From: Verrucomicrobiota bacterium
Lineage (GTDB): Bacteria > Verrucomicrobiota > Verrucomicrobiia > CAIQCK01
Length of the DNA stretch: 64,000 nt
Assembly (NCBI GenBank): GCA_016219905.1
Contig: JACRKA010000351.1
Coordinates: forward strand, 2,622 to 66,621
Direction of reading: 5' to 3'
This document shows positions 1-64,000 of this stretch, one piece after another (position 1 is the stretch's first letter; every line of letters starts with the position of its first letter). The notes beneath the pieces are model-generated. The model was given only the letters and a program-made list of their open reading frames with translations. It had not been told where the DNA came from and ran no database searches. The translations under genes were made by a program, and so were the position numbers.

Positions 1-1633
1 CTGCCACGCGCTCAGCGGCGATTCGCACGTGGCGCAGCATGACGCGGCGGACGATCCGGGTTGGTGGGACGCGGTGGTGGGGCCGGGCAAGGCGATGGAT
101 ACGGACAAGTATTTCGTCGTCTGCCCGAACATGCTCGGCGGCTGCCGTGGCACCACCGGGCCGAACTCGACCAATCCGGCCACCGGCAAGCCGTATGGCG
201 CGGATTTCCCGAACATCACCACCGGCGACATCGTGGACGTGCAGCGGCGGCTGGCGGACCATCTTGGCATTGAGCAATGGCTCGCGATCGCCGGCGGCTC
301 GATGGGCGGCCACCAATCGCTGGTCTGGGCGACGCGTTACCCGGAGCGTGTGCGCGGGGCGATCCCACTGGCGACCTCGCCGCGGCTGACGTCGCAGGCG
401 CTGGCGTTCGACGTGGTCGGGCGCAACGCCATTTTCCGCGACCCGCACTATCACGGCGGGCAGTATTACGACAAGAGCTGCGGCCCGCACGTCGGCCTGG
501 CGCTCGCGCGGATGCTGGGCCACATCACCTATCTTTCGCCGCAGGCGATGCAGGAGAAGTTCGCTGCCACGAAACTTCGTCCGCGCGACGTGGCCACGGA
601 GTTCGAGAAGAAGTTCTCGGTCGGCTCCTATCTCGCCTACCAAGGGGACAAGTTTGTGGAGCGGTTCGACGCGAATAGCTACATCACGCTCTCGATGGCG
701 ATGGACCTGTTCGACCTCGGCGCGACGCCGGGCGAGCTGGCCGACCGGCTCGCCAAGAGCCAGTGCCGCTGGCTGATCATCAGCTTCACGAGCGACTGGT
801 TGTTTCCGCCGGAACACGCGCGCGAGATCGTGGACACACTGATCGCGCTGGGCCGGCCGGTGAGCTACTGCAACGTCCGCAGCGACTGCGGCCACGACGC
901 GTTCCTGCTGGAGGACGAACTGCCGATCTACGGCGGCATGATCAGCGGGTTCCTGGAGAACCTGCGCGGTGAAGGCCCGGCAACACAGGTGCCGGCCGAA
1001 CTGGACGGACTGGACCGTTACCGGCCCCAGAGCATCTTCAGCACGCGCCGGCTCGACCACGACCGCATCGTGGAGCTGATCCCGCCGCAGGCGAGCGTGC
1101 TGGACATCGGATGCGGCGGCGGCCCGGTGTTGAGCCGGCTGCGGCAAACGAGCCGCGCGCGGCTGATGGGTTTGGAACTGGACGAGCAGGCGCTGCTGGC
1201 GTGTGTGCGGCGCGGGCTGGACGTGGTGCAGGTGGACGTGAACAAGGGGCTGCGGATTTTCGCCGACGGCCAGTTCGACGTGGTGGTGCTCTCGCTGACG
1301 TTGCAGAGCATCCGCAACGTCGAGCGCGTCATCGCCGACATGCTGCGCGTGGGCCGCAAGGCCATCGTGAGTTTCCCGAACTTCGGCTACCACAAGCTGC
1401 GCGCGACGCTGGCCAACGAAGGGCGCGCTCCGGAGCCGTTCAACTGGATGGGCTTCCGCTGGTATAACACGCCGGCGATCCGCTTCCTGACCATCGCGGA
1501 CTTCGAGGAGTTCTGCCGGGAGCGGAACTTCATGGTTCACCAGCGCGTGGCGTTGAACACCGAGGAAGGCCGCGAGGTCGCCGACGACGCCAACCGCCAT
1601 GCTGACATGGCGATCTTCGTGCTCAGCCTGTAG
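1..1633 (+). CDS. metX: Homoserine O-acetyltransferase (MetX) fused in one frame to the methionine biosynthesis protein MetW (methyltransferase-like). The 5' end is truncated by the window edge.
   Basis: The frame is open from nt 2. The N-terminal half has the alpha/beta-hydrolase MetX signature (GGSMGGHQSLVWA; DHPGWWD upstream of the annotated Met). The C-terminal roughly 200 aa has the MetW-type SAM-methyltransferase glycine motif (VLDIGCGGGPVLSRL). There is no stop between the two domains. Confidence 0.85.
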   Translation, partial: CHALSGDSHVAQHDAADDPGWWDAVVGPGKAMDTDKYFVVCPNMLGGCRGTTGPNSTNPATGKPYGADFPNITTGDIVDVQRRLADHLGIEQWLAIAGGSMGGHQSLVWATRYPERVRGAIPLATSPRLTSQALAFDVVGRNAIFRDPHYHGGQYYDKSCGPHVGLALARMLGHITYLSPQAMQEKFAATKLRPRDVATEFEKKFSVGSYLAYQGDKFVERFDANSYITLSMAMDLFDLGATPGELADRLAKSQCRWLIISFTSDWLFPPEHAREIVDTLIALGRPVSYCNVRSDCGHDAFLLEDELPIYGGMISGFLENLRGEGPATQVPAELDGLDRYRPQSIFSTRRLDHDRIVELIPPQASVLDIGCGGGPVLSRLRQTSRARLMGLELDEQALLACVRRGLDVVQVDVNKGLRIFADGQFDVVVLSLTLQSIRNVERVIADMLRVGRKAIVSFPNFGYHKLRATLANEGRAPEPFNWMGFRWYNTPAIRFLTIADFEEFCRERNFMVHQRVALNTEEGREVADDANRHADMAIFVLSL

Positions 1634-1696
1634 CGGGAGCCGGGAGGCTGCCGATGGCGCGGCGTTCGATGAATGGCGGAACGCTCACGCGTTCCG

Positions 1697-3754
1697 CTAC
1701 CGTCGCTCGCCCCGCGCCGGTGGCGACGCTTCTTCGGGCCATCGTTTGCGGTCGGCGACCAGCACCATGTTCACGCCTTCGAGGCGCGTGCCTTCCTTGA
1801 GCGGGAAGTCCTTCGGGAAGTTCAGGAACCGGATGATGGGCGACCAGTCCACCCATTCGCCCAGCATGACCTCCGAGAGGAAGCGGCGGTTGAGGGTGAT
1901 CGGCGTGAGCATGAACGCCGAGATGTGCTGGTAAAGGTCGTTGATCTTGTAGAACTCCTCCGGTTTCTCCGTGATCCAGATGCAACGGCGGTCGCCATAC
2001 CACGCCACGGCCCACGGCTGGTCGCTGACCATGAACTCGGTCGGCGTCAGGTAGCCGGCGGCTTGCGCGATCTTCGGCGGGTAGTAGGGCGGATACGCAT
2101 ACTTGTCGGGCGCAGGCCCAAACAGCCGCATCATCAGCGGCAGCGCCGCCAGCAGGACCACCACCACGATCACGCACGTGCGCCAGAGGGCCGCGTGGAG
2201 TTGCAGCCGATCCAGCAGCACGAAGAACATCGCCGTGCCATACATCGTCACCAGCGGGGCGAGCAGCACCAGGAGGTTGCCCGCCTGCGCCAGCGAGCCG
2301 TCGGGCCGCGCGTCCATGCCCGCCACGCACGTCACGATGAACAACACCACGCCGGACCAGAACATGGCCCATTTGAAGCGGTTGACCTGCAGGCGGCGGA
2401 ACTTGTAGAGCAGCGCCGTCACGCACAACGCCGCCGCCAGCGTCGAGCCGAACACCCAGCCGCCGTCGGCGCACAACGATTGGGCGTTGGCAGCGGCCTT
2501 GTGCCAGAGGTGTCTCATGGCCACGGCATTCAGGTTCGGCGACAACTGCCGCTCCAGCGTGTCGCCGCGCAGCGGGCTGGTCTGCAATTGATAAGTGTAT
2601 TGCGCCGTGCCGAGCAGATTGCTGTTGACCCAGACGTTGCGCAGGATCCACGGCGAGACCACCGCCAGGAACACGACGGCCATGCCCAACGCCATCCATC
2701 GGCCGCGCGACCAGCCCCACATCCGCCAGCCGAGGATGCACAGCGGCAACAGCAGCCAACCGGCGGCGTATTTCGTCAGGAACGCCAGCGCCACGAAGAA
2801 AGCCGCCAGCAAGCCCAGCAACACCGCCACGACCGGCCGCCGCTCCTGCACCCGCAAATCCTGCGCCACCACCAGACACTGCCACATCAGCCCCGCCCAC
2901 AACATCAGCAGCATCACGTTGAGGCCGGAGATCGCATACTGGCAGATCGTGTCCGACAACACGAACAAGCACGCCGCCATCACCCCCACGCCGCGGTCGA
3001 ACAACCGCCGCGCGATCAGATACGTCAGCCAGCCGTTGGCCAGCGTCAACGGCACGCCCAGCCCATACACAATCCACATGTCCGGGCCGTAAACCGTGAA
3101 CGCCTCCAACGGCCCGACCTCAAACGCCGTCTTCGGCGTCCACGACAGGCCGAAGAGAACCAGACAGACCGCAATACCCGTCCCGTGCCAGGCCACCTCG
3201 CCGCGTTTGAGCCGCAACCGCCACGCCCGGCTCACCAACCACGAAACCCACGCCAGCACGCCACCGCCCCACACCCACTTCCACAGGCCCCACGATACGA
3301 CCCGCTTCACCACCTGGCTGGTCGTCACCGGCGCGTCCGGTTTCGGCGGCGACGCGTCCGGCGCCGCCATGTCGCCCTTCTGCACCAGATACAACAGTCC
3401 GCCGACCAGCGCCGGATACAACGGCGGATTCGCCAGGTCCGGATGGTTCTTCAACATCGGGTCGCGCCACCGGCTGCGCTCATTGAGCCGCCAGATGCTC
3501 ATCGGCCGGATGAACCGCGTCGTGTAGCCCTCGCCCCGCACCAGGTTGCGCCCCAACTGCGCCTGGTCCATCGCCTCGCGCTGGTTCAGGCCGCGGAACT
3601 GGCTGCCGCCCATGTTCACGCCCATCAATGCCAGGTTGCCCGCATAAAACAACAGCAGCGCCCCGGCACAGACCGTCAACAGCAACGCGCGCAGCCCGCG
3701 CTGCCCGACCCCGATGTCGAAAAAATGCACCGTGTCCTGGATCGTGGCGGTCAC
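1697..3754 (-). CDS. GT-C family membrane glycosyltransferase (ArnT/PMT-like, GT83/GT39 type). The start is uncertain: GTG at about 3754 or 3730, or ATG at 3625.
   Basis: More than 10 predicted TM helices. The N-terminal periplasmic loop resembles the ArnT/PMT DE..Y..R and FEKPPL region (MDQAQLGRNLVRGEGYTT; HPDLANPPLYPAL). The ORF-track N-terminus upstream of about 3808 overlaps the response regulator gene, so the real start must be downstream of the regulator stop. Confidence 0.6.
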   Translation of the reverse strand: MTATIQDTVHFFDIGVGQRGLRALLLTVCAGALLLFYAGNLALMGVNMGGSQFRGLNQREAMDQAQLGRNLVRGEGYTTRFIRPMSIWRLNERSRWRDPMLKNHPDLANPPLYPALVGGLLYLVQKGDMAAPDASPPKPDAPVTTSQVVKRVVSWGLWKWVWGGGVLAWVSWLVSRAWRLRLKRGEVAWHGTGIAVCLVLFGLSWTPKTAFEVGPLEAFTVYGPDMWIVYGLGVPLTLANGWLTYLIARRLFDRGVGVMAACLFVLSDTICQYAISGLNVMLLMLWAGLMWQCLVVAQDLRVQERRPVVAVLLGLLAAFFVALAFLTKYAAGWLLLPLCILGWRMWGWSRGRWMALGMAVVFLAVVSPWILRNVWVNSNLLGTAQYTYQLQTSPLRGDTLERQLSPNLNAVAMRHLWHKAAANAQSLCADGGWVFGSTLAAALCVTALLYKFRRLQVNRFKWAMFWSGVVLFIVTCVAGMDARPDGSLAQAGNLLVLLAPLVTMYGTAMFFVLLDRLQLHAALWRTCVIVVVVLLAALPLMMRLFGPAPDKYAYPPYYPPKIAQAAGYLTPTEFMVSDQPWAVAWYGDRRCIWITEKPEEFYKINDLYQHISAFMLTPITLNRRFLSEVMLGEWVDWSPIIRFLNFPKDFPLKEGTRLEGVNMVLVADRKRWPEEASPPARGERR

Positions 3755-3807
3755 CGACTGCGGCGTCGGGGGTCGCGGTTCCAAAGGAGGAGGTTCAGCG
3801 GGAGTGC

Positions 3808-5205
3808 TCACAGGTCTTCGAGGTTGAATTCGTGGATCTTGCGGTGCAGCGTGCGCCGGCTCACGCCGAGCCGTTTGGCCGCCTCGGTGCGGTTGCCCTC
3901 GCAAGCCCTGAGCGCGTTGATGAACATCTGCCGCTCCACTTCGTGCAAGGGCAGCACGCCCTTTGCGATCTGCTCCGGCGACAGCATGCCTTGCTCGCGC
4001 GCCGCCTCCGTGCCGGCCCGCACCGCCGGCGGCAGGTCCTTCAGCGTGATCTTGTCGCCGCGCGCCAGCACCACCGCGCGCTCGATGGCCGTGCGCAACT
4101 CGCGCACGTTGCCGGGCCACTGGTAAAACAACAGCGCGTTCATCGCCTCCGGCGTGATCTCCGTGATCGGCTTGTTGTTCTCCCGCGCGAACTCCGTCAG
4201 GCACGCCTTCGCCAGCAGCACCACGTCGTCGCCCCGCTCGCGCAGCGGCGGCATCGTCACCGTCACCACCTGCAAACGGTAGAACAAATCGTCGCGGAAC
4301 TTCCCCGCCTTCACCAGCTCGTCGAGGTTCTTGTTCGTCGCGGCCACCAGCCGCACGTCCACGTCGAGGGTCTTGTTCCCGCCGACGCGCTCGAATTGCC
4401 GTTCGCCGAGCACCCGCAGGATCTTCACCTGCACCGACGGGTCAATCTCGCCGATCTCGTCCAAGAAGATCGTGCCGCCGTCGGCCTCCTCGAACCGCCC
4501 GATCCGCCGCTCCAGCGCGCCGGTGAACGCGCCCTTCTCGTGGCCGAACAGCTCGCTCTCCAGCAGGCTCAGCGACAGCGCCGCGCAGTGGACCGCGACG
4601 AAGCGGCTGGCGCGGCGCGGGCTGAGCTGGTGGACGGCGTGCGCCACCAGTTCCTTGCCGGTGCCGCTCTCGCCCTGGATCAACACCGTCGCCCGCGTCG
4701 GCGCCACCTGACGCACCGTGTCGAGCACCTCCACCATCGGCGCCGACTGGCCGATGATGTTCTCCAGGCCGAACCGTTTGTCGAGTTGCTGCCGCAGCGC
4801 GACGTTTTCACTTTCGAGCCGCCGGCTCTTCAGCGCGCGGGCCAGCACCAACTCCAGCCGTTCCAGGTCCACCGGCTTGGTCAGGTAATCGTAAGCGCCG
4901 CGACGCATCGCCTCCACCGCGTTCTCCACCGTGCCGTAGGCCGTCATCATGATGCACAACGGCGGGCGCGGCAGTGCCTGCGCGCGCTGGATCAACTGCA
5001 ACCCGTCCATGCCCGGCATCCGCAGGTCCGCCAGCACGACATCGAAGCTCTCCGTCTCCAGCAGCCGCATCGCCGTCGCGCCGTCCTCCGCCAGCGTCAC
5101 GGCGTAGTCGCCATCGAGCGCGCGGCTCAATCCCTCGCGCGTGTGGCGTTCGTCGTCCACGACCAGCACGGGCGGCAGCGGGGGTTTGGCAACGGGGGCG
5201 CTCAT
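3808..5205 (-). CDS. Sigma-54-dependent response regulator (NtrC family): receiver domain, AAA+ sigma54-interaction domain and Fis-type HTH.
   Basis: Receiver aspartate region (VLADLRMPGMDG). Walker A GESGTGKE. ESELFGHEKGAFTGA (GAFTGA motif). C-terminal HTH (AAKRLGVSRRTLHRK). Confidence 0.93.
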   Translation of the reverse strand: MSAPVAKPPLPPVLVVDDERHTREGLSRALDGDYAVTLAEDGATAMRLLETESFDVVLADLRMPGMDGLQLIQRAQALPRPPLCIMMTAYGTVENAVEAMRRGAYDYLTKPVDLERLELVLARALKSRRLESENVALRQQLDKRFGLENIIGQSAPMVEVLDTVRQVAPTRATVLIQGESGTGKELVAHAVHQLSPRRASRFVAVHCAALSLSLLESELFGHEKGAFTGALERRIGRFEEADGGTIFLDEIGEIDPSVQVKILRVLGERQFERVGGNKTLDVDVRLVAATNKNLDELVKAGKFRDDLFYRLQVVTVTMPPLRERGDDVVLLAKACLTEFARENNKPITEITPEAMNALLFYQWPGNVRELRTAIERAVVLARGDKITLKDLPPAVRAGTEAAREQGMLSPEQIAKGVLPLHEVERQMFINALRACEGNRTEAAKRLGVSRRTLHRKIHEFNLEDL

Positions 5206-5206
5206 G

Positions 5207-6388
5207 TCAATTGCGCGCGGCCAGCTCCAGCCGCCGTGACGGGGCTTGCGCCGCCTCCAGCACGCGCACGCGCTTCTCTCGAACCGGAAGCCGCACGCGG
5301 AAGACGGTCCCCTTGCCCACCGCGCTGTCCACGTCCAACGCGCCGCCGTGTTCCTGCACGATGCGGCGGACGATCATCAGGCCCAGACCGGAACCGTCCG
5401 GCTTGGTGCTGCGATAGGGGTCGAAGATCCGCCCGATCTGGTCCGGCGGAATCCCCGCGCCCGTGTCCGCGACGCTGATGACGACATGGTTGCCGGCCGC
5501 CTCGGTGGCCACGGTGAGCTTGCCGCCGCGCGGCATCGCTTCGAGGGCGTTCTTGATGAGGTTGAAGAACACCTGCTTCATCTGGTCGTGGTCGAGCCAG
5601 ACGCGCGGCAGGCCGCGGGCCAGCTCCGCCTCCACCGCGACGCCGGCGTTGGCGATCTCGCCGCTCATGAACTCCAGCGTCTCCCCGACCACGGCGTTGA
5701 CCGGCTGCAGCTCCATGTGCACCGGCGTCGGCCGGACCGCCTCCAGGAACTGCGTGATGATCTTGTCGAGCCGCGCCACCTCGGCCTTGGCGACGCGGAG
5801 CGACTCCTGCGTCGAGGCGCGCGGGGCCTCCGGCAGCCGGCGCAGTTCGCGCTCCAGCAGTTGGAGGTGGATGTGGAGCGAGTTGAGCGGGTTGCCGATC
5901 TCGTGCGCGACGCCCGCCGCCAGCAGCGTCATCGCCTCGACGCGCTTGCTCTCGAGGGTCTCGGCGGCCTGTTTGCGCGATTCGGTCACGTCGCGCAGGA
6001 TGAGCACCGCGCCCGCCCCGCCGCCGCCGGCCAGCGGCACGGCGTAGAGGTGCAGGTAACGCTGCCGCGGATAGAAGACCTCCAGTTCGCGGCTGAACGC
6101 GCGCGGCCGGCTCGCGCCGTCGGCGTCCCATTTCAGGTCCGGCAGGTAGCGGCCCAGCGGCAGCCCGAGCGCCGTGTCGCGCGGCACGCCGAGCAGCTCC
6201 GTGGCGGCCTGGTTGAGGTAGCTGATGCGGCCTTCGTCGTTGGTGACGATGACGCCCTCGTGGAGCGAGTTGAAGACCGCCTCCAGGAACCCGTGCTCCC
6301 GCGCGAGCTGGCTGAAGTAGCCCTGCACGCTCTCCGCGTCGAGCCAGTTGAGCTTGCCGAGCAGCTTCTGGTGGAACTTCTGCTTCAT
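5207..6388 (-). CDS. PAS-domain sensor histidine kinase.
   Basis: PAS region (EGVIVTNDEGRISYLNQAATELLG). H-box HEIGNPLNSL. HATPase_c G-boxes (DTGAGIPPD, GSGLGL). Its stop is 2 nt from the response-regulator start. Confidence 0.9.
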   Translation of the reverse strand: MKQKFHQKLLGKLNWLDAESVQGYFSQLAREHGFLEAVFNSLHEGVIVTNDEGRISYLNQAATELLGVPRDTALGLPLGRYLPDLKWDADGASRPRAFSRELEVFYPRQRYLHLYAVPLAGGGGAGAVLILRDVTESRKQAAETLESKRVEAMTLLAAGVAHEIGNPLNSLHIHLQLLERELRRLPEAPRASTQESLRVAKAEVARLDKIITQFLEAVRPTPVHMELQPVNAVVGETLEFMSGEIANAGVAVEAELARGLPRVWLDHDQMKQVFFNLIKNALEAMPRGGKLTVATEAAGNHVVISVADTGAGIPPDQIGRIFDPYRSTKPDGSGLGLMIVRRIVQEHGGALDVDSAVGKGTVFRVRLPVREKRVRVLEAAQAPSRRLELAARN

Positions 6389-6389
6389 C

Positions 6390-7373
6390 CTAGAACCAGT
6401 TCTTGCGCTTGAGCCAGATCAGCAAGCCGAACGTCGTGCCCAACATCAGCAGCCACGCCCACAGATAGCCGTAGGCCCACTGGAATTCCGGAATCTTCAG
6501 GTTCATCCCGTAGATGGAAGCGATGACCAGCGGCGGCAACGAGATGGCGTTGAGGATCGTCAGCACCTTGACCACCTCGTTGGTCTGGTTGGCGGAATGG
6601 CTGAGATAGACCTGCAACGTGTTGGTCAGATGATCGGTGTAAGCGTCCGTCGTGTAACCGATGCGGACCAGCGCGTCATGCACGTCGCGGAAATACGGCA
6701 ACAGGTGCGCGCGGATGATCTTGAACTCCCCGCGCGCCAGCCGGCCGATGACCTCGCGTTGCGGGCCGACGGTCTGCCGGAACAGCGTCACCTGCCTCCG
6801 GATCGCCTGGATGTGGTTCAACGTCGCCCGCGTCGGCTGGCTGAACACCTGGTCCTGCAACGCCGCGATCTGCCCCGCCAGCGCGTCCACCGCCGGCTGA
6901 TAGCTCTCCACCAGGAAATCCACGATCGTGTGCAGCAGCCGGTCCGCCCCGCGCGGCCCGGTCTTCACGCAACGATCAAACGCCTGCGCGATCGCCTTCA
7001 TCGGCTGCTCGTGCCACGTCACCAGGAAGTTCTTGCCGATGAACGCATCCAACTCCGGCGTCTGCACCGTCTCGTCCTGCGGCGAATACTCCACGCCATG
7101 CACCACCAGGAACGTGCAGACCCGCCACGGTTCCACGTCCTCATAAGGCTCGATCTTCGGCGTGCTGATCGCCTCATGGCAGTCATTGATCGCCAGCGGA
7201 TGGAAGTTGAACAGGTTTTCGCCGAGGACATTGTGCGCCTCCTCCTCGGTGGCGTTCTCGAGGTCCACCCAGATCAACTTGTGGTTCTCGGCAAGATAAG
7301 TGCGCAACTGGTCCAGCGAGGCATCGCGCCCGATGAACTTTCCCTGATCGTCGAAGATTAAGCTATGGACCAT
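6390..7373 (-). CDS. corA: CorA family magnesium/cobalt transporter.
   Basis: C-terminal two TM helices with the YGMNLK signature (GMN motif), and a typical CorA cytoplasmic domain. The stop lies 2 nt upstream of the histidine kinase start. Confidence 0.9.
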   Translation of the reverse strand: MVHSLIFDDQGKFIGRDASLDQLRTYLAENHKLIWVDLENATEEEAHNVLGENLFNFHPLAINDCHEAISTPKIEPYEDVEPWRVCTFLVVHGVEYSPQDETVQTPELDAFIGKNFLVTWHEQPMKAIAQAFDRCVKTGPRGADRLLHTIVDFLVESYQPAVDALAGQIAALQDQVFSQPTRATLNHIQAIRRQVTLFRQTVGPQREVIGRLARGEFKIIRAHLLPYFRDVHDALVRIGYTTDAYTDHLTNTLQVYLSHSANQTNEVVKVLTILNAISLPPLVIASIYGMNLKIPEFQWAYGYLWAWLLMLGTTFGLLIWLKRKNWF

Positions 7374-7618
7374 AGGAACAACTCGTCACACCGCCCGTCG
7401 CGCACCACCGCCGGCTGCCCTGTGGCAAACCTGCACACACCCAGCCACGCACCACCCGCAACGGAAAAAACGCGGATTTTGCCACGCGCAGATTAGCACA
7501 CTCCACTCGCCGCCAGCAAGCGCGGTTTCAGCGGCTCACAGAATGCAAGTCGTCCGGCAGGCAGGCCCATCACTCGCCCGCCTCACCGCTCCGCCGCTCA
7601 ACCATTCCCTCGTTTCAA

Positions 7619-9259
7619 TCACTCCATCGCCTTCAACAGGTCGTCCTTCGGCATGCGCAGGACGAAGGACTGGAAGCTCTCGCCGGCGTTGCGCCGGGCC
7701 TGATACACATCGAGCAGCTTCGTGATGGCAGCCGGCAGGGCGTTCGCGGGGATTTTTCCTTTCAGCAGCTTGTTGAACGCGCGGTTCCTGCCAAGCTGGT
7801 CGCCGGTGAAGAGGTCGAACGCCTCGACCTGTTTGCCGTCCACGCGCGTCAGCGCGCCGCGCAGGCCGATGTCGGCGATCCAGCTCTGGCCGCAGTTGTT
7901 CGGGCAGCCGCTGAAATGGATGCGGATCTTGTCGCTGTAGCCGGGCCGCGCCTTTTCCAGTTGCTCGACGAGCCACATGGCGCGGTTCTTGGTCTCGGCG
8001 ACGGCGAGTTTGCAGAACTCGATGCCGGTGCACGACACGCAGCCGCGGCGGAAGCTCGACGCCTCCCAGACCAGCCCGCGCGCGGTCAGTTCTTTCAGCA
8101 GCGCATCGAGGCTGGCCTTTGGGATGTTCGGGATGAGGATGTTTTGCTTGTTGGTGTTGCGGATCTCTCCGCTGCCGAACTTTTCCGACAGCTCCGTGAT
8201 GGCCAGCAGATGCCCGGTCGAAATCCGGCCGCCGAGGCACGAGATGCCGACGTAGTAAAGGCCGGCTTGTTTCTGCTCGTGGACGCCGAAGTGGTCGCTC
8301 TCCGGGTCCTCCGGCTCGTCGTAGTCCGCGGCGCTGAACGGCTCCAGCTTGCGGCCCAGGCGCTTCTCCAACTCGGCGGCGAACCGTTCCGCGCCCCAAT
8401 CCGCCACCAGGAACTTCAAGCGCGCCACGCGCCGGCCGGCGTCGCGGTAGCCTTCGTCGCGGTAGAGGGCGGCGATGTGGTGGACGACCTCGATCAATTC
8501 TGATTTCACCGGCGGGATGAAGACCGGCAGCAGTTGGGCCATGTGCGGCGCGGTGGAGAGGCCGCCGCCGACCTTGATGCCGAAGCCGGCCTGGCCGTTG
8601 CTCTTGCGCCGGAGGGCGAAGATGCCGACGCAGTTGATGTCGGGCTGGGCGCAATGGATATGGCAGCCGCTGACGGAGAACTTGAACTTGCGCGGCAGGT
8701 TGGAGAACTCGCGGTTGTGCGTGAGATGGTCGTCAACGGCGCGGGTGAACCCGGTGGCGTCGAGGATTTCGTCGCGGTCCAGGCCGGCCGCGGGGCAGCC
8801 GACGACGTTGCGGGTGATGTCGCCGCATGCGCCGGAGGTGGTCATGCCGACGGAGGCCAGCCGGGCGAAGATGTCCGGGAGCTGCTCCACGCGCAGCCAG
8901 TGCATCTGATAGGTCTGGCGCGTGGTCACATCGAGGAAGCCGCGGCCGTAGTCGTTGGCGATGCCGGCGATGACGCGCGCCTGCGCGGAGGTGACCTGGC
9001 CGGCGGGGACCTTCAGGCGCATCATGAAATAGCCCTCGGACTCGGGCCGCTGGGTGTAAACGCCATACCACTTGAACAGCTTCAGGTCGTCGGGCGTGAT
9101 CGCCTCGAAGCCCATCTTCGCGTAGCGGAAGATGTCGTGGACGATGTCGAGGCCATCCTTGGCGAGCTTGATCTGCTCGAAGGGGTCGGGCTTGACGCCG
9201 CCGACGGCCGCGTTGGCCTTGGCGGCGGCGAAATTGACGTGCGGTTTTGGCTCTGGCAT
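7619..9259 (-). CDS. Ferredoxin-dependent sulfite/nitrite reductase (siroheme plus [4Fe-4S]; NirA/Sir family).
   Basis: Two nitrite/sulfite reductase ferredoxin-like half-domains. Cys cluster CVSCTGIEFCKLAVAETK...SGCPNNCGQ, typical of siroheme-[4Fe-4S] coupling. Confidence 0.85.
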   Translation of the reverse strand: MPEPKPHVNFAAAKANAAVGGVKPDPFEQIKLAKDGLDIVHDIFRYAKMGFEAITPDDLKLFKWYGVYTQRPESEGYFMMRLKVPAGQVTSAQARVIAGIANDYGRGFLDVTTRQTYQMHWLRVEQLPDIFARLASVGMTTSGACGDITRNVVGCPAAGLDRDEILDATGFTRAVDDHLTHNREFSNLPRKFKFSVSGCHIHCAQPDINCVGIFALRRKSNGQAGFGIKVGGGLSTAPHMAQLLPVFIPPVKSELIEVVHHIAALYRDEGYRDAGRRVARLKFLVADWGAERFAAELEKRLGRKLEPFSAADYDEPEDPESDHFGVHEQKQAGLYYVGISCLGGRISTGHLLAITELSEKFGSGEIRNTNKQNILIPNIPKASLDALLKELTARGLVWEASSFRRGCVSCTGIEFCKLAVAETKNRAMWLVEQLEKARPGYSDKIRIHFSGCPNNCGQSWIADIGLRGALTRVDGKQVEAFDLFTGDQLGRNRAFNKLLKGKIPANALPAAITKLLDVYQARRNAGESFQSFVLRMPKDDLLKAME

Positions 9260-9360
9260 AGGGCCGCGAACTATAGCCGGGCCGCGTGGTTTTGCAACCG
9301 CGCGGGCGCGCCATAGTTTTGCTTGCCAGCACCGGCGGCGACATCTACCAGTAAGCAGGC

Positions 9361-10383
9361 ATGAATGAAAAAGTGGCGCACTTGATGGACCGCGCGGTGA
9401 TCCGTTTCGCGACCAACATGATGCGCGACGGTCACAGCGATCACGAGAACCATCCCGAGCAGAAGGAGCTTTGGCAGGCCTACCCGCGCACGCTCGGCTC
9501 GTGGGAGACGCTCTTCGCGCTGCCGGAGCCGCTGACAGATGTGGAGCAATGCCTCAGCCGGCCGCTCTGGCTCGGCCCGGCCACGCACCGGTCGTTTCAT
9601 TTTCCCAGCCCGGTCACGACGCCGTGGGAGATCAACAACCGCGTCGGGGGCGATTACTTCGAGGGTCACGGACCCGACGCGCGCCAGCGGCCCACGGTGC
9701 TGCTGTTGCACGGCTGGAACACAAACATCGCCTACTATCTTAATTACTGCCGCACCGGCCATCGCTTCGCGCGGCGCGGGATCAACTGCGCGTTGATGCA
9801 CCTGCCCTACCACGTGGACCGCAAGCCGAACCGCTGGAAGGAATACTTCCTGACCGAAAACATCGCGCACACTGTGCAGGCCGTGCAGCAGGCGGTCATC
9901 GAGGCGCGCGTCGTGTTGCGCTGGCTGCGCGCGCGGCAGTCCGGCCCCGTCGGCATCTGGGGCATCAGCCTCGGCGGCTGGATCGCGAGCATCGTCGCCT
10001 GTGTGGAGAAGGAGCTGGATTTTGCCGTGCTGATGACGCCCGCGGTCCGGCTCGACCGCCAGGTGTGGGAACTCAAGTTCCTCGCCGCGATGAAGGAGAG
10101 CCTGCTTGCCCAAGGCGCGACGCGCGAGGACATCATCCGCATCGCGGAGCCGCTGCTGCCGAAGTTCCACAAGCCGCTCATCGAACGCGAACGCATCCTG
10201 ATCCTCGAGGCGCTCTACGACCAGTTCCTCGGGCCGGAGACGATTGACGAGCTTTGGCAGGCGTGGGACAAGCCGCCCATCGAACGTTATCGGCACGGCC
10301 ACATCAGCATCCTGATGGATGCCCGCGTCCTGGGCCGCACGGCGGATTTCATCAAGACCATGACGCGCCGCACGGAGCCTTGA
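9361..10383 (+). CDS. Alpha/beta-fold hydrolase of unknown specificity.
   Basis: HGW oxyanion-hole region and nucleophile elbow GISLGG, with a predicted Ser-Asp-His arrangement. First gene of a plus-strand cassette together with the ABC transporter. Confidence 0.7.
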   Translation: MNEKVAHLMDRAVIRFATNMMRDGHSDHENHPEQKELWQAYPRTLGSWETLFALPEPLTDVEQCLSRPLWLGPATHRSFHFPSPVTTPWEINNRVGGDYFEGHGPDARQRPTVLLLHGWNTNIAYYLNYCRTGHRFARRGINCALMHLPYHVDRKPNRWKEYFLTENIAHTVQAVQQAVIEARVVLRWLRARQSGPVGIWGISLGGWIASIVACVEKELDFAVLMTPAVRLDRQVWELKFLAAMKESLLAQGATREDIIRIAEPLLPKFHKPLIERERILILEALYDQFLGPETIDELWQAWDKPPIERYRHGHISILMDARVLGRTADFIKTMTRRTEP

Positions 10384-10391
10384 ACCACCCC

Positions 10392-11140
<749 letters not shown>

Positions 11141-11144
<4 letters not shown>

Positions 11145-11938
11145 ACCTCCGCCGCATCAACGCCCTGTTGCTCCGCTACCTGCTGCTCTACCGCCAGAGC
11201 TGGACGCGGGTGATGGAGATTTTCTTCTGGCCGGTGATGGACCTGCTGGTCTGGGGCTTCCTGACCAACTACCTCATCAACGTCGGCGCGGGCAGCGTGC
11301 CGGCGATGGTGACGTTCCTCATCGGCTCGATGATCTTCTGGGACCTGCTCTACCGCGCGCAACAGGGCGTGACCATCTCGTTCCTCGAAGATGTCTGGGC
11401 GCGCAATCTCCTGAACATCTTCGTTGCGCCCGTGACCATCACCGAGTTCCTCGTCGCCACGTTTGCGCTGGGCATCATCAAGGTGCTCGTCAACGGCCTG
11501 GTGCTGGCGCTGCTCGCATGGGCGCTCTACGCGTTCAACATTTTCCAACTTGGTTTCACGCTGATCCCGTTTGTGTTGAGCCTGATGTTGATGGGCTGGG
11601 CGATGGGCATGGCGACGGTGGCGTTGATCATGCGCTGGGGCCACGCCGCCGAGGCGCTCGCCTGGGGCATCCCGTTCCTGGTCCAGCCACTGTCCGCGGT
11701 GTTCTACCCCGTCAGCGTCCTGCCGCAGTGGTTGCAGCCCGTCGCGTGGGCATTGCCCTGCACCTATGTCTTTGAAGGCATGAGGGAGGTGCTGCGCAGC
11801 GGCCAGGTGCCGTGGGAAATGTTCTGGTGGTCGCTGGGCCTCAACGTGGTCTATCTCGCCGCCTCGGCGCTGTTCTTCCGCTACCTCTTCGGCGTCGTCC
11901 GCGTGCGCGGGCTGCTGGGCAAGTTGGGGGCGGAGTGA
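11141..11938 (+). CDS. ABC-2 family transporter permease.
   Basis: Six TM helices. The start ATG overlaps the ATPase stop (ATGA) at 11141. The ORF-track upstream extension lies in another frame's noise. Confidence 0.85.
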
Positions 11939-12012
11939 AGGCGGCGGCCAGCTTTTGCTTGAAATCGCCGGCGAGAACGGGTTTCCTACGTGGCTATCGA
12001 AAGGATCCTCTT

Positions 12013-12285
12013 ATGAAAAAACTGAGCCGTTATCTCACACTCACCATCGCTGCCGCATTCCTAGCCGTTTCGGCCAGCGTTTATGCCGCCCCGTGCTGCG
12101 ACGAGATCGTCGAAAAGGCCAAGAAGGGCAAGGCGTGCGCCTTCTGCGCCGAAAAGGACTGCTGCAAGGAAGCCGTCAAGAGGCTTGGCGAGGAAGCCAA
12201 GGCCTGCTCCAAGGCCCGCTGCAAGAAAAAGGCGGGTGCGGGCAAGGAAGGCGAGAAGAAGGAAGGCAAAGAGAAGAAGCAATAA
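12013..12285 (+). CDS. Small (91 aa) secreted protein rich in cysteine and lysine, with a Sec signal peptide.
   Basis: N-terminal signal peptide MKKLSRYLTLTIAAAFLAVSASVYA. Eight Cys in CC/CxxC arrangements and a Lys-rich tail (KKEGKEKKQ). An intrinsic terminator follows. Confidence 0.65.
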   Translation: MKKLSRYLTLTIAAAFLAVSASVYAAPCCDEIVEKAKKGKACAFCAEKDCCKEAVKRLGEEAKACSKARCKKKAGAGKEGEKKEGKEKKQ

Positions 12286-12322
12286 CCTCTCGCCGGGACA
12301 AGTTCCGGCACACAAACTCAAC

Positions 12323-12359
12323 GGGCCGCTGGACGTGTCCAGCGGCCCGTTTGTTTTTC
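12323..12359 (+). terminator. Rho-independent terminator.
   Basis: Perfect 11-bp stem gggccgctgga/tccagcggccc with a 4-nt loop, followed by gtttgtttttc. Confidence 0.8.
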
Positions 12360-12401
12360 ACACTTGTTGGACGCTCAGCGCACCACCGCTACCGCCAGAG
12401 C

Positions 12402-14132
12402 TTAACCCGCCGCGGCGCTCACAGCCTCGGCGGCCTCGTTCTTCTCATAGAACGTCGGCGGCTCGTAGGTCCAGCCATTGCGGAGGCGACGGTCTTCACG
12501 ACACAGCATGAAGTAGGCGTATCGGCCACCCAACGCGGCCACCAGTCTCGCCTTCAGTCCGAACTCCCCGCAGATGTCCTTCAAAACGCGTGAGGCCCTG
12601 GCCGATACTCGCGGATTGGAACGGAACCACTTCCGGGGTGCCCACAGCGCGGCGGCGTAGGTGACCGCCAGGTCGCGTGCTTCCCACCGGAAGCGCTCGC
12701 GAATCCGATTGTCCGGGTGGTTCTTGTAGCGGCGCCAGCCCTGGAGGATGGTCCGGGCCATCCGCAGCGCGCTCGGCCCGTTGACCTCGAAGTCGCGATT
12801 GAAGGCGCGCAAGAGGTATTCGGTCTCCTGGCCGTCCTTGATGTGCGGGTGCTTGTAGTTGAACTTGAATTGGCCGTGGAGGTCGGCATCGAGATACTCG
12901 GGGTGCTGCAGGAGAGAGCCGTCGGCCCTCAGTTGCTCGTGCAACGGTGTGCCGGGGCTGGCCGAGTAAAGCATGAACTGGTGAAACTCGGTGTCGTGGC
13001 TGACGGCGTAATCAATCGCCTCGTCAATGTTCGCCGGCGTGTGCTCCTCCAACCCGATGATGGTCGAGCCGAGCACGCGGACTCCGTGGGACTGGAGCGT
13101 GCTGATCAGCGCGTGCGTGTTGGATCCCTTCAGCTTGTCATACTTCGAGTTCTTGCCTTCAAGGCCCATCCACACCCACGAGATGCCCAGCCCGACGATC
13201 TGCTCCATCGTGTAGGTGCGGAGCGTGTTGGCCGAACTGAAGATGTAGAGGGACCACGACTTGTTGTGCTCGATCATCAGGTCGAGCAACCGGAGCGCGC
13301 GTTTCTTGTGCAGCAGGAAGTTCTCGTCCATCACGAAGAACGAGCGGACTTTCATCGCGTCTTCCAGCTCGCACATGACCTTGAACAACGCGTCGCCGGT
13401 CTCGTAGAAGTGGACGAAGTTCCCCTTGCCGCCGAACATCGCCGAGGTCGCGCAGAAGTTGCACCCCATCGGGCAGCCCACCGACGGGATCAACGTGGCC
13501 GCCACGTCACCCGGTTTCTCGCTCAGCGGGACGCCCATCGTCCGCCCGCCGATGCCGGAGATGATGCGCGGATGGCGGATCGGCGCGTCCACGTCCTCGC
13601 CGAGGAACCGGCGCATCCAACGCACGCCCTCGCCCTTGACGATGTAGTCCGCGTCAATGCGCTGCTCCAGTTGGCGAATGTTGGACACATGCCCGCCGAT
13701 CACAATCGCCGCCTTCGGCTGGTGCTGCCGGATCAGTTCGCACATCTTCTGCACCTTCGTCACGTTCGGCATGATCGCGCTGATGCCGATCACGTCGTAG
13801 GTCTTCGTGCGAATCTCCTCGATGAAGCGGTCCAGCGTCGGGAAATCCAGCAGCGTGCAGGGCGCGTGGATGTTGGCATGGATCAGCATCAGCCCCCACG
13901 AGCGATGGAACATCCGCACCGAAAACGCCTCCTGCGTCCGTGTCACCTGGCTGTGGTAAAGCTCCATCGGCTTGATGGCGCGGCTGCCGAACTCGTCGTC
14001 CGTGGCGTAAGGGCCAAAGACGCCCGTCAACAGCACGCGAGCTCGCGATCCCAAGGGATGAACCGGCGTATCCAGAACTTCCGTCGGCCCAGAAACAAAG
14101 GTTGTTGCCATAATATGATCCGGCCTTCGCAC
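12402..14132 (-). CDS. B12-binding-domain radical SAM protein (class B rSAM).
   Basis: N-terminal cobalamin-binding Rossmann region. Radical SAM CxxxCxxC = CPMGCNFC. Long C-terminal extension of the kind seen in class B rSAM enzymes. Confidence 0.85.
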   Translation of the reverse strand: MRRPDHIMATTFVSGPTEVLDTPVHPLGSRARVLLTGVFGPYATDDEFGSRAIKPMELYHSQVTRTQEAFSVRMFHRSWGLMLIHANIHAPCTLLDFPTLDRFIEEIRTKTYDVIGISAIMPNVTKVQKMCELIRQHQPKAAIVIGGHVSNIRQLEQRIDADYIVKGEGVRWMRRFLGEDVDAPIRHPRIISGIGGRTMGVPLSEKPGDVAATLIPSVGCPMGCNFCATSAMFGGKGNFVHFYETGDALFKVMCELEDAMKVRSFFVMDENFLLHKKRALRLLDLMIEHNKSWSLYIFSSANTLRTYTMEQIVGLGISWVWMGLEGKNSKYDKLKGSNTHALISTLQSHGVRVLGSTIIGLEEHTPANIDEAIDYAVSHDTEFHQFMLYSASPGTPLHEQLRADGSLLQHPEYLDADLHGQFKFNYKHPHIKDGQETEYLLRAFNRDFEVNGPSALRMARTILQGWRRYKNHPDNRIRERFRWEARDLAVTYAAALWAPRKWFRSNPRVSARASRVLKDICGEFGLKARLVAALGGRYAYFMLCREDRRLRNGWTYEPPTFYEKNEAAEAVSAAAG

Positions 14133-14285
14133 AGCACGGAATGTGTCAAAACGAAGGACTCACGCCCTGCATACGAGCGGCCAGACGCTGCAACTTAACA
14201 CCACCGGGATGATTTAGAACAGACAAACTTTCTGCCATGTCTGCTATTTTGGGCGGGCGCCGCCTTCCGGCCCGTTCGCCTTTCA

Positions 14286-14981
14286 TCAACCCTCGTTGAA
14301 ACACAGCGTCGCGTGCCACTTCTTGTAAAGCTCCACCGTGGCGCGGCAGTCCCCCAGGCAGTAGCGTGCGATCTCCTTCTGGCGGCCCTCGGCGAAAAGC
14401 TTGTTCATGTCGAGGCCGGTGATGCCGCCCGCCTTCGGACTTTCGATGCCGAACGTCCTGCAATAATAATCGAGATTGAACTTCCGCGTCGCGCCATAGA
14501 ACGAGAGCTGCTCCAGCAGGTCCACCATGTCCTTCGCGTATCGGTTGCCCATGAGATTGCGCGAGGGCCGCACGCCGAGGATCGCGCTGCGCAGCATCAC
14601 AAACGGGCAATCGAACGTGCGCCCGTTGAACGTCACCAGCCGGTCGTAGCGCTTCACCACGTCCCAGAACCCGGCGAGGATGTCTTCCTCCATGCCGGAG
14701 GAAAACTCGACCAGGCCATCCTCGCTCGCCCACTCCTCCGCGTCGTCGGATTGGTAGAGCACCTTCCCCTTCCCCGTGTCCACGTTGAGCATGCCGATGG
14801 CGATCACCTGTGCAGTCGGCGCGGTCAGGTTGAGTTGCTGGATGACCTCGGCGCGTTTGGCCGCCCGCGCCTCCCCGGTCGGCTCGCGCTCGGCATAGCG
14901 CATCAGGTATTCCTTCTGCGCCTCGTCCAGGGAATCAAAGTCACACCCGGCCGTCTCGATGTCGAAGAGGAGAGTAGTCAT
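14286..14981 (-). CDS. RNase H-like 3'-5' exonuclease (PolB-exonuclease-domain-related, DEDD type).
   Basis: Exo I motif LLFDIETAG. Downstream acidic and Tyr residues consistent with the DEDDy family. Confidence 0.7.
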   Translation of the reverse strand: MTTLLFDIETAGCDFDSLDEAQKEYLMRYAEREPTGEARAAKRAEVIQQLNLTAPTAQVIAIGMLNVDTGKGKVLYQSDDAEEWASEDGLVEFSSGMEEDILAGFWDVVKRYDRLVTFNGRTFDCPFVMLRSAILGVRPSRNLMGNRYAKDMVDLLEQLSFYGATRKFNLDYYCRTFGIESPKAGGITGLDMNKLFAEGRQKEIARYCLGDCRATVELYKKWHATLCFNEG

Positions 14982-15057
14982 GGCAGGAGGATTGTAACCG
15001 CGAATCGCCGCAGATAAACGCGGAAATTAGCCGGCCCTGCGTTCGTCCGCGGCCCCA

Positions 15058-15435
15058 TCAAACCCCGAACGACTCGCCGCAAGAGCAACTGCTGGTCGCG
15101 TTCGGGTTCTTGATCTTGAACCCGCCGGCCACCAACGCGTCGGACCAGTCCAGCTCGGAGCCGGTGAGGTAGAGCGCGCTCTTGCCGTCGGTGACCACGC
15201 GCCCGCCACCGCTCTCCACAAGGATGTCGTTTGGCTTGAAAGCGTCCACGATGTCGAGCTTGTAGCTGAGGCCGGAACACCCGCCGCCCACGATGGAGAT
15301 GCGCAACGCCCCCTCCGGCCGGGCCTGTTTGCCGAGCAGGTCGCGGATTTTCGCGCCGGCGCGCTCCGTGGCCTTGATGAGTTTCTCGTTGCCGAGCCGA
15401 TACGGCGGCGCAGTGATCGTGTTCGCATCGTTCAT
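15058..15435 (-). CDS. Iron-sulfur cluster insertion/assembly protein (IscA/ErpA, HesB family).
   Basis: Conserved Cys triad: GGGCSG...CSCGESF at the C-terminus. Confidence 0.9.
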   Translation of the reverse strand: MNDANTITAPPYRLGNEKLIKATERAGAKIRDLLGKQARPEGALRISIVGGGCSGLSYKLDIVDAFKPNDILVESGGGRVVTDGKSALYLTGSELDWSDALVAGGFKIKNPNATSSCSCGESFGV

Positions 15436-15497
15436 GGTCCGCGGAACCTAGGCGAGCAATGCGCCGCGGTCAAGAAACCCGCGGCCGGCAACTCCGG

Positions 15498-15884
15498 CTA
15501 CTTCGCTGCCGCGTGCGGGACTCTTTGGAAAAGCCGCAGCGCGTTCCCCTCCACGTCCTCGAATTCCGCCAGCCAGAAACCGTGCTCCTTGCGCGGCTCG
15601 TAGTGGAACTTCACGCCGCGCTCCTTCAGTTGCGCGGCGAACTTCTGGATGTCATGGACTTCGAAACTGAGCTTAAAGGCCCCAAGGGCGCCGTCGCTCC
15701 TGGGGTGCTTCTCGCTATGATGCAGCGCGAAATGCGTGTCACCATCCGCAAGCTTGAACTCCACCCAGAACTTGCTGTCAATCAGCGGCTGCCCAAGCCC
15801 CAGCGTTTCGCCGTAGAAGTGCTTCGCCTGCGCCATGTCGCGCACATAGACGAAGATCGTGTTGATCCTCCGAATCGGGTGCAT
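15498..15884 (-). CDS. VOC family protein (glyoxalase / bleomycin-resistance fold).
   Basis: About 128 aa with beta-alpha-beta-beta-beta module pattern; FVYVRDMAQAKHFY and HFALH motifs. Confidence 0.7.
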   Translation of the reverse strand: MHPIRRINTIFVYVRDMAQAKHFYGETLGLGQPLIDSKFWVEFKLADGDTHFALHHSEKHPRSDGALGAFKLSFEVHDIQKFAAQLKERGVKFHYEPRKEHGFWLAEFEDVEGNALRLFQRVPHAAAK

Positions 15885-15902
15885 CGTCGTTTCCCTTTCC
15901 CT

Positions 15903-17327
15903 TTACTTCATGAACCGGCCCGCCACGTCGAACGCCCACGCCACGAACGGCCCTTGATACACGCCGATCAGCAACGTCGCGCCCATCACGCACCACAGCG
16001 TGGCTTTCATCGGCAGGCTCACCGCGATCGCGCCTTCGTCCCGCGGCTCCTGCCAATACATCGCCTTGACCACACCTAGATAATAGTAGAGAGACGCCAC
16101 AACGCCAACTGCGCCGACCGCCGCCAGCCACCAAAGCTGCTGCCCGATCACCGCCGACAAAACGAGGAACTTCGCGAAGAACCCCGCCATCGGCGGCACG
16201 CCCGCCAGTGACACCAGCGCCACCGTCATCGCCGCCGCCAGCAACGGCGACCGCCGCGCCAGGCCCGCGTAGCTCGCGATCTCGTCATCGGCCGTCGCGT
16301 GGGCCAGGCACACGATCACCAGGAACGCACCGAGAGTCGTGAACACGTATGCGAACAGGTAGAACAACACCGCGCCCGTGCCGAACGCCGTCGCCGCCGC
16401 CACGCCCAGCAGCAGGAAACCCGCGTGGCTGATGCTGGAGTAGCCGAGCAGCCGTTTGATGTTCTTCTGCGGGATGGCCGCAAGGTTGCCGTAGAGAATC
16501 GTCACCGCGGCCAGCACCGCAATCAGCGCGACCCACGTCGCCTTCATCGGCAGCAGGCCGCCGTAAAGCAGACGCAGCAGCAGCGCGAAGCCCGCCGCCT
16601 TCGAGCCGACCGCCAGAAACGCCGTCACCGGCGACGGCGCGCCCTGATACACGTCCGGCACCCAGATCTGGAACGGCACGCTGGCCACCTTGAATCCAAG
16701 CCCCGCCAGCACCAGCAGCACGCCGAGCAGCACGAGGCCGGTTGCGCCCTTCGCGCTCAGGAACTCCGCCAGCCCCGCGAAACTCGTGGTGTTGGTCGCG
16801 CCATAGATGAACGTGATGCCATAAACCAAAAACGCCGACGAGAGCGCGCCGAGGATCAGATACTTCACGCCCGCCTCCAGCGACGCCACCTGCCGCCGCA
16901 GGAAGCTCGTCAGGATGTAGAAGCTCACCGTCACCAACTCCAGCGCCACGAACAGCATCACAAAATCGCTCACCGACGCCGTCAGCATCATGCCCGTGCA
17001 CGCGAACAGGATCAGCGCGAAGAACTCGCCGACGCCGGACTCAATCTTGCCGGCAAAACCAACCGACATCACTGTCACGAGGATCGTCGCGATCAAGAAC
17101 AGCCGTTTGAAAAACAAGGCCAGCGCGTCGTTGATCCACATGCCGTGGAACCCGGCACCCTCCACCATCCCGCCCCAGAAGCTCCACGCCAGGATTGCCG
17201 TCAAACCGGCGGCGCTGATCGCGCCGAGGAAACGCTTGTCGTCGCGCCGCGTGAACACGTCGAGCATCAGCACCAGCATCGCAAGCCCGGCGGTGGCGAT
17301 CTCCAGTTTGAGAAGCGAAAGGTTCAT
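15903..17327 (-). CDS. nuoN: NADH-quinone oxidoreductase subunit N.
   Basis: 14-TM antiporter-like subunit; last gene of the nuo cluster. Overlaps the nuoM stop. Confidence 0.93.
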   Translation of the reverse strand: MNLSLLKLEIATAGLAMLVLMLDVFTRRDDKRFLGAISAAGLTAILAWSFWGGMVEGAGFHGMWINDALALFFKRLFLIATILVTVMSVGFAGKIESGVGEFFALILFACTGMMLTASVSDFVMLFVALELVTVSFYILTSFLRRQVASLEAGVKYLILGALSSAFLVYGITFIYGATNTTSFAGLAEFLSAKGATGLVLLGVLLVLAGLGFKVASVPFQIWVPDVYQGAPSPVTAFLAVGSKAAGFALLLRLLYGGLLPMKATWVALIAVLAAVTILYGNLAAIPQKNIKRLLGYSSISHAGFLLLGVAAATAFGTGAVLFYLFAYVFTTLGAFLVIVCLAHATADDEIASYAGLARRSPLLAAAMTVALVSLAGVPPMAGFFAKFLVLSAVIGQQLWWLAAVGAVGVVASLYYYLGVVKAMYWQEPRDEGAIAVSLPMKATLWCVMGATLLIGVYQGPFVAWAFDVAGRFMK

Positions 17328-17328
17328 G

Positions 17329-18927
17329 TCACTTGGCTGGCTTCACGGCGCGCTTGGCTTGGACCGGTTTCGGCTTCGGCGGCAGCGGTTCCCTGGCCTT
17401 CGTCTTCTCCATCGCCTCGACCACGGCGATGGCCGCCGGCTTGATCGTGTCCACTAGTTCGCGCGGATAAACGCCCGCCCAGATCAACGCGCCGAGCAGC
17501 ACGACGTAGGGCAGCTTGGCGGGAAAGTTTGCGTCGCTCAACTGCTGCCATTTCGCCGGCAGCACGCCAAAGCAGACATCGCGCACCGCACGCAACATAT
17601 AGACCGCGCCGAGCACCGCCCCGCCCCAGATGGCCACGATCACCGGCCACGACAGCGTCGCCCCGCCCACTTTCACGCCCCAGGCTTTCACCTGCCACGC
17701 GCCGAAGAGCACCATCACTTCGCTGGGGAAGTTGGCGAAGCCCGGCAGGCCGATGGACGCAAACCCCGCCATCACGATCGCCGTGCCGATGAACGGCATC
17801 CGTTTGCACAGGCCACCCAATTCCGACATCTCCCGCGTGCCCGTCTGCGCGAAGAAAAAGCCGCTCAGCGCGAACGCCAGCGCCGCCGAAAGGCCGTGCG
17901 CAAACATCAGCAGCACCGTGCCGGTAATGCCGAGGTAAGTGAAGGTGGCGATGCCAAGAAACGCAAAGCCCATGTGCGCGACGCTGGAATAGCCAAGCAA
18001 GTAGTTGAAGTTCTTCTGCCGCATCGCCACGAGGCCGCCATAAACGATGTTGCCCAGCAGCAGCGCCAGCAGCAGCCAGTTCCAGTCCTCCGCGCCACTG
18101 GGCAGCACCGGCAGCACGATCCGCAGCAGCGCGTAGAGGCCGAACTTCTTCAGCACGCCGGCGTGGAGCATCGCCGTCGCCGTCGGCGCGCAGCCGTAGC
18201 CGATGGGCGCCCACGTGTGCAGCGGCACCAGCGACACCAGCGCGCCCAGCCCGAACAACAGCAGCGGATAGACGAGATGCTGGAAGCCCGCGCTGAACGG
18301 CTGGCCCTTGGCGAACGCGACCAGTTTCACCACGTCGAAGGTGCGCTCGTCCGCCGGCAGGCCGACATAGAGCGCGATGAGGCCGAAGAGCGCCACCAGC
18401 GCGCCCGCGCTCAGGTAGAGCGTCATCTTCATCGCCGCGTATTCGCGCTGGCCGCTGCCCCAGATGCCGATCATCAGGAACGTCGGGATCAGCGCCAGTT
18501 CGTGGAAGAAGTAGATGAAGAAGATGTCCAGCGACGCGAACATGCCCATCGCTCCGCTGAGGATGATCATCAGCAGGACGTAGAACTCCTTCTGCCGCTT
18601 CGTCACGTCCCACGCCACGAGCGTCGCCGCGAAGCCAACCAATCCCGTCAGCAGGATCATCACCACGCTGATGCCATCCACGCCGACGTGCCAGCTCAGG
18701 TCCAGAGGCGCGACCCACGTTATCTTCTGCACCATCTGAAACCCGGCGTCCGACGAGTTGAACCGCGTGTAGATCATCACGCTGAGCACGCCGGTCAACA
18801 GCGAGCCAAGAATCGAGAGCCACCGGATGGCCGCCGCCGATGTCGGCCGCAGACAACATACGATCACCGCAAACGCCAGCGGCGTCAGGATCGCGCAGTT
18901 CAGCAGGCTGTAGGAGTCGAAGATCAT
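17329..18927 (-). CDS. nuoM: NADH-quinone oxidoreductase subunit M.
   Basis: Antiporter-like subunit; order L-M-N conserved. Confidence 0.93.
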   Translation of the reverse strand: MIFDSYSLLNCAILTPLAFAVIVCCLRPTSAAAIRWLSILGSLLTGVLSVMIYTRFNSSDAGFQMVQKITWVAPLDLSWHVGVDGISVVMILLTGLVGFAATLVAWDVTKRQKEFYVLLMIILSGAMGMFASLDIFFIYFFHELALIPTFLMIGIWGSGQREYAAMKMTLYLSAGALVALFGLIALYVGLPADERTFDVVKLVAFAKGQPFSAGFQHLVYPLLLFGLGALVSLVPLHTWAPIGYGCAPTATAMLHAGVLKKFGLYALLRIVLPVLPSGAEDWNWLLLALLLGNIVYGGLVAMRQKNFNYLLGYSSVAHMGFAFLGIATFTYLGITGTVLLMFAHGLSAALAFALSGFFFAQTGTREMSELGGLCKRMPFIGTAIVMAGFASIGLPGFANFPSEVMVLFGAWQVKAWGVKVGGATLSWPVIVAIWGGAVLGAVYMLRAVRDVCFGVLPAKWQQLSDANFPAKLPYVVLLGALIWAGVYPRELVDTIKPAAIAVVEAMEKTKAREPLPPKPKPVQAKRAVKPAK

Positions 18928-20825
18928 TGCATGACCACGTAGTAGAGAATGATGACCAGGCCGGCCGCGAACAGGAACGCGTAGGTCTGCAGGTTGCCGG
19001 TCTGGAAAAGCTGCAACATCTTGCCCAGCGTTTGCGCCACGGCCGCCGTGCCGCGCACGCCCAATCCCGCGATGACCCAGCGGTCCACGAGGTCGCAGAG
19101 CGCGGCCAGCCCGCCTTGCACGTATTTCACCAAGGCGAGGTAGAACTCATCGAAGCCGAACTTGTGCCACAGGATCGTGTGCAGCAGCGGAAACTTGGTC
19201 TTGATCGGGTCCTCCGCCGGCTCGCCATAGTAAAATGCAAACGCCAGCGCCAGGCCCATCACAAACGCCAGCATCGCCAGCGCGAGGACGTTGCCGCCGG
19301 CCGGCACTTCGCTCAGTCCCTTCTCGCCCACCAGCCAGCCGGGAATGCCCATCCACGTGTAGCCGCCGATGACGGAAAGTATCGCCAGCACAATCAGCGG
19401 GCCGAGCACCACCCACGGGCTTTCCTTCACCTTGCCCGCCGCCTCGCTGCGCGGCTGGCCGAGGAACGCGACAAACAACAGGCGGAACATGTAGAAGCTC
19501 GTGAACCCGGCGGTCACCGCCGCCAGCACGAACAGGTCGTCGTTGCGCTCGTGCGCCAAACCGAGAATCGTCTCTTTGCTGAAGAACCCGCTCAGTCCCG
19601 GAAACCCGGTCAGTGCCAGCAAGCCGACGGTGAAGCACGCGGTCGTGATCGGCATCTTTTTCCAAAGCCCGCCCATCTTCCAGATGTCCTGCTCGCCGTG
19701 ATGGAAGCCGATGATCACGCTGCCGGCGCTCAGGAACAGCAGAGCCTTGAAGAACGCGTGTGTCGAGAGATGGAACATCGCCGGCATGTAGCCGTTGACC
19801 TGCGGCACGCTCAGGCCCACCGCCATCACCATGTAACCAAGCTGGCTCAGCGTCGAGTAGGCCAGGATGCGCTTGATGTCGTTCTGCTGGCACGCGATGA
19901 CCGCCGAGAGCAATGCCGTCAGGCCGCCGATCCATGCGATCACATCCATCGCCGCCGGGCTGGCGAACACCAGGAACGACACGCGGCACAGCATATACAC
20001 GCCCGCTGCCACCATCGTCGCCGCGTGGATGAGCGCGCTGACCGGCGTCGGGCCTTCCATCGCGTCCGGCAACCACACGTGCAGCGGCAACTGCGCGCTC
20101 TTGCCGACCGCGCCGCAGAAGATCAACAGCGCCGCGATCGTCAGCACGCCGCCGCCTATTTCGTGCGAATGCACCTTCAGGTAGTTGCGGATGTCGCTGA
20201 AGTCCACGCTCCCGGTCACGTTCCAGACCAGCAGGATGCCGAGCAGGAAACCGAAGTCGCCGATGCGGTTGACGATGAACGCCTTCTTGCCGGCCTCGGC
20301 CGCGGCGGGCCGTTGATACCAGTAGCCGATGAGCAGGTAACTCGACACGCCGACCAGCTCCCAGAACACAAACATCATCACCAGGTTGCCGGAGAAGACG
20401 ATGCCGAGCATCGAGAACACGAAGAACGACAGCTTCGCGAAGAACCGGTTGATGCCCGGATCGCCGTGCATGTAGCCGACGGAATAGACGAAGATGCACA
20501 GCGACACCACGCACACGATCATCGCCATCATCACGCTCAGGCGGTCGAGCGACCAGTTGACGTTCACCTCCAGGTCGCCCACGTCCAGAAAGCGATAGGT
20601 GGGCGAGGTCATCACGTTGCCGGCCTTCACCGCGTCCAGCGCGAGCCATGCAAACACCGTCGAGCCGAGCAGAAACGCAATGGCAATGACAGGCCCGGCT
20701 GTCCGCTCCATCACCGGGCTGAAGTCGGCGTAGAACGGCGACCGCCGGCAGATCAGCACGATGACCACCGCCGCGCAGAGCGGCCCGGCCAGGATGCGCC
20801 AGAGTAGTCCAGTGACGTCGTCCAT
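18924..20825 (-). CDS. nuoL: NADH-quinone oxidoreductase subunit L.
   Basis: 633 aa antiporter-like subunit with a C-terminal long amphipathic helix region. Confidence 0.93.
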   Translation of the reverse strand: MDDVTGLLWRILAGPLCAAVVIVLICRRSPFYADFSPVMERTAGPVIAIAFLLGSTVFAWLALDAVKAGNVMTSPTYRFLDVGDLEVNVNWSLDRLSVMMAMIVCVVSLCIFVYSVGYMHGDPGINRFFAKLSFFVFSMLGIVFSGNLVMMFVFWELVGVSSYLLIGYWYQRPAAAEAGKKAFIVNRIGDFGFLLGILLVWNVTGSVDFSDIRNYLKVHSHEIGGGVLTIAALLIFCGAVGKSAQLPLHVWLPDAMEGPTPVSALIHAATMVAAGVYMLCRVSFLVFASPAAMDVIAWIGGLTALLSAVIACQQNDIKRILAYSTLSQLGYMVMAVGLSVPQVNGYMPAMFHLSTHAFFKALLFLSAGSVIIGFHHGEQDIWKMGGLWKKMPITTACFTVGLLALTGFPGLSGFFSKETILGLAHERNDDLFVLAAVTAGFTSFYMFRLLFVAFLGQPRSEAAGKVKESPWVVLGPLIVLAILSVIGGYTWMGIPGWLVGEKGLSEVPAGGNVLALAMLAFVMGLALAFAFYYGEPAEDPIKTKFPLLHTILWHKFGFDEFYLALVKYVQGGLAALCDLVDRWVIAGLGVRGTAAVAQTLGKMLQLFQTGNLQTYAFLFAAGLVIILYYVVMQ

Positions 20826-20828
20826 GCT

Positions 20829-21137
20829 TCAGAGTCTCATGCTTGTCAGTTCGTCCACGTTGACCGTCTTGCGCCGTCGGAACAACGCCACGATGATCGC
20901 CAGCCCGACCGCGACCTCGGCCGCGGCGACGGTGATGATGAAGAAAACGAAGACCTGCCCGTGCAGGTTGCCGTTGTAGCGGCTGAACGCCACCAGCGCG
21001 AGGTTGGCCGCGTTCAACATCAGTTCCAGCGACATGAAGATGACCAGCGCGTTGCGCCGGATGATCACGCCCGCCAGGCCGAGCGAGAACAGCACCGCGC
21101 TGACCACGAGATAATGTTGGAGGACGACTGGAATCAT
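20829..21137 (-). CDS. nuoK: NADH-quinone oxidoreductase subunit K.
   Basis: 102 aa, three TM helices ([23 protein letters not shown]...). Start ATG at 21137; the longer ORF-track frame upstream is read-through noise. Confidence 0.9.
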
Positions 21138-21619
21138 TTCAGGTCCCGTTTCGACAGCAACACTACGCCGATCATCGCCACCAGCAGCAGCACCGATGTG
21201 ACCTCGAACGGCAGCAGGTAGTGCGTGAACAGCAGCCGGCCCACCGCCTCGGTCGTGCCTACCACGCCTTTGGCCGCCACCAGCGGCATGTCTTCGACCA
21301 CGTCGTGCACCTTCACGAGGAACGCCGCCGCCACGACAATGCCGCCACCGAAACTCAGGATCCTGAACCGCCGCCGCTGTTCCGACTTCAGGTCGAGGAA
21401 CATGATGACGAACAGGAACAGCACCATCACCGCGCCGGCATAGACCAGCACCTGGATGATCGCCAAGAAATAGGCCTCCAGCACGACGAACAGGCCCGCC
21501 ATGAAAAACATGGCGAGCACCAGGAACATCGCGCTGTTGACCGGGTTGCGGCTCAGGATCACCAGCAACCCGCTCAACAGCATCGCTATGCTGAAAAACC
21601 AAAACAGTTGGTCGTGCAT
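21134..21619 (-). CDS. nuoJ: NADH-quinone oxidoreductase subunit J.
   Basis: Start placed at MHDQLFWFF (ATG 21619). The 14 residues upstream in the ORF track are translated from the intergenic repeat. Confidence 0.88.
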
Positions 21620-21626
21620 TTTACAG

Positions 21627-21783
21627 AAAATCCGAAATCCGAAACTCGAAATTCGAAACAAATCCGAAACCCGAATTCACCAAAGACGGAAACCGCGCGT
21701 AGCGCCCTGGTCGGCCGTTTCCAAGATTTTCGTCTTTCCTCATTCGAGTTTGTTTCGGATTTCGAGTTTCGACATTCGGATTT
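21627..21783. repeat. Structured intercistronic palindromic repeat, copy 1 (nuoI-nuoJ gap).
   Basis: About 50-nt arms built from CCGAAAT/TCGAAAC heptads (aaatccgaaatccgaaactcgaaattcgaaac ... gtttcggatttcgagtttcgacattcggattt) around a roughly 60-nt loop. It fills the whole 163-bp gap. Confidence 0.85.
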
Positions 21784-22283
21784 CACTTCTTCTGCCACTT
21801 CTTGATCGGGTCGGGCATCGTGCCGCCCAACTCCAACAGCTTCTCCTTGTTGAACATCATGTCTTTCCGCGAGAGGCCGGTCACCGAATACGGCCCGCGC
21901 AGGAAGATCGCCTGTTCAGGGCAGACCTCCTCGCAGTAACCGCAGAAAATGCAGCGGATCATGTCAATCTCGAACTCGTCCGGCGTCTTCTCGACCTTCT
22001 TATACTTCGCGTTGTCCGGGTAAGCCATCGGCTTGATCCGGATCGCCCGCGGCGGGCACACAAACTCGCAAAGCTGGCACGCGACGCACTTCACGCGGCC
22101 GTCCTCATCCTTCACCAGCACCGGCTGGCCGCGGTAGCCCGGCGGAATCTCCGGCTTCTGCTCCGGATAGCGCAGCGTCACCTTCTTCCGGAACAGATGC
22201 GAGAACGTCAGCATCATGCCGGAGATGATCGCCGGCAGATAGAGCCGTTCCCAGATCGTCAGCGGTTTGCGCTCGATCCTCAT
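21783..22283 (-). CDS. nuoI: NADH-quinone oxidoreductase subunit I (2x[4Fe-4S] ferredoxin).
   Basis: Two CxxCxxCxxxCP motifs (CVACQLCEFVCP; CIFCGYCEEVCP). ATG at 22283 overlaps the nuoH stop (ATGA). Confidence 0.92.
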   Translation of the reverse strand: MRIERKPLTIWERLYLPAIISGMMLTFSHLFRKKVTLRYPEQKPEIPPGYRGQPVLVKDEDGRVKCVACQLCEFVCPPRAIRIKPMAYPDNAKYKKVEKTPDEFEIDMIRCIFCGYCEEVCPEQAIFLRGPYSVTGLSRKDMMFNKEKLLELGGTMPDPIKKWQKK

Positions 22284-23344
22284 GACGGACTCCATCCGGC
22301 CACAATCGCCAGCCCCGCAATCAAAATGCTCACGAGCGCCAACGGCAAAAAAACTTTCCAGCCCAGGCCCATGAGCTGGTCGTAGCGCACGCGCGGCACC
22401 GTCCAGCGCACCCAGATGAACACCAGCGCCAGCGCGCAGACCTTCGCGAGGAAAATGCAGATGTGGGCGATGCCCACCGCGATGCCGCCGCTGACCGGCA
22501 CGAACGGCAAATGCCAGCCGCCGAGGAACAGCACCGCCAACAGGGCCGAAGCGGTGATCATGTTCGCGTATTCGGCGAGGAAGAACATGGCGAACTTCAT
22601 CGAGCTGTATTCGGTGTTGTAGCCGCCCGCCAGTTCCTGCTCGGCCTCCGGCAGGTCGAACGGCGCGCGGTTGGTCTCCGCGAACGACGACGCCACGTAG
22701 ATGATCGCCGGCAGCCAGTTCCACGGATAGCAAATCAGCCAAAGGTGCTCGGTCTGCCAGCGCACAACCTCCGTCAGCCGCAAGCTGCCCACCTGCATGA
22801 ACAGCGGGATCACCGACAGGCCGAGGCAGAGTTCGTAGCTGATGAGCTGCGCGCTGCTGCGCACGCCGCCGAGGAACGGATACTTCGAGTTGCTCGCCCA
22901 GCCGCCGAGCACGATGCCATAGACACCCAGCGACGCGATGGCGAACACGAACAGGATGCCGACGTTGATGTCCGCGACGATCATCGGCACGCCGCAGAGC
23001 GTGCTGCCGAACGGGATCGCCGCCCAGACCATCAGCGCGGGTGCCATCACGAGCATCGGGCCGAGCCAGAAGTAGAACTTGTTCACGTGGCCCGGCACGA
23101 AGTCCTCTTTGAGGATCGCCTTCAGCGCGTCAATGATCGGCTGGCCAAGCGCCCAGCACGCCCCGATCTGGATTGCGCGGCCATCCTTGCGGATCCAGAT
23201 GGGAATGCCGACGCGGTTCGGGCCAAGCCGGTCCTGGATGAACGCACAGATGCGTCGTTCCGCCAGCACGATGTAGGCGCAGATGAACAGCAGCACGCCG
23301 ACCACGCCGACGATCTTGATCAGATGTATGAGAATCGGGTCCAT
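22280..23344 (-). CDS. nuoH: NADH-quinone oxidoreductase subunit H.
   Basis: 8-TM NuoH/ND1 family; conserved DRLGPNRVG...LGQPIIDALK region. Confidence 0.93.
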   Translation of the reverse strand: MDPILIHLIKIVGVVGVLLFICAYIVLAERRICAFIQDRLGPNRVGIPIWIRKDGRAIQIGACWALGQPIIDALKAILKEDFVPGHVNKFYFWLGPMLVMAPALMVWAAIPFGSTLCGVPMIVADINVGILFVFAIASLGVYGIVLGGWASNSKYPFLGGVRSSAQLISYELCLGLSVIPLFMQVGSLRLTEVVRWQTEHLWLICYPWNWLPAIIYVASSFAETNRAPFDLPEAEQELAGGYNTEYSSMKFAMFFLAEYANMITASALLAVLFLGGWHLPFVPVSGGIAVGIAHICIFLAKVCALALVFIWVRWTVPRVRYDQLMGLGWKVFLPLALVSILIAGLAIVAGWSPS

Positions 23345-23353
23345 GGGTTAAAA

Positions 23354-23507
23354 GCCCGAAATCCGAAACTCGAAATCCGAAATAAATCCGAAATCCGAAG
23401 GCGGCAACGGCCAGACCGGCACCAACCGCTCTGGCGTGGACGTTTCGAGATTCGTTGTCTTCGTCATTCGAGTTTGTTTCGACTTTCGAGTTTCGACTTT
23501 CGGATTT
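23354..23507. repeat. Structured intercistronic palindromic repeat, copy 2 (nuoG-nuoH gap).
   Basis: Same architecture and heptad composition as copy 1 (cccgaaatccgaaactcgaaatccgaaataaatccgaaatccgaa ... cattcgagtttgtttcgactttcgagtttcgactttcggattt). It fills the 161-bp gap. Confidence 0.85.
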
Positions 23508-25149
23508 ACCCCAACTGCACGCCGCCGTCGCCGATCTTCTCCAGCGACAGGCCGGCAAACGGCTTCACGTTGGCCGCCATGTCCGCGAACAACGCCACGA
23601 TGTCCGCAAACCGGTCTGGTTGACCGGTCTCGCGCAACAGGTCGCGAAAGATTTCCCAATCGCTGCGCTCTTCGCCGCCGAGCGACACGGCCGGCCAGAC
23701 ACGCTGGACGCGCCCCTTGGCATTGGTGAACGTGCCGCGTTTCTCGGCGTAAGTCACGCCCGGCAGCACGAAATGCGCGGCCTTCGTCGTCTCCGTCGGC
23801 CTGAAATCCACGACCAGCAGCAGCGACAGCTTCGCCAACAGATCGGCGCCGATGCCGCGCCGGGTCACATCCTCCTGATGGACGACGAGCGTCTTGATCT
23901 TGCCAGCCTTGATGCCGTCGGCGATCGCCGCGAACTTCGACCCCATCGGCGCGGCTGCCACGTTGAAAATCTTCGCGCCGGCGCTGTTCGGGTTGCGGTC
24001 GGCGTTGACGAGGAAGCTGTCACCGTCCCACGTCCGCGGCACGCAATCGCTGACGCTGCCTTTCGCCAGCATCGAGAACAGGTAAAGCTCCTCGTTGGTC
24101 GCCCGCGCGCTGCCGACGAACGCCACGCTCGTGCGGTCGGCCAGCGCGGCCTTCAGCTTCGGCGCGAGTTGCTTCAGCGCATCGGCGTAGCTCGTCTCCT
24201 TGCCGCTGACGAACGCCTTCTTCAGCCGGCTCGCTGCGTTGATGTGTTTGTAGTTGTGACGGCCTGCGTCGCACATCCAGCATTCGTTGACGGCGTCGTT
24301 TTCGCGCGGCGTCTGGCGATAGACGACGTTCTCGCGCGACCAGATGACGATGTTGCAGCCCGTGGCGCAGCTCGTGCAGATGCTCTTGGTCTCCTTCAGG
24401 AACCAGACGCGCATCTTGAACCGGAAATCCTTGTCGGTGAGCGCGCCGACCGGGCAGAGGTCCACGGTGTTGAGGGAGTAATTGCCGGCGAGCTTCTTGC
24501 CAGGCCAGCAGGTCAACGTCGTGTGGCTGCCCCGGTTGGTGAAGCCGAGACAGTCGTCCTTTGCCACATCGCGCATGAACCGGATGCAGCGGCTGCACAG
24601 GATGCACCGCTCGTCGTCGAGCATCACGCGCAGGCCGAGGTCCACCTGTTTCGGCTTGTGAACCTTCTCCTCGCGGAACCGGGACGCGTCCTTGCCGAAC
24701 TCGACGGAATATTCCTGCAGCTTGCACTCGCCAGCCTGGTCGCAGATCGGGCAGTCGAGCGGATGGTTGATGAGGAAGAACTCCATCACCGAGTTCTGCG
24801 CCTGTTGCACAGCGGGCGAGTTGGTGACGACGACCATGCCCTCGGTGACCTGCGTGTTGCAGCCGATGGACAGGCGAGGCGCCATCGTGACCTTCGTCGT
24901 GCCGTCGGGGTTGAGGACAGGCTTGCCGTCGGGGCCGCGCATCGGGCCGCCCACCTCGACGAGGCACATGCGGCAGTTGCCGGAGATGGCGAGCTTCTTG
25001 TGATAGCAATAGTGCGGCACGAACACCCCGACCCTCTGGCCCGCTTCGATGAGGTTGGTGCCCTTCGGCACCTGCACCTTGATGCCGTTGATGGTCGCGT
25101 TGACCATCTCGGCGGCTGGCGTTGGAGTTGTCGGGTTGTCCGCCATCAT
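23506..25149 (-). CDS. nuoG: NADH-quinone oxidoreductase subunit G (75 kDa Fe-S subunit, short form).
   Basis: N-terminal 2Fe-2S and His-ligated 4Fe-4S motifs (CYHKKLAISGNCRMC; HPLDCPICDQAGEC). 547 aa. Confidence 0.92.
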   Translation of the reverse strand: MMADNPTTPTPAAEMVNATINGIKVQVPKGTNLIEAGQRVGVFVPHYCYHKKLAISGNCRMCLVEVGGPMRGPDGKPVLNPDGTTKVTMAPRLSIGCNTQVTEGMVVVTNSPAVQQAQNSVMEFFLINHPLDCPICDQAGECKLQEYSVEFGKDASRFREEKVHKPKQVDLGLRVMLDDERCILCSRCIRFMRDVAKDDCLGFTNRGSHTTLTCWPGKKLAGNYSLNTVDLCPVGALTDKDFRFKMRVWFLKETKSICTSCATGCNIVIWSRENVVYRQTPRENDAVNECWMCDAGRHNYKHINAASRLKKAFVSGKETSYADALKQLAPKLKAALADRTSVAFVGSARATNEELYLFSMLAKGSVSDCVPRTWDGDSFLVNADRNPNSAGAKIFNVAAAPMGSKFAAIADGIKAGKIKTLVVHQEDVTRRGIGADLLAKLSLLLVVDFRPTETTKAAHFVLPGVTYAEKRGTFTNAKGRVQRVWPAVSLGGEERSDWEIFRDLLRETGQPDRFADIVALFADMAANVKPFAGLSLEKIGDGGVQLG

Positions 25150-26453
25150 TTCTCCAGTTTCACGAAGTCATCCCGGAACTTCTCGACGAAGCTCTGGACC
25201 GGCCAGGCGCACGCTTCGCCGAACGGGCAGATGGTGCGGCCAGGGATGTTGTCGGCGATGCCCTTGAGGTAATCGGTGTCGCCCTTCTGGCCGTGGCCAT
25301 GGGTCATGCGATGGAGGGCCTTGGCCATCCAAAGCGAGCCTTCGCGGCAGGGCGTGCACTGGCCGCAACTCTCGTGCGCATAAAACTCGGCGATGTTGGC
25401 GATGGCCTTTGGCATGTCGGTCGTCTCGTCCAGGACGATGACGCCGCCGGAGCCGGCCATTGTGCCGACCAGCGGCAGCGAATCGAAATCCACCGGCACG
25501 TCCTGCCAGCCCCAGTCATACGCCGTGCCGTCGCGCTTCTTGCCCTTGAACCGCTCGTCGCAACGAATGATCTTCGCGCTGCTGCCGCCGGGGATGATGG
25601 CCTTGACCTTGCGCCCGCCGGGGACGCCGCCGCAGAGGCCGTTGATCAACTCGCCATAGGTGATCTTGCCCAGTTCAACCTCATAGCAGCCGGGCTTGTT
25701 GACGTGGCCGCTGACGCCGACCATGCGCGTGCCGGTGTTGCCAGGCGTGCCGATGTGGGCGAACTCCGCCCCGCCCATCTGGATGATCACCGGGATGTTG
25801 GCGAGCGTCTCGACGTTGTTGACGATGGTCGGGCACATCCAGAGGCCGAGCACGGCGGGGAAATACGGCGGCTTGAACCGCGGATAGCCGCGCTTGCCTT
25901 CGAGCGACTCGATGAGTCCGGTCTCCTCGCCGCAGATGTAGGCGCCCGCGCCGCGGTGGACGAAGATTTCCAGCGAGTAGGCCGAGCCAAGGATGTTCCT
26001 GCCGACGAAGTTTTTCGCGCGCGCCTCTTCGATGGCCGCGAGCAAAATCTTGTAGCCTTGGGCGAACTCGCCGCGGACGTAGATGTAGGCGGTGCGCACG
26101 TCGTTGGCGTAGCTGGCGCAGACGATGCCCTCGATGAGCGCGTGCGGGTCGCGGTGGATGATCTGCCGGTCCTTGAACGTGCCCGGCTCGGCCTCGTCGG
26201 CGTTGCAGATGAGGTAGATCGGCTTGCTGCTCTTGCGGTCCACGAGCGACCACTTCAGGCCGGTGCCGAACCCCGCGCCGCCACGACCGCGCAAACCGGA
26301 GCGCGTGACCTCGGCGCGGATGTCCTCCGGCTTCATCGCGAGCGCTTTTTTCAGCGCCGCATAGCCGCCGGCGGCCAGGTAGTCCTCGATGCGGACCGAG
26401 TAACCCGGCTGGGTCATTCGCGCGGTCAGGATTTTTCGTTCAGCGGCGGCCAT
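25146..26453 (-). CDS. nuoF: NADH-quinone oxidoreductase subunit F (51 kDa; FMN, NADH and 4Fe-4S binding).
   Basis: GxGxxG-type FMN/NADH region (GRGGAGFGTGLKW); C-terminal Cys cluster ESCGQCTPCREG. Confidence 0.93.
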   Translation of the reverse strand: MAAAERKILTARMTQPGYSVRIEDYLAAGGYAALKKALAMKPEDIRAEVTRSGLRGRGGAGFGTGLKWSLVDRKSSKPIYLICNADEAEPGTFKDRQIIHRDPHALIEGIVCASYANDVRTAYIYVRGEFAQGYKILLAAIEEARAKNFVGRNILGSAYSLEIFVHRGAGAYICGEETGLIESLEGKRGYPRFKPPYFPAVLGLWMCPTIVNNVETLANIPVIIQMGGAEFAHIGTPGNTGTRMVGVSGHVNKPGCYEVELGKITYGELINGLCGGVPGGRKVKAIIPGGSSAKIIRCDERFKGKKRDGTAYDWGWQDVPVDFDSLPLVGTMAGSGGVIVLDETTDMPKAIANIAEFYAHESCGQCTPCREGSLWMAKALHRMTHGHGQKGDTDYLKGIADNIPGRTICPFGEACAWPVQSFVEKFRDDFVKLEK

Positions 26454-26473
26454 GGTTGGTTGCGGTTGCTAAA

Positions 26474-27652
26474 TCAGTGCTTGTGCTCGTGATCAGGTTC
26501 ATGCTGCGGCACGCCGTCCGCAGGGATTGAAGCAAGCGGCAACGATGATGAATGCTCGATCAGCGAAATCACGAACCGGTCCGCCTCGGTCGGGGACGGG
26601 TTTTCCGCCGGGTCGGGCACTGACAGGAGTTTGCCCTCGACTTCGCGCCAGGCCCAGTTGATGAACTCGCCGGCGGCGCAAGTGATCCGGATGATGTAAC
26701 GGGCGCCGGCGATCTCGGCCACGACGTTCCAGACGTTGGCGAGCGTGCCGTAAGCTTCGAGAGCTGCCTTGTGCCCGTCCTCCAACAGGAGACAAACGAG
26801 ATTGCTCGCGTCGCCAAGTGCGTATGTGTCGTCGGCCTTGCCGGCGAGTTCCGCGGGCAACACCGCATCGCGCCCCATCTCTTTAAGGCAACGCTGCCGC
26901 GCGTAAGCCGCCGGCATCTTCAGCCGCTCGATCGCCATGCAAGCCTCGAACACCAGCACCGCCTCCTCAAAATCATCTACACGCCACATCGAGACGCCGA
27001 GGTTGTAGGCCTCGATGGGCGGCAGTTCCAACTCTCTGGGCAGTTGCCCCACGGCGACCCTCGCTTCAGCGGACGGCTTCTGCTGAACCGCAGGCGCTGG
27101 CGCAGCGCGTTTGCGGGCCGGGTGCTGGCGCGTGTCGGGCTTCTGGAGCGTCGCCTTTTGCACGGGAGTCTTCGGCGGAGGCGCAACTATTGCCAGAATC
27201 TCGTCGAGCTTCGCTGGCGTGACGTTTTCGTAGTGGTCGTCGTTGATGGTGACGCACGGCCCTTTGTCGCACGCCGCGAGGCACTCGACCCAGGCGAGGC
27301 TGAACCGCCTGTCCCTGGTGACCTCGTCCATGCCGATGCCGAGTTTCTGTTTCAACGCTTGGGCGAGCTTGTGGCTGCCAGCCAGTTCGCACGACAACGT
27401 GCGGCAGATCTTGATGTGATACTTGCCGACGCGTTTGCGCCGGAACATCGGGTAGAACGTCACGCACTCGGCGACGTGGATCGGCTGGCACTCCAGCTTC
27501 TTCGCCGTCCACTCGATCATCGGGTCGGAGATAAATCCGTAATGCTCCTGCATGGCGTGCAGCGCCATCAACATCGCGCTGCGCTTCTTGTCGGGCGGAT
27601 AGTGCGCCAGCAGCGCGTCCACGGCGGCGTTGAGTTCTGGAGGCGGTTGCAT
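26474..27652 (-). CDS. nuoE: NADH-quinone oxidoreductase subunit E (24 kDa 2Fe-2S) carrying a C-terminal extension of about 230 aa of unknown function.
   Basis: Start ATG at 27652, immediately after the nuoD stop. Thioredoxin-like NuoE core with Cys ligands (CRTLSC...CLAACDKGPC). It is followed by a roughly 230-aa non-NuoE region ending in a His-rich tail (HEPDHEHKH). Confidence 0.85.
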   Translation of the reverse strand: MQPPPELNAAVDALLAHYPPDKKRSAMLMALHAMQEHYGFISDPMIEWTAKKLECQPIHVAECVTFYPMFRRKRVGKYHIKICRTLSCELAGSHKLAQALKQKLGIGMDEVTRDRRFSLAWVECLAACDKGPCVTINDDHYENVTPAKLDEILAIVAPPPKTPVQKATLQKPDTRQHPARKRAAPAPAVQQKPSAEARVAVGQLPRELELPPIEAYNLGVSMWRVDDFEEAVLVFEACMAIERLKMPAAYARQRCLKEMGRDAVLPAELAGKADDTYALGDASNLVCLLLEDGHKAALEAYGTLANVWNVVAEIAGARYIIRITCAAGEFINWAWREVEGKLLSVPDPAENPSPTEADRFVISLIEHSSSLPLASIPADGVPQHEPDHEHKH

Positions 27653-27654
27653 GG

Positions 27655-28962
27655 TCAGCGGTCGCACTCCCCCATCACAAAGTCGAATGAACCAAGGATC
27701 GCCACCACATCGGCGATGAGATGGCCTTTGAGCAGGTGCGGCAACACGCTCAGGTTGCAAAAGCTCGGCCCGCGGATCTTCAACCGCCACGGCACGCCTC
27801 CGCCGCGGCTGACCACGTAGAAGCCCAGCTCGCCCTTCGCGTTCTCGGCGCTGAAGAACGCCTCGCCCGGCGGCACGTTCGGCCCCTCGGTGACCACCAT
27901 GAACTGGTGGATGAGTTCCTCCATCCGCGTCAGCACCTTTTCCTTCGGCGGCAGGATGGTCTTGAAATCCGGCGCGTTGACCGGCCCGCCGGGCAACTTG
28001 TCGCACGCCTGCTTGAGGATGCGCACCGATTGGCGCATCTCCTCCATGCGGACCAAGTAGCGGTCGTAGCAGTCGCCCATCGTGCCGACGGGCACGTCGA
28101 ACTCGAAGTCTTGGTAGCAGAGATACGGATGCGCTTTGCGGAGATCGTATTCGACGCCGCTGGCGCGCAGGTTCGGCCCCGTGACGCCATAGTCAATCGC
28201 CACCTCCGGCGCGAGCACGCCGACGTCGCGGTTGCGGTCCATAAAAATGCGGTTGCCCGTCAACAACCGGTCCACCTCGCCAAGCGTCTTCGGGAACGTG
28301 TCGAGGAAGTGGCGCAGCTCGGCGATCCAGCCTTCCGGAATGTCGCGCGCCACGCCGCCGATGCGCGTGTAGCTGTTGGTGAGGCGGGCGCCGGTCATTT
28401 TCTCCAGCAGCGTGTAGAGCCGTTCACGCTCGGTGAACGTCCAGAGGAATATCGTCAGCGCGCCCAGATCGAGTCCCATCGCGCCGATGCCCATCAGGTG
28501 GGACGCGATACGTGCGATCTCGCAGCAGATGGCGCGGATATACTGGCAGCGCGGCGGCACTACCAAACCCATGAGCTTCTCGACCGCGAGGACAAAGGCA
28601 ACGTTGTTGGCCGGCGATGCGAGGTAGTCGAGCCGGTCGGTGTAGGGCACGAACTGGTTGTAGGTGAAATTCTCGGCGATCTTCTCCTCGCCACGATGCA
28701 GGTAGCCGATCTCCGGCCGCGCGGCGGTGACGATCTCGCCGTCCAGCTCGAGCACCAACCGCAACACGCCGTGCGTGGACGGGTGCGACGGCCCCATGTT
28801 CAGGACCATCTTCTCGCACGGCAGTTCCGGCTCCGGCACGGGTGGCTGGGCCGCCGCAACCTGCGGGGCCGCGACACGCGCTGCCACGGCGCGCGCCACC
28901 GCCGCCCGCGTTGCGGGCGTCTTGACCTTCACTTGAGCGACTTTGGGTTGCGGTGTTGACAC
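27655..28962 (-). CDS. nuoD: NADH-quinone oxidoreductase subunit D (49 kDa), with an Ala/Val-rich N-terminal extension.
   Basis: Conserved MVLNMGPSHPSTHGVLRL core from about residue 52. The low-complexity N-terminus (AAVARAVAARVAAPQVAAAQPP) may or may not be translated. Confidence 0.9.
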   Translation of the reverse strand: MSTPQPKVAQVKVKTPATRAAVARAVAARVAAPQVAAAQPPVPEPELPCEKMVLNMGPSHPSTHGVLRLVLELDGEIVTAARPEIGYLHRGEEKIAENFTYNQFVPYTDRLDYLASPANNVAFVLAVEKLMGLVVPPRCQYIRAICCEIARIASHLMGIGAMGLDLGALTIFLWTFTERERLYTLLEKMTGARLTNSYTRIGGVARDIPEGWIAELRHFLDTFPKTLGEVDRLLTGNRIFMDRNRDVGVLAPEVAIDYGVTGPNLRASGVEYDLRKAHPYLCYQDFEFDVPVGTMGDCYDRYLVRMEEMRQSVRILKQACDKLPGGPVNAPDFKTILPPKEKVLTRMEELIHQFMVVTEGPNVPPGEAFFSAENAKGELGFYVVSRGGGVPWRLKIRGPSFCNLSVLPHLLKGHLIADVVAILGSFDFVMGECDR

Positions 28963-28988
28963 GGAATTGAAAACGAAAGCTCGTTTCG

Positions 28989-29621
28989 CTACGGCCCGCC
29001 CGTCTTGTCGCGCACGTCGTCGGGCAGCGCGTTGGTCCGTATGCGCGGCTCGCGTCCCGCGGCATGTTCGGCCGGCGTCGTCACAAACGGCCCGCCGTCC
29101 AGCGGCGCGGCCTGCGTGAACGCCACGCCCGGCACGTCGCTCGGCTTGCCTTCAAGCGGGAAATCCTTTCGCAGCGGATGGAACGGGTAACCCTCCCACA
29201 TCAGGATGCGGCGCAGGTCGGGATGGCCGGTGAAACGGATGCCGACCATGTCGTAAGCCTCGCGCTCGTGCCAGTCGGCCGTCCGCCAGACGCTGCTGAC
29301 GCTCGGCACGGTCGGGTCGCTCTCCGGCACGCCGACCTTAAGCCGCAGCAGGCCGCCGTTCTTCATCGAGTAGAGCAGGTAATCCACCTCGAACCGCGGC
29401 GCGGCGTCGTAGTTGTCCACGCCGCAGATGTCCACGAGATAATCGAATGCGCAGCCAGCATCCCCTTTGAGGAATGAGCAGATGACGGCGATGTTCTCGC
29501 GCGGCACGGTGATGGTGACCTCGTCGCGCCCGGTGACCTTGTCCGCAAACACAACGGGCGCGCCGATCTTCTCGCCGAATCGGTCGCGAACAGCCTTGGC
29601 AGCGTCGAGTGCGGTGGGCAT
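28989..29621 (-). CDS. nuoC: NADH-quinone oxidoreductase subunit C (30 kDa).
   Basis: NuoC family core (WHEREAYDMVGIRFTGHPDLRRIL). Confidence 0.92.
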   Translation of the reverse strand: MPTALDAAKAVRDRFGEKIGAPVVFADKVTGRDEVTITVPRENIAVICSFLKGDAGCAFDYLVDICGVDNYDAAPRFEVDYLLYSMKNGGLLRLKVGVPESDPTVPSVSSVWRTADWHEREAYDMVGIRFTGHPDLRRILMWEGYPFHPLRKDFPLEGKPSDVPGVAFTQAAPLDGGPFVTTPAEHAAGREPRIRTNALPDDVRDKTGGP

Positions 29622-29627
29622 GGGAGT

Positions 29628-30194
29628 TCAGGAGGCTTTCGGCAAATCCGCGGGCGCGCGTTTGAGGTTCTTGAGGCCCGGCTCGCGCTGGATCTTCTCC
29701 TGCAACTTGATCAACGCATCGAGCAGCGCTTCGGGCCGCGGCGGGCAGCCGCCGACATAGACGTCCACGGGCAGAAGCCGGTCAATGCCTTGGAGCACGG
29801 CGTAGCTGCGATACATGCCGCCGGTGGACGCGCACGCGCCCATCGCGATGCACCATTTCGGGTCGGGCATCTGGTCCCAGATGCGTTTGACCGCGAGCGC
29901 CATCTTGTAGGTGACCGTGCCGGAGACGATCATCACGTCGGACTGACGCGGCGAGAACCGCATCACCTCCGCGCCGAACCGCGCAATGTCGAAACGCGAG
30001 GCGCCCGTGGCCATCAACTCGATCGCGCAGCAGGCGAGGCCCATCGGCATCGGCCAGAGGGAGTTTTTGCGGATCCAGTCAATCGCGGCATCCAGCCGCG
30101 TGATGATGGCGTCGCTCTCAAGCTGCCCGGTGTAACCAATCGTTGTGGTTGTCTGCGTCATGCACCCCTGCGTTCGGTCTTGCTGCACCTTCAC
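29628..30194 (-). CDS. nuoB: NADH-quinone oxidoreductase subunit B (20 kDa, N2 cluster).
   Basis: Conserved [16 protein letters not shown] and GGCPP cysteine motifs. No nuoA is present upstream. Confidence 0.93.
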
Positions 30195-30356
30195 GACGGC
30201 AAACAGCGTGCGAAAAATGCGCCGCCAACGCTAGAAACAATGCCCCAGCATTGCAAGTGAAAGTTGTGATTTCTTTCACAAGCCGGGCGCAAGGATCGGC
30301 GTGCCCCGCGGGCGACTGGCGAGGGCCGGCACGCAGCAGAACGGGCGCGGGACCGG

Positions 30357-31541
30357 CTAGAGGTCGGCTTTCTCGACAAGCTCCTTCAGTCGCGCGAGAA
30401 ACCGCGCGCCTGCAGTCCCCTCGATGATGCGGCGGTCGCACCCCAATGTCAGCCGCACCATGTGCCGCGTCTTCATGACGCTGTTGACGACGCGCGGCTC
30501 CTGTTGGATCGCGCCGACCGCCAGAACGGCGGAAAGCCCCGGCATGATCAGCCCGTTGAAGCTCTCGACGCCAAACATGCCCAGATTGGTCAGGCTGAAA
30601 TTCGCATCCGTGAGGTCATGCTGCGTCAGCGCTCCATCGCGCGCCCGCTGGGCCAGCGTGGCCACATTCAAGACCAACTGATCCAGCGGCCGGTTCTTCA
30701 CATCGTGCAGCACCGGCCACATCATGCCCCGCGGCGTGTCCACCGCCACGGCCATGTTCACTTGCGCGTTCTCGCGCCAACTCCGCCCCAGAAAAGTCCC
30801 GAAGAGCCGCGGGTGCTCCATCAACGCCTCGGCGGCAAGTTTCGCCATGATGGCCGTGATCGAAGGCGCGTCTTTGCGCGCGGCGCGCCATGCCACCAGC
30901 GCCGTGGCGTCCACGGCCATGGTGATGTTGTATTGCGGGATGTCTCGGTGCGCCTGCGCCATGCGCTGCACCCAGACCTGTTCCGCCGGCGTCAACATCA
31001 TCTGCCGCGTCGGCGCGGCGGGTGCCACCGCCTCTGCCGGCTCCGGTTTCGGCGGAAGCTCCTCTGTCTTCTTGCGCGCAATCGCCGCCTCCACATCGCC
31101 CACAATAATCCGCCCGCCGGGACCGCTGCCCCGTAATCCGCTGATGTCCAGGCCGCTCGCCTCGGCCAGCCAGCGGGCGCGCGCGCTGACCTTCGCCGCA
31201 GCCGCCGACAGCCCTGCTTCGGCGGTGGCAGCGGATTCCTCCGCCGGCTCCTCGTCCTCTGTCTCCGCGGCTTCTGTCGCTGGGGCTGCCTGAGGCTCAG
31301 GCGACTCGTCCTCGATGATCCCCAGCACAACGCCGGGTTTCGCCTCCGTGCCGGTTTCCAGAAAAATGTCCGCCAGCATCCCCTCAAACTCGCTCTCGAT
31401 CTCAAGGACCGTCGTGCGGGTCTCGACGGCCAGCACCACTTCGCCCTTCCGGATGGAGTCACCGATCTCTTTGCGCCAACGCCCGACCGTGGCGCGCCCC
31501 TGAACAGGCGCGCTGGGCGGCAATGTGATCTCGTATCTCAT
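30357..31541 (-). CDS. Degenerate homologue of the 2-oxoacid dehydrogenase E2 (dihydrolipoamide acyltransferase). It has lipoyl-like, subunit-binding and catalytic-like domains but lacks the lipoyl lysine and the catalytic histidine.
   Basis: The lipoyl-domain motif reads VETRTTVLEIES in place of ETDKA (no Lys). The peripheral-subunit-binding domain is intact (ISGLRGSGPGGRIIVGDVEAA). The catalytic motif reads GCDRRIIEGTAGARFL in place of DHRxxDG (His to Arg, Asp to Glu). Confidence 0.75.
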   Translation of the reverse strand: MRYEITLPPSAPVQGRATVGRWRKEIGDSIRKGEVVLAVETRTTVLEIESEFEGMLADIFLETGTEAKPGVVLGIIEDESPEPQAAPATEAAETEDEEPAEESAATAEAGLSAAAAKVSARARWLAEASGLDISGLRGSGPGGRIIVGDVEAAIARKKTEELPPKPEPAEAVAPAAPTRQMMLTPAEQVWVQRMAQAHRDIPQYNITMAVDATALVAWRAARKDAPSITAIMAKLAAEALMEHPRLFGTFLGRSWRENAQVNMAVAVDTPRGMMWPVLHDVKNRPLDQLVLNVATLAQRARDGALTQHDLTDANFSLTNLGMFGVESFNGLIMPGLSAVLAVGAIQQEPRVVNSVMKTRHMVRLTLGCDRRIIEGTAGARFLARLKELVEKADL

Positions 31542-31569
31542 CGGCTCTGCTCCGTCTTCCGGCCACCGT

Positions 31570-32016
31570 TCATTCCGACACGCGTTTGATGATCGCCAGC
31601 CATAATGAATCCACCGACCGCACCAGCTTGATCATCTGATTCAAATCAATCGGTTTGCTCAAGTAAGCATCGGCGTTGAGATCGTAAGCTTGCAGGATGT
31701 CCTCTTCCGCCTTCGACCCGGTCAGCACCACCACCGGGATGCGCTTCAGCACGGGGTCTTTCCTCATCTCGATCAACACCTCGCGCCCGTCCTTGCGGGG
31801 CAGGTTCAAATCAAGCATCACCAAGTCCGGCTCCCGCGCTGCCGCATACTTGCCCTCGCGCCGCAGGCAGGCCATCGCCTCGATTCCATCACCCACCACG
31901 GTGAGGCTGTTGTGCAGTTTGGCCTCGCGGAACATCTCTTGCACCAGCCGCGCGTCGCCCGCGCTGTCCTCAACCAATAGAATCTCTATCGGCTTGATCG
32001 CTTTCTTGTCACTCAT
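31570..32016 (-). CDS. Single-domain response regulator receiver protein (CheY-like).
   Basis: Start taken at MSDKKAIKPIEILLVEDS. Phospho-acceptor context VMLDLNLP and conserved LTGSKAEED / K-P region. Confidence 0.8.
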   Translation of the reverse strand: MSDKKAIKPIEILLVEDSAGDARLVQEMFREAKLHNSLTVVGDGIEAMACLRREGKYAAAREPDLVMLDLNLPRKDGREVLIEMRKDPVLKRIPVVVLTGSKAEEDILQAYDLNADAYLSKPIDLNQMIKLVRSVDSLWLAIIKRVSE

Positions 32017-32160
32017 TTGAGCCGCCAGATGATGTTGCACGCACCTGCCGCATTTCCAAATCTTCAATTCATCCTACCGTAATTCAGCCTAAAGACAACT
32101 CTGCAGTTGCGCCGGGTGACCTGCGCCAACCACGCCGCGCACGACTGACGCCGCCACCCT

Positions 32161-33066
32161 CTACTGTGACCCGAACAAACTTACGCCCGCCGGGCTGCGC
32201 CCGCCGCTGGTGTCCACGATCACCTTCCGCGCTTGTGCCAGGCATTGCTCCAGCGTCTCCAGATAAAGCCGGTGCCGCGTCGCCTCCGGCGCGTCCTTGT
32301 ATTTCGCGAACACCTCCCGCACCCGCTGCGCCGCGCCGCTGGCCAGCTCGACCTTCTCCTGCTTGTAGGCCTCCGCGAGCCGCTCCGCGCGATACGCCTC
32401 GCCCTGCGCCCTCGGGATCAAGTCGTTGGCATAACCCTGCGCCTCCTCCACCAGCCGGAAACGGTCGGCCTTCGCGCTGACCACATCGTTGAACGCAGCC
32501 GCCACCTCCGGCGGCGGATACACGCGCTGGATGTTTGCCGAGTTGATGCTGATGCCGCAGCGATACGCATCGGCCAGCTTCGCCAGCCGCTCCTGCACAC
32601 GCTGCTGGATCTCCACGCGCTTCTCGTAGAGCACCTCCTCCACCGGCATCCGCGCCACCACCTCCGTCAGCGCGTTCTTCGCCGCCGCCTTCAGCAAATC
32701 CTCCGGCGCGACGCTGCCGAACAGATAATCATGCGCCGAGGCGATGTTGTATTGCACCACCAGCTCGATGTTCACGATGTTCTTGTCGCCGCTGAGTAAT
32801 TCCACCTCTGCCGGCAACGGCGCCCAGCCCGTCACCTGCCCCGCCAATGCCACGCCCAGCCCCAGCCGTTTCGTCTCGCGCACCTTCAACGGCACCACCA
32901 CATCGCACGGCCACGGCAGCTTCACATGGATGCCGGGCGGCACGCGGTCATCCACGATCCGGCCGAACCGCCCCAGCACGCCCTGCTCGTCGGTCTTGAT
33001 CATATAGACCGACGTGGCCAGCCAGCCGATGACGGCCAGCGCGAATATCCAGCGAACTATTCTCAC
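32161..33066 (-). CDS. SPFH/band-7 domain protein (HflK/HflC family).
   Basis: N-terminal TM anchor followed by an SPFH domain and a coiled-coil tail. Overlaps the upstream SPFH gene by 4 nt. Confidence 0.8.
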   Translation of the reverse strand: MRIVRWIFALAVIGWLATSVYMIKTDEQGVLGRFGRIVDDRVPPGIHVKLPWPCDVVVPLKVRETKRLGLGVALAGQVTGWAPLPAEVELLSGDKNIVNIELVVQYNIASAHDYLFGSVAPEDLLKAAAKNALTEVVARMPVEEVLYEKRVEIQQRVQERLAKLADAYRCGISINSANIQRVYPPPEVAAAFNDVVSAKADRFRLVEEAQGYANDLIPRAQGEAYRAERLAEAYKQEKVELASGAAQRVREVFAKYKDAPEATRHRLYLETLEQCLAQARKVIVDTSGGRSPAGVSLFGSQ

Positions 33067-33953
33067 TTGTTTGCCTTCAACGCCTGCGATCCTTCCGTCA
33101 GCAGCTTCAGGAAATCACTGTCGCTGCCCAGCACCAGCGTCGTGTTCTCCTTCAGCGTCACCCGATACGCATCCAGCGTCCGCAGAAACTTGTAGAACGA
33201 CGGGTCCAGCGCGATGGCCGAGTTGTAAATCTCGATCGCCCTCGCGTCGCCCTCGCCCTTGAGCGTCTCGGCCTTGCGGTTCGCCTCGGCCAGGATCGTC
33301 GTCTTCTGCTTGTCCGCCTCGGCCCGGATCTTCATGCCCTCCTCCTGGCCCTCGGCGCGGAACTGCTTCGCCTCGCGCTGCCGTTCCGCCCGCATCCGCT
33401 CGAACACCGCGTCGCGGTTCTGCGTCGGGAAACCGAGCCGCTTGATCCGCACGTCCACCACCTCGATACCGTAGCGCCCCTTCGCCGTCTCGCTGCACTT
33501 CCCGCGGATCTCCTCCGAAAGCGGGTCGAGCTTCATCTCCTCCGGCTTTATCGAAAGCAACGCCGCCAGCGGCGTCACGCCCAGCTTTGAGCTAAGCTCG
33601 CTCCAGAGCACGTCCCGCAGCCGCATCTCCGCGCCGAGCGGGTCGCGCACCGCCAGCAGGAACTTCTGCGGCTCGGCGATCTTCCACGCCACGAAGCTCT
33701 GCACGACGATGTTCTTCTTGTCCTGCGTCAGGAACTCCGACGGTGTTGCGTCGTAAAGCCGCACGCGCCGGTCGAAGCGCAGCACGCCTTCCCACGGCCA
33801 CTTCAGCCCCAGTCCCGCCGCGTCGAGCGGGCGCACCGGCTTGCCAAACAGCGTCACGATCACGCTCTCGTTCTCGCGCACGGTGAAGAAGCACGTCCAG
33901 ACCGCGGCGACCGCCACGGCCAGCACAAGCAAGGTTTTCGATACAGGTTTCAT
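33063..33953 (-). CDS. SPFH/band-7 domain protein (HflC-like).
   Basis: N-terminal TM anchor, ESVIVTLFGKPV SPFH start, and a coiled-coil C-terminus (ERMRAERQREAKQFRAEGQEEG). Confidence 0.8.
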   Translation of the reverse strand: MKPVSKTLLVLAVAVAAVWTCFFTVRENESVIVTLFGKPVRPLDAAGLGLKWPWEGVLRFDRRVRLYDATPSEFLTQDKKNIVVQSFVAWKIAEPQKFLLAVRDPLGAEMRLRDVLWSELSSKLGVTPLAALLSIKPEEMKLDPLSEEIRGKCSETAKGRYGIEVVDVRIKRLGFPTQNRDAVFERMRAERQREAKQFRAEGQEEGMKIRAEADKQKTTILAEANRKAETLKGEGDARAIEIYNSAIALDPSFYKFLRTLDAYRVTLKENTTLVLGSDSDFLKLLTEGSQALKANK

Positions 33954-33954
33954 G

Positions 33955-36900
33955 TCACTCCTCGGAAATCGTCGGCCGCTGCGCCGTCTGCGCCGGCGCA
34001 GACGGTGCGCTTTGACTCAGCAGCGCCTTCAACCGCTCGTTCAGCAAATAAATCTGGTGCGGCGCCTTTGCGCGGTTGTCCACGACGTAAAGCTGCTGCC
34101 GCGGCAGCAACTCTTCCATCATCTCCAGGTAAAACCGTTCCGCCTGCGCCTCACGCTGTGGGCCGGCCGCCTTGGCCGTCGCTGCGAACCGCGCCGCGCG
34201 GCCATTGCTATCCGCGATTTTCGCGTCCCGTGCCGCCGTCGCCGCCGTCACCGTGTTCGTTGCCGCTCCGCGCGCCAGAGGCACCTGCTCATTGCGGTAG
34301 CCCTCCGCTTCGTTGATGACGCGGCTCTTTTCCTCAATGGCGCTCGCCACGTCGCGATACGCGTCCACCAGCTCGATCGGCGGATGCACGTCCTGCAACC
34401 GCACGGCCTGCACCTCGATCCCTGCCGCGCACGCATCGAGCCGCCGTTGGATGAACTCTCGCACATGCTGCTCGACGAAGGGCCGGCCCGTCGTGAGCAA
34501 TCGCTCCGCTGCCGCGCGTCCCGCCGCCTCGCGCAGCGCCGCCTCGGCCAGCGCCTTCACCAGCGCCGCCGGCTCCGTCGCCGCGAACAGGTAAGCCACC
34601 GGGTCCTTCACCACGAAATGCGTCGTCAGTGTCACCGCCACGAAGTTCTCGTCGCCCGCCACCACCATCGCCTCCTCCGGCACGAACTGGAACCCACCCT
34701 TGTGCTCATAGTTCCATTCGTAGGCCGTCGGTTCAATAAACACATTCGTCTGCGCGGCGGCCGGCTGCGTCCATCGTTTCCAGAACGGCTGCGCCGCGAC
34801 AGCGCGCTCCACCGCGCGCAACCCGACCTGCACACGCTGCACGCGCTCCGGCGTCACGCGGAGCACTTCGTCGCACGGCCACGGCCAGACGTAACTCAGC
34901 CCCGGTTCCAGCACGGCAACCTTTCGGCCAAAATGCAACCGCACGCCGACCTCGTCCGGCTGGATCGCCGTCAAGCCGGTCACAAACCAACTCGCCGTTG
35001 CCGCCACGAGCGCCACGCCCAGCGCTTTCGCCGGTTGGTTGCGACAGAACCCCGCCACCGCATTGCCCTGCCGCCGACATCCCGCCGTCTGCTGCTGCCA
35101 CCACGCCGCGCCGCGCCGCGCCGTCTCGCCGCTCGACAAGAGTCGCAGCGAGTTGCACACCACCAGCAGCGAGGAAATCTGGTGCGTGACCGCCGCGCCG
35201 ATCGGCCCGATCACGCCTTGCGACGCCGCGAACACCGCCGCGCCATTGAAGCCGACGGCGAACCACCAGATGTTGTGCCGGATCGTGCGGATGACCTGCC
35301 GGCAAAACTCGATCGCGAAAGGGATTCTCCTCAAGTCGTCCTGCATCAGCACGACATCAGCCGCCTCGATGGTGATGTCCGTGCCCAACCCGTGCATCGC
35401 CACGCCCGTGTCCGCCGCCGCGAGCGCCGGCGCGTCGTTGATCCCGTCGCCGCACATCAACGTCGCCAGCCCGCGCTGCTGGAGCGCGCGGATGCGCGCG
35501 ACCTTGTCCGCCGGCAGCAAGCCCGCGCCCACCTCGCCGATGCCCACGCGCTCGCCAATGGCGCGCCCGACGCGTTCGTTGTCACCCGTCAGCAGGACAA
35601 TCTGCTCGATGCCACACCCACGCAGCAACGCCACCGTCTCGCGCGCTTCCTCGCGTGGGGGGTCGCTAAGGGCGACCGCGCCGATGACGGTAGCCGCCGA
35701 CGTATGGAGGCGGTCCGCTTTCTTACCAACAGAACTGTTGTCCACCTCCTCACGTCGGTGGCTACCGCGCGCCACCAGCACCACCGTGTGGCCCGCTTCC
35801 TCCAGCCGCTGGATGCGCGCCTCGGCTTCCGCGGAAATCGCCGCGCCCCGCTGCTGCATCAGCTGGCGGTTGCCCACCGCAATGAATGTGGGAGGGGCCT
35901 TAGCGCCCCGACCCGGCGCGTCCCACGCCCCAGGAACGGACTTGGAAGTCCGTTCTACTTCGGAGGCTGTGCTCGAAGTCGTAGAACGGACTTCCAAGTC
36001 CGTTCCATCGTCACGACGAACCTCCGCCACCGTGCCCATGCCCGGCACGGCTTCGAACTTATCCGCCCGCTTCAGCGCAATGCCCCGCCGCTGCGCCTCC
36101 GCCACGATCACCTGCGCCAGCGGATGCTCCGAGTGCGACTCCGCCGTCGCCGCGAGCGCGAGCAACGCGCCCTCATCGCCGCCAAACGCGACCGTCTCGA
36201 CGACGCGCGGTTTGCCGACGGTCAGCGTGCCGGTCTTGTCGAACACAACCGCGCGCGTGTTCGCGAGCTTCTCCAGATAGATGCCGCCCTTGACCAACAC
36301 GCCGGCCCGCGCGAGCCGGCCGATGCCCGCCGCGATGCCCGTCGGCGTCGCCAACACCAGCGCGCACGGACACGCCACGATCAGCACGCTGACGGCCCGG
36401 ATGAGCCGCGCGCTGAAGTCCCCGCCGGAAAAGAAAAACGTCGCAAGGCCCAGCGCGATGACCGTCGGCACGAACCATACCGCCCACTTGTCGGCGCGCT
36501 GATGGACACCCGCCTTTTTCTCCTCCGCCTCCTCGACGAGGTGAATGATCTTGCCGAGCGTGGAATCCTCACCGACGCCAGTGACGCGCACGTCGAGCGA
36601 GCCGACCTGGTTGATGGTGCCTGCGAACACCTTGTCTCCGCCGGCCTTGTTCACCGGGATGCTCTCGCCAGTGATCGCGCTCTGGTCCACCGCCGATGCG
36701 CCCGCGACGACCTCGCCGTCCACCGCAATGCGCTCGCCCGGCCGAACCATAACCACGTCGCCAGCACGGATGTTGTCCAGCGCCACCTCGACGATGTCGC
36801 CGCCGCGCCGGACGCTGGCGGTGCGCGGCACCAGCTTGATGAGCTTCTCGATCGCGCCGCGCGTGCGGTCCACGGCGAGTTCTTCGAGATAGCCGCCGAC

Positions 36901-37176
36901 CAGCATGATAAAGATGACCTCGGCGGCGGCGAAATACTGGCCGATGTAGAGCGCGGCGCACGCGGCGATGGCGATGGCCAAGTCGCTGGAAATCTCGCGG
37001 TGGAGCAGCCCCCATGCGGCCTCGCCGAAGATCTTGTAGCCACCGATCAGCGTGATCAGCACCGCCACATCAAACGGCCCGACATCCTTGATCCAGCCAA
37101 ACCAGTAAAGCGCCAGCAGCCCGCCGACGGCGGCGATGAACAGTGGCTTGCACAGTTTCTTGAGCGACGCTGGCAT
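33955..37176 (-). CDS. Heavy-metal-translocating P1B-type ATPase (CPC type) fused at its C-terminus to an HflK-like SPFH domain. It carries in-frame palindromic insertions.
   Basis: P-type motifs: TGES, CPCAL (metal-binding TM6), DKTGTLT, GDGINDAPAL. The P-type portion ends at NSLRLL. After that the frame continues into a TM segment plus an HflK-like SPFH domain (VRLHFGRKVAVLEPGLSYVWPWP...) of about 370 aa. Total 1073 aa. Confidence 0.8.
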   Translation of the reverse strand: MPASLKKLCKPLFIAAVGGLLALYWFGWIKDVGPFDVAVLITLIGGYKIFGEAAWGLLHREISSDLAIAIAACAALYIGQYFAAAEVIFIMLVGGYLEELAVDRTRGAIEKLIKLVPRTASVRRGGDIVEVALDNIRAGDVVMVRPGERIAVDGEVVAGASAVDQSAITGESIPVNKAGGDKVFAGTINQVGSLDVRVTGVGEDSTLGKIIHLVEEAEEKKAGVHQRADKWAVWFVPTVIALGLATFFFSGGDFSARLIRAVSVLIVACPCALVLATPTGIAAGIGRLARAGVLVKGGIYLEKLANTRAVVFDKTGTLTVGKPRVVETVAFGGDEGALLALAATAESHSEHPLAQVIVAEAQRRGIALKRADKFEAVPGMGTVAEVRRDDGTDLEVRSTTSSTASEVERTSKSVPGAWDAPGRGAKAPPTFIAVGNRQLMQQRGAAISAEAEARIQRLEEAGHTVVLVARGSHRREEVDNSSVGKKADRLHTSAATVIGAVALSDPPREEARETVALLRGCGIEQIVLLTGDNERVGRAIGERVGIGEVGAGLLPADKVARIRALQQRGLATLMCGDGINDAPALAAADTGVAMHGLGTDITIEAADVVLMQDDLRRIPFAIEFCRQVIRTIRHNIWWFAVGFNGAAVFAASQGVIGPIGAAVTHQISSLLVVCNSLRLLSSGETARRGAAWWQQQTAGCRRQGNAVAGFCRNQPAKALGVALVAATASWFVTGLTAIQPDEVGVRLHFGRKVAVLEPGLSYVWPWPCDEVLRVTPERVQRVQVGLRAVERAVAAQPFWKRWTQPAAAQTNVFIEPTAYEWNYEHKGGFQFVPEEAMVVAGDENFVAVTLTTHFVVKDPVAYLFAATEPAALVKALAEAALREAAGRAAAERLLTTGRPFVEQHVREFIQRRLDACAAGIEVQAVRLQDVHPPIELVDAYRDVASAIEEKSRVINEAEGYRNEQVPLARGAATNTVTAATAARDAKIADSNGRAARFAATAKAAGPQREAQAERFYLEMMEELLPRQQLYVVDNRAKAPHQIYLLNERLKALLSQSAPSAPAQTAQRPTISEE
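35689..35766. repeat. In-frame palindromic element (family A) inside the P-type ATPase gene.
   Basis: 78 nt (26 codons). Arms ggtagccgccgacgtatggaggcgg / ccacctcctcacgtcggtggctacc. Encodes SHRREEVDNSSVGKKADRLHTSAATV, placed by eye into the HTVVLVARG...IGAVAL loop of the ATPase; P1B-ATPases are not expected to carry such a segment there. Confidence 0.75.
35893..36007. repeat. In-frame palindromic element (family B) inside the P-type ATPase gene.
   Basis: About 115 nt. It contains two mutually reverse-complementary 22-nt near-palindromes (gaacggacttggaagtccgttc / gaacggacttccaagtccgttc) flanking tacttcgg..cgaagtcgta. Encodes TDLEVRSTTSSTASEVERTSKSVPGAWDAPGRGAKAPP, sitting between VRRDDG and TFIAVGN, which I equate from memory with the VDGRTVLVGN region of other CopA-type pumps. 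Confidence 0.7.
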
Positions 37177-37289
37177 AGTGGACGTGGAGCGCAGTCTATA
37201 TCAGAACGCGGCCCCCGCTGCAAAGTTTCATCCCGCCTTTCCCTGCACGGCGGTTTGACATCGGCGGGGCAGTTCCTATACTCGCGGCC

Positions 37290-38261
37290 ATGAAGATCTT
37301 CGTCGTGGGCGGGGCTGGCTACATCGGCAGCATCTGTGTGGAAGAGGTGCTCAACGCCGGCCATCAGGTCACCGTGTTCGACAATCTCTCCGAAGGCCAC
37401 CGCAGCGCGGTGGACCCGCGCGCGGCGTTCGTGCAGGGCGATCTCGCCAATTACGCCGAGATCAGCGCCGCGCTGAAGGCCGCCGTGCCGGAGGCGGTGA
37501 TGCACTTCGCTGCGGCGTCGGTGGTGCCGGAGAGCATGGTCAACCCGTCGAAATATTTTCACAACAACGTCGCCAACGCCATCCACCTGCTCGACGCCAT
37601 CGTCGAGCACGGCATCAAGAAGTTCGTCTTCAGCGGCACCTGTGCCATCTTCGGCACTCCGGAACGCGTGCCGATGACCGAGGACCTGCCGGTTCGGCCC
37701 CTGTCGCCCTACGGTCAAAGCAAGGCAATGGTCGAGCAGATGCTGCGCTGGTATGACCAGATTCACGGCGTCCAATACGTGAGCCTCCGCTACTTCAACG
37801 CCGCCGGCGCGAGTGAGAAGTTCGGCGAACATCATCGCCGCGAGACGCATCTCATCCCCAACGTGCTGGCCGTCGCGCTCGGCACGAAAGACCACGTCGA
37901 GATCTACGGCACCGACTACCTCACGCCCGACGGCACGTGTGTCCGCGACTACATCCACATCATTGATCTCGCCCAGGCCCACATCCTCGCCCTCCAATGC
38001 CGCCAGAGCGCCTGCTTCAACCTCGGCTGCGGCGACGGCTACACGGTGAAGCAGGTCATTGACACCTGCCGCAAGGTCACCGGCCACCCCATCCACGCCA
38101 TCGAACGTCCGCGCCGGCCCGGCGATCCGCCGAAGCTGGTCGCTTCCTCGAAGAAGATTTCCTCCGAACTGGGATGGAAGCCGCGCTTCAACAAGCTCCA
38201 AGACATCGTCGCCAGCGCATGGGCGTGGCACAAGACGCACCTCAACGGGTATCCGGACTAG
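37290..38261 (+). CDS. galE: UDP-glucose 4-epimerase.
   Basis: N-terminal GGAGYIGS Rossmann motif, YxxxK (YGQSKAM) catalytic pair, 323 aa. Confidence 0.9.
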   Translation: MKIFVVGGAGYIGSICVEEVLNAGHQVTVFDNLSEGHRSAVDPRAAFVQGDLANYAEISAALKAAVPEAVMHFAAASVVPESMVNPSKYFHNNVANAIHLLDAIVEHGIKKFVFSGTCAIFGTPERVPMTEDLPVRPLSPYGQSKAMVEQMLRWYDQIHGVQYVSLRYFNAAGASEKFGEHHRRETHLIPNVLAVALGTKDHVEIYGTDYLTPDGTCVRDYIHIIDLAQAHILALQCRQSACFNLGCGDGYTVKQVIDTCRKVTGHPIHAIERPRRPGDPPKLVASSKKISSELGWKPRFNKLQDIVASAWAWHKTHLNGYPD

Positions 38262-38265
38262 CGGC

Positions 38266-38364
38266 GTTGGAGTGATGGAGTATGGGAGTGTTGGGGGGAT
38301 GGGGAGATAGAACTTTCCGCTTCAACAATCCACTACTCCACAACTCCAATACCCCATCACTCCA
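38266..38364. repeat. GGAGT-rich palindromic intergenic element (family E), copy 1, between the convergent galE and exported-protein genes.
   Basis: ttggagtgatggagtatgggagtgttgggg ... ccacaactccaataccccatcactccatc forms a long imperfect hairpin that abuts both stop codons. Confidence 0.75.
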
Positions 38365-40800
38365 TCATTCGAGCTTCGGCCCCTCGATCCGCTCGCCGCG
38401 CTGCTGGCGGGCCTGGTCGGCGACATCGAACGTGCCGTAGAACAGCGCGTTCGCATCCATCCACGTCACCAGCCGCTCCATATCCTCCGCGGTGAGCGCC
38501 ACGTCGTGGTGACCTTTCATCAGCATCTTCATCAACGGGCTGCCGCGCGCGCCGAAAAAGTCCGGCTGCGACATCGGCTCGCTGTTCACGACGCGGAAGT
38601 CGCCCGGCTTGCCACCCCACGCCGAGAACGACACGCGTCCGGCCAGCGCGTTGTAGGAGGCGCTGTAGCGGCCTTGCGGTTCGCCCGTCAGCGCAAGCTT
38701 GCCCTCCGGCTGCGGCCCGCTGTGGCAGGAGACGCAATGTTTGTTGAGCACGGGCTGGACGAGGATGGGATAACTCAACGGCTTCGAGCCGTCGGGGCCG
38801 GGCGCAATCGTCGAAGGCGGCCGTGACATGGCGATGGCGACGCGGCGTGAAGATGGAGTGTTGGCACGGTGCTCGTGGCAGCCGACACAAGAAACGCGCT
38901 CGCCCGGCTGGAGATAGGTGACGCTGCGCATCGTTTGCACCGCCTGGCCGCGCTCGTCGAGCGCCTGGAACGCGAGCGCGATATTGGCCGGCGCGCGGAA
39001 ATACGCCGAGCCATCCGCCTCGACAGGCACCGTGCCGAGCACTTGCTTGCCGGGCGAGGCATTCGCAACACCAACCGTCGGCGCGTTGATGTGCGGTGTC
39101 GTCTTGGGCAGCACCTGGATGACGCGCAGACGCGTGATGCGAGCATCCGGCAGCCGCGGCCATGAATCGTGAACATTTTCAACAAAGAAGGTGCCGTCGC
39201 GCGATGCGGCATCCTTGATGCGCGATTCGGATTCTTGTGCAAGCAACGGCAACGCCGGCGGCGTCGGACGCGCCCGCAGCGGCATCGGCCAGAGGCTGCA
39301 GATTTCCGAGTCGCGATAAAGCAGTTCCTTGTTGCCGAACGCATCCACGAGGTAGAGGCCGAACATGTTCGCCGGATTGGCGCTCGGCTCGCCGATCAGC
39401 GGGTCGAAACTGTAGGCGGCCAGAAAATACTTCTCCGACAACGGCCACGGCGTGCGATAGCAGTGGCCCGGCCACCGCGCCGCCTCCGGCGGAACAACTG
39501 GCGGGTTCTTCGGGCTGCCCGGCGCGCGCCAGAACGCCGGTTTCGCCGTGCCGTGCGACACGGGCTCCTCGCTCTCGGGAAACAGCGCGTCCGGCGTCAG
39601 CCGCGTGATTGGTTCCAGACCGTCCACCCCGCGCGTCACATCAAGCAGAATGATCGAGCCGGCGGTCATCGCATGGTGCGCCGCAGCGGTGGCCATCACG
39701 CGGCTCGACGCCGGCACGGCGCGGGCTTCCCACACGCCGACCGGGTTCAACGTGTTGTTGCCGTAGAACGCACGCACATCCGTGCCGTCCGGCCGCACCG
39801 TCCAGAGTTGCTGGTAATGCACTGCGTTGCGGTCCACGTAATCCCAACGCGTGTAGATGACACGGCCATCGTTGAGGACCGACGGGTCCCATTCGTGCGT
39901 CTCGTGAAACGAGACCGGATGCGGGTCGGAGCCGTCGCCGTTCGCGACAGCCAGCGTGTAGGTCGCGCACGGCCCGCGCCCGCAGCGATGGAACCCGCCG
40001 CGCCGCGTCGAGATGAAAACAATGCGGCCATCGGGCAAACAGCGTGACGCAAAATCGTCGAACGGCCCGTCTGTGAGCTGGCGCAGCCGCGAACCGTCTG
40101 CCGCCATCTCGTAGAGATGGTAATACCGGTCCAGACACGCCTCGCGATCCTTCGGCGCGGTCGGGGCGTTACAGTAGGCGAACAGGATGCGTTTGCCGTC
40201 GTAGGACACCTCCGGGAACTGGAAACTGCCGGGCGGCAGCGCATCCGGCGCAAGCTGGCGGCACCGCATCGTCCTGCCCGGCTCGTCGAGCGCGAACACC
40301 CCGCCGCCCGGCCGCGCGCAACTGCCGTAGTATTGCGTGAGCTGGTGGCTGAACATGCTCGGCACCTGCTTCACGAAAACCAGCGGCCCCGTTTTCGCGA
40401 GCGGATTGGCAAACACGATCTCGCGCCGCAACTCATGCGCCCGCCGCCAGAGGCTTTCCAAAGCAGGAGAATCCGCCATCGTAGGCGCCGACGTAAGGAG
40501 GCGAACGTCATGTGTTGAGCCGGAACGTTTCGCCTCCTCACGTCGGCGCCTACCGAACTCCCCGCGCAGCTTCTCCCATTGCCGCTGCAAATCTCCCAAC
40601 TCCACGCCCGCCGCCCCCAGATCGCTAATCAGCGCATCACCACGCTTGAAGAGCTTGGCGACCGCGTCCACGTAGGTGCCGGGATTACGCGCCGTGCCGA
40701 TGCCATCCTGTTTGCGCCAGTCGGCTTCAATCATCGCGCGCTCGTCCGCCCCAAGCACGCTCGTGACTGCCATGAAGAATGACAATGCAAATCGCCGCAT
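38365..40800 (-). CDS. Exported protein with a TolB-like beta-propeller region and two C-terminal CxxCH (putative c-type haem) motifs. It carries an in-frame palindromic insertion.
   Basis: Signal peptide MRRFALSFFMAVTSVLGA. Repeated DG.(R/I).F.S propeller-like units. CVGCHEH and CVSCHSG motifs near the C-terminus. Confidence 0.65.
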   Translation of the reverse strand: MRRFALSFFMAVTSVLGADERAMIEADWRKQDGIGTARNPGTYVDAVAKLFKRGDALISDLGAAGVELGDLQRQWEKLRGEFGRRRREEAKRSGSTHDVRLLTSAPTMADSPALESLWRRAHELRREIVFANPLAKTGPLVFVKQVPSMFSHQLTQYYGSCARPGGGVFALDEPGRTMRCRQLAPDALPPGSFQFPEVSYDGKRILFAYCNAPTAPKDREACLDRYYHLYEMAADGSRLRQLTDGPFDDFASRCLPDGRIVFISTRRGGFHRCGRGPCATYTLAVANGDGSDPHPVSFHETHEWDPSVLNDGRVIYTRWDYVDRNAVHYQQLWTVRPDGTDVRAFYGNNTLNPVGVWEARAVPASSRVMATAAAHHAMTAGSIILLDVTRGVDGLEPITRLTPDALFPESEEPVSHGTAKPAFWRAPGSPKNPPVVPPEAARWPGHCYRTPWPLSEKYFLAAYSFDPLIGEPSANPANMFGLYLVDAFGNKELLYRDSEICSLWPMPLRARPTPPALPLLAQESESRIKDAASRDGTFFVENVHDSWPRLPDARITRLRVIQVLPKTTPHINAPTVGVANASPGKQVLGTVPVEADGSAYFRAPANIALAFQALDERGQAVQTMRSVTYLQPGERVSCVGCHEHRANTPSSRRVAIAMSRPPSTIAPGPDGSKPLSYPILVQPVLNKHCVSCHSGPQPEGKLALTGEPQGRYSASYNALAGRVSFSAWGGKPGDFRVVNSEPMSQPDFFGARGSPLMKMLMKGHHDVALTAEDMERLVTWMDANALFYGTFDVADQARQQRGERIEGPKLE
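40481..40553. repeat. In-frame palindromic element (family A), copy 2, inside the exported-protein gene.
   Basis: Arms gtaggcgccgacgtaaggaggcgaacg / cgtttcgcctcctcacgtcggcgcctac share the core CCGACGT..GGAGGCG / CGCCTCCTCACGTCGG with the copy in the ATPase. Encodes about RRRREEAKRSGSTHDVRLLTSAPT. Confidence 0.75.
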
Positions 40801-40848
40801 GACGCCCCGGATACTACCCTGCCGCTCCCCAGATGTTGAGCTTTCTCT

Positions 40849-42966
40849 TCATTCCTCCCACAGTCCGCGGATTTTGCCGCGGGCGTCCGTTTCCTGAGCA
40901 ACCGATTCCGCGCCGCCGGCATCCACTTTTGGCAACTTCAACGTCACTTGCTCGAACTTCGCCCGCACGTCGGTTGGGATGAAGCGGGTCAGTTGCGCGA
41001 ATGTGTGGCGGTCGCCCATCTCGTGCTTCGTGGCGTAGTAGCGCAGCGGGAAACAGACGTAGAGCCAGTTGCGCGCGCGGGTCAACGCAACGTAAAGCAG
41101 CCGCCGCTCCTCTTCGATCTCGTCCGCGTCGCCGGTGCTCAGGTCGCTGGGGATGATGCCGTCGGTGGCGTGGATGAGGAAGACCACGTCCCACTCGCAA
41201 CCTTTCGCCGAGTGGATCGTGCTCAGCGTCATCCAGTCGTCGTCCTTGCGCGGCGGGCCAGCCCAATCGCCGGTCGCGCCCGGCGGGTCGAGCGTCAGCT
41301 CGGAGAGGAACTGCTCGCGGGACTCGAAGCCCGCCGCGATGACGCCCAACTGCTCCAAGTCGCGCACGCGGACCTCGGCGTGGTCATAGACCTCGTGGAA
41401 GATCGGGTCGTAGAATTGTCGGATGCGCTCAATCTGCGTGCCCAAACTGATGATGGTGGGGCGAGGCTCTGCCGAGCCTTCGCCACTGTCTTCATGGGCA
41501 TGGCTCGGCGGAGCCTCGCCCCACCCCTTTGGCGACAGCTTAATCTCACCCAAATCGCGCAGCAGGCCGCACAATGCGATGAACCGCTCCCGCGCCGCAG
41601 GCGGCACGGGACAGTGCGACAGCGCGCGCAGGTCATGGCCGTTGGCGGCAAGGAAGCGCCAGATGCGCTTCGCGCCAGCCGGGCCGACACCCTCCAGCAG
41701 GTGGAGGACGCGGAACCAGCTCATCTCGTCGCGCGGGTTCTCCAGGATGCGCAGCAGGGCGAGCAAGTCCTTCACGTGGGCGGCTTCGAGGAACTTCAGG
41801 CCGCCGAATTTCACGAACGGGATGTTGCGCCGCGTCAACTCCACCTCCAACGCGTCGCTCCAGTGGGCGGTGCGCACGAGCACAGCCATCCGGCGCAACG
41901 GCACGCCGGCCTCGTAGTGCTCGAGGATTTTCTTGCAGACGAACCGCGACTGCTGCGCCTCGTCGAGGCAGTTGACCAGCATCGGCCGCTGTTCGCTGCG
42001 GCGGTCGCTCCAGAGGTCCTTGGTGAACCGCTCCGGCGCGCGGGCGATGACGGCGTTGGTGGCGGCGAGGATCGGCTGCACGCTGCGGTAGTTCTGCTCG
42101 AGCGTGATGATGGCCGCGCCGGGGAACTGTTTCGGGAAATCGAGGATGTTGCGGACCGTCGCGGCGCGGAAGCTGTAGATGCTCTGCGCGTCGTCGCCGA
42201 CGACGCTGAGGTTGCGGTGCGGCCCAGCCATCTTCAGCAAGATGTCAGCTTGCAGCCTGTTCGTGTCTTGGTATTCGTCCACGAGGATGTGGCTAAAGCG
42301 GGCGGCGACGCGCGGACCGGCCTCGGCCGTGTCCATCAGGTGCCGCCAGACCAGCAGCAGGTCGTCGTAGTCGAGCACGTGCCGGTCGTGCTTGCGGTCG
42401 GTGTAGGCCGCGAACAGTTGCTTCAATTCCGCCTCATGCTCCGCGCACCACGGGAAATGGCGCTTGAGCACACGACCGAGCGGCTGCCGGGCGTTGGCGC
42501 AGCGTGAGTAGATGTCGAGCAGCGTGCCTTTCTTCGGGAACCGCTTCTCCTTCGAGTGCAAGCCGAGGTCATGACGGACGAGGTTGAGCAGGTCCTCGGC
42601 GTCGGATTGGTCGAGCACGGTGAAATCGGGCGCGAGGCCGACGGCGCGGCCGTGGATGCGGAGGAGACGGTTGGCGATGGCGTGGAAGGTGCCGCCCCAG
42701 ACGCGTGAAACGTGAAACGTGAAACGTGAAACGTGACAGGAATGTTCGGCGCGGCGGATCATCTCGTGGGCCGCGCGGCGGGTGAAGGTGAGCAGGAGGA
42801 TGCGCCCGGCTGGCACGCCGCGCTGGAGCAGGCAGGCGACACGGGCGGCGAGGGTCTTGGTCTTGCCGGTGCCCGCGCCGGCGATGATCAGGAGCGGGCC
42901 GTCGCCATGCGTGGCCGCGGCGCGCTGCTGCGGGTTGAGTTCATCCAGCCAGGCAGAGTCGGGCAT
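40849..42966 (-). CDS. UvrD/PcrA/Rep family ATP-dependent DNA helicase.
   Basis: Motif I GAGTGKT, Ia LLLTFTRRAA, II VDEYQDTN, GTFH, and downstream motifs. 705 aa. Confidence 0.9.
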   Translation of the reverse strand: MPDSAWLDELNPQQRAAATHGDGPLLIIAGAGTGKTKTLAARVACLLQRGVPAGRILLLTFTRRAAHEMIRRAEHSCHVSRFTFHVSRVWGGTFHAIANRLLRIHGRAVGLAPDFTVLDQSDAEDLLNLVRHDLGLHSKEKRFPKKGTLLDIYSRCANARQPLGRVLKRHFPWCAEHEAELKQLFAAYTDRKHDRHVLDYDDLLLVWRHLMDTAEAGPRVAARFSHILVDEYQDTNRLQADILLKMAGPHRNLSVVGDDAQSIYSFRAATVRNILDFPKQFPGAAIITLEQNYRSVQPILAATNAVIARAPERFTKDLWSDRRSEQRPMLVNCLDEAQQSRFVCKKILEHYEAGVPLRRMAVLVRTAHWSDALEVELTRRNIPFVKFGGLKFLEAAHVKDLLALLRILENPRDEMSWFRVLHLLEGVGPAGAKRIWRFLAANGHDLRALSHCPVPPAARERFIALCGLLRDLGEIKLSPKGWGEAPPSHAHEDSGEGSAEPRPTIISLGTQIERIRQFYDPIFHEVYDHAEVRVRDLEQLGVIAAGFESREQFLSELTLDPPGATGDWAGPPRKDDDWMTLSTIHSAKGCEWDVVFLIHATDGIIPSDLSTGDADEIEEERRLLYVALTRARNWLYVCFPLRYYATKHEMGDRHTFAQLTRFIPTDVRAKFEQVTLKLPKVDAGGAESVAQETDARGKIRGLWEE
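42703..42735. repeat. Tandem GTGAAAC heptad repeat (4.5 units) embedded in-frame in the helicase gene.
   Basis: cgtgaaacgtgaaacgtgaaacgtgaaacgtga. Translated on the minus strand as HVSRFTFHVSRV between helicase motifs Ia and GTFH. Confidence 0.8.
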
Positions 42967-42975
42967 GGCGCGCGT

Positions 42976-43368
42976 TCAGGGCCGGCCGCGGACGATGACG
43001 ACATCGTGGGGCCAGCACCAATACCAGTGCGGGCCGAAGGCATACCAGTCGTAGTAACGGCGCGAATACTCGCGCTCCTGCCAGCGGACGGCTTCGAGGT
43101 AGTCCTGGAGCATGAAGTCAATGACGCCGTTATTGACGCCGCTGTCGTGGAGGTGGAGGATTTCGGCGGCCGTGAGCCGATAGACCGTGCCGGAGGCGCG
43201 GATCTTCTGGATGATGTCGGTGTCGAGCGCGCCCGACTTCGCCATCTGGATGATCTCTTCCTGCGTCAGCGGCTTTGGCGGCGGGCCTTTGGGGCCAGTG
43301 CTCGCGCAGCCCGCAACCGCAAGCGCAAGTGCACCAGCGAGAATCAGACTGCTTGTCTTCACAGCCAA
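42976..43368 (-). CDS. Hypothetical lipoprotein.
   Basis: Signal peptide with lipobox LAVAGC. 130 aa, Trp/Tyr-rich C-terminus. Confidence 0.6.
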   Translation of the reverse strand: MAVKTSSLILAGALALAVAGCASTGPKGPPPKPLTQEEIIQMAKSGALDTDIIQKIRASGTVYRLTAAEILHLHDSGVNNGVIDFMLQDYLEAVRWQEREYSRRYYDWYAFGPHWYWCWPHDVVIVRGRP

Positions 43369-43416
43369 TTGATAGTCCTGCCGCCGCGCCGGCGCAAGCC
43401 CGCGCGCGGCCCGCGC

Positions 43417-45234
43417 TCACTGTTCCGCCGGCTGGGACGGCGACTTGCGGGAAAGCTCGAGCAACTTGTCCAGCGGGACGACCACCTCGGCCGTCGCGGC
43501 GGCTCGCGTGAGGGTGAAGAAGCCGGCGATGTCGGCCTGCAAACGGTCCAGCAGTTCGTAGAGCCGTCCACCCTCGGCAGCCACTGCCGATGGCATCGCG
43601 CCGGTCGCGATCTTGAAGTAGTCCTCGACCTGCATGAAGAAGACGCCGTTGAGCCGTTTGGGGAAGCCGGCGACGGCGGCGTCGAAGCGCGGCCGCGCGA
43701 TCGGCGTGGCGGGCGGCTTCTTCGCGAGGCCAATCAACTGCCGGATGTTCTCCGCTGCGCGCGGGCCGGTGGCTCCGAGGCCGAACTGTCCCGCGAACGC
43801 GGTGCGCGAGACGAGGTTCGTGCCGAAAGGATTCCGGGAGGCGCCTTGCGAGGCGGGTGACCCGCTCCCGGCGAGGTCGAAGGTCATCTGGTCAATCTCA
43901 ACGCCCGCGTGGCGCGCGACGTTGGGCTGGAATTTCGTCCGACCGGATTCGGCCTCGGACAAGAACCCGCTGAGCGCCTGGACTCCGGCGGTGGCGGCCT
44001 TGCGCTGCGCCGCCCGCGCGCGGGCTGCGTCCTTGACGCGATAGGCTTGGATCATGTCGAAGCCGGTCTGTCCGGCAGGCTGGGACTTCAATGCCACACC
44101 CGCTGCGCCGGCGCGAACCTCCATGTTCTCGCGCATGATGTCCGCCAGAGAGGCCGACGCGGTGGCGGTGTTTGTCGGCGCGGCGGCTTGCAGGATCGGC
44201 TGCAGGTATTGCGTGCAAAACTCAATCGTCTCCGGTGTCTGCGCCGTCTGCCAGCAGCCCAGCATGGCCGCGTCCGCGGGCATCAACGACATCACGCCGG
44301 CATCGAGCGCCGCGGGCGATTGCGCGGCGAGAACTCCCGCAAGCGGCGTCTTCGCCAGGGGACGCAGGCCGAGGCGCACCTTGAGCTGCCCCTCGATCAG
44401 TTCAGCCCCGACTTCAAGCGACTCGATCTGTTTCGTCACGGACAACAGGCTGTCCATGGCCGCGGCATGGATCCTGCCGCGCCTGACAGCCACCTCGCCG
44501 CCTGTCGGGCTGCCAGAGCGCGTAACAGCGGCTTGCTGTCGGAGTTCCTTCTCGTAGATGCCCAAGAGCGCCGGCACGTTACAGGCCGCGGTGATGTCGC
44601 CTGCAACGGCGCGCGTCAAACGAAGCCCGCCCCCTTTCCCCGGCTCCAACAAGCCGCGGTCGCCGACGATCAACCCCTCGTTCCCGCGCACGGTGACGAA
44701 GTAGTGTCGGGTGACCTGTTTCTTGAACTTCGCCGGGTCAGCCTGTTCGCCGGCCTGCAACGCCGCCATGAAACCGCGCCGGTCAAATTCCTCGACCGGC
44801 TCGGTGAAGTGCCGCACCGCCGCGCCGGCCGTCGCCGGGTCCGCCTCGACGCGATTGACGCCGCCTTTTCCGAAGCTGTCGCAGAACAACGCCGCGTCGC
44901 TCACACCTATAATAATGGCAAGGTCATTGGTGAACTTCGCCGGGTTGAGGAACACCACGGTGCAGGGGCGCTGGAGGTCCACGCCGGCCAGCATCGGGTT
45001 CTTCATGAACCGCTGCGCCACCAACGGCAGGAGATCGCCGACGCGGCCGCCGAGCTTGCGGGTGATGCCGTCCATTTTGCCGAGCGCGACTTCGGGCCGC
45101 TCGATGCGCAGGTAGCCGAGACCCTCGGCGCCGGCGCGGGCCAGGACGGATTCGGCTGAGGGGTCGGCTGCGGCTGAAGCCAGCGAGAGGACGGCCGCGG
45201 CCAGCAGGCTCGCGAGGCGAGCGAATGTTTTCAT
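43417..45234 (-). CDS. Secreted hypothetical protein (605 aa).
   Basis: Cleavable signal peptide MKTFARLASLLAAAVLSLASAAA. Long ORF with codon-usage-consistent composition; no recognisable motif. Confidence 0.65.
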   Translation of the reverse strand: MKTFARLASLLAAAVLSLASAAADPSAESVLARAGAEGLGYLRIERPEVALGKMDGITRKLGGRVGDLLPLVAQRFMKNPMLAGVDLQRPCTVVFLNPAKFTNDLAIIIGVSDAALFCDSFGKGGVNRVEADPATAGAAVRHFTEPVEEFDRRGFMAALQAGEQADPAKFKKQVTRHYFVTVRGNEGLIVGDRGLLEPGKGGGLRLTRAVAGDITAACNVPALLGIYEKELRQQAAVTRSGSPTGGEVAVRRGRIHAAAMDSLLSVTKQIESLEVGAELIEGQLKVRLGLRPLAKTPLAGVLAAQSPAALDAGVMSLMPADAAMLGCWQTAQTPETIEFCTQYLQPILQAAAPTNTATASASLADIMRENMEVRAGAAGVALKSQPAGQTGFDMIQAYRVKDAARARAAQRKAATAGVQALSGFLSEAESGRTKFQPNVARHAGVEIDQMTFDLAGSGSPASQGASRNPFGTNLVSRTAFAGQFGLGATGPRAAENIRQLIGLAKKPPATPIARPRFDAAVAGFPKRLNGVFFMQVEDYFKIATGAMPSAVAAEGGRLYELLDRLQADIAGFFTLTRAAATAEVVVPLDKLLELSRKSPSQPAEQ

Positions 45235-45247
45235 GAAGCCGGCAAGA

Positions 45248-45436
45248 CTAGCGGGTATAGGCGCCGGGGCCGGTTCCCATCGGCATGCTCTTCTCCCACG
45301 TGGCGGGGCGGTTCCACGGCAGCGAGGTGCCGCCTTCGGGCGTTCCGCAACCAGCGAGGAGGCCCAGGAGAGCGGAGGCGATCAGAAGACAAATCAAGCG
45401 CACAGAAGGAAACGACTGGAACAGGCGCGGGATCAT
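45248..45436 (-). CDS. Possible small lipoprotein (62 aa).
   Basis: Signal peptide plus lipobox LLAGC. Short, so it could be spurious. Confidence 0.35.
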   Translation of the reverse strand: MIPRLFQSFPSVRLICLLIASALLGLLAGCGTPEGGTSLPWNRPATWEKSMPMGTGPGAYTR

Positions 45437-45460
45437 GCGGCCGGCTGGCGACGACAGGGT

Positions 45461-46237
45461 TTATTTCTTTGGGATGCCAGTGTCACCGGCTTGGGGCGGG
45501 TTCTTCTTGAAGTCGCCCATGAAGTCGCCGATGCACGCGTCGTCATCCACGGTGCTGATGCGAACCGGGCCGATGACGTCGGTGCCGCGATGCAGGAGAA
45601 GGACGCCATTTTTCCTGGCTCCCTTCTTGTTGCCCGCGTCAAGCACGGCGAAGTTCCACGTCTTGTCGTAGAAAAGCACTTTCGCGGTCAGGTCTTTCGG
45701 CAACTCCATTTCCCAGCCCGGCTGCCCGCGCGCCAACTTGAGATCGGACTCCAGCGCCTTGCTGGTTTCAGCGAGAGACGTGTTCGCGCCCTTGAGCGCC
45801 GTGACTTGCTCGTTCAGCTTCACGGCCTCTTCGGACTTGGTCTTCACCTGCGTGTCCAAATCCTTGCACTTCTGCTCCGCCTCAGCCAGCTTGGCCCGGA
45901 CGTTCTCCACTTCCTTGATGGCGGCCTGCCCGGCATCCGCCAACTTTTTGGTCTCATCAAGCTGGGTCTTCAGCGTGGTGACATTCGCCGTGGCCTCGGT
46001 CAGTTGCTGCTCGGTCTTCTTCTTCTCCTCCTCGGTCTTGGCCAGCTCCTCCTGCTTGGCCTTGAGGTTGCCCTCGGTGGTGGCCAAGGTCTTCTTGGTG
46101 GTGGAAAGCTCCGCCTTCGTGTCGGTCAGGTTCGACCGCAGTGTGGCGGCCTGGGCGTCAACCTTCTTGCTCAGAAAGATTGAGGCCCCTCCGAGAATCA
46201 ACGCAACGACCAAGCAAATTCTGGCAATGATGGACAT
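45461..46237 (-). CDS. Membrane-anchored coiled-coil protein.
   Basis: Start taken at MSIIARICLVVALILGG (TM anchor). About 150 aa of heptad-rich Lys/Glu coiled coil (TKKTLATTEGNLKAKQEELAKTEEEKKKTEQQL), then a C-terminal globular region. Confidence 0.65.
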   Translation of the reverse strand: MSIIARICLVVALILGGASIFLSKKVDAQAATLRSNLTDTKAELSTTKKTLATTEGNLKAKQEELAKTEEEKKKTEQQLTEATANVTTLKTQLDETKKLADAGQAAIKEVENVRAKLAEAEQKCKDLDTQVKTKSEEAVKLNEQVTALKGANTSLAETSKALESDLKLARGQPGWEMELPKDLTAKVLFYDKTWNFAVLDAGNKKGARKNGVLLLHRGTDVIGPVRISTVDDDACIGDFMGDFKKNPPQAGDTGIPKK

Positions 46238-46340
46238 TAATTTGTCTCCTTCAGCCGGCAACCAGCCACTTCTTCTGACAGACCGCGCACGCAGCCGAGG
46301 TTGTAATTGGCGCGCATCCTATCGAAACACCTCGGCGGTG

Positions 46341-46817
46341 TCAACCACCAGACGGGCGAAATTTTCCACCGCCCTCCCGCCGCGTCCGGGCACTCTCCCG
46401 GCGCATCGCCACGCCCTCGCACTCCAGCCAATCCCGCAACTCCTCCGCCGTGATCACCCGCGCGCCGAAACCCAGCGCCGTGCGCGTCTCCGCGCCGTCG
46501 TTGGTGGCCACCACCAACTGCCCCGGCGACCGCGATCGCGCCACCATCCGCTCGATCAAGCTATCCGCCGTCAGGCCTTTGCCGGTGAAGAGCACCTCCA
46601 CCGCCGCCGGCGCCTCGCCGCGCGAGACGCGCCGGCCGCCGCGCCCGTCGAACACCACCACCACCCGCGCGCCGCTCAGGTCCTGCAACTGCGTCATCGC
46701 CGCCACCAGTTCATCCCGCGCCTGCTCCAGCCCGCGGCGGAGCGCGGCCCGCAGCGGCGGCCAAGCGTGAATCACGCTATAGCCGTCCACGAGGATGAGT
46801 TCTGCATCGCCGGTCAT
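46341..46817 (-). CDS. NYN-domain (YacP-like, PIN-related) putative RNA-binding nuclease.
   Basis: Start at MTGDAELILVDGYSVIHAWP, typical of the YacP/NYN N-terminus. The ORF-track N-terminal extension runs into the tRNA gene. Confidence 0.7.
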   Translation of the reverse strand: MTGDAELILVDGYSVIHAWPPLRAALRRGLEQARDELVAAMTQLQDLSGARVVVVFDGRGGRRVSRGEAPAAVEVLFTGKGLTADSLIERMVARSRSPGQLVVATNDGAETRTALGFGARVITAEELRDWLECEGVAMRRESARTRREGGGKFRPSGG

Positions 46818-46847
46818 GATTGCACCGCACGCCGCGGGGAAGAAAAA

Positions 46848-46923
46848 TGGTGGAGCCGAGGGGAATTGAACCCCTGACCTCCTCAATGCCATTGAGGCGC
46901 TCTCCCAACTGAGCTACGACCCC
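46848..46923 (-). tRNA. tRNA-Ala (anticodon GGC).
   Basis: 76-nt cloverleaf read from the minus strand: GGGGTCGTAGCTCAGTTGGGAGAGCGCCTCAATGGCATTGAGGAGGTCAGGGGTTCAATTCCCCTCGGCTCCACCA. Anticodon loop AT-GGC-AT. G3:U70 Ala identity pair. Encoded CCA. Confidence 0.9.
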
Positions 46924-47002
46924 ACCGGGGGTGACGGCCGCGTAAACTAGAGACCGCCTGCTGCGAAGTCAACGGAAAAGGCCCGCCCGGGCCGCGCTCT
47001 TG

Positions 47003-47443
47003 TCAGCGCCGGGAGGCGCAGTGGCCGCAGTCGCGCGGGCACTCGACGAGCATCTCGACCTTGTAGGCGACCGGACGGAACCGCGAGCCGGTCGCCCGCG
47101 GCTGGATGTCGAGCGATTGCTCCTCCAGGTCCCAGACCTGGCCGCACGCAATGCAGCGGGCGTGATGGTGCGGGTCAAGCCGGTGGCTGTAACGGGCCGG
47201 GCCGTCGTCGCTGCGCGGCACCTTGGCGACCTGGCCGCACTCCACCAGTGCCTCCAGTGAGTTATAGACGGTCGCGAGGCTGACATCGGGCAGCTTGCGG
47301 CGGACGCGCTGAAAAACCTCCTCGGCGCTCGGATGGTCGCGCGAAGCCAGCACCGCGTCGTAAACAGCCTGCCGCTGCCGCGTCATGCGCCAGCCGCGCT
47401 CGCGCAGCGTCTGCTGCAAATCGTTGGCTGTCTTCTGGATCAT
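47003..47443 (-). CDS. Fur-family metalloregulator (Fur/Zur/PerR type).
   Basis: Winged-helix N-terminus (RQRQAVYDAVL...HPSAEEVF). HHH metal site (HRLDPHHHARCIACG). C-terminal CxxC pairs. Confidence 0.85.
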   Translation of the reverse strand: MIQKTANDLQQTLRERGWRMTRQRQAVYDAVLASRDHPSAEEVFQRVRRKLPDVSLATVYNSLEALVECGQVAKVPRSDDGPARYSHRLDPHHHARCIACGQVWDLEEQSLDIQPRATGSRFRPVAYKVEMLVECPRDCGHCASRR

Positions 47444-47444
47444 C

Positions 47445-47921
47445 TTACTTCTCGTCTTCGGTTGAGACCATCGCCCCGGCGCCGTCGCGCCCGGCCTTGA
47501 ACTCGGCCATCGCCAGCTCGAAGGTCGTCCACGAGAGCATGGCGCACTTGATGCGGACGGGGAACTTCGAGACGCCCTTGAGCGCGATCAACTCGCCCAT
47601 TGCCTCCTCGTCCACCTCGCCGCCCCTCATCATCGTGCGCACGGATTCGCAGACTTGTTTGCCCTCGTCGAACGTGCGGCCCTTGACCAGCTCCGTCATG
47701 ATCGAGATGCTGGCCTGGCTGATGGAACAGCCGTGGCCGCTGGACTTGATGTCCTCGATCCGGCCGTTCTCATCGAGGCGCAACTCCAGGTGAACCTCAT
47801 CGCCACAGAGCGGGTTCTTGCCGTCCACGCGCACGCTCGCATCCGGCACGGTGCCGCGGTTCCGTGGCTTGCGGTAGTGGTCCAAGATGATGGCCTGGTA
47901 TAGGTCGTCGAATTCGCTCAT
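47445..47921 (-). CDS. sufU: SUF-system Fe-S cluster scaffold / sulfur acceptor (SufU/NifU-like).
   Basis: Start at MSEFDDLYQ. Conserved Cys in NPLCGDE, SGHGCSIS and C..AMLSW. Confidence 0.85.
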   Translation of the reverse strand: MSEFDDLYQAIILDHYRKPRNRGTVPDASVRVDGKNPLCGDEVHLELRLDENGRIEDIKSSGHGCSISQASISIMTELVKGRTFDEGKQVCESVRTMMRGGEVDEEAMGELIALKGVSKFPVRIKCAMLSWTTFELAMAEFKAGRDGAGAMVSTEDEK

Positions 47922-48232
47922 GAGAATCGAATCTTCACATCGTCGCCCTCGATGACCACCGGCCATGCGCCCACCTTGCCAAACGCCGGCAGCGTCAGCG
48001 CCTTGCCGGTCTTGAGATCGAACTTCGCGCCGTGCCGCGGGCAGTAGATGCAGCCGTCCTCGACCTCGCCCTCGGCCAGCGGCCCGCCGTCGTGCGTGCA
48101 CACGTCCTCGATGGCGAACCAGTTGCCGGCCGCGTCGCGGACGATGCCCACCTTCGTGTCGCGCAACGTGACGATCTTGTGTTCGCCCGGCGCGATGTCC
48201 CTGACGGTTGCGACTTTGATCAGTTCAGGCAT
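47918..48232 (-). CDS. Rieske [2Fe-2S] domain ferredoxin (SUF-associated).
   Basis: CTHDGGPL ... CPRHGAKF Rieske ligand boxes. 104 aa. Overlaps the sufU start (ATGA). Confidence 0.85.
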   Translation of the reverse strand: MPELIKVATVRDIAPGEHKIVTLRDTKVGIVRDAAGNWFAIEDVCTHDGGPLAEGEVEDGCIYCPRHGAKFDLKTGKALTLPAFGKVGAWPVVIEGDDVKIRFS

Positions 48233-48244
48233 GGAGTCCCTTGG

Positions 48245-49495
48245 CTACACGGTGACGACGGTCTTGGTTTCGATGCCGAAAAACTTCAGCGCCTTCCGCA
48301 GCGCCGCCACGAGCGCGTCCACCTCGGCGGTGGTGTTGTAGAGGTAGAAGCTCGCGCGCGCCGTCGCGGCCACGCCGAGTTTCTTGTGGAGCGGCATAGC
48401 GCAATGATGGCCGGCGCGGATGGCGACGCCTTGCTGGTCGAGGAACTGCGCGATGTCGTGCGCGTGCAGGTCGTCGAGCGTGAACGCAACCAGCCCGCCG
48501 CGCTCGTCCGGCGGCGGGCCGTAGGGATGAAAGCCGGGCAGGTCGTGGAGTTGTTCCCAAGCGTAACGCACCAGCGCGTCCTCGTGCGCGTGGATCGCGT
48601 CGAGGCCGATCTTTTCCAGATACTCGACGGCCGCGCCAAGGCCGATGGCCTGCGCGATGGCCGGCGTGCCGGCCTCGAACTTCCACGGCGTGTGGTTCCA
48701 TGTGGATTCCCGCCAATCCACGACGGAGATCATCTCGCCGCCGCCGAGGAACGGCGGCATCGCCTCCAGCAGCCATTTGCGGCCGTAGAGGACGCCGATG
48801 CCGGTCGGCCCGCACATCTTGTGGCCGCTGAACGCGAGGAAGTCGCAGTCCATCCGTTGCACGTCGGTGGCGATGTGCGCGCACCCTTGCGCGCCGTCCA
48901 CCAGCACGAGCGCGCTGACGGCGTGCGCGTGGCGGATGATGCTGGCGACGGGGTTGATCGTGCCGAGGACGTTGGACATCTGGGTGACGGCGACGAGCTT
49001 GAGGCGGTCGTTGAAGAACTTCTCCGCCGCCGCGAGGTCGAGCCGGCCCTGGCCGTCGAGCGGAATGAACTCCAGCCGCGCGCCCGTCCTCTGCGCGAGC
49101 AACTGCCACGGCACGAGGTTGGAGTGGTGCTCCATCTCCGTAAGCAGGATGACGTCGCCGGCCTTGACGTTCGCGTCGCCCCACGCGCGGGCCACAAGGT
49201 TGATCGCCTCGGTGGCGTTGCGCGTGAACACGATCTCCGCCGGCTCGGCGGCGTGGATGAACCGCGCGACGGTGGCGCGGGCCGCCTCGTAGTGCTGGGT
49301 GGCAAGATCGCTGATCTCGTAGATGCCGCGGTGGACGTTGGCGTTCCAGCGTTCGTAATAGGCTTGCAGCGTGTCGAGGACCGGGCGCGGTTTCTGGGAA
49401 GTGGCGGCGCTGTCGAGATAGACCAGCGGCTTGCCGCGCATCGTCTGCCGCAGCAGCGGGAAATCCTGTCGGAGTTTTTCGACCTCGTAGCTCAT
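48245..49495 (-). CDS. sufS: Cysteine desulfurase SufS (class II aminotransferase).
   Basis: PLP lysine region (SGHKMCGPTGIGVLYG) and active-site Cys (RAGHHCAMPL). Confidence 0.92.
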   Translation of the reverse strand: MSYEVEKLRQDFPLLRQTMRGKPLVYLDSAATSQKPRPVLDTLQAYYERWNANVHRGIYEISDLATQHYEAARATVARFIHAAEPAEIVFTRNATEAINLVARAWGDANVKAGDVILLTEMEHHSNLVPWQLLAQRTGARLEFIPLDGQGRLDLAAAEKFFNDRLKLVAVTQMSNVLGTINPVASIIRHAHAVSALVLVDGAQGCAHIATDVQRMDCDFLAFSGHKMCGPTGIGVLYGRKWLLEAMPPFLGGGEMISVVDWRESTWNHTPWKFEAGTPAIAQAIGLGAAVEYLEKIGLDAIHAHEDALVRYAWEQLHDLPGFHPYGPPPDERGGLVAFTLDDLHAHDIAQFLDQQGVAIRAGHHCAMPLHKKLGVAATARASFYLYNTTAEVDALVAALRKALKFFGIETKTVVTV

Positions 49496-49524
49496 CGTGG
49501 CGTGTGGGTGAAAGACCGGTCTTT

Positions 49525-50772
49525 CTAGCTGTTCCCCATCGCCTGGTCAACCGCCTGCCAAAGCTGCTCGCGCAGGATCTCGTCCGGGATGTAACGCATC
49601 ACCTGGTCGAAGAACCCGCGCATCATCAGCCGCGTCGCGTCCTCCACGGAAAGGCAGCGCGAACGGAGATAGAAAAGCTGCTCCGGGTCCACCGGGCCGA
49701 CGGTCGCGCCGTGGGTGCAGCGCACGTCGTTGGCCTCGATCTCCAGGATCGGCGTGGCATCGGCGCGCGCGTGCTCGCCGAGCAGGAGGTTACGGCTGGC
49801 CTGGTAGGCGTCGGTTTTCTGCGCGGCCTTGTGGACGCGGATGGTGCCCTCGTAGGCCGTGCGCGCGCCGGCCTTCACCGCCGCCTTGAACAGCAGGTCG
49901 CTCTTCGTGTAGGGCACACGATGGTCTTGCAACGTGTCGTAGCAGACCGTCTGGCCCGGCTGCGCGACGGTCACACCGAGCAACTCGGCCGATGCGCCAG
50001 CGCCGTCAAGGACCGCATCGAGCCGCATCTTGCTCGCCGCGCTGCCAAGGCCGAGATTGAGCCACGTCAGGTTCGCGTCGCGCGCCAGCACCGCCCGGCG
50101 CGTGCTCACGTCCCAGACGTGGCGGCCCCATTGCTGCTCGGCGACATACACGACGTTGGCCCCCTCGCCCAGGATGATCTCCGTCACGCCATCAAACAAC
50201 CCCTGCCCTTCCTCCGTGGCGGACTTGTAATGGTCAAGATAGGTCAGCTTCGCGTGGCGCTCGACGACGATGAGCGTGTGCGCGAAGTGGGCGGCGTTCT
50301 TCCCAGCCGCGCGAAATTCCGTCCGCAATGGCATCTTCAACTCGACGCCCGCCGGCACATACAGGAACGTGCCGTGCGTCCAGAAAGCCGCGTGCATCGC
50401 GGCGAACTTGCTGCTGCGCGCAGGCACGACGCTGGTCATGAAATACTTCTCGATGAGTTGCGGATGCTGCCGCAGCGCCGTCGCAAAATCGCAGAAGATG
50501 ACGCCGCTCTTGGCGAGGTCCGGCACGGCGAACGGCGGGGAGAAATCCGCGCCGACCTGGTGGCGCAACGCCACGAACCGGCTGGGGGCCATTTCGCCAA
50601 GCTTCAGCTTCGTCCAGTCGAGCTTGCCCTCGGGCAGCGGCAACTCGTCGCTGACCACCAGCCCCTCGAAGCGCCGCTGGCGCATCCAGTCCGGCTCATG
50701 TTGTTCGCGTGAGTAGCGGTCAACAAATTCGCGTGTGAACGCAGATTCTTCCGTGATCGTTGGCATCAGCAA
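49525..50772 (-). CDS. sufD: Fe-S cluster assembly protein SufD.
   Basis: SufB/SufD beta-helix family, 415 aa, positioned between sufB and sufS. Confidence 0.88.
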   Translation of the reverse strand: MLMPTITEESAFTREFVDRYSREQHEPDWMRQRRFEGLVVSDELPLPEGKLDWTKLKLGEMAPSRFVALRHQVGADFSPPFAVPDLAKSGVIFCDFATALRQHPQLIEKYFMTSVVPARSSKFAAMHAAFWTHGTFLYVPAGVELKMPLRTEFRAAGKNAAHFAHTLIVVERHAKLTYLDHYKSATEEGQGLFDGVTEIILGEGANVVYVAEQQWGRHVWDVSTRRAVLARDANLTWLNLGLGSAASKMRLDAVLDGAGASAELLGVTVAQPGQTVCYDTLQDHRVPYTKSDLLFKAAVKAGARTAYEGTIRVHKAAQKTDAYQASRNLLLGEHARADATPILEIEANDVRCTHGATVGPVDPEQLFYLRSRCLSVEDATRLMMRGFFDQVMRYIPDEILREQLWQAVDQAMGNS

Positions 50773-50809
50773 ACTCCTCTGAAATCAGGTTTCGCAAGTC
50801 CGCCGCGGC

Positions 50810-52243
50810 TCAACCAACGGAGCCTTCCATCTCAAGCTCAATGAGGCGGTTCAGTTCGACGGCGTATTCCATCGGCAATTCCTTCACCAGCGGCTCGATG
50901 AAGCCGCAGACGATCATGTTCATGGCCTGGTCCTGTGTGAGACCGCGGCTCATAAGATAGAAGATCTGCTCGTCGTTCACCTTCGAGACGCGGGCCTCGT
51001 GGCCGATGGACACGTCGCGCTCGTCCACCTCGATCTTCGGGTAGGTGTCGGTGCGCGACTCCTCGTTGATCAACAGCGCGTCGCACTCGACGTTGGACTT
51101 CACACCGTGGCAGCCGGGATAGACCTTCAACAGGCCGCGGTAGCTGGAGCGCCCGAAGCCTTTGCTGATGGACTTGGAGATGATCCGCGAGGTGGTGTTC
51201 GGCGCCATGTGGACCACCTTGCCGCCCGCGTCCTGGTGCTGGCCGGTGTTGGCGAACGCGATGGAGAGAATCTCGCCGTGCGCGCCAGGCTCCATCATAT
51301 AGACGGCCGGGTATTTCATCGTGAGCTTGGAGCCGATGTTGCCGTCCACCCACTCCATCGTCGCGTCCCGGTAGGCCGCGTCGCGCTTGGTGACGAGGTT
51401 ATAAACGTTGGTGCTCCAGTTCTGGATGGTCGAGTAGCGGACGCGGGCGCCCTTCTTGACGACAATCTCGACGACGGCGCTGTGCAGCGAGTCGCTCGAA
51501 TACACCGGCGCGGTGCAGCCCTCGACGTAATGAACAAAGCTGCCCTCGTCGGCGATGATCAGCGTGCGCTCGAACTGGCCCATGTTCTCCGCGTTGATGC
51601 GGAAGTAGGCCTGCAACGGCAGGTCCACCTTCACACCCTTCGGGATGTAGATGAACGAGCCGCCCGACCAGACGGCGGAGTTGAGCGCGGCGAACTTGTT
51701 GTCCGCCGGCGGGATGACGGTTGCGAAATACTCGCGGAACAAGTCCGGGTGCTGCTTCATCGCCGTGTCGGTGTCGAGGAAGATGACGCCCAGTTTGGCG
51801 AGCTTCTCGTTGAGGCTGTGATAGATGACCTCGCTCTCGTATTGCGCGCCGACGCCGGCGAGGAACTTCTTCTCGGCCTCGGGAATGCCAAGGCGGTCGA
51901 AGGTGTTCTTGATCTTCTCCGGCACGTCGTCCCAACTCTTACTCTGGCTCTCGGCCGGCTTCAGGTAGTAGTAGATGTTCTCAAAATCCAACGGATGGTT
52001 CTGGATGTTGCCGCCCCAAAAGCCGGTCGGCATGGGCTTCTGGCGGAAGAGTTCGAGCGACTTCAGCCGGAACTTCAGCATCCACTCCGGCTCGTTCTTG
52101 TAGTGCGAGATCGCCTTGACGACGTCCGGGTTCAAGCCTTTCTGCGGCTTGATGATCGGCGTGACGTCGTCGTGGAAGCCGTATTTCGATTTGTAGTCCT
52201 CGTTGAGCGTCAACGACGCCTGGACTTTGGGTTCATCAGCCAT
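50810..52243 (-). CDS. sufB: Fe-S cluster assembly protein SufB.
   Basis: 477 aa SufB family with the conserved C-terminal region ([32 protein letters not shown]). Confidence 0.92.
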
Positions 52244-52285
52244 GGTGTTTGTGTCCCCTTTGAGCGTTGTTCAACACTCCCCTGC

Positions 52286-53098
52286 TCAGACCGCCACCGG
52301 CTCCGGTTTTTCCTCGGACTCGCGCGGGAAGCCGAGTTCCTCGCGAATCTTGTCGTAGCCTTCCTGCTCGACCCGCAACGCCAGGTCCGGTCCGCCGCTC
52401 TTGACGACGCGGCCGCGCATCATGATGTGGACGAAGTCAGGCTTGATGTAGTTGAGGATGCGCTGGTAGTGCGTGATCACCAGCGCGCTGAAATCCGGGC
52501 GCTCCTTCTTCATCGCGTTGACGCCTTGCGCGACGATCCTCAGCGCGTCTATGTCCAGGCCCGAATCCGGTTCGTCGAGCATGGCAAGCTGAGGCTCAAT
52601 CATGAGCATCTGGAGGATCTCGTTCCTCTTTTTTTCGCCGCCGCTGAATCCCTCGTTCAGGTATCGCAGGGCGTAGGTCATGTTCCATTCCAACACCTTC
52701 ATCTTTTTCTTGAGGAGGTTCTGGAACTTGATGACGTCCAGTTCGGGTTCGCCGCGGGATTTGCGGCTGGAGTTGTAGGCCATCCGCAGGAACTCCGGCA
52801 ACTTCACGCCGGGCACCTCCATCGGATACTGGAACGCCATGAAGATGCCGCGGTGCGCGCGTTGTTCGACTTCGACGTCGAGCAGGTTCTCGCCTTTCCA
52901 GAGAACCTCGCCGCGCATGACCTGGTAATCGGGGTGGCCCATCAACGCCTTGGCCAGCGTGCTCTTGCCGGAGCCGTTCGGCCCCATCAGCGCGTGGATC
53001 TCGCCCGGGCCGATCTCCAAATTGACCCCGTGCAGGATTTGGTTGCCGGACACGGCGACCTCGAGGTGGTGAACCACAAATTTTCCAAAGTTGCTCAT
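52286..53098 (-). CDS. sufC: Fe-S cluster assembly ATPase SufC.
   Basis: Walker A GPNGSGKST, signature FSGGEKKR, Walker B LAMLDEPDSGLD, H-loop ITHY. Confidence 0.93.
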   Translation of the reverse strand: MSNFGKFVVHHLEVAVSGNQILHGVNLEIGPGEIHALMGPNGSGKSTLAKALMGHPDYQVMRGEVLWKGENLLDVEVEQRAHRGIFMAFQYPMEVPGVKLPEFLRMAYNSSRKSRGEPELDVIKFQNLLKKKMKVLEWNMTYALRYLNEGFSGGEKKRNEILQMLMIEPQLAMLDEPDSGLDIDALRIVAQGVNAMKKERPDFSALVITHYQRILNYIKPDFVHIMMRGRVVKSGGPDLALRVEQEGYDKIREELGFPRESEEKPEPVAV

Positions 53099-53239
53099 CT
53101 TCGCGTTCCAGACTCAGATGGTTTGTTTAGAACAGTTATTGACTGCGGAATATAGCTGCAAGACCTAGGCGGTCAACAAAAAATAAGAGTCAGTTCATCC
53201 TGATTGCCGAGCCGCCCGAACACCAACAACCAGTGAACG

Positions 53240-54244
53240 TTACGAAGACAGTTCAGGCTTGGCTTCCCTCAACATCAAGTCATTCAGCGCCCGCTTCGGC
53301 TCTTTGCCATCGTAGATCACACTACACACCTCATTCGTAATGGGAGCTTCCACCCCCAATTTCTGCGCGAGACGCTGGGCCGCTTTCGCAGTCCGCACGC
53401 CCTCGGCGACCATCACCATCGAGTCAAGAATCTGCTTCAGGTTCTCGCCGCGACCAAGCCGCTCGCCCACGCCGCGGTTACGGCTCCACTTGCTGAAACA
53501 CGTCACGATGAGATCACCGATACCGCTCAAGCCGAAGAACGTCTCCCGTCGCGCGCCCAGCGCCACGCCCATGCGCGCCATTTCCGCCTGGCCGCGTGTG
53601 ACCAGCGCGGCTTTCGCGTTGTCGCCGAGACCGAGGCCGTCGCCGATGCCGGCGGCGATGGCGATGACGTTCTTGAGCGCGCCGCCGAGTTCGACGCCGA
53701 TGACGTCGTCATTGGTATAGACACGAAACCGCTCGGTCATGAACGTCCGCTGCACCAGCGCGGCCAGCGCGCTGTCACGCGAAGCCGCTACGACCGCCGT
53801 CGGCACGCCACGGGCAACCTCTTCCGCATGGCTCGGCCCGCTCAGCGCGGCGATTGGCGCGTCAGGCTGCTGCTCGGCAATGATCTGGGTCATCCGCTCG
53901 TGCGTTTCGTTCTCGATGCCTTTGGCCACGCTGACCACTGGCACCTTCAACCGCGGCAGCTTGCCGCAGACCGAGCGCATCACATGGGATGGCGAAGCCA
54001 GCACGACCAAATCCGCGCCTTCGACCGCCCACGCCAGGTCACAACCCAACTCGATCTCCGGCGGCACGGTCACGCCCGGCAGGAACCGGACGTTCTGCCC
54101 CTGCGCGCGGATTTCGTCCACGGATTGCTGCTCGTAGCTCCACAGCCGGATGCGCCACGGCGGCGACTCGCGCCGGCCCTTGCCGTGCAGCAGCACACTC
54201 AACGCCGTTCCCCATCCGCCCGCCCCGATGATCGCGATGTTCAT
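53240..54244 (-). CDS. gpsA: NAD(P)H-dependent glycerol-3-phosphate dehydrogenase.
   Basis: Start MNIAIIGAGGWGTAL (ATG 54244, overlapping the plsY stop). Conserved GALKNVIAIAAG. Confidence 0.92.
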   Translation of the reverse strand: MNIAIIGAGGWGTALSVLLHGKGRRESPPWRIRLWSYEQQSVDEIRAQGQNVRFLPGVTVPPEIELGCDLAWAVEGADLVVLASPSHVMRSVCGKLPRLKVPVVSVAKGIENETHERMTQIIAEQQPDAPIAALSGPSHAEEVARGVPTAVVAASRDSALAALVQRTFMTERFRVYTNDDVIGVELGGALKNVIAIAAGIGDGLGLGDNAKAALVTRGQAEMARMGVALGARRETFFGLSGIGDLIVTCFSKWSRNRGVGERLGRGENLKQILDSMVMVAEGVRTAKAAQRLAQKLGVEAPITNEVCSVIYDGKEPKRALNDLMLREAKPELSS

Positions 54245-54849
54245 GCGTCTTTCTTTTCGAACTTGTGTTCCGCGCCCGCCAGCAACCGTCGAATGTTCGA
54301 CGCGTGCCGGATGATTGTCACGACGGCGACGAACGCCGCAAAGCCTGTCAGCGTGGCGTTCCGAGAAAACGCGAACACGAGCGCAGGCAGCGCGGCCACC
54401 GAGACAATGGACGCCAGCGACACGTAGCGCCAGACCAGAAAGACGATCAGCCAGATGACCGCCGCAATCAGTTGCGCCGGCCAGCAGATGGCCAGGAAGC
54501 CGCCGATGGCCGCCGCGACGCCCTTGCCGCCCTTGAAGCCGAGCCACGGCGTGTAGTTGTGGCCGAGGATGACGCAAAGGCACGTGACGATTTGGAGCGC
54601 CGAGACATCGAGCGACGGCAGGAGCCGCGGCGCGAGCAACGCCGGCAGGAATCCCTTCAGCGCGTCCACGACAAACACGCCGCGGCCGGCCCAGCGGTTG
54701 ACGCTGCGCAGGACGTTGGTCGCGCCGATGTTACCGCTGCCAACTTCGCGGATGTCCACGCCGTAGGCGCGCGCCACGAGGAAGCCGGTGGGGAAACTGC
54801 CGATCAGGAAGGCGGCGAGGGCGAGGGCGAAGTAGGCCAGTAGGTCCAT
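54241..54849 (-). CDS. plsY: Glycerol-3-phosphate acyltransferase PlsY (acyl-phosphate dependent).
   Basis: 5-TM protein with SGNIGATN and HNYTPWLGFKGGKGVA motifs. Confidence 0.92.
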   Translation of the reverse strand: MDLLAYFALALAAFLIGSFPTGFLVARAYGVDIREVGSGNIGATNVLRSVNRWAGRGVFVVDALKGFLPALLAPRLLPSLDVSALQIVTCLCVILGHNYTPWLGFKGGKGVAAAIGGFLAICWPAQLIAAVIWLIVFLVWRYVSLASIVSVAALPALVFAFSRNATLTGFAAFVAVVTIIRHASNIRRLLAGAEHKFEKKDA

Positions 54850-54851
54850 GA

Positions 54852-54907
54852 GGCGTGAAACGTGAAACGTGAACGTGAAACTCTTACGTTTTACGTTTTA
54901 CGTTTCA
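54852..54907. repeat. GTGAAAC heptad-repeat hairpin (family C) exactly filling the gap between plsY and the upstream gene.
   Basis: gcgtgaaacgtgaaacgtgaacgtgaaac tcttac gttttacgttttacgtttcac: about 25-bp inverted arms of GTGAAAC/GTTTTAC units. Confidence 0.8.
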
Positions 54908-56383
54908 CTACTTGAACGTCGGCAGGAAGCGGTAATAAACCTCCAGCATCATGCACAGCAGCGTGGTGTGATACACCGGCTGGTCTTTCGGATCGGTGAC
55001 CTGCCTCCAGCCCGTCGCGGGCGGGCCGCCAGCAGGGCCAGGCACCGGCCATGAACCGTCCGCCTTTTGGTAGCGGATGATCTCCTCGCGGAACATGCGG
55101 TTCCATGCCGTCCAGTAGCTGCCGCCTGCCTGGAAAAGCGCCTGCGTCATGTAATACCATCCGTAGCTGCTCCCCTCGCCGCCTTTTTCCCACTCGCACT
55201 TGTAGGTGCTCAAGGTCCGCTGTCCACCCTTGGCCTCCTTCGAGTCACCCGCATTGATGAATTGCATGCAAAGCACACCCACACCGACCAGCGCGGGAGA
55301 GCCGCCGCCCCTGACCGCGTAACCGAACTGGTGCTTCTTGTCATCATAGACGCCCCGCAGGAACTCCAGCGCCTTCTGCAAGCATGCATCAATGCCCGCC
55401 ACCTTCACGCCCGCCATCTTCGCCGCCTTGAGCGCCTGCACGTTCCAACCGACGATGGACGTGTCGCCGCCGGGCCGCTTCGGATCCTCGCGCCCCACCT
55501 TGTTGTAACCGTAATCCCACGATCCATTTGGCGCCTGGTTGCTCACGATGAGTTGAACCGCGCCCTCCAGCACCGTCAACAGGTCGCTGATCTGCGTCAG
55601 CGCATAATCCTCCGCCAGCGCATACGTCGCGATCGCGTGCTGATACTCCACGTGCTCGGTGGCCAGTTTGTTCCTGTTCTTCTTGCCGACCTCCATCAAC
55701 CACTGCACGCCCTTCTGCACCGTCTCGCCATAATGCTGGCTGTCCTGCCGTTCGCCGTGCGCCAGGAACGTCAGCAGCGCCAGGCCCGTCATGGAGGATC
55801 GGTAGTGCCCGCCCCACGAACCGTCCGGGTTCTGGTTCGCCTTCAGCCAGTCCAGCGCCCGCAACACCGCGCCCTCCCCCTGCCGCGTGCCGCCAAACTT
55901 CCCCATCGCATTACCCCTCTCGGAGCCGAACCGGTTCTGGTAAAGGCTGGACACCTTCACGTTCGCGAGATTCTTGATGAGGCTCTTTGACAAATCCCCC
56001 GACGTCACCGGCGCAGCCACCGTCGGCGTCACAATGCTCACCGCCGTCGGCGATGGCAACGGCGTCGCCACCGTGATCGGCCGGGCCGCAGTCGCTGAGG
56101 TCGTCGGTTGCTTGGTCGTCGCCAGATTCTGCTCCTTCCGCTGCTCTGGCGGGGGCGGGGGCGGCACACTGTCATTCGCCTTCTGGGCCGAGGGCGCTAC
56201 GAAGACGGATACCATCCCGCTCTGCGTGCGAGTCACTTCGTAGGTGCCGAACAGGAGGATGAACAGCAGGTGCAACAGCAACGCGACCAGATAGAACGGC
56301 ACGCTGCGGAAACGCGTCAGAATCAGGTCAGTCCACGCCTGCGGATTCAACCACGATGATACGGATCCAGTTGGCGCTTGCAC
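54908..56383 (-). CDS. Membrane-anchored protein with prenyltransferase / squalene-oxidase-like (terpenoid cyclase) repeats.
   Basis: N-terminal TM anchor, a Pro-rich linker (PPPPPPEQ) and repeated DGSWG / NGSWDYG / DGSWPVPG alpha-alpha toroid repeat signatures. Confidence 0.7.
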   Translation of the reverse strand: MQAPTGSVSSWLNPQAWTDLILTRFRSVPFYLVALLLHLLFILLFGTYEVTRTQSGMVSVFVAPSAQKANDSVPPPPPPEQRKEQNLATTKQPTTSATAARPITVATPLPSPTAVSIVTPTVAAPVTSGDLSKSLIKNLANVKVSSLYQNRFGSERGNAMGKFGGTRQGEGAVLRALDWLKANQNPDGSWGGHYRSSMTGLALLTFLAHGERQDSQHYGETVQKGVQWLMEVGKKNRNKLATEHVEYQHAIATYALAEDYALTQISDLLTVLEGAVQLIVSNQAPNGSWDYGYNKVGREDPKRPGGDTSIVGWNVQALKAAKMAGVKVAGIDACLQKALEFLRGVYDDKKHQFGYAVRGGGSPALVGVGVLCMQFINAGDSKEAKGGQRTLSTYKCEWEKGGEGSSYGWYYMTQALFQAGGSYWTAWNRMFREEIIRYQKADGSWPVPGPAGGPPATGWRQVTDPKDQPVYHTTLLCMMLEVYYRFLPTFK

Positions 56384-56455
56384 GACATGGGAACCTACCC
56401 ATCCCCCGCGGGGCCAGCAAGCATTTTTCCGCCTGCTCGAAGTCCCCGCAAGCGG

Positions 56456-57493
56456 TCAGGGCTTGATGGCGATCTTGCAGACATCCGTCGGGCCGGAGAG
56501 TTCCCGCAGCACATCGGGCAGACGGACGAGCGGTTCGGTGCGGCTGATGAACTTGGCCGCGGGCACGACGCCGGTGGCCAGCAATTCCAGCGCGCGACGC
56601 ATGTGCGCCGGTGTGTGGTGAAAGCTCGACAGCAGCGTGAGCTGATCGTAGTGCAGCCGCTGCGTGTCCAGCGGCACCTGCGTCCCAGCCGGCGGGCCGC
56701 CGAAAAGTTGCAGCCGCCCGCCCTTGCGGACCAACGCGAGCGCCTGCTCCCACGTGGCGGGCAGGCCGACCGATTCGATCACCACGTCGGGGCCTCGGCC
56801 GCCGTTGGACGCCTGCCGCGCCTGCGCGATGGCGTCGCCGGCGGCATTGAACACCTCATGCGCGCCGAGGTCCTTCGCCAGCGCCAACCGCGCGGGGCGC
56901 GCGTCCAACGCGATGACGTGCGCGCCGGCCTGCCGCGCCAGAGCGACGAACATCAGGCCGATCGGGCCGACGCCGATGACCACCGCCGTCTCCGTGGGCG
57001 CCAGTTGAATCATGTCGAAACCTTTCACCACGCAAGCCAGCGGCTCGGCCAGCGAGGCGTGCTCGAAGGGCAGGCCGTCCGGAACGACCTGGAGGTTCAA
57101 CTCCACGATCCGCGCCGGCACGCACACATACTCCGCGTAAGCGCCGTTGAGCCACGTGAAGTCGTCGCACAGTTCCGGCTGCTGATGCGCGCAATAGAAA
57201 CACTTGCCGCACGGCGCCGAGTTGGCCGGCGTCACGCGCTGGCCGATTATCCACCGGGTCACGCCCGGCCCGACGGCCTCGATGACGCCCGCCATTTCGT
57301 GGCCGAAGACCGCCGGGGGCCGGATCATCTTGGCGTGATAGCCGCGCTTGAACACCTTCACGTCGGTGCCGCAGGTGGTGGCCGCGCCGATGCGCAACAG
57401 CACCTCGCCGGGTTGCGGCTTCGGCACGGGGCGTTGTTCGATCCGGACATCTTCTTTGCCGTAGAGGACGGCGGCGGTCATTGTCTTGCTCAT
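56456..57493 (-). CDS. Zinc-dependent alcohol dehydrogenase (MDR family; sorbitol/threonine dehydrogenase-like).
   Basis: Start MSKTMTAAVLYG (ATG 57493, overlapping the upstream ADH stop). Zn ligands GHEMAG and structural-Zn Cys cluster (CGKCFYCAHQQPELC). Rossmann GVGPIG. Confidence 0.88.
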   Translation of the reverse strand: MSKTMTAAVLYGKEDVRIEQRPVPKPQPGEVLLRIGAATTCGTDVKVFKRGYHAKMIRPPAVFGHEMAGVIEAVGPGVTRWIIGQRVTPANSAPCGKCFYCAHQQPELCDDFTWLNGAYAEYVCVPARIVELNLQVVPDGLPFEHASLAEPLACVVKGFDMIQLAPTETAVVIGVGPIGLMFVALARQAGAHVIALDARPARLALAKDLGAHEVFNAAGDAIAQARQASNGGRGPDVVIESVGLPATWEQALALVRKGGRLQLFGGPPAGTQVPLDTQRLHYDQLTLLSSFHHTPAHMRRALELLATGVVPAAKFISRTEPLVRLPDVLRELSGPTDVCKIAIKP

Positions 57494-58494
57494 AGTTGCA
57501 CCATGACTTTCAACGACTTCGGCCCCGGGTTGGAGGCGACGGCGATGGCTTCGTTGATGCGCTCCATCGGGAACCGGTGGGTGATCAGCGCGCGGACGTT
57601 GATCCGGCGGTTGAACACGATGTCGGCGACGCGGCCGTTCAACTCGATGTCGGAGCTGTAGCTGCCGACGAGGTCCTTCTCGCTCATGCAGACCGCGCCG
57701 ACGTCCACCGGCACGTGCTGGCCGGCCTGCGTCTGCGCGAAGAGCATCACGCGCCCCGCGGGGCGGGTCGCTTCGAGGGCGGCAGAGATGGCGTCGGCGT
57801 TCGCGGCGGCGACGAACGACACGTCCGCGTCGCGCACGTCCTTCGCCACGCCGTCCGCGCCGAGTTCGAGGGCGATGGCGACGCGCTCCGGAATCGGGTC
57901 GAAGACGGACACGTGCGCGCCAGCCAGTTTTGAAAGTTGCATCAACATCAAGCCGATGGGGCCGCAACCGAAAACCACGACGCGGTCGTCGGGGCGGACG
58001 CCGGCCTTGAGGACGGCTTTCAAGATGGTGTTCAACGGCTCCAGCATGGCGGCTTCTTCAAACGTCGCGCCGTCGGGGATGCGGGTGATGCCGCCGCCGG
58101 CCACGATCCAGTCCATGACGCGGACGTATTCGGCGTAGCCGCCGCCGGCCGGCTCGAAGCCCGCGGTGGTGCCGGTCTTCTTGTAGGTCGGGCATTGGGC
58201 GAACGCCTTGCGCTCGCAGAGTCGGCAGCGCCGGCAGGGGACGTGATGATAGACCGCGATGCGCTCGCCGACGCGCCAGTCGTTCACGCCCGCGCCGACC
58301 TCGACGATGGTGCCGGCGGTTTCGTGGCCGAAGACGCGCGGCGGCGGCACGAGGCCGTGGTGGATTTTCTTAAGGTCGGTGCCGCAGACGCCGCAAACGG
58401 CGACGCGGATGAGGAGTTCGCCGGGGCCGATGGAGGGCTTGGGGAGTTCCTCGACGCGGAGGTCGTTCGGGCCGCGATAGACGACGGCTTTCAT
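57490..58494 (-). CDS. Zinc-dependent alcohol dehydrogenase (MDR family), paralogue of the adjacent gene.
   Basis: CGVCGTD, GHETAG, CRRCRLCERKAFAQC structural Zn site, GCGPIG Rossmann. Confidence 0.88.
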   Translation of the reverse strand: MKAVVYRGPNDLRVEELPKPSIGPGELLIRVAVCGVCGTDLKKIHHGLVPPPRVFGHETAGTIVEVGAGVNDWRVGERIAVYHHVPCRRCRLCERKAFAQCPTYKKTGTTAGFEPAGGGYAEYVRVMDWIVAGGGITRIPDGATFEEAAMLEPLNTILKAVLKAGVRPDDRVVVFGCGPIGLMLMQLSKLAGAHVSVFDPIPERVAIALELGADGVAKDVRDADVSFVAAANADAISAALEATRPAGRVMLFAQTQAGQHVPVDVGAVCMSEKDLVGSYSSDIELNGRVADIVFNRRINVRALITHRFPMERINEAIAVASNPGPKSLKVMVQL

Positions 58495-58498
58495 AAGA

Positions 58499-58580
58499 TT
58501 GGAGTGGTGGGGTGATGGAGTATTGGAGTGTTGGGTTGTCTGTGGAAGTTACCCATTACTCCAATACTCCAACACTCCAT
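58499..58580. repeat. GGAGT-rich palindromic intergenic element (family E), copy 2, between the glucan phosphorylase stop and the ADH start.
   Basis: ttggagtggtggggtgatggagtattggagtgttggg ... cccattactccaatactccaacactccat: the same GGAGT(A/G)TTGG-unit hairpin as at 38266-38364. Its right arm overlaps the TAA stop. Confidence 0.75.
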
Positions 58581-61135
58581 TACCCCCATAGGATCAGCCC
58601 CGTGTCGAGCGGGTCGCCGAGGTCGGGATGAGCGGGGACGACGCGGACGGCGAAGCCGTGGCGGCCGGTGGCCTGGCAGGGGATCGCTCCGATGAAGCGG
58701 TGCGTGCCGTCGGAATTGGACCGGACGAGTTTCATCGGGACCGATCTGGCACGCGCGAGGCGTCCGTCGGCTTCCAGCGGGCCGTAGAAAAGTTGAAGGG
58801 CGATGTTCTCCGGCTTCAGGTCGCCGACGTGGACGGTGGCGGCGACGGGCAGTTCGGCGCCGACGGCCTGCTCGCCTTCGGCGCACTGCTGGACGCTGGA
58901 AAGCCGGACTTTGCCCCAGTTCTGCGCGATGTAATGCTTCCAGCCGGTGAACTGGCGGCAGGCGCCCATGTTGTCGCTGGCCAGGCGCTGGTGGCGTTGC
59001 GCGCAGGGCACGTAGGATTGCTCGACGTATTCCTGCACCATGCGATGGCTGTTGAAGATCGGCCCGATGGTGCTCATGGAGTTCTTCATCATGGCGATCC
59101 ATCGCCGCGGCAACCCGTCGGCGCCGCGCTCGTAGAACAGCGGGACGATCTCCTTCTCCAGCAGGTCGTAGAGCGCGCGGCTCTCGACTTCGTCCTGATA
59201 GTTCGGGTCGGTGTAGTCCTCGCCGTGGCCGATGCTCCAGCCGTTGTCGGCCTGCTCGACTTCGCACCACCAGCCGTCGAGCGTGCTGACGTTGAGCGCG
59301 CCGTTGACGGTGGCCTTCATGCCGCTGGTGCCGCTGGCCTCCAGCGGCCGGCGCGGCGTGTTGAGCCACACGTCGCAACCCTGCACGAGGTAGTGGGCCG
59401 TGTTGACGTCGTAGTCTTCGAGGAAGACGACCCGGTTGCGGATGTCGGATTCGCGGGCAAACTGGACGATCTGGCGGATGAGTTCCTTGCCGGGGCCGTC
59501 ATTGGGATGCGCCTTGCCGGCAAAGATGATCTGGACGGGCAGGTCGCTGTTGGTCAGGAGCCGCTTGAACCGTTCCGCATCGCGCAGCAGCAGGTTGCCC
59601 CGCTTGTAGGTGGCGAACCGCCGCGCGAAGCCGATGGTCAGGACTTTCGGATCGAGCACCTCGTCGGCGTGGGCGGTCTCGCTGATCATCGCGCCCCGGC
59701 GGCGAAGCTGCTCGCGCAACCGGCGGCGGGCATAGGCCACGAGCCGTTCGCGCCGCCGCTCGTGGGTGCGCCAGAGTTCCGCGTCGGGGATTTCCTTGAT
59801 GCCCTGCCAGACGCTCTGGTCGGTCGGCTCCTCCTGCAGGCGCAGGCCGAGGTAGGTCTCAAACAAAGCGGCCATCTCGCGCGACAGCCACGAATGGGAG
59901 TGCACGCCATTGGTGATGGCCGTGATGGGCACCTCCTGCTCCGGCACCTCCGGCCACATCCGCTGCCACATGCGGCGGGAGACTTCGCCGTGGAGTTTGC
60001 TGACGCCGTTGCGCTTCGCGGAGAACCTCAGCGCCAGCACGGCCATGTTGAAGTTTTCGGTGTTGTCGGCGGGGTTCTGGCGCCCCAAGCCGAGGAAGTC
60101 GTTGCGATCCAGGCCGAGTTCCTGCCGGAAGCCGTGGAAGTAATGCTCCATCAGGTCCGCATGGAACACGTCAATGCCCGCCGGCACCGGCGTGTGCGTC
60201 GTGAACACACCGCCCGCCGACACGATCTCGCGCGCTTCCGCGAAACTCAGGTGGTTCTCCTTCATCTTGCGGCGCACGCGCTCCAGGCCGAGGAACGCGG
60301 CGTGGCCCTCGTTCATGTGGCAGACGTGCGAGTTCAACCCCAGCGCCTGCAGCGCGCGGCAACCGCCGATGCCGAGCATGATCTCCTGCCGGATGCGCAT
60401 GTCGCTGTCGCCGCCGTAGAGCGAGGCGGTGATGTCGCGGTCGGCGGGCGAGTTCGACTCGATGTTCGTGTCGAGCAGGTAAAGGGGGACGCGGCCGACC
60501 TGCGCCCGCCAGATCTGCGCCCGCACCGTGCGGCCCGGATAGTCGAGGCTGATGATCAGCGGCAGGCCCTCCGGGTTGCGGACCAGCGTGATCGGCATGT
60601 TGTAGAAATCGTTGTCGGGATACACCTCGAGCTGCCAGCCGTTGGCGTCGAGGCGCTGATGGAAATAGCCGCGCCGGTAGAGCAGGCCGACGCCCACCAA
60701 CGGCACGCCGAGGTCGCTCGCGCTCTTGAGATGGTCGCCCGCGAGCACGCCGAGGCCGCCCGAATAGATCGGCAGGCACTCGTGGATGCCGAACTCCAGC
60801 GAGAAGTAGGCGATCGCAGCCGGGTTGTTGCCGTCGTGGACCTTGTGATACCACGTCGTGTCGTTCATGTAGCGTTCGAGCCGGGCCATCACGCGCTTCA
60901 TGTGCGCCAGGAACCCGCCATCGTTCTTGAGCACGCCCAGCCGTTCCTGGCTGATCCGGCCCAGCATCAGGATCGGGCTGTGATACGTCTCCCGCCACAG
61001 GTCGCGATCCATGCGCAGAAACAGCTCGATCGCCTCGGCGTTCCACGACCACCACAAATTGTAGGCCAGCGTCCGGAGCGGACTCAGTTCCTCCGGCAGC
61101 GACGCAACCACTTCAAACGTGCGTATGTTCTTCAT
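58580..61135 (-). CDS. Alpha-glucan phosphorylase (GT35 family, maltodextrin/glycogen phosphorylase-like).
   Basis: 851 aa. PLP-Lys region (TSGMKATVNGALNVSTLDGWW) and conserved GT35 core (GFTTHTPVPAG, EASGTSGMK). Confidence 0.88.
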   Translation of the reverse strand: MKNIRTFEVVASLPEELSPLRTLAYNLWWSWNAEAIELFLRMDRDLWRETYHSPILMLGRISQERLGVLKNDGGFLAHMKRVMARLERYMNDTTWYHKVHDGNNPAAIAYFSLEFGIHECLPIYSGGLGVLAGDHLKSASDLGVPLVGVGLLYRRGYFHQRLDANGWQLEVYPDNDFYNMPITLVRNPEGLPLIISLDYPGRTVRAQIWRAQVGRVPLYLLDTNIESNSPADRDITASLYGGDSDMRIRQEIMLGIGGCRALQALGLNSHVCHMNEGHAAFLGLERVRRKMKENHLSFAEAREIVSAGGVFTTHTPVPAGIDVFHADLMEHYFHGFRQELGLDRNDFLGLGRQNPADNTENFNMAVLALRFSAKRNGVSKLHGEVSRRMWQRMWPEVPEQEVPITAITNGVHSHSWLSREMAALFETYLGLRLQEEPTDQSVWQGIKEIPDAELWRTHERRRERLVAYARRRLREQLRRRGAMISETAHADEVLDPKVLTIGFARRFATYKRGNLLLRDAERFKRLLTNSDLPVQIIFAGKAHPNDGPGKELIRQIVQFARESDIRNRVVFLEDYDVNTAHYLVQGCDVWLNTPRRPLEASGTSGMKATVNGALNVSTLDGWWCEVEQADNGWSIGHGEDYTDPNYQDEVESRALYDLLEKEIVPLFYERGADGLPRRWIAMMKNSMSTIGPIFNSHRMVQEYVEQSYVPCAQRHQRLASDNMGACRQFTGWKHYIAQNWGKVRLSSVQQCAEGEQAVGAELPVAATVHVGDLKPENIALQLFYGPLEADGRLARARSVPMKLVRSNSDGTHRFIGAIPCQATGRHGFAVRVVPAHPDLGDPLDTGLILWG

Positions 61136-61234
61136 TGTCGGTTATGGGCAGCTACTAAGCCGGCATGTATAGCCGATGGGCCGGCAAGTTGCCAGCACTG
61201 TCTGCCGCCCGGGGAAAAAGGCGTCGTTGTTGGC

Positions 61235-63355
61235 TCAGAACCTCGCCCGGAAGGTGGCGACGATGTTGCGGCCGGGTTCGTTCAGGCCGGAGCCGTGGAT
61301 GCGGTAGTCCTCGTCGCTCAGGTTCTCGACGGCGGCGGTGACGGAGATGTCGCGGGTGATGTTCCAGCCCGCGCGGAGGGTGCCGACGGCGTAGCCCGGC
61401 GTGCCATCGGGCGGGATGCGCTGTGTGTCGCGCGTGTCCTCGGTGCTGAGGTTGTCCTGCCGGTCGGCGACCGTGGCGACGCCCTCGATCCAGAATCTCC
61501 GGCTCGGATGCTCCCAGCGCAGGCTGAACTGGCCGGTGACAGGCATGAGCCGACTGATCGGCTCGCGGCGCTTGACGGCGGCCGAGGTGGGATACTGGTC
61601 CACTTCGCCTTCCATCCACGTGAACCATCCGGAGGCGGTCCATTGCGGATGGAACTGGTAGCTGGCACTCAATTCGATGCCGTGAAGGTAGCCGTTGCCG
61701 GCGTTCTTCTTGGTGACTTCGCGGTTCGCGCCGATCATGTTGCCGGTCGGTGCGCGGACGATCATGTCGGCGATGTCGGTGTAGAAATAAGCAGCCTGCG
61801 CCGACACGTGGCGATACTGGGCCTTCACGCCGAACTCATAGGAGATGAACTCCTCCGGCTTGAGACCCGGCGCGGCGGTCTCGATCTCGCCGCTGCGGGC
61901 GATGTCGAAGCGGGTGAGGTCGGAGAGGTTTGGCGCGCGGAAGCTCTGCGAGGCGCTGGTGAACAAGTGCCAATGATCCTCATCATCAGCACGGAAGAGC
62001 AGCCGGCCACTGCCGACGCCGGAGTCCCAGGAATTGGAGATGGAGGTGCGCAATCCGGTGCGCGGGTCGCGGACGGCATCGGCGTCGGCTGCGGCGTGGG
62101 TGTAACGCGCGGCGAGGATGAGGTTGAAGCGGTCGCCGAGCGGGATGTCGTCCTGCACGAAAAATCCGACGAGGTCGTAGGTGGCGTTGTCGGCAACGGG
62201 GCCTTGGATGGCGGTCGAGGTGAGGACGCCGGCGGCGTTGTAGGTGCGGCCGTAGGAGTCCACGTCGTCGTGGTAGTAGTCGGCGCCGTAGATCCAGCGG
62301 CCGAACGGGCTGGGGCTTTCGAGTTGGAACGATGCGCCGAACGTGCCCACCTCGAAGCCCTGGTTTTCCCGCGCGCCGCTGCTGCGGACGCGGAGCAGGT
62401 CTTCGGTTTGTTCCTGGAATGAGACGCTGGCGTGGATGGCCTCGACGGCGCAGTCCTGATGGGTGGAATGAAACTGGAGATAAGTCAGCTCGCGGTCCTG
62501 GTCATAGATGAGCTTGCGGTCGTCGCCGACGGTGGTGCCGTGGAAGCTGTCGCCGTAGAGGGTGCGGTGGGTGCGCCAGATGTTGTCCTGGCTGACGCGC
62601 TGGTGGGCGAGGACGAGTCTGGTTTCCGGCGCGAAGAAATACTCGGCCTTGAAGTCGCCGTCCCACTCGTCGTAGCCGGTCTTGCGCTGCACGTCGGTCT
62701 CGTGGCCGGCGCGCAGGTCGCCGAAGCTTTTCAGCGATACGCCGAGGATGAAACCGAACTCGCGGTCGAGGCTGCCGCTGATTTGCGCGCGGCCGATGTG
62801 CGAGTCCTCGGCGCTGGAGATGCGGTAATAGGCCTCGCGGTCCCAGAGGAAGCCTTCGCCGTATCGGTCGCGGGAGCGGGTGATGGCGTTGACGGTGCCG
62901 CCGACGGCGTCGCTGCCGTAGAGGACCGCGCCGCCGCCCTTGACGACCTCCAGCCGCTCGATGCCGAGCGGGTCCACGGTGTTCCAGTATTGGTTGGGGC
63001 CGTCGCGGAAGGCGGAGTTGTTCACGCGGATGCCGTCCACCATCAGCAGCGTGCGAAAGCCGGTGAAGCCGCGGATGAACGGCGATCCCTGGCCGTGGGC
63101 GGTTTTCTGGACCATGATGCCGGGCGTTTCGCTCAGCGCCTCGGGCAGCGTGCGGGCCTGCTCGCGCAACTGGATGTCGGCGGCGGTGACAGTCTGGACC
63201 GTGGCCGGTGTGTCAAAGGCGGTCTTCTCGGAGCGCGTGGCCGTGACGACGCGCTCGCCGAGCCGCAGTGAAGTGGACGCGGTATGGGTTGCGGCCTGTG
63301 CAAAGGCAAGGGGCAGCAGGGCGAGCAGGTGCGCGCCAAAGGTCTTATAGGTCAT
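61235..63355 (-). CDS. TonB-dependent outer-membrane receptor.
   Basis: Signal peptide. Plug domain with TonB-box-like region (ERVVVTATR) and FIRGF motif. 22-strand barrel ending in the aromatic C-terminal residue (...ATFRARF). Confidence 0.88.
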   Translation of the reverse strand: MTYKTFGAHLLALLPLAFAQAATHTASTSLRLGERVVTATRSEKTAFDTPATVQTVTAADIQLREQARTLPEALSETPGIMVQKTAHGQGSPFIRGFTGFRTLLMVDGIRVNNSAFRDGPNQYWNTVDPLGIERLEVVKGGGAVLYGSDAVGGTVNAITRSRDRYGEGFLWDREAYYRISSAEDSHIGRAQISGSLDREFGFILGVSLKSFGDLRAGHETDVQRKTGYDEWDGDFKAEYFFAPETRLVLAHQRVSQDNIWRTHRTLYGDSFHGTTVGDDRKLIYDQDRELTYLQFHSTHQDCAVEAIHASVSFQEQTEDLLRVRSSGARENQGFEVGTFGASFQLESPSPFGRWIYGADYYHDDVDSYGRTYNAAGVLTSTAIQGPVADNATYDLVGFFVQDDIPLGDRFNLILAARYTHAAADADAVRDPRTGLRTSISNSWDSGVGSGRLLFRADDEDHWHLFTSASQSFRAPNLSDLTRFDIARSGEIETAAPGLKPEEFISYEFGVKAQYRHVSAQAAYFYTDIADMIVRAPTGNMIGANREVTKKNAGNGYLHGIELSASYQFHPQWTASGWFTWMEGEVDQYPTSAAVKRREPISRLMPVTGQFSLRWEHPSRRFWIEGVATVADRQDNLSTEDTRDTQRIPPDGTPGYAVGTLRAGWNITRDISVTAAVENLSDEDYRIHGSGLNEPGRNIVATFRARF

Positions 63356-63442
63356 CGTGGCGTCGGTTCCGGAAGGAATGGATTCCGATCCGTCACCTGA
63401 TTAGTTGCAGGCGACGCCAGAAAGTTGCCCGGCGGCGGGAAA

Positions 63443-64000
63443 CTATTTTTCTTTTTCGACCGTGGTCCGGGCGGACACGGTCCCGTGGGAGGTCACGAGG
63501 GTGATCTCGTAGGTGCCCGGGACCAGGTGGGCGCTTTCCGGCACCTTGCGGCCGAGGATGTGGACAGCGGTCTTGCCGCCAGAGATCTGCAGGGGCGGAT
63601 GGAGGTCTTTCAATTCCCCGCCGAGCGGGTCGCGCGTGATGGCGCGCGTGATGGTGACCGGTCTCCCGGACGGGTTGGCGATGCCGATGTCGTAATCGAG
63701 GGAGGGAGGTTCCACGAAATAGCGGCTGATGAGGACGCGGTTGATCACCACCGCGGGCGCTTCGCCGGGGGACAGGGCGAGGTTCCAGGCGTAGATGACC
63801 AGGCCGATGGCGATGACCGCGGCGAACAGGCGGCCGATGGAGCTTTGCCAGCGCAACCGCGTGTGTTCCTCGGCCATGGCTCCTTTGCCGGTGGTGAGCA
63901 CGCGCTCCCGCAACTCCGGGCGCGGCGGTTCCGCGTGGCGCAAGAGATCCTCGGCGCCTTGCTGCAGTTCCTTGTAACTGCGCATCAGCCCCGCGCAGTC
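63443..64000 (-). CDS. Hypothetical single-pass membrane protein (possibly anti-sigma/FecR-like) upstream of the TonB-dependent receptor. Its 5' end may run off the window.
   Basis: Cytoplasmic N-terminus, one TM (LFAAVIAIGLVIYAWNLAL) and a periplasmic domain of about 110 aa. The frame is open to the window edge upstream of the annotated ATG at 63985. Confidence 0.45.
   Translation of the reverse strand, partial: DCAGLMRSYKELQQGAEDLLRHAEPPRPELRERVLTTGKGAMAEEHTRLRWQSSIGRLFAAVIAIGLVIYAWNLALSPGEAPAVVINRVLISRYFVEPPSLDYDIGIANPSGRPVTITRAITRDPLGGELKDLHPPLQISGGKTAVHILGRKVPESAHLVPGTYEITLVTSHGTVSARTTVEKEK

Follow-up and report, generated by a model that had tools for sequence, protein, structure and literature searches.

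A conserved E2-like protein of uncultured Verrucomicrobiota in which both the lipoyl-attachment lysine and the catalytic histidine are replaced

The gene at positions 30357..31541 encodes a protein with the domain architecture of a dihydrolipoamide acyltransferase (E2) that has lost both the lysine to which the lipoyl group is attached and the catalytic histidine, and these two losses are a family trait under purifying selection, not isolated decay. We favour, with evenly balanced confidence, the reading that this gene, here called pseudo-E2, is a conserved, lineage-specific, non-catalytic paralogue of E2p, the dihydrolipoamide acetyltransferase core subunit. It would serve a 2-oxoacid dehydrogenase complex whose genes lie elsewhere, as a scaffold or adaptor subunit or else as its decoy or regulator. 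All complexes of this kind are organised around an E2 core, and to our knowledge the only well-known non-catalytic E2 paralogue is E3BP, which is eukaryotic and retains its lipoyl group. Full-text literature searches returned no description of a bacterial E2 without both residues. It is possible, though we regard it as doubtful, that these proteins form a new bacterial class of doubly inactivated E2 paralleling E3BP, working either in the pyruvate dehydrogenase (PDH) complex, where they would be adaptors with a regulatory or decoy function, or as scaffolds, trimeric or cage-like, under the control of a response regulator, with the threonine and the Arg/Glu pair having acquired new selected roles. 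If true, the E2 scaffold would be reusable purely for binding or assembly, and the family would provide a natural test of the roles of the lipoyl domain and the peripheral-subunit-binding domain (PSBD) where the chemistry is impossible. These genes currently carry the label 'pyruvate dehydrogenase E2 component', and metabolic reconstructions of these Verrucomicrobia could wrongly list a PDH E2. The reach of the finding is narrow: the family is small, it is found only in uncultured organisms, and its adjacency to complex I genes is not meaningful.

In the window, by which we mean the whole 64-kb stretch of DNA analysed, the ORF listing gives pseudo-E2 as an intact frame, and its product is MBI5397312.1, deposited as '2-oxo acid dehydrogenase subunit E2' and matching clade sequence P0001 at 100%. 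An earlier note on this DNA, made from its letters and open reading frames, had proposed a full E2 architecture with an intact PSBD, and both proposals hold. The gene and its domains are as follows.

30357..31541, minus strand: E2-like pseudoenzyme gene, 394 aa (ORF listing and Pfam three-domain match)
31308..31541, minus strand: lipoyl-like domain (beta-barrel), aa 1-78, no attachment lysine (Pfam, AF2 strands, dN/dS)
31062..31193, minus strand: PSBD, aa 117-160, beginning KVSARARWLAEASGLDISGLRGSGPGGRIIVGDVE (Pfam, AF2, translation)
30366..31010, minus strand: acyltransferase-like domain of CAT fold, aa 178-392; its active centre is remodelled (Pfam, Foldseek, clade-fixed substitutions)

Pfam places Biotin_lipoyl at aa 13-76 (30.7 bits), E3_binding at aa 122-151 (34.4 bits, above the 23.7 cutoff) and 2-oxoacid_dh at aa 178-392 (179.9 bits). 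The AF2 model has a mean pLDDT of 81.6, with values of 75-88 in the strands of the lipoyl-like domain, means of about 75-85 across the PSBD, modelled with two helices, and block means of 86-98 beyond about residue 200 in the catalytic domain. Foldseek matched this model to E2 cores at target TM-scores of 0.86-0.89, with an rmsd of 1.6-2.4 Å to most of them, and human E3BP (6h60) was also among the structural matches; the protein thus has both the three domains and the CAT-like fold of an E2. The PSBD retains GxGxxGRI, many of its residues are invariant in the clade, and its dN/dS is 0.09-0.14 in close pairs. Among NCBIfam models, no curated equivalog was reached: the best, TIGR01349, scored 209.4 bits where 445 are required, and 14 of 14 matches fell below cutoff.

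The two hallmark motifs were inspected in ungapped alignment and in translation.

31410..31424, minus strand: ETRTT at the lipoylation hairpin (ETDKA in E2s), Lys to Thr43
30417..30437, minus strand: DRRIIEG replacing DHRxxDG, His to Arg370 and Asp to Glu374

Against mammalian PDC-E2 (8x03), phmmer sets 'vetrttvle' opposite 'vetdkatvg' and 'cdrriieg' opposite 'cdhrvvdg', in both cases without gaps, so that His620 of 8x03 corresponds to Arg370 and Asp624 to Glu374. At the hairpin tip, where an E2 has a lipoylatable lysine (xDKx), the window protein has Thr43, and in place of the catalytic histidine with Asp or Asn in DHRxxDG it reads DRRIIEG. An indel offset concealing either residue is ruled out, as both motifs align ungapped and the hairpin contains no lysine at all. 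The alignment with bona fide E2s therefore confirms both substitutions as first claimed from the sequence. Other E2p features are kept, namely a Ser/Thr at the catalytic serine position (Thr318, a conservative change), the Asp369-x-Arg371 frame, Gly375 and the NLGMFG loop. Eight more E2-conserved positions are changed and fixed in the clade (S197A, H203Q, N229T, D230A, G264A, T314N, P335G and P392A), or nine beyond the lysine and histidine when the motif Asp to Glu change is included. The C-terminal tail is also 3 residues shorter, ending in ...EKADL versus ...EKPITMLL or ...ETPLLMLA in true E2s; the terminal 3-10 helix of E2 forms the trimer-trimer 'knob' (PMC10415282).

Both losses extend to the whole clade, which comprises 28 proteins at E<=1e-107, after which matches drop to about 1e-57 and to identities of at most 36%. 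It is a tight group from uncultured Verrucomicrobiota (53-100% identity). Residues were counted in the 27 members covering both motif positions and in the 92 next-best E2s as outgroup: the lipoyl position is Thr in 26 and Ser in one versus Lys in 92/92, and the catalytic histidine position is Arg in 26 and Gln in one versus His in 92/92, so that neither residue occurs in any of the 27. The nearest outgroup E2s all read TDK or TEK and DHR, with one exception: among the 147 nearest non-clade representatives of 50%-identity clusters, lysine is present in 147/147 and histidine in 146/147. An exhaustive hmmsearch of 1.84 billion representatives recovered one full-length cluster (632 bits) and one fragment, with the next match at 299 bits and no intermediates between the clade and ordinary E2s; the family amounts to one 50%-identity cluster. 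A scan of genome contigs for a wider distribution gave a single clade member, at locus L001.

The clade is under constraint. Full-length, intact ORFs are found in 26 clusters, down to 53% identity, and 101 positions are invariant. In each of the three domains dN/dS is about 0.09-0.17, or 0.09-0.28 at its widest, and 0.09-0.15 in close pairs, compared with about 0.4 in linker 1 in close pairs; for subclade B, dN/dS was 0.06/0.48 and 0.07/0.76. The pseudo-E2 gene evolves faster than its neighbours, with 72% identity versus 96% for nuoB at L001 and 58% versus 83-90% for the Band7 proteins at L012; constraint is moderate, a point against the reading we favour. The term 'pseudoenzyme' used in the earlier note is apt, and preferable to 'pseudogene': the clade has fixed both changes, and the gene is under purifying selection.

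By sequence, pseudo-E2 is closest to E2p of the alpha-proteobacterial and mitochondrial type (TIGR01349; PDC-E2, 8x03, 6ct0), with which it shares the order of lipoyl domain, PSBD and CAT-fold core (best match 188.7 bits, with a structural match at a target TM-score of about 0.88). It departs from E2p in lacking the lipoyl lysine and catalytic histidine, in the Asp to Glu change, in the eight further positions and the shortened C-terminus, in scoring far below equivalog cutoffs, and in never lying in an E1/E3 operon. The nearest functional analogy is E3BP (protein X; human PDHX, 6h60; fungal PX), which works by binding and not by catalysis, and which is likewise E2p-derived, combining a lipoyl domain and a PSBD with an inner domain that has lost the histidine. 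The likeness has limits: E3BP keeps its lipoylated lysine, whereas all 27 clade members have Thr or Ser there, a contrast that had been correctly drawn from the window sequence. E3BP is also eukaryotic and of separate origin, while the clade is bacterial and discrete, and pseudo-E2 scores 188.7 bits with E2p but 106.2 bits with human E3BP.

On our preferred reading of a non-catalytic paralogue, the protein would have no lipoyl swinging arm and no canonical acyl-transfer activity towards CoA, and would instead act by binding. Judging from its sequence, the C-terminal domain would oligomerise as E2 trimers do, although with a knob 3 residues shorter it may not form a 24-mer or 60-mer alone. The preserved PSBD would tether a partner such as E3 or E1beta, and the lysine-less lipoyl-like domain would dock without reacting. 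As in E3BP, the PSBD may bind E3 while the inner domain may dock on an E2 core or become part of it. Bacteria would in this way have evolved, independently, their own counterpart of the eukaryotic protein, in a more degenerate form.

The genomic neighbourhood bears on where such a protein might work. We fetched 24 loci with flanks of up to 10 kb; the downstream neighbour was readable in 15 loci, the window included. The gene directly upstream of pseudo-E2 in the window is as follows.

31570..32067, minus strand: single-domain response regulator (REC), directly upstream of pseudo-E2 (Pfam Response_reg)

A REC gene lies directly upstream in five of five subclade-A loci (the window, L001, L010, L011 and L014), overlapping pseudo-E2 by 4 nt in L011, and it is the sole neighbour conserved across all five; the two genes are probably co-transcribed. 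So close a tie to REC among subclade-A loci is a hint of a function apart from the dehydrogenase complexes. A cluster of ATPase-SPFH, SPFH and SPFH genes also lies upstream in the window, L010, L011, L012 and L018. In subclade B, 11 loci had a neighbour that could be read, and none of them has an adjacent REC or SPFH gene; where readable, the upstream gene there is CN_hydrolase or AP_endonuc_2 and the downstream gene GH57, PFK or EamA. Downstream genes show no common theme, and include DUF4962, a 485-aa protein, a trypsin-like/PEP-CTERM protein, EamA and PFK. At no clade locus examined does pseudo-E2 adjoin an E1 or E3 gene, the usual though not obligatory co-encoding of an E2 with E1 and E3 being absent throughout, and no intact E2, E1, E3 or lipoylation gene was found among the 40 ORFs scanned in the window. 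The nearest true E2, by comparison, lies in an E1alpha-E1beta-E2-E3 operon.

These observations could be taken to mean that pseudo-E2 has been neofunctionalised as a binding or cage protein outside 2-oxoacid dehydrogenase complexes, for example as an output partner of REC, possibly together with the P-type-ATPase/SPFH membrane cluster. Consistent with this are the REC and SPFH neighbours, the absence of E1/E3 linkage at every locus, and the fixed, non-random identity of Thr/Ser at the old lysine site, of Arg370 and of Glu374, which suggests new selected roles. However, the 11 readable subclade-B loci have neither neighbour, and a common gene order in related genomes may reflect descent and not function. 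The PSBD is moreover conserved, and we know of no role for this domain other than binding E1 or E3. We therefore consider neofunctionalisation unlikely.

How dead the protein is depends only in part on the histidine. In E. coli E2o, His375 works through hydrogen bonding and not as a base, His375Ala costs only 54-fold, and His375Trp keeps 60% of activity (PMC5986005); loss of the histidine alone is accordingly no proof of lost acyl transfer. Because E. coli E2o tolerates His375Trp, the arginine could in principle stand in as a hydrogen-bond donor, with residual or altered catalysis. The non-catalytic reading draws instead on the combination of the missing lysine, the eight fixed changes, the Asp to Glu replacement and the lack of E1/E3 neighbours, which together point to a protein that would no longer catalyse the reaction. 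The opposing view is that pseudo-E2 is still an acyltransferase, served in trans by the lipoyl domains of a true E2 and using Arg370 and Glu374 as a non-canonical centre, possibly with another acyl or acceptor specificity. Its model would be OdhA, a fully active succinyltransferase fused to E1o whose E2-type domain has no lipoyl arm of its own (PMC10415282). The tolerance of E2o, together with the retained Thr318, Asp369-x-Arg371 frame and Gly375, agrees with such activity. Against it, the histidine is present in 92/92 and 146/147 related E2s, the eight other changed positions are spread around the fold, and a useless lipoyl-like domain has been kept instead of lost. Pseudo-E2 has, further, neither linkage nor fusion to any E1, in contrast to OdhA with its canonical residues and E1o fusion, and we judge retained acyltransferase activity to be quite improbable. 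AceF, for its part, is fully active, lipoylated and trimeric, and illustrates that a small C-terminal change can abolish knob-and-socket assembly between trimers (PMC10415282); the change in actinobacterial OdhA/KGD and AceF is a 3-residue insertion, whereas the pseudo-E2 tail is shortened.

A functionless duplicate decaying into a pseudogene would account for the loss of both hallmark residues, the faster evolution and the orphan state of the gene, but it is barely credible given intact frames in 26 clusters, 101 invariant positions and replacement residues that are themselves fixed, and we reject it on the dN/dS of 0.09-0.28 in each domain.

A connection with complex I had been suggested by the downstream gene, and two further features of the window are needed to assess it.

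29628..30194, minus strand: nuoB, first gene of a nuoB-N operon without nuoA (Pfam Oxidored_q6, operon content)
30228..30282, minus strand: AT-rich island separating nuoB from the pseudo-E2 stop, containing the inverted repeat GTGAAAG-N9-CTTTCAC

The gap from pseudo-E2 to the longest nuoB ORF (GTG at 30194) is 162 nt on the same strand, as the earlier note had stated, or 195 nt from the ATG at 30161, which is conserved with L001 nuoB and is the probable true start. The note had also placed pseudo-E2 where nuoA would normally be, and the operon does run from nuoB to nuoN: the genes after nuoN are, by Pfam, a glyoxalase, an Fe-S_biosyn protein and an exonuclease, and nuoA was not found in the window, where tblastn searches with NuoA of E. 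coli and Nqo7 of T. thermophilus, a weak test, gave only chance matches (E>=0.37). The further suggestion of a complex-I-associated role is not supported. A pseudo-E2 that served complex I as an accessory subunit, or stood in functionally for NuoA, would suit the arrangement in the window and L001, where neither operon has nuoA, and one more distant contig has a nuoA-led operon 4.8 kb downstream of pseudo-E2; in that contig, however, nuoA is present and four unrelated genes intervene. Family-wide linkage to nuo genes is lacking, with nuoB the downstream neighbour in only two of the 15 readable loci (the window and its close relative L001), and its place is already taken by a convergent lipase gene in L011 (78% identity) and a DUF4962 gene in L010. 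Pfam finds E2 domains only and no NuoA homology (e.g. PF00507) in pseudo-E2, and the AF2 model is an ordinary soluble E2 fold. A terminator search of the gap between pseudo-E2 and nuoB gave a 5-bp stem, no better than shuffled controls. The AT-rich island is conserved between the window and L001 while its flanks have diverged. It is probably a promoter or operator of nuo, and this speaks for separate transcription of pseudo-E2 and nuoB. We thus hold a complex I function to be highly improbable, and the position of pseudo-E2 beside the complex I genes looks accidental.

The E2-like gene is an intact ORF on the minus strand (30357..31541; ORF listing), and its 394-aa product has three Pfam domains arranged as in an E2 subunit, bearing out the full E2 architecture described in the earlier note:

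aa 13-76, Biotin_lipoyl, 30.7 bits
aa 122-151, E3_binding (peripheral-subunit-binding domain, PSBD), 34.4 bits, cutoff 23.7
aa 178-392, 2-oxoacid_dh, 179.9 bits

The PSBD, which had been judged intact, also retains GSGPGGRI and its Arg residues and is under purifying selection. The top-scoring solved relatives were mammalian PDC-E2 chains (8x03, 188.7 bits), and HMMER alignments to PDC-E2 have zero gaps over both motifs, with 'vetrttvle' aligned to 'vetdkatvg' and 'cdrriieg' to 'cdhrvvdg'. Direct translation places ETRTT at 31410-31424 and DRRIIEG at 30417-30437, so the reported changes of ETDKA to ETRTT (no lysine) and of DHRxxDG to DRRIIEG (His lost) both hold. An indel offset concealing the Lys is excluded, because the alignments are ungapped and the lipoyl-like hairpin has no Lys at any position. 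Relative to E2, the key residues read as follows:

lipoyl Lys to Thr43
catalytic His620 to Arg370
Asp624 to Glu374
catalytic Ser to Thr318 (conservative)

In the AlphaFold2 model (mean pLDDT 81.6), linker segments 81-114 and 161-172 come out disordered, while the catalytic domain, starting at about residue 200, has block-mean pLDDT of 86-98; against most E2 catalytic cores, the model gives target TM-scores of 0.86-0.89 and rmsd of 1.6-2.4 A. The C-terminus (...EKADL) is 3 residues shorter than the ...EKPITMLL or ...ETPLLMLA of E2s. In canonical E2s the terminal 3-10 helix is the 'knob' in the trimer-trimer contact, and a 3-residue change at this helix in actinobacterial AceF gives trimers only (PMC10415282); the shortened C-terminus of the E2-like protein may likewise alter its assembly.

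Sequence comparison indicates that Lys and His were lost family-wide rather than through damage to a single gene. MBI5397312.1, whose record reads 'MAG: 2-oxo acid dehydrogenase subunit E2 [Verrucomicrobia bacterium]', matches the E2-like protein at every residue. A word-indexed search placed the E2-like protein in a clade of 28 proteins with 53-100% identity (E<=1e-107); beyond these there is a sharp drop in score, and the matches that follow are ordinary E2s (<=36% identity, E of about 1e-57). Two alignments that include true E2s, one of 38 and one of 120 sequences, confirmed both substitutions clade-wide: the Lys position is Thr in 26 and Ser in one of the 27 members covering the N-terminus, and among the 27 covering the C-terminus the His position is Arg in 26 and Gln in one, with Glu at the Asp position in all. 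Every outgroup E2 (92/92) has both Lys and His. When 1.84 billion 50%-identity representatives were searched exhaustively with a profile, the clade came out as a single full-length cluster (632 bits) with one further fragment; the next match reached 299 bits, and no intermediates lay between the clade and ordinary E2s. Among the non-clade representatives listed, Lys was present in 147/147 and His in 146/147. The lone His exception, P0137 (671 aa), has DER for DHR and is otherwise an ordinary E2 with three lipoyl motifs and its lipoyl lysines kept, an E3BP-like pattern. Clade-fixed substitutions also occur at eight more sites where true E2s hardly vary (S197A, H203Q, N229T, D230A, G264A, T314N, P335G and P392A). 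No NCBIfam family exists for the clade, and full-text literature searching turned up no account of bacterial E2s that lack both Lys and His.

By sequence and fold, the nearest family is the alpha-proteobacterial/mitochondrial-type E2p (dihydrolipoamide acetyltransferase; TIGR01349, 209 bits vs a cutoff of 445), but the E2-like protein fails both defining chemical features of E2p and so should not be classed with the E2 enzymes. Since E2 lipoyl domains take the lipoyl group on no residue but the Lys at the tip of the hairpin, a lipoyl-like domain that lacks this Lys cannot serve as a swinging arm; the acyl-transfer centre of E2s consists of His, Ser/Thr and Asp/Asn. Replacing His375 of E. coli E2o by Ala lowers activity only 54-fold, and the His375Trp mutant retains 60% (PMC5986005), so that we can only infer a dead enzyme from the missing Lys, the remodelled centre, the eight other changed conserved sites and the lack of E1/E3 genes nearby. 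To the extent that sequence can tell, the proposal of a catalytically dead E2 is nevertheless supported, and clade-wide conservation strengthens it.

The E2 fold and three domains are retained, with selection on all domains; Lys and His are absent and the gene is an orphan. With about even confidence, we favour a binding protein, in which the C-terminal domain would oligomerise like E2 trimers (the short C-terminus possibly changing higher-order assembly), the PSBD would tether E3 or E1beta, and the Lys-less domain would dock unproductively, making the protein a structural/adaptor subunit, or decoy, of a dehydrogenase complex whose genes lie elsewhere. The nearest functional analogue is the eukaryotic E3-binding protein (E3BP), yet E3BP retains the lipoyl-Lys that the E2-like protein lacks and is less similar to it than E2p (106 vs 189 bits), so the resemblance is convergent. 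The clade is a small, lineage-restricted family of doubly inactivated E2 paralogues in uncultured Verrucomicrobiota, at present mis-annotated as PDH E2. As a pseudoenzyme the case is clear-cut, and an E3BP-like role is plausible; the family is narrow and the nuoB context incidental.

For gene context, 24 loci were gathered and neighbours mapped by tblastn. No E1 or E3 gene adjoins the E2-like gene at any clade locus, and none of E1, E3, a lipoylation gene or a second, intact E2 was found in the 64-kb window, the range over which the suggested paralogue check came back negative; the nearest true E2 (P0032) lies within an E1alpha-E1beta-E2-E3 operon. Features on the upstream side in the window are:

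31570-32067 (-), REC, a stand-alone receiver with canonical acidic pocket, phospho-Asp, Thr and Lys, and no adjoining histidine kinase gene
32161-37176 (-), P-type ATPase-SPFH fusion, then two SPFH genes
38365-40848 (-), large protein with hydrazine-synthase-alpha middle domain (PF18582) and beta-propeller repeat
47918-53113 (-), Suf Fe-S assembly cluster (ABC ATPase, two SufB/D-type proteins, class-V aminotransferase resembling SufS), on the E2-like gene's strand and 17 kb upstream of it

The fusion is a 1073-aa P-type (E1-E2) ATPase with a C-terminal SPFH/Band7 domain, and other Verrucomicrobial contigs share the three-gene cluster, with 71-90% identity at the amino-acid level. A protein resembling the one at 38365-40848 occurs near the E2-like gene in subclade-B contigs (L007, 5366-8446).

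A role outside dehydrogenase complexes, linked with the probably co-transcribed REC and perhaps with the SPFH cluster, is possible but rather unlikely. Each of the five subclade-A loci (window, L001, L010, L011, L014) has REC immediately upstream, and in L011 REC overlaps the E2-like gene by 4 nt; two SPFH genes precede REC in L010 and one, truncated where the contig stops, does so in L011, and the ATPase-SPFH cluster adjoins the E2-like gene upstream in L012 (4926-9773) and L018 (4921-9762). REC or SPFH is adjacent in none of the 11 subclade-B loci with a readable neighbour, and the upstream gene there, where readable, is CN_hydrolase or AP_endonuc_2. Less probable again is a trans-acting acyltransferase with a non-canonical Arg/Glu centre, which would draw on an analogy with OdhA, where lipoyl groups are used in trans (PMC10415282).

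The downstream side of the window contains:

15903-30194 (-), complex I operon, nuoB-C-D-E-F-G-H-I-J-K-L-M-N
26474-27654 (-), NuoE (2Fe-2S thioredoxin-like domain)
~30228-30282, AT-rich island with inverted repeat GTGAAAG-N9-CTTTCAC

The reported 162 nt to nuoB is correct for the longest nuoB ORF; from the ATG common to the window and a close relative (30161), the gap is 195 nt. nuoA is indeed missing from the operon head, and none was found in the 64-kb window (the tblastn part being a weak test). A complex I accessory is very improbable, and the suggested association was not upheld: nuoB is the downstream neighbour in only 2 of 15 readable loci (window and L001), and the island between the genes is conserved from window to L001 while surrounding intergenic DNA has diverged. 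A nuoA-led operon does occur 4.8 kb beyond the E2-like gene in one more distant contig, but four unrelated genes separate the two. We therefore conclude that the nuoB adjacency is a local rearrangement in one lineage, not a functional association. Elsewhere the downstream gene is a convergent GDSL lipase gene (L011, 78% identity), a DUF4962 gene (L010, 63% identity) or, in subclade B, a convergent unknown 485-aa gene with GH57, or PFK, or EamA. Given its conservation in L001, the island is probably a nuo promoter or operator. A terminator scan between the E2-like gene and nuoB gave just a 5-bp stem, which did not exceed the shuffled controls. NuoE has a C-terminal extension of ~238 aa with no Pfam match, conserved in L001 (4182-5732), and nuoN is followed by a glyoxalase gene, one for an IscA-like Fe-S assembly protein and an exonuclease gene.

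A pseudogene is scarcely credible. Nei-Gojobori dN/dS is low in every domain, and 101 positions are invariant among 26 clade members; selection thus maintains the gene as a protein, and decay is excluded.

dN/dS of the E2-like gene (window pairs have dS close to 1, making their ratios rough; subclade-B pairs are unsaturated)
Lipoyl-like domain, window vs L001, L011: 0.09-0.15
PSBD, window vs L001, L011: 0.09-0.14
Catalytic domain, window vs L001, L011: 0.145
First linker, window vs L001: 0.41
Whole gene, L005 vs L013 (subclade B): 0.13 (dN 0.06, dS 0.48)
Whole gene, L005 vs L007 (subclade B): 0.09 (dN 0.071, dS 0.763)

The gene nonetheless changes faster than its neighbours: between L001 and the window the E2-like protein is 72% identical and nuoB 96%, and between L012 and the window the values are 58% for the E2-like protein and 83-90% for the two SPFH proteins.

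Follow-up and report, generated by a model that had tools for sequence, protein, structure and literature searches.

GT[AG]G-tagged palindromes, probably of REP/REPIN type, within protein-coding genes of a Verrucomicrobiota bacterium

The locus raises the question of how hairpin-forming DNA segments came to lie within the reading frames of two unrelated genes, one encoding a P1B-type ATPase and the other an exported beta-propeller protein, without breaking either frame. The window under study, a stretch of 64,000 nucleotides of a MAG contig, contains the following features.

33955..37176, minus strand: host gene 1, P1B-type ATPase (CPC, DKTGT) with C-terminal SPFH/Band_7, 1073 aa (ORF, translation, Pfam)
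35690..35765, unstranded: family A hairpin (GTAGCCGCCGACGT..GGAGGCGG ... CCACCTCCTCACGTCGGTGGCTAC) in the ATPase gene, 76 nt, GTAG...CTAC, in-frame peptide GSHRREEVDNSSVGKKADRLHTSAAT
35884..35913, plus strand: family G single unit (GAATGTGGGAGGGGCCTTAGCGCCCCGACC), GTGG tag, GGGGC/GCCCC stem, encodes GRGAKAPPTF
35914..35932, unstranded: 19-nt linker that joins the G unit to the B doublet, within the block missing from orthologues (codon-level comparison with L240, L241 and L242)
35933..36006, unstranded: family B REP doublet (REPIN), units GTAGAACGGACTTCCAAGTCCGTTC head to head, arms 100% complementary, encodes GTDLEVRSTTSSTASEVERTSKSVP
38365..40800, minus strand: host gene 2, exported HZS-alpha / PD40 beta-propeller protein, 811 aa (translation, Pfam)
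40481..40553, unstranded: second family A hairpin (GTAGGCGCCGACGTAAGGAGGCGAA ... TTCGCCTCCTCACGTCGGCGCCTAC) in the exported-protein gene, in-frame peptide GRRRREEAKRSGSTHDVRLLTSAPT

Hairpin elements in the two host genes

The hairpins lie within the ATPase frame as the initial annotation had claimed, leave it unbroken and occur far beyond chance. The family A core pattern gave 4 matches at an expectation of 0.41, a number reached in 0 of 100 shuffles, and the paired pattern of family A and the core of family B each gave 2 matches where 0 were expected. All three hairpin blocks (two in the ATPase, one in the exported protein) are open in the frame of long minus-strand ORFs. Folding confirmed that every hairpin is strongly stable, with energies of -47 to -78 kcal/mol and z-scores of -8.4 to -10.5 (-49.4 kcal/mol, z -8.9 for the ATPase copy of family A and -56.5 kcal/mol, z -10.5 for the copy in the exported gene). 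An Rfam RNA family was also considered and rejected, as only chance miRNA-hairpin matches of 24.8-29.2 bits were obtained against gathering scores of 64-105.

The arms of the ATPase copy of family A (35688-35713/35742-35767) are 85% complementary. This copy had been described as a 78-nt element at 35689-35766; it does form a hairpin, but the element proper covers 76 nt, for a net gain of 69 nt in the gene, and the peptide quoted for it was one codon off. The second copy, in the exported gene, was correctly recognized at 40481-40553, is in frame and has arms that are 96% complementary (40481-40505/40529-40553). What had been read as a single family B element of about 115 nt at 35893-36007 proved to be a composite of the G unit, the 19-nt linker and the B doublet, and the complete additional block relative to the ATPase orthologues spans 35884-36006 (123 nt, 41 codons). 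In the sequence TFIAVGN, previously taken as the ATPase flank of family B, the residues TF belong to the G unit. Three element families (A, B and G) are present within the one ATPase gene where two had been counted.

The B doublet is made up of two identical units, on the minus strand at 35934-35958 and on the plus strand at 35981-36005, that are separated by a 22-nt spacer and form 26-nt arms of perfect complementarity (35933-35958/35981-36006). Each unit has a 10-bp stem (GAACGGACTT/AAGTCCGTTC) with a 2-nt loop and GTAG 5' of the stem, and is identical to the family consensus. A repeat search with the 19-nt linker gave no match. A palindrome next to the tag is found in the units of family B, as this 10-bp stem, and of family G, as GGGGC/GCCCC. 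The halves of family A form no stem-loop each and pair only half-to-half across the loop, which sets family A apart from canonical REP doublets.

Pfam domains E1-E2_ATPase, Hydrolase and Band_7 were identified in the product of host gene 1, the fusion of the ATPase to a C-terminal SPFH/Band_7 domain being a correction to its earlier description. The motifs CPC, DKTGT, TGD and GDGxND are all intact, and coding frame and homology are unbroken on either side of the inserts. Both host genes are probably still functional. Orthologues of the ATPase are roughly 1003-1016 aa in length and 70-77% identical (72% for the best match in the protein collection). The blocks at both ATPase sites are missing from 70 of the 71 homologues compared, and two homologues, P0010 and P0056, have other additional residues at site B. 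The exported protein is identical to an NCBI MAG protein (P0121) and its orthologues are 70-79% identical; none of the 18 that were aligned has the 25-residue family A segment, and the insert site is a linker whose length in these orthologues is anywhere between 2 and about 50 residues. At the loci of ATPase orthologues, an orthologue of the exported gene was looked for and not found.

These alignments, which had been proposed as a check, and structure prediction bear out the earlier claim that the inserts occupy loop positions that are normally empty. In the AF2 model of the ATPase, pLDDT stays under 50 over residues 392-424, the flanking strands being 381-386 and 430-435. Strands 464-472 and 495-504 enclose a coil of residues 473-494, for which the 10-residue block means are 66 (471-480) and 49 (481-490). 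The protein core is confident. Both ATPase inserts are thus modelled as low-confidence coils at beta-hairpin turns, with the flanking beta-strands retained.

Dispersal of the families and adjoining transposase genes

Many copies of families A, B and G are scattered over the genomes of this verrucomicrobial lineage, and the further genomic copies of the cores that the initial annotation had called for were readily located. Matches to family A came from at least 119 stretches of genome, 68 of the 80 records listed being labelled Verrucomicrobiota, and single MAGs contained several copies. For family B, the number of metagenome contigs with matches was at least 120. The best match between the window and the collected repeat loci was at about 82% nucleotide identity. 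Copies of family A are hairpins of 65-87 nt with GTAG/CTAC at each end, in which arms of about 24 nt are kept across many Verrucomicrobiota and the loops are genome-specific. Covariation is seen in the triplets of the outer stem (CAG/CTG 45, CCG/CGG 38, GCG/CGC 16 and GAG/CTC 8). Among the family B matches listed, the GTAG tag is present on 206 of 214 units, which are arranged as 79 head-to-head doublets, most commonly of 68 nt, and 56 singles; doublet spacers are 16-24 nt. A combined blastn and pattern search of the family B metagenome loci gave, among the matches listed, 42 copies of family G, mostly as inverted pairs and every one with the variant tag GTGG. Seven family A copies occur within family B loci, and family B was sought in the family A loci and not found there. 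Of the copies listed, 28 of 121 in family A (~23%) and 13 of 102 in family B (13%) are in frame in a long ORF with coding GC3, a genic test that 51% of random windows pass.

RAYT-type Y1 (HUH) transposase genes with copies of family A or of family B on either side are present in related genomes. At locus L036 a family A hairpin is located on each side of a Y1 gene, the product of which matched E. coli TnpA-REP (PDB 4ER8) at E = 7e-9 in a PDB sequence search; Pfam gave nothing at an E of 0.01 or below for this transposase. At locus L216 four family B units surround a gene whose product matches Pfam Y1_Tnp (E = 8e-9). No RAYT gene was found within the window, and the putative RAYT link of families A and B is drawn from these related genomes. 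We know of no direct demonstration of RAYT-mediated REP mobilisation.

The inserts are best explained, with a probability of roughly 0.85, as copies of GT[AG]G-tagged, RAYT-associated, non-autonomous palindromes of the REP/REPIN type that persist in frame in loops. A RAYT would recognise the single-stranded hairpin and copy or move the element without target-site duplication. Landing sites could be anywhere, and insertions that break the frame, carry a stop or disturb the fold would be purged, whereas an addition that contains no stop, has a length divisible by three and falls in a turn or linker exposed to solvent would survive as a nearly neutral loop. In the cytoplasmic nucleotide-binding domain of the ATPase, three units would have been gained at two beta-hairpin turns, and in the exported protein one unit in the hypervariable N-terminal linker. 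Measured from GTAG to CTAC, few of the in-frame family A copies have a length divisible by three (remainder 0 in 4 copies, 1 in 12 and 2 in 12), and these ends are therefore only putative insertion boundaries. A bolder version, in which family A is an unusually ancient, phylum-wide RAYT-associated hairpin whose arms are kept across most Verrucomicrobiota while its loops turn over, the lineage tolerates or exploits coding REP insertion well above other free-living bacteria and certain loops are recurrent landing pads, is considered unlikely; corrected for the 51% sensitivity of the genic test, the intragenic share of family A would be up to about 45%.

Other origins weighed against the evidence

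The intragenic copies could have been kept for their usefulness, for example because the hairpin in the mRNA adjusts its translation or decay or because the peptide has been exapted as a flexible linker. The intragenic share of about 23% for family A and 13% for family B is high, set against the 51% of random windows that pass the same genic test. Maintenance of the stems through compensatory changes, and a frame bias that places 22 of the 28 in-frame family A copies in the xS[S/R]RREEA frame, point in the same direction. Transposase recognition, however, predicts stem covariation equally well, and part of the bias is explained by TAG/TGA, which shuts one family A reading frame. The host genes are moreover unrelated and the sites are variable loops with different elements in different orthologues, and retention for usefulness is on balance improbable.

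MITEs have the terminal inverted repeats of a DDE insertion sequence together with target-site duplications. Derivation of the elements from a DDE-type IS (e.g. IS630/Tc1-like), with insertion at TA and its duplication, was suggested by the TA that bounds both family A copies of the window (GG-TA-GCC...GGC-TA-CC and G-TA-GGC...GCC-TA-C) and at first resembled such a duplication. The candidate was dropped, as GTAG/CTAC is conserved as a whole at both ends of 103 of 127 family A copies among the matches listed, which assigns the TA to the element, and direct repeats were not found outside it. In the flanks of these 103 copies, repeats of k=2 were observed 7 times against 2.8 expected (shuffle maximum 9), and those of k=3 to 5 in 1, 0 and 0 cases against 1.05, 0.43 and 0.13 expected. 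The lack of a target-site duplication in family A agrees with what is expected for Y1 transposition. As the transposase genes found adjoining the elements are also exclusively Y1/HUH and not DDE, an origin as classical MITEs is very improbable.

A reading in which the segments are no insertions but lineage-specific loop sequence of ancestral origin gains some appeal from the variability of the sites, seen in the extra residues of P0010 and P0056 and in the length range of the exported linker, but is hardly credible and is refuted by the multi-copy census, in which the same DNA recurs at hundreds of unrelated loci, intergenic as well as genic; the segments are furthermore missing from 70/71 and 18/18 homologues and the family B units match their consensus exactly. 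Artefacts of metagenome assembly, conceivable for repeats on a MAG contig that can cause false joins, have a negligible probability in view of the seamless frame and homology on both sides and of the recurrence of the same pattern across dozens of independent assemblies and published isolate genomes (PMC3733652).

Relation to known repeats and copies in other genes

The initial annotation knew of no description of such in-gene insertion for these element families. GTAG-tagged REPs inside genes of Verrucomicrobia have, however, been on record since 2013 and are most numerous in Opitutus terrae (Di Nocera et al., PMC3733652). The implied novelty is not upheld in view of this precedent, of the GT[AG]G tags on B and G units, of the GTAG ends of family A and of the RAYT-type genes that families A and B flank. 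Compared with the GTAG REP/REPIN-RAYT system (Bertels & Rainey 2011, PMC3116915; PMC3733652), family B has the 5' GTAG, the 10-bp stem, inverted doublets as well as singles, a high copy number and repeats around a Y1 transposase gene, family G has a GTGG variant of the tag, and family A is GTAG-ended, shows no duplication of its target and lies on both sides of a gene for a TnpA-REP homologue. They differ in that their sequences fall, as far as could be checked, outside the 24 published GTAG families, and in that neither half of family A is complementary to itself. The peptides TSAAT, RREEA, ADVRR and HVGGY are not included in Additional file 3 of PMC3733652, and a full-text literature search with the exact repeat and peptide strings returned only an unrelated primer match. 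Families A, B and G are new sequence families of a kind that is already known.

In Opitutus terrae several GT[AG]G families are co-resident (families GTAG-17 to GTAG-20), the doublets encode 20-30 residues, and many copies lie in real genes, sometimes two per gene, with UvrA, UvrB, UvrD and helicase genes among the hosts (PMC3733652). The elements described here share with these the phylum, the co-residence of GT[AG]G families, the in-gene copies, sometimes two to a gene, doublets that encode peptides of such length, and hosts of the Uvr type, namely UvrB (L002) and a UvrD-like gene in the window. In contrast, the present lineage is near Limisphaerales/Pedosphaera-type MAGs, the repeats and host genes are different, and three units of three families are found in one ATPase.

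The comparison with the palindromic elements (RPE) of Rickettsia made in the initial annotation holds for behaviour only, in that palindromes are inserted in frame within functional genes and carried as surface peptide segments. RPEs occur in an obligate intracellular alphaproteobacterium and the present elements in a free-living, high-GC Verrucomicrobiota, with GTAG/GTGG tags and RAYT association. In R. conorii, RPE-4 and RPE-6 are short, REP-like and CGTC-tagged, no dedicated transposase being known for CGTC repeats, and RPE-1 is a longer palindromic insertion (PMC3733652). A paper on Coxiella burnetii MITEs, an example of bacterial MITEs in coding regions, by its title ties small non-autonomous palindromic repeats to protein evolution (PMC5896051), and the elements described here are alike in being such repeats; unlike in MITEs, neither DDE-IS terminal inverted repeats nor a target-site duplication was seen in them.

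The results bear chiefly on annotation and evolutionary studies and involve no new mechanism. Verrucomicrobial proteins often have REP-encoded segments of 8-45 residues, with recurrent peptides such as xSSRREEA...SLLTSAAT, ...EPPHVGxY, VAADVRR..., VERTSKSVP and NGLGSPFY. These may mislead alignments, domain boundaries, structure prediction and pseudogene calls, and can be masked once recognised. Three GT[AG]G families defined by sequence can be entered in the REP catalogue, two of which (A and B) have a candidate RAYT partner. As insertions into conserved enzymes (P-type ATPase, UvrB, NuoL and NuoF), they also constitute a sizeable set of natural loop-insertion experiments; in the UvrB (L002), NuoL and NuoF-like hosts, Pfam domains were identified on both sides of the insert.

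Palindromes within two intact reading frames

The initial annotation placed two different hairpins in frame within a P1B-ATPase gene and a second copy of one of them in an unrelated exported beta-propeller gene. Both placements were borne out, with the following features.

33955-37176, minus strand: P1B-type ATPase with C-terminal SPFH/Band_7 fusion, 1073 aa (long ORF, Pfam)
35688-35713/35742-35767: arms of palindrome 1 (ATPase gene, family A), 85% complementary
35933-35958/35981-36006: arms of palindrome 2 (ATPase gene, family B), 26 nt, 100% complementary
38365-40800, minus strand: exported HZS-alpha/PD40 protein (ORF, Pfam)
40481-40553: palindrome 3 (exported-protein gene, family A), 96% complementary

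The CPC, DKTGT, TGD and GDGxND motifs were all unbroken in the translated ATPase. Within the window the family A core was matched four times (0.41 expected), while the paired family A pattern and the family B core were each matched twice (0 expected). Folding energies were -47 to -78 kcal/mol, 8-10 SD below shuffled sequence. On account of this pattern excess and these energies, the palindromes are beyond chance.

Alignment of the ATPase with 71 homologues (72 sequences) showed that 70 of the 71 lack residues at either insert position, sites A and B, as expected of insertions rather than ancestral sequence. At the DNA level, CGC GAC GGC ACC GTG of the closest orthologue is replaced at site A by CGC G[76 nt]C GTC, and at site B 41 additional codons (35884-36006) lie between a 5-residue native turn and the conserved xAVGN. 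The predicted clean indels of 78 and about 115 nt were thus found as insertions at both sites but of other sizes, namely +76/-7 nt relative to orthologue locus L242 and 123 nt. The first 30 nt of the site B block (35884-35913), formerly split between family B and the ATPase, match a third repeat, family G (consensus GAATGTGGGAGGGGCCTCAGCGCCCCGAC, GTGG tag, GGGGC/GCCCC stem). Site B is therefore a composite of a single G unit (30 nt), a linker (19 nt) and a family B doublet (74 nt); the doublet stood but its boundaries did not, and the "TF" of TFIAVGN is encoded within the G unit and not by the ATPase. With these boundaries corrected and the third element added, the observation is confirmed. 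Independent additional residues were also seen at site B in homologues P0010 and P0056.

In the exported protein, the 25-residue segment GRRRREEAKRSGSTHDVRLLTSAPT was found in none of 18 orthologues (70-79% identical), which agrees with its reading as an insertion. The linker that bears it is 2 to about 50 residues long among orthologues, and some of their linker segments are repeat-like or internally repetitive as judged from protein sequence; insertions seem to be tolerated repeatedly in this N-terminal linker. Other unrelated segments, for example AVAAVSDRRNSPQEGRPAVGDRRYS and SGRD..VVSQQ..SRSENAIH, fill it (window residues about 80-110) in orthologues P0122, P0123, P0125, P0129 and P0131 from other lineages.

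The nearest ATPase homologues were proteins of Verrucomicrobia MAGs (70-77% identity, 1002-1016 aa), which share the Band_7 fusion. All 120 ATPase homologues among the matches listed had a Band_7 Pfam match, and the fusion was seen in MAGs labelled Verrucomicrobia, Planctomycetota, Blastocatellia and Sumerlaeota; we know of no characterised example. The window protein lacks an N-terminal metal-binding domain, and its fused SPFH/Band_7 is HflK-like. Two separate Band_7 genes follow the ATPase in the window (32161-37176, minus strand), as they do at the three inspected loci of orthologues (L240, L241 and L242). In the protein collection the exported protein was identical to P0121 (NCBI MAG protein, 100%) and the best match to the ATPase was 72% identical, without an identical entry; the source record may leave the ATPase unannotated or flag it as a pseudogene, perhaps because of the inserts.

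Position of the inserts in the ATPase fold

Both sites fall between DKTGT (313-317) and TGD (530-532), a stretch that in P-type ATPases forms the cytoplasmic nucleotide-binding domain, and the inserts are therefore located in that domain. An AlphaFold2 model built from the 72-sequence alignment (mean pLDDT 81) was confident for the flanking strands and the remainder of the ATPase core. Residues 392-424 (pLDDT < 50) were modelled as coil between strands 381-386 and 430-435, and residues 473-494 as coil between strands 464-472 and 495-504, with 10-residue block means of 66 (471-480) and 49 (481-490). The inserts thus lie at beta-hairpin turns in the model, in line with the cytoplasmic-loop placement first suggested and consistent with tolerated surface loops. 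We infer that the ATPase is active despite them.

Repeat families and their transposases

Further copies of both families were abundant. Family A was found in at least 119 genome stretches, with multiple copies within single MAGs, and 68 of 80 records among those listed were labelled Verrucomicrobiota (Limisphaerales, Pedosphaera, subdivision 3 and others). Its consensus is GTAG-C[A/C]G-CCGACGTGAGGAGGC...loop...GCCTCCTCACGTCGG-C[T/G]G-CTAC, and 103 of the 127 copies have both GTAG and CTAC at their ends. Covariation is seen in the outer stem triplets (CAG/CTG 45, CCG/CGG 38, GCG/CGC 16, GAG/CTC 8), and loops are alike inside one genome and unlike across genomes. No target-site duplication was found in the flanks. 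The inner family A core CCGACGTnAGGAGG...CCTCCTnACGTCGG, with other outer arms, TGTCAT[C/T]...[G/A]ATGACA, and no GTAG tag, was also seen in L001 (Cytophagaceae MAG), L058 (Flavobacterium cauense) and L086, two of the three records being Bacteroidota. All three copies lie outside open frames or have nearly no open flank, and may represent a distant family A relative or convergence.

Scanning with the stem alone, the tag left out, detected family B in at least 120 metagenome contigs. Among the matches listed, GTAG preceded 206 of 214 units, arranged as 79 head-to-head doublets (commonest length 68 nt, spacers about 16-24 nt) and 56 singles, the classic layout of GTAG-tagged REPs and of the REPIN doublets they form. 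The same contigs held 42 family G copies, for the most part in inverted pairs, and seven family A copies, so the families are found together in organisms related to that of the window (closest about 80% DNA identity).

All fetched loci were scanned for HUH motifs followed by phmmer, which returned three Y1 proteins. That of L036 (3256-3824) matches E. coli TnpA-REP (PDB 4ER8, E = 7e-9) and has complete family A hairpins on either side (3093-3186 and 4027-4135). In L216, a protein matching Pfam Y1_Tnp (E = 8e-9) is surrounded by family B units at 90-114, 256-280, 996-1020 and 1065-1089. Such arrangements have been named REPtrons (PMC3733652). The 64-kb window has no RAYT gene, and the RAYT association of both families is shown for related genomes only. 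The proposal of selfish palindromes tolerated as loop peptides is supported, and sharpened to REP/REPIN-RAYT elements.

In-frame copies elsewhere and relation to known REPs

Under a conservative rule, a copy was counted as genic if a frame stayed open through it and for 60 or more codons either way, with coding-type GC3 in both flanks in that frame. Of the family A copies 28 of 121 passed, as did 13 of the 102 family B copies that could be evaluated and 51% of random 70-nt windows from the same loci, so that depletion of the elements from genes is only about 2-4-fold. Pfam domains flank the insert on both sides in UvrB (L002), NuoL (L110) and a NuoF-like protein (L026). Recurring peptides were xS[S/R]RREEA...SLLTSAAT, ...EPPHVGxY and VAADVRR... 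for family A, and VERTSKSVP, NGLGSPFY and TDLEVRS for family B. The SRREEA frame was used by 22 of the 28 in-frame family A copies and one open exit frame by none; TAG/TGA codons in the arms account for only part of this bias. GTAG...CTAC lengths modulo 3 were 0 in 4, 1 in 12 and 2 in 12 of these copies, and since most are not multiples of three, the inserted unit must have additional nucleotides or small target changes must accompany it. Odd segments of other families often accompany family A in host genes: LTPSLSPSGGERVVPQSEGLGSG immediately after the UvrB insert, RPHPGPLPQERENYS...SPLPGGEGQGEGE in the NuoF-like protein, and the related GARAVPARSA...GTGRGPS and GARAVPARSA...GTVRAPS in L019.

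Prokaryotic REPs have been divided into GTAG- and CGTC-tagged superfamilies, the former tied to RAYTs (Di Nocera, De Gregorio and Rocco, BMC Genomics 2013, PMC3733652). That study described intragenic REPs in several species, with the highest numbers in the verrucomicrobium Opitutus terrae. More than half of the inserts were doublets or groups encoding 20-30 residues, certain genes carried two insertions, and genes of DNA repair (uvrA, uvrB and uvrD among them) were frequent hosts; the study explicitly drew the parallel to Rickettsia RPEs. The present case therefore repeats that phenomenon in a further verrucomicrobial lineage, with other repeat sequences, and the novelty first claimed holds for the particular sequence families but not for the phenomenon. 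Motifs of the families were absent from that study's table of REP-encoded peptides, a full-text search of an accessible paper collection with the exact repeat and peptide strings gave no relevant match, and Rfam had no matching family. Relative to known GTAG REPs, family A is the sole structural departure, in that its halves form no stem-loops by themselves and its arms are conserved over much of the phylum Verrucomicrobiota.

Other repeats are present in the window, as follows.

40849-42966, minus strand: UvrD/PcrA-like helicase gene (Pfam UvrD-helicase, UvrD_C), adjoining the exported-protein gene
41455-41525 and 42700-42737: in-frame repeats of the helicase gene, families E and F
21628-21783, 23356-23503, 38268-38364, 58498-58589 and 54850-54908: intergenic hairpin repeats, families C, D and F

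Several palindromic families abound in this genome. In the helicase gene, family E consists of two GTGG-tagged REP units placed tail to tail as a doublet (GTGGGGCGAGGCTC..GAGCC, translated GWGEAPPSHAHEDSGEGSAEPRPT) and family F is a GTGAAAC tandem/hairpin repeat (translated HVSRFTFHVSRV) that faces a 5-residue gap in the PcrA alignment and has a second, intergenic window copy. Families C (AAATCCGAAATCCGAAAC...) and D (TGGAGTGATGGAGTAT...) each have two intergenic copies, one of family D lying immediately past the stop of the exported-protein gene.

Follow-up and report, generated by a model that had tools for sequence, protein, structure and literature searches.

Could a heavy-metal pump and a membrane scaffold of the SPFH type be one and the same polypeptide, and what would such a protein do? 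The question is raised by a gene on the minus strand of a 68,349-nt contig from a Verrucomicrobiota MAG, within the 64-kb stretch of DNA that we analysed (referred to below as the window). By translation we found exactly the open reading frame that an earlier note on this DNA had claimed: positions 33955..37176 (-), with an ATG start and 1073 aa, encoding a P1B-type ATPase followed by an HflK-like domain, here called HflK'. The identical protein is recorded in GenBank as MBI5397316.1. On these 1073 aa, Pfam recognises E1-E2_ATPase (residues 114-290), HAD (308-589) and Band_7 (738-959), and no HMA domain; the pump had indeed been described as lacking that domain, as bearing a Cys-Pro-Cys (CPC) motif and as ending in NSLRLL, and the two motifs were located at aa 269-271 and aa 675-680, respectively. 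Judged by sequence, the pump half and the SPFH half are both intact, and the protein is a putative metal exporter.

Is the fusion real? A pump gene and an hflK gene could have been joined by a missed stop codon or a frameshift at about 35.0-35.1 kb. The window comes from one MAG contig, and the sole independent near-identical sequence, a 215-aa JGI fragment, corresponds to aa 1-215 of the fusion; the start codon is confirmed by it, and the junction lies outside the fragment. However, more than 120 assemblies, made independently in many studies and covering six phyla, show the same continuous ORF, with its linker and ninth transmembrane helix conserved. The artefact is therefore effectively refuted by sequence comparison, and we give it a negligible chance. 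All of the best 120 database matches combine PF00122, PF00702 and PF01145 in about 1000 aa, at 38 to 72% identity, and relatives that have the pump and hflK' as two genes were not seen.

At E<=1e-30, a profile spanning the junction retrieved 207 cluster representatives (50% identity level); among the best 150 of these, most cover both TM5-6 of the pump and the SPFH domain. The earlier note had proposed a search for the same fusion in related genomes; a scan of species-representative genomes, which used a narrower junction alignment, gave 25 junction-spanning loci in Verrucomicrobiota, Planctomycetota, Acidobacteriota, Sumerlaeota, Abditibacteriota and Armatimonadota. All fusion members found come from MAGs or metagenomes. 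Environmental bacteria that carry the pump-HflK' fusion number in the hundreds. The earlier note had suspected an undescribed architecture, and this held: in the full-text literature, we found no description of a pump-HflK fusion with HflC/HflK partners. The sequences were already deposited under generic names, at present "FtsH protease activity modulator HflK" or "Cu+-exporting ATPase", either of which conceals half of the fusion protein.

The P1B-ATPase module comprises aa 1-680 (35137..37176, minus strand), with eight transmembrane helices (MA, MB and M1-M6) and A, P and N domains; both hydropathy and AF2 place eight helices before residue 680. The NCBIfam model TIGR01525 (P1B heavy-metal ATPase) matches residues 65-679 with 561.8 bits, for a cutoff of 346.25. 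The catalytic motifs TGE (aa 169-171, 36664-36672), DKTGT (aa 313-317, 36226-36240) and GDGINDAP (aa 576-583, 35428-35451), all on the minus strand, are 96 to 100% conserved as TGE, DKTGT and GDGxNDxP among 117 homologues. The top Foldseek matches are CopA, ZntA and CoaT, with target-normalised TM-scores of 0.71 to 0.81. The HMA domain PF00403 is absent from the whole family as sampled (0 of the 120 best matches).

Which metal would this pump carry? The TM4 Cys-Pro-Cys (36364..36372, minus strand) is invariant in 117 of 117 family members, and the TM5-TM6 region holds the signature N644-X20-H665-Q666-I-S-S (35170..35247, minus strand), of which N644, H665 and Q666 are invariant in the fusion family. 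N644 aligns with the Asn of the CopA YN motif in TM5, and H665/Q666 stand where CopA has A-M. Pumps for Cu+ and Zn2+ typically have a CPC in TM4 as well; the Zn2+ (P1B-2) signature is a TM5 Lys with a TM6 DxG. With the other subgroup motifs taken from a 2026 review, none of the three subgroups tried was retained: the K…DxG of P1B-2 is absent from the pump; P1B-1 (Cu+) has TM5 YN and TM6 MxxSS, where we find F-N and no Met; and P1B-4 (Co/Zn/Cd) calls for SPC and HEG[ST]T, where we find CPC and H-Q-x-S-S. Solved structures did not settle the subgroup either, the whole ATPase being about equidistant from CoaT, CopA and ZntA. The best-scoring one is the P1B-4 pump sCoaT (PDB 7QBZ; 360 bits for the whole pump, 49.8 bits for the TM5-6 segment), with the H-E of whose HEGST motif H665/Q666 align. 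Both pumps are devoid of a classical HMA domain, but the fusion differs in its CPC instead of SPC, in the Gln instead of Glu at the second TM6 residue, and in its invariant TM5 Asn. The published P1B-6/CtpC-like motif across TM5-TM6, N-X18-H-N-X-(S/T) (PMC13460109), follows a similar pattern, with another spacing and N in place of Q, the comparison being with the published motif alone. By its sequence, the metal site of the pump is atypical, a point that the earlier note had not raised, just as it had not raised the wide occurrence of the module. From motif analogy only, we infer that the substrate is a divalent transition metal (Zn2+, Co2+ or Cd2+) rather than Cu+, because the invariant TM6 His-Gln replaces the P1B-4 His-Glu and because a sister fusion, described below, uses a CDF exporter with an HxxxD/HxxxD site. 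To our knowledge, no P1B-4 pump carries an SPFH domain.

The pump is followed by a linker (aa 681-714, 35035..35136, minus strand), in which AF2 predicts a helix at 683-713, and by a ninth transmembrane helix (TM9; aa 715-732, 34981..35034, minus strand), the equivalent of the N-terminal membrane anchor of HflK. In the family, the linker is basic (median length about 41 aa, median net charge +5), and TM9 is present in 117 of 117 members. The predicted topology, eight helices, a positive linker and then TM9, is consistent with a pump that ends in the cytoplasm after TM6 and is connected by a helical linker of 30 to 40 residues to a TM9 replacing the anchor of HflK. Therefore SPFH1, SPFH2, the coiled coil and the C-terminal elements should be periplasmic, as they are in E. 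coli HflK.

In this HflK' module (aa 733-1073, 33958..34980, minus strand), the earlier note had recognised an SPFH domain like that of HflK, preceded by a TM segment and with a coiled-coil tail; profile and model agree with it. TIGR01933 (HflK) matches residues 737-1034, although marginally (162.0 bits for a cutoff of 159.4), and the C-terminal 370 aa align with E. coli HflK from the TM anchor onwards (residues 79-360, 97.8 bits). In the AF2 model of the fusion (mean pLDDT 82), SPFH1 and SPFH2 lead into a coiled-coil helix of 70 residues (934-1003), after which come another helix (1005-1026) and, at the C-terminus, beta strands. These predicted SPFH domains, coiled coil and C-terminal strands are the elements that HflK uses for building a cage.

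The fusion does not stand alone. Two further SPFH genes that overlap each other had been claimed next to it; they are real, and correspond to hflC (33063..33953, minus strand, 296 aa; TIGR01932, 194 bits for a cutoff of 134) and then a free hflK paralogue with a GTG start (32161..33066, minus strand, 301 aa; TIGR01933, 229.2 bits for a cutoff of 159.4). A single nucleotide separates the TGA stop of the fusion from the hflC ATG, and hflC and hflK share 4 nt (GTGA) in which the stop of the one overlaps the start of the other, an arrangement that predicts translational coupling of fusion, hflC and hflK. The order is conserved: all 27 informative loci have HflC directly downstream of the fusion, and in 25 of the 27 a free HflK comes next. 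A small fourth gene is present in 20 of 29 loci and encodes a periplasmic protein of about 150 aa with a membrane anchor; an HMM search found no copy of this gene anywhere in the window. In several phyla, large secreted DUF3604-like proteins adjoin the operon (loci L001, L003, L004, L005, L017 and L019). The 811-aa protein upstream in the window was considered as one of these, but proved unrelated (E=0.43 and 0.021) and is an HZS-alpha/PD40-type protein. Accessory genes differ from locus to locus. No ftsH gene lies within the window, nor does one recur within about 6 kb of the module in the 29 loci; metal regulators, chaperones and a second hflKC were likewise not found in the window.

A second family gives the same arrangement with another exporter. 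In at least 120 proteins, the membrane domain of a cation diffusion facilitator (Cation_efflux, CDF) is fused to the same kind of HflK', and HflC and then HflK follow in five of five loci. The CDF part is restricted to Cation_efflux at about residues 9-197, without the usual cytoplasmic C-terminal domain, and its HxxxD/HxxxD site is 98 to 99% conserved. In a neighbour-joining tree, the SPFH domains of the P1B and CDF fusions form one clade, with free HflK and E. coli HflK outside. As far as sequence tells, CDF-HflK' is an independent second fusion of HflK' to an exporter, one that is unrelated to the P1B-ATPase.

The fused clade is also marked by an insertion in SPFH1 (aa 788-834, 34675..34815, minus strand), of about 43 residues (median) against 6 in E. 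coli HflK. It contains the motif EPxAYEWNxQHRxGRY (34687-34734, minus strand), with W821 conserved at 100%, Y819 at 95%, H825 at 91% and G828 at 90%, and its core, W-x3-H-x2-G-x-Y, is common to the CDF-HflK' fusions. AF2 confidence is low in the insertion, which has one conserved His only. It starts directly after the equivalent of E. coli HflK residue 143, beside the FtsH-contact residues R141/E142. These contact positions (R141, E142 and R185) are unconserved in fused and free HflK of these phyla alike; we had considered them as a discriminator between the two, but both diverge from E. coli at R141/E142.

How might these parts work together? The closest known system is the FtsH-HflK/C complex of E. 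coli (PDB 7VHP, 7WI3, 9CZ1/2), which has the same order of elements (TM, SPFH1, SPFH2, coiled coils, C-terminal strands) and, like the present locus, an HflK with an adjoining HflC. Here there is a second HflK as well, such that the SPFH gene order is K'-C-K against K-C in E. coli, and both partners score above the curated equivalog thresholds. The main difference is at the cytoplasmic N-terminus, which is a short tail in E. coli HflK and a 680-aa metal pump with its linker in HflK'. We propose, with a probability of roughly 55%, that the three genes encode a dedicated HflK'/HflC/HflK assembly, in which HflK' bears a complete and catalytically competent metal-export pump on its cytoplasmic N-terminus. 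HflK' would pair with the coupled HflC, and usually also with the free HflK, to build a ring or cage of mixed subunits at the periplasmic face; the tether would keep the pumps no more than a few nanometres from the wall of the ring, clustered and stabilised in a private membrane patch, the equivalent of a hard-wired metal-efflux platform. One role of the free HflK may be to dilute, within the ring, the subunits made bulky by a pump. By our own geometric estimate, a pump on every HflK position of an E. coli-like 24-mer would give crowded cytoplasmic headpieces. Like metal specificity and any involvement of FtsH, co-assembly is a point that we infer. The earlier note had suggested quality control of the pump or its confinement in a microdomain; this suggestion fits all the findings and gains strength from the synteny across phyla and from the second exporter fusion, but no FtsH gene is linked to the module.

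There is a precedent for a P1B pump that needs a membrane scaffold for its stability and clustering. CtpC of Mycobacterium tuberculosis, which has a CPC motif and a TM6 His motif and exports zinc, requires PacL for stability and for clustering in membrane foci (PMC9374683, PMC13460109). The PacL-Ctp effluxosome (PMC9374683, PMC13043812, PMC13460109) thus also joins a P1B exporter to a co-encoded single-pass membrane scaffold. However, the PacL proteins, of the DUF1490 family, are small, have their functional region in the cytoplasm and attach non-covalently to the N-terminal metal-binding domain of the pump, and the foci are explicitly flotillin-independent. In the fusion, a genuine SPFH protein takes the part of the scaffold; it lies on the periplasmic side and is held covalently at the C-terminus of a pump that has no N-terminal metal-binding domain. 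No DUF1490/DUF6110 scaffold was found in the gene tables of the loci, where the neighbours are Band_7 proteins. Prokaryotic SPFH genes are known from other conserved operons with a dedicated membrane partner (stomatin/NfeD; SPFH1-5, Hinderhofer et al. 2009, PMC2636767). The NfeD of those operons is not part of the pump-HflK' module, and in that survey the words ATPase, transporter and heavy metal are absent, its one 'fusion' being of NfeD with a protease.

Three other readings have to be weighed. HflK' may act as an adaptor that places the pump beside or inside an FtsH-containing HflK/C cage, where it would be degraded by FtsH or shielded from it, pump abundance then tracking metal status. All three SPFH proteins score as equivalogs of HflK/HflC, a family defined by FtsH modulation; in E. 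coli, FtsH contacts the cage via HflK only, and the listed substrates of FtsH include a P-type ATPase, MgtA (PMC13220708). The position of the clade-specific insertion, beside R141/E142, points the same way, whereas the FtsH-contact residues themselves, being lost in fused and free HflK alike, are uninformative. However, ftsH is neither in the window nor a recurrent neighbour, and a permanent covalent tether would be an odd design for a conditional degradation substrate. We hold turnover to be unlikely as the explanation, and it is compatible with a dedicated assembly, the two not being mutually exclusive. A different possibility is that SPFH sequences build no cage here and that the HflK' part works in cis, as a periplasmic sensor or autoinhibitor that stands in for the N-terminal metal-binding domain which the pump lacks (for the CDF fusions, for the lost C-terminal domain). 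It would agree with the absence of HMA and with the loss of the cytoplasmic domain from the CDF fusions, and other P1B pumps are mentioned with unusual terminal regulatory domains, for example hemerythrin-like ones (reference 56 as cited in PMC13460109). It leaves unexplained the near-obligatory, translationally coupled HflC and HflK, as well as the long coiled coil and C-terminal strands, elements of oligomerisation in HflK, that have been kept; we regard it as very unlikely.

The remaining reading accepts the cage and gives it a content: pumps inside a closed HflK'/HflC/HflK cage would discharge metal into the enclosed volume, to be sequestered or loaded onto periplasmic clients. The SPFH cage would indeed be on the side of the membrane where metal is released. 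Two unrelated exporters have in common a periplasmic insertion in which Trp, His and Tyr are conserved, which argues for a role connected with the substrate that they export or with a periplasmic partner of both, and not with one transporter fold; moreover, the anchored protein of about 150 aa co-occurs in many loci, and DUF3604-like proteins adjoin the operon in several phyla. On the other hand, both kinds of accessory genes are missing from the window and from many loci, an insertion of low AF2 confidence with a single conserved His would make a poor metal site alone, E. coli HflK/C cages are reported to open, and many pump headpieces under one cage seem sterically difficult by our own estimate. 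As an account of this module, a metal chamber is thus quite unlikely. A related and broader proposal, which we consider unlikely, is that SPFH cages with metal-exporter wall subunits (P1B-ATPase or CDF) are a new class of membrane compartment, into whose closed periplasmic chamber Zn-like ions would be pumped for sequestration or for metallation of clients such as the anchored 150-aa protein and the DUF3604-like enzymes. If true, the SPFH cages would gain a first example in which both the cargo, attached covalently, and the small-molecule content are defined.

How SPFH cages (HflK/C, prohibitin, stomatin, flotillin) act on the membrane proteins that they enclose is a long-standing question, in large part because their clients are loosely defined. 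The module described here fixes a cage client genetically, with an exporter welded to one subunit and the partners adjoining, in two unrelated exporter families. It is therefore a natural system for the study of stoichiometry, of the position of a client inside or outside the cage, and of the effect of a cage on transporter stability and activity. The P1B fusion family, in addition, marks a subgroup of P1B pumps with an uncharacterised CPC/Asn/His-Gln transport site. Our analysis suggests that SPFH membrane cages can have metal exporters as built-in parts. It also suggests that efflux platforms with a scaffold, of which the mycobacterial PacL/Ctp pairs are the only ones described to date, are widespread in environmental phyla in another, hard-wired form.

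The fusion gene (33955-37176, minus strand) encodes, from an ATG start, a protein of 1073 residues in which Pfam recognizes an E1-E2_ATPase domain (residues 114-290), a HAD domain (308-589) and a Band_7/SPFH domain (738-959), and no HMA domain. Both halves score above the NCBIfam cutoffs: residues 65-679 match the P1B heavy-metal ATPase model TIGR01525 (561.8 bits, cutoff 346) and residues 737-1034 the HflK model TIGR01933 (162 bits versus a cutoff of 159.4), so that a pump and an HflK-like SPFH domain are indeed continuous in one ORF, as an earlier note on this DNA had claimed. The two further, overlapping SPFH genes that it had placed downstream are hflC (33063-33953, minus strand; TIGR01932, 194 bits) and a separate, 'free' hflK (32161-33066, minus strand; 229 bits with the HflK model). 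On the coding strand, the hflC ATG lies one base after the TGA of the fusion, and the hflK GTG is overlapped by the TGA of hflC; because of this one-base gap and stop/start overlap, we consider the three genes to be translationally coupled. The galE gene is divergent from the fusion across a 113-nt intergenic region, and the neighbours in the window are housekeeping genes (nuo genes, 2-oxoacid dehydrogenase E2, a UvrD-like helicase and others); no ftsH, metal regulator or second hflKC pair is present within the 64 kb. A 1150-aa antisense ORF (33841-37293, plus strand) spans the whole fusion; it has no start-to-stop homology support, was rejected as a gene, and is attributed to the high GC content, as a by-product. 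In GenBank, the identical protein, from a Verrucomicrobiota MAG (MBI5397316.1), carries the sole label "FtsH protease activity modulator HflK".

The same fusion is found in related genomes. A homologue search covering 5.8 billion proteins listed 120 matches, every one of which combines PF00122, PF00702 and PF01145; almost all have a length of about 1000 aa, a few being shorter partials (for example, the homologues P0013 and P0014), and their identity to the window fusion ranges from 38 to 72%. These listed matches come from Verrucomicrobia, Planctomycetes, Blastocatellia, Sumerlaeota and unclassified MAGs. A junction profile made of pump TM5-6, the linker, the ninth transmembrane helix (TM9) and the first half of the SPFH domain matched 207 of 1.84 billion cluster representatives at E<=1e-30, and most of the best 150 of these 207 run from the first profile positions, inside the pump, into the SPFH part. 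Scanning one genome per species yielded 25 junction-spanning loci, all in MAGs, the named phyla being Verrucomicrobiota, Planctomycetota, Acidobacteriota (Bryobacteraceae and Solibacter), Sumerlaeota, Abditibacteriota and Armatimonadota. No stop codon or frameshift splits the gene in these relatives. Since the fusion is continuous and conserved across the family, a frameshift or stop artefact at the junction, the possibility against which the earlier note had cautioned, is effectively ruled out.

ORFs were classified in 29 loci (28 distinct contigs) by comparison with the proteins of the window, used as queries. In all 27 informative loci, HflC comes directly after the fusion, and in 25 of these 27 it is followed in turn by a free HflK, the exceptions being loci L001/L007 and L014. 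When the flanking ORFs of the 29 loci were clustered all against all, neither FtsH nor a regulator or metallochaperone recurred. In the window, a 165-aa receiver-domain response regulator without output domain (31570-32067, minus strand) is encoded on the strand of hflK, starting 93 nt beyond it, and no equivalent of it recurs in the flanks of other loci. A fourth family accompanies the module in 20 of the 29 loci (L001 7445-7942, minus strand; L002 13105-13557; L003 13020-13451; and 17 others), either after hflK or, in Verrucomicrobia, divergently upstream. Its members, about 150 aa long, have an N-terminal membrane anchor and carry the motifs YLDCF…DRNExQ…W[KR]I…PYGT; their sole family match is a weak, sub-threshold one to DUF3828, and an HMM search found none in the whole window. 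Secreted proteins of 850-1035 aa also adjoin the module in Verrucomicrobia, Blastocatellia, Abditibacteriaceae and one unclassified lineage, several with DUF3604 and/or beta-propeller matches (L001 4165-6906, minus strand; L003 4180-6750; L004 9127-12231 and 976-3690, minus strand; L005; L017 9251-11848; L019 1210-4122). These DUF3604-like proteins may be periplasmic clients. The window has no such neighbour: the 811-aa protein encoded upstream (38365-40800, minus strand), tried as a counterpart, contains a hydrazine-synthase-alpha middle domain (PF18582, 86 bits) and a PD40 repeat, with matches below threshold to cytochrome c (PF00034) and Tll0287-like (PF11845) close to its C-terminal end, and is unrelated both to this family and to the pump-HflK' module (HflK' being the HflK-like part of exporter fusions).

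The anatomy of the pump was read from an alignment of 117 full-length members. The TGE, DKTGT and GDGxNDxP motifs are 96 to 100% conserved, the Cys-Pro-Cys of TM4 is invariant, and an HMA domain is absent from every one of the 120 matches listed, which bears out the earlier description of a complete CPC-type pump lacking this domain. Judging from these sequences, the pump half is intact. N644 in TM5 and H665-Q666 in TM6 are likewise invariant, the latter being followed by x-Ser-Ser. Among solved pumps, the P1B-4 pump sCoaT is the top match for the TM5-6 segment, its H-E-G-S-T lying opposite H-Q-x-S-S in the alignment, and N644 pairs with the Asn of the YN motif of CopA. With H-Q at the H-E positions of sCoaT and N644 at the CopA Asn, the site reads as a hybrid, outside the classical Cu+, Zn2+ and Co2+ signatures. 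Compared by quoted motif, it resembles in pattern the N-X18-H-N-X-(S/T) given for P1B-6/CtpC-like pumps (PMC13460109), with a different spacing (N644-X20-H665) and Q for the second N.

Two insertions in disordered N-domain loops are specific to the lineage of the window's pump and found in no homologue. Insertion 1 (35884-36015, residues 388-431; AF2 pLDDT below 50) is absent from all 116 homologues and contains, in frame, a palindromic repeat of about 74 nt (35933-36006), which is a perfect 26-nt inverted repeat with arms that are each palindromic and lie 22 nt apart. The repeat is single-copy in the 64 kb; a 23-nt arm of it occurs on 119 metagenome contigs, and in 102/132 instances a second conserved end unit follows about 24 nt downstream, past a variable centre. 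These features mark it as dispersed and REP/MITE-like, an element of about 74 nt inserted into coding sequence without breaking it. Two metagenome contigs from JGI samples (Ga0194112 series), L104 and L131, show 80 to 82% DNA identity to the nuo region of the window (25.1-30.1 kb), from which it follows that related Verrucomicrobiota live in samples rich in the repeat. Insertion 2 (35695-35763, residues 472-494) consists of 23 aa, SHRREEVDNSSVGKKADRLHTSA, with low AF2 confidence and no obvious repeat structure.

By hydropathy, eight transmembrane helices precede the linker and a ninth is present in all members. The linker before TM9 has a median length of about 41 residues and a median net charge of +5; the positive-inside rule then places the SPFH part in the periplasm, as in HflK. 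In the window, the linker (residues 681-716) has two Cys, spaced C-x11-C, which are not conserved. In one subclade of the pump fusions, the cytoplasmic linker is rich in His, as in …WWRHLVHDYLHHVWEAHKK… (columns of residues 681-716 in the 117-fusion alignment, A1), with at least 4 His in 12/117 members and a maximum of 10; such a linker may be a metal-sensing segment. An alignment with E. coli HflK covers the C-terminal 370 residues and reaches, on the E. coli side, from the TM anchor (residue 79) to residue 360. The AF2 model of the fusion (mean pLDDT 82, pTM 0.63) predicts the pump, the fold of which is confirmed by Foldseek, a linker helix (683-713), TM9 (715-732), two SPFH subdomains, a coiled-coil helix of 70 residues, another helix and strands at the C-terminus. 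HflK' keeps all the HflK elements used for oligomerization. Specific to its clade is an insertion in SPFH1 with a median of 43 residues, versus 6 at the same position in E. coli HflK and 22 in the free HflK of the same operons, and with the conserved motif EPxAYEWNxQHRxGRY.

Some junction-profile matches, of about 550-610 aa, aligned with the SPFH part only. They turned out to be a second fusion type, in which a Cation_efflux (CDF) membrane domain is followed by a linker, a TM helix and HflK'. All of at least 120 such proteins among the matches listed combine PF01545 and PF01145, and they come from Eisenbacteria, Chloroflexi, Actinobacteria and others; HflC and then HflK follow in 5/5 loci examined. 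The transport site, HxxxD in TM2 and again in TM5, is 98 to 99% conserved, an arrangement typical of Zn2+-type CDFs. Given this HD-HD sister fusion, and the His-Gln that the ATPase has in TM6 where P1B-4 pumps have His-Glu, the pump probably transports a divalent metal, for instance Zn2+, Co2+ or Cd2+. In a neighbour-joining tree computed without bootstrap values, ATPase-fused, CDF-fused and free HflK are each monophyletic, and the two fused groups form one clade that leaves out free HflK and E. coli HflK; the core W-x3-H-x2-G-x-Y of the insertion is common to both. In the Chloroflexi and Actinobacteria loci, the gene directly upstream of the CDF fusion encodes a PpiC-type rotamase of about 500 aa (PrsA/SurA-like; L150 1263-2753 and L151 591-2153), and in L151 an HtrA-type protease (Trypsin and PDZ; 5973-7193) is encoded downstream, an arrangement that hints at an envelope protein-quality-control context.

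How might such a scaffold serve a pump? We favour, with a probability of roughly 0.55, an SPFH assembly of HflK', HflC and HflK that bears the divalent-metal pump as a covalent, tethered and clustered subunit. The three proteins would form a heteromeric ring or cage on the periplasmic face, at which a linker of 30-40 residues would tether the pump, clustering and stabilizing it in a dedicated membrane patch; on our geometric reasoning, free HflK may thin out the bulky subunits that bear a pump. For the scaffold half, the nearest structural relative is E. coli HflK/C-FtsH, and an FtsH-coupled turnover of the pump is a conceivable, if rather unlikely, alternative: MgtA, a P-type ATPase, is listed as an FtsH substrate (PMC13220708). 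E. coli HflK binds FtsH through R141/E142 (PMC13220708); the HflK' insertion begins beside the positions of these residues, which are conserved neither in HflK' nor in the free HflK of these operons and are thus neutral as to FtsH binding.

It seems less probable still that the assembly is a closed periplasmic chamber taking up the exported metal, and quite improbable that the SPFH domain is purely a cis-acting regulator of the pump, a role that fits the conserved HflC and HflK partners poorly. The nearest analogue in function is the mycobacterial PacL/Ctp effluxosome: there, a P1B pump depends for its stability and clustering on a single-pass scaffold encoded with it, in foci that are flotillin-independent (PMC9374683, PMC13460109). 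PacL, however, is not an SPFH protein, and acts from the cytoplasmic side on the N-terminal domain of the pump. The earlier proposal of microdomain confinement or quality control gains from the conserved partners and the second exporter fusion, but confinement itself is something that we infer.

The P1B-ATPase and HflK components both belong to well-known families. A 2009 survey of prokaryotic SPFH operons (PMC2636767) makes no mention of ATPases or transporters, and no description of an ATPase-HflK' or CDF-HflK' fusion was found in the full-text literature searched, in keeping with the earlier impression of an undescribed architecture. The novelty lies in the covalent exporter-HflK' architecture, the K'-C-K operon and the atypical pump site. 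That two unrelated metal exporters have each been joined to a single specialized HflK' lineage, next to identical kinds of partner, is the best argument for a functional, not accidental, connection of metal export with this SPFH system.
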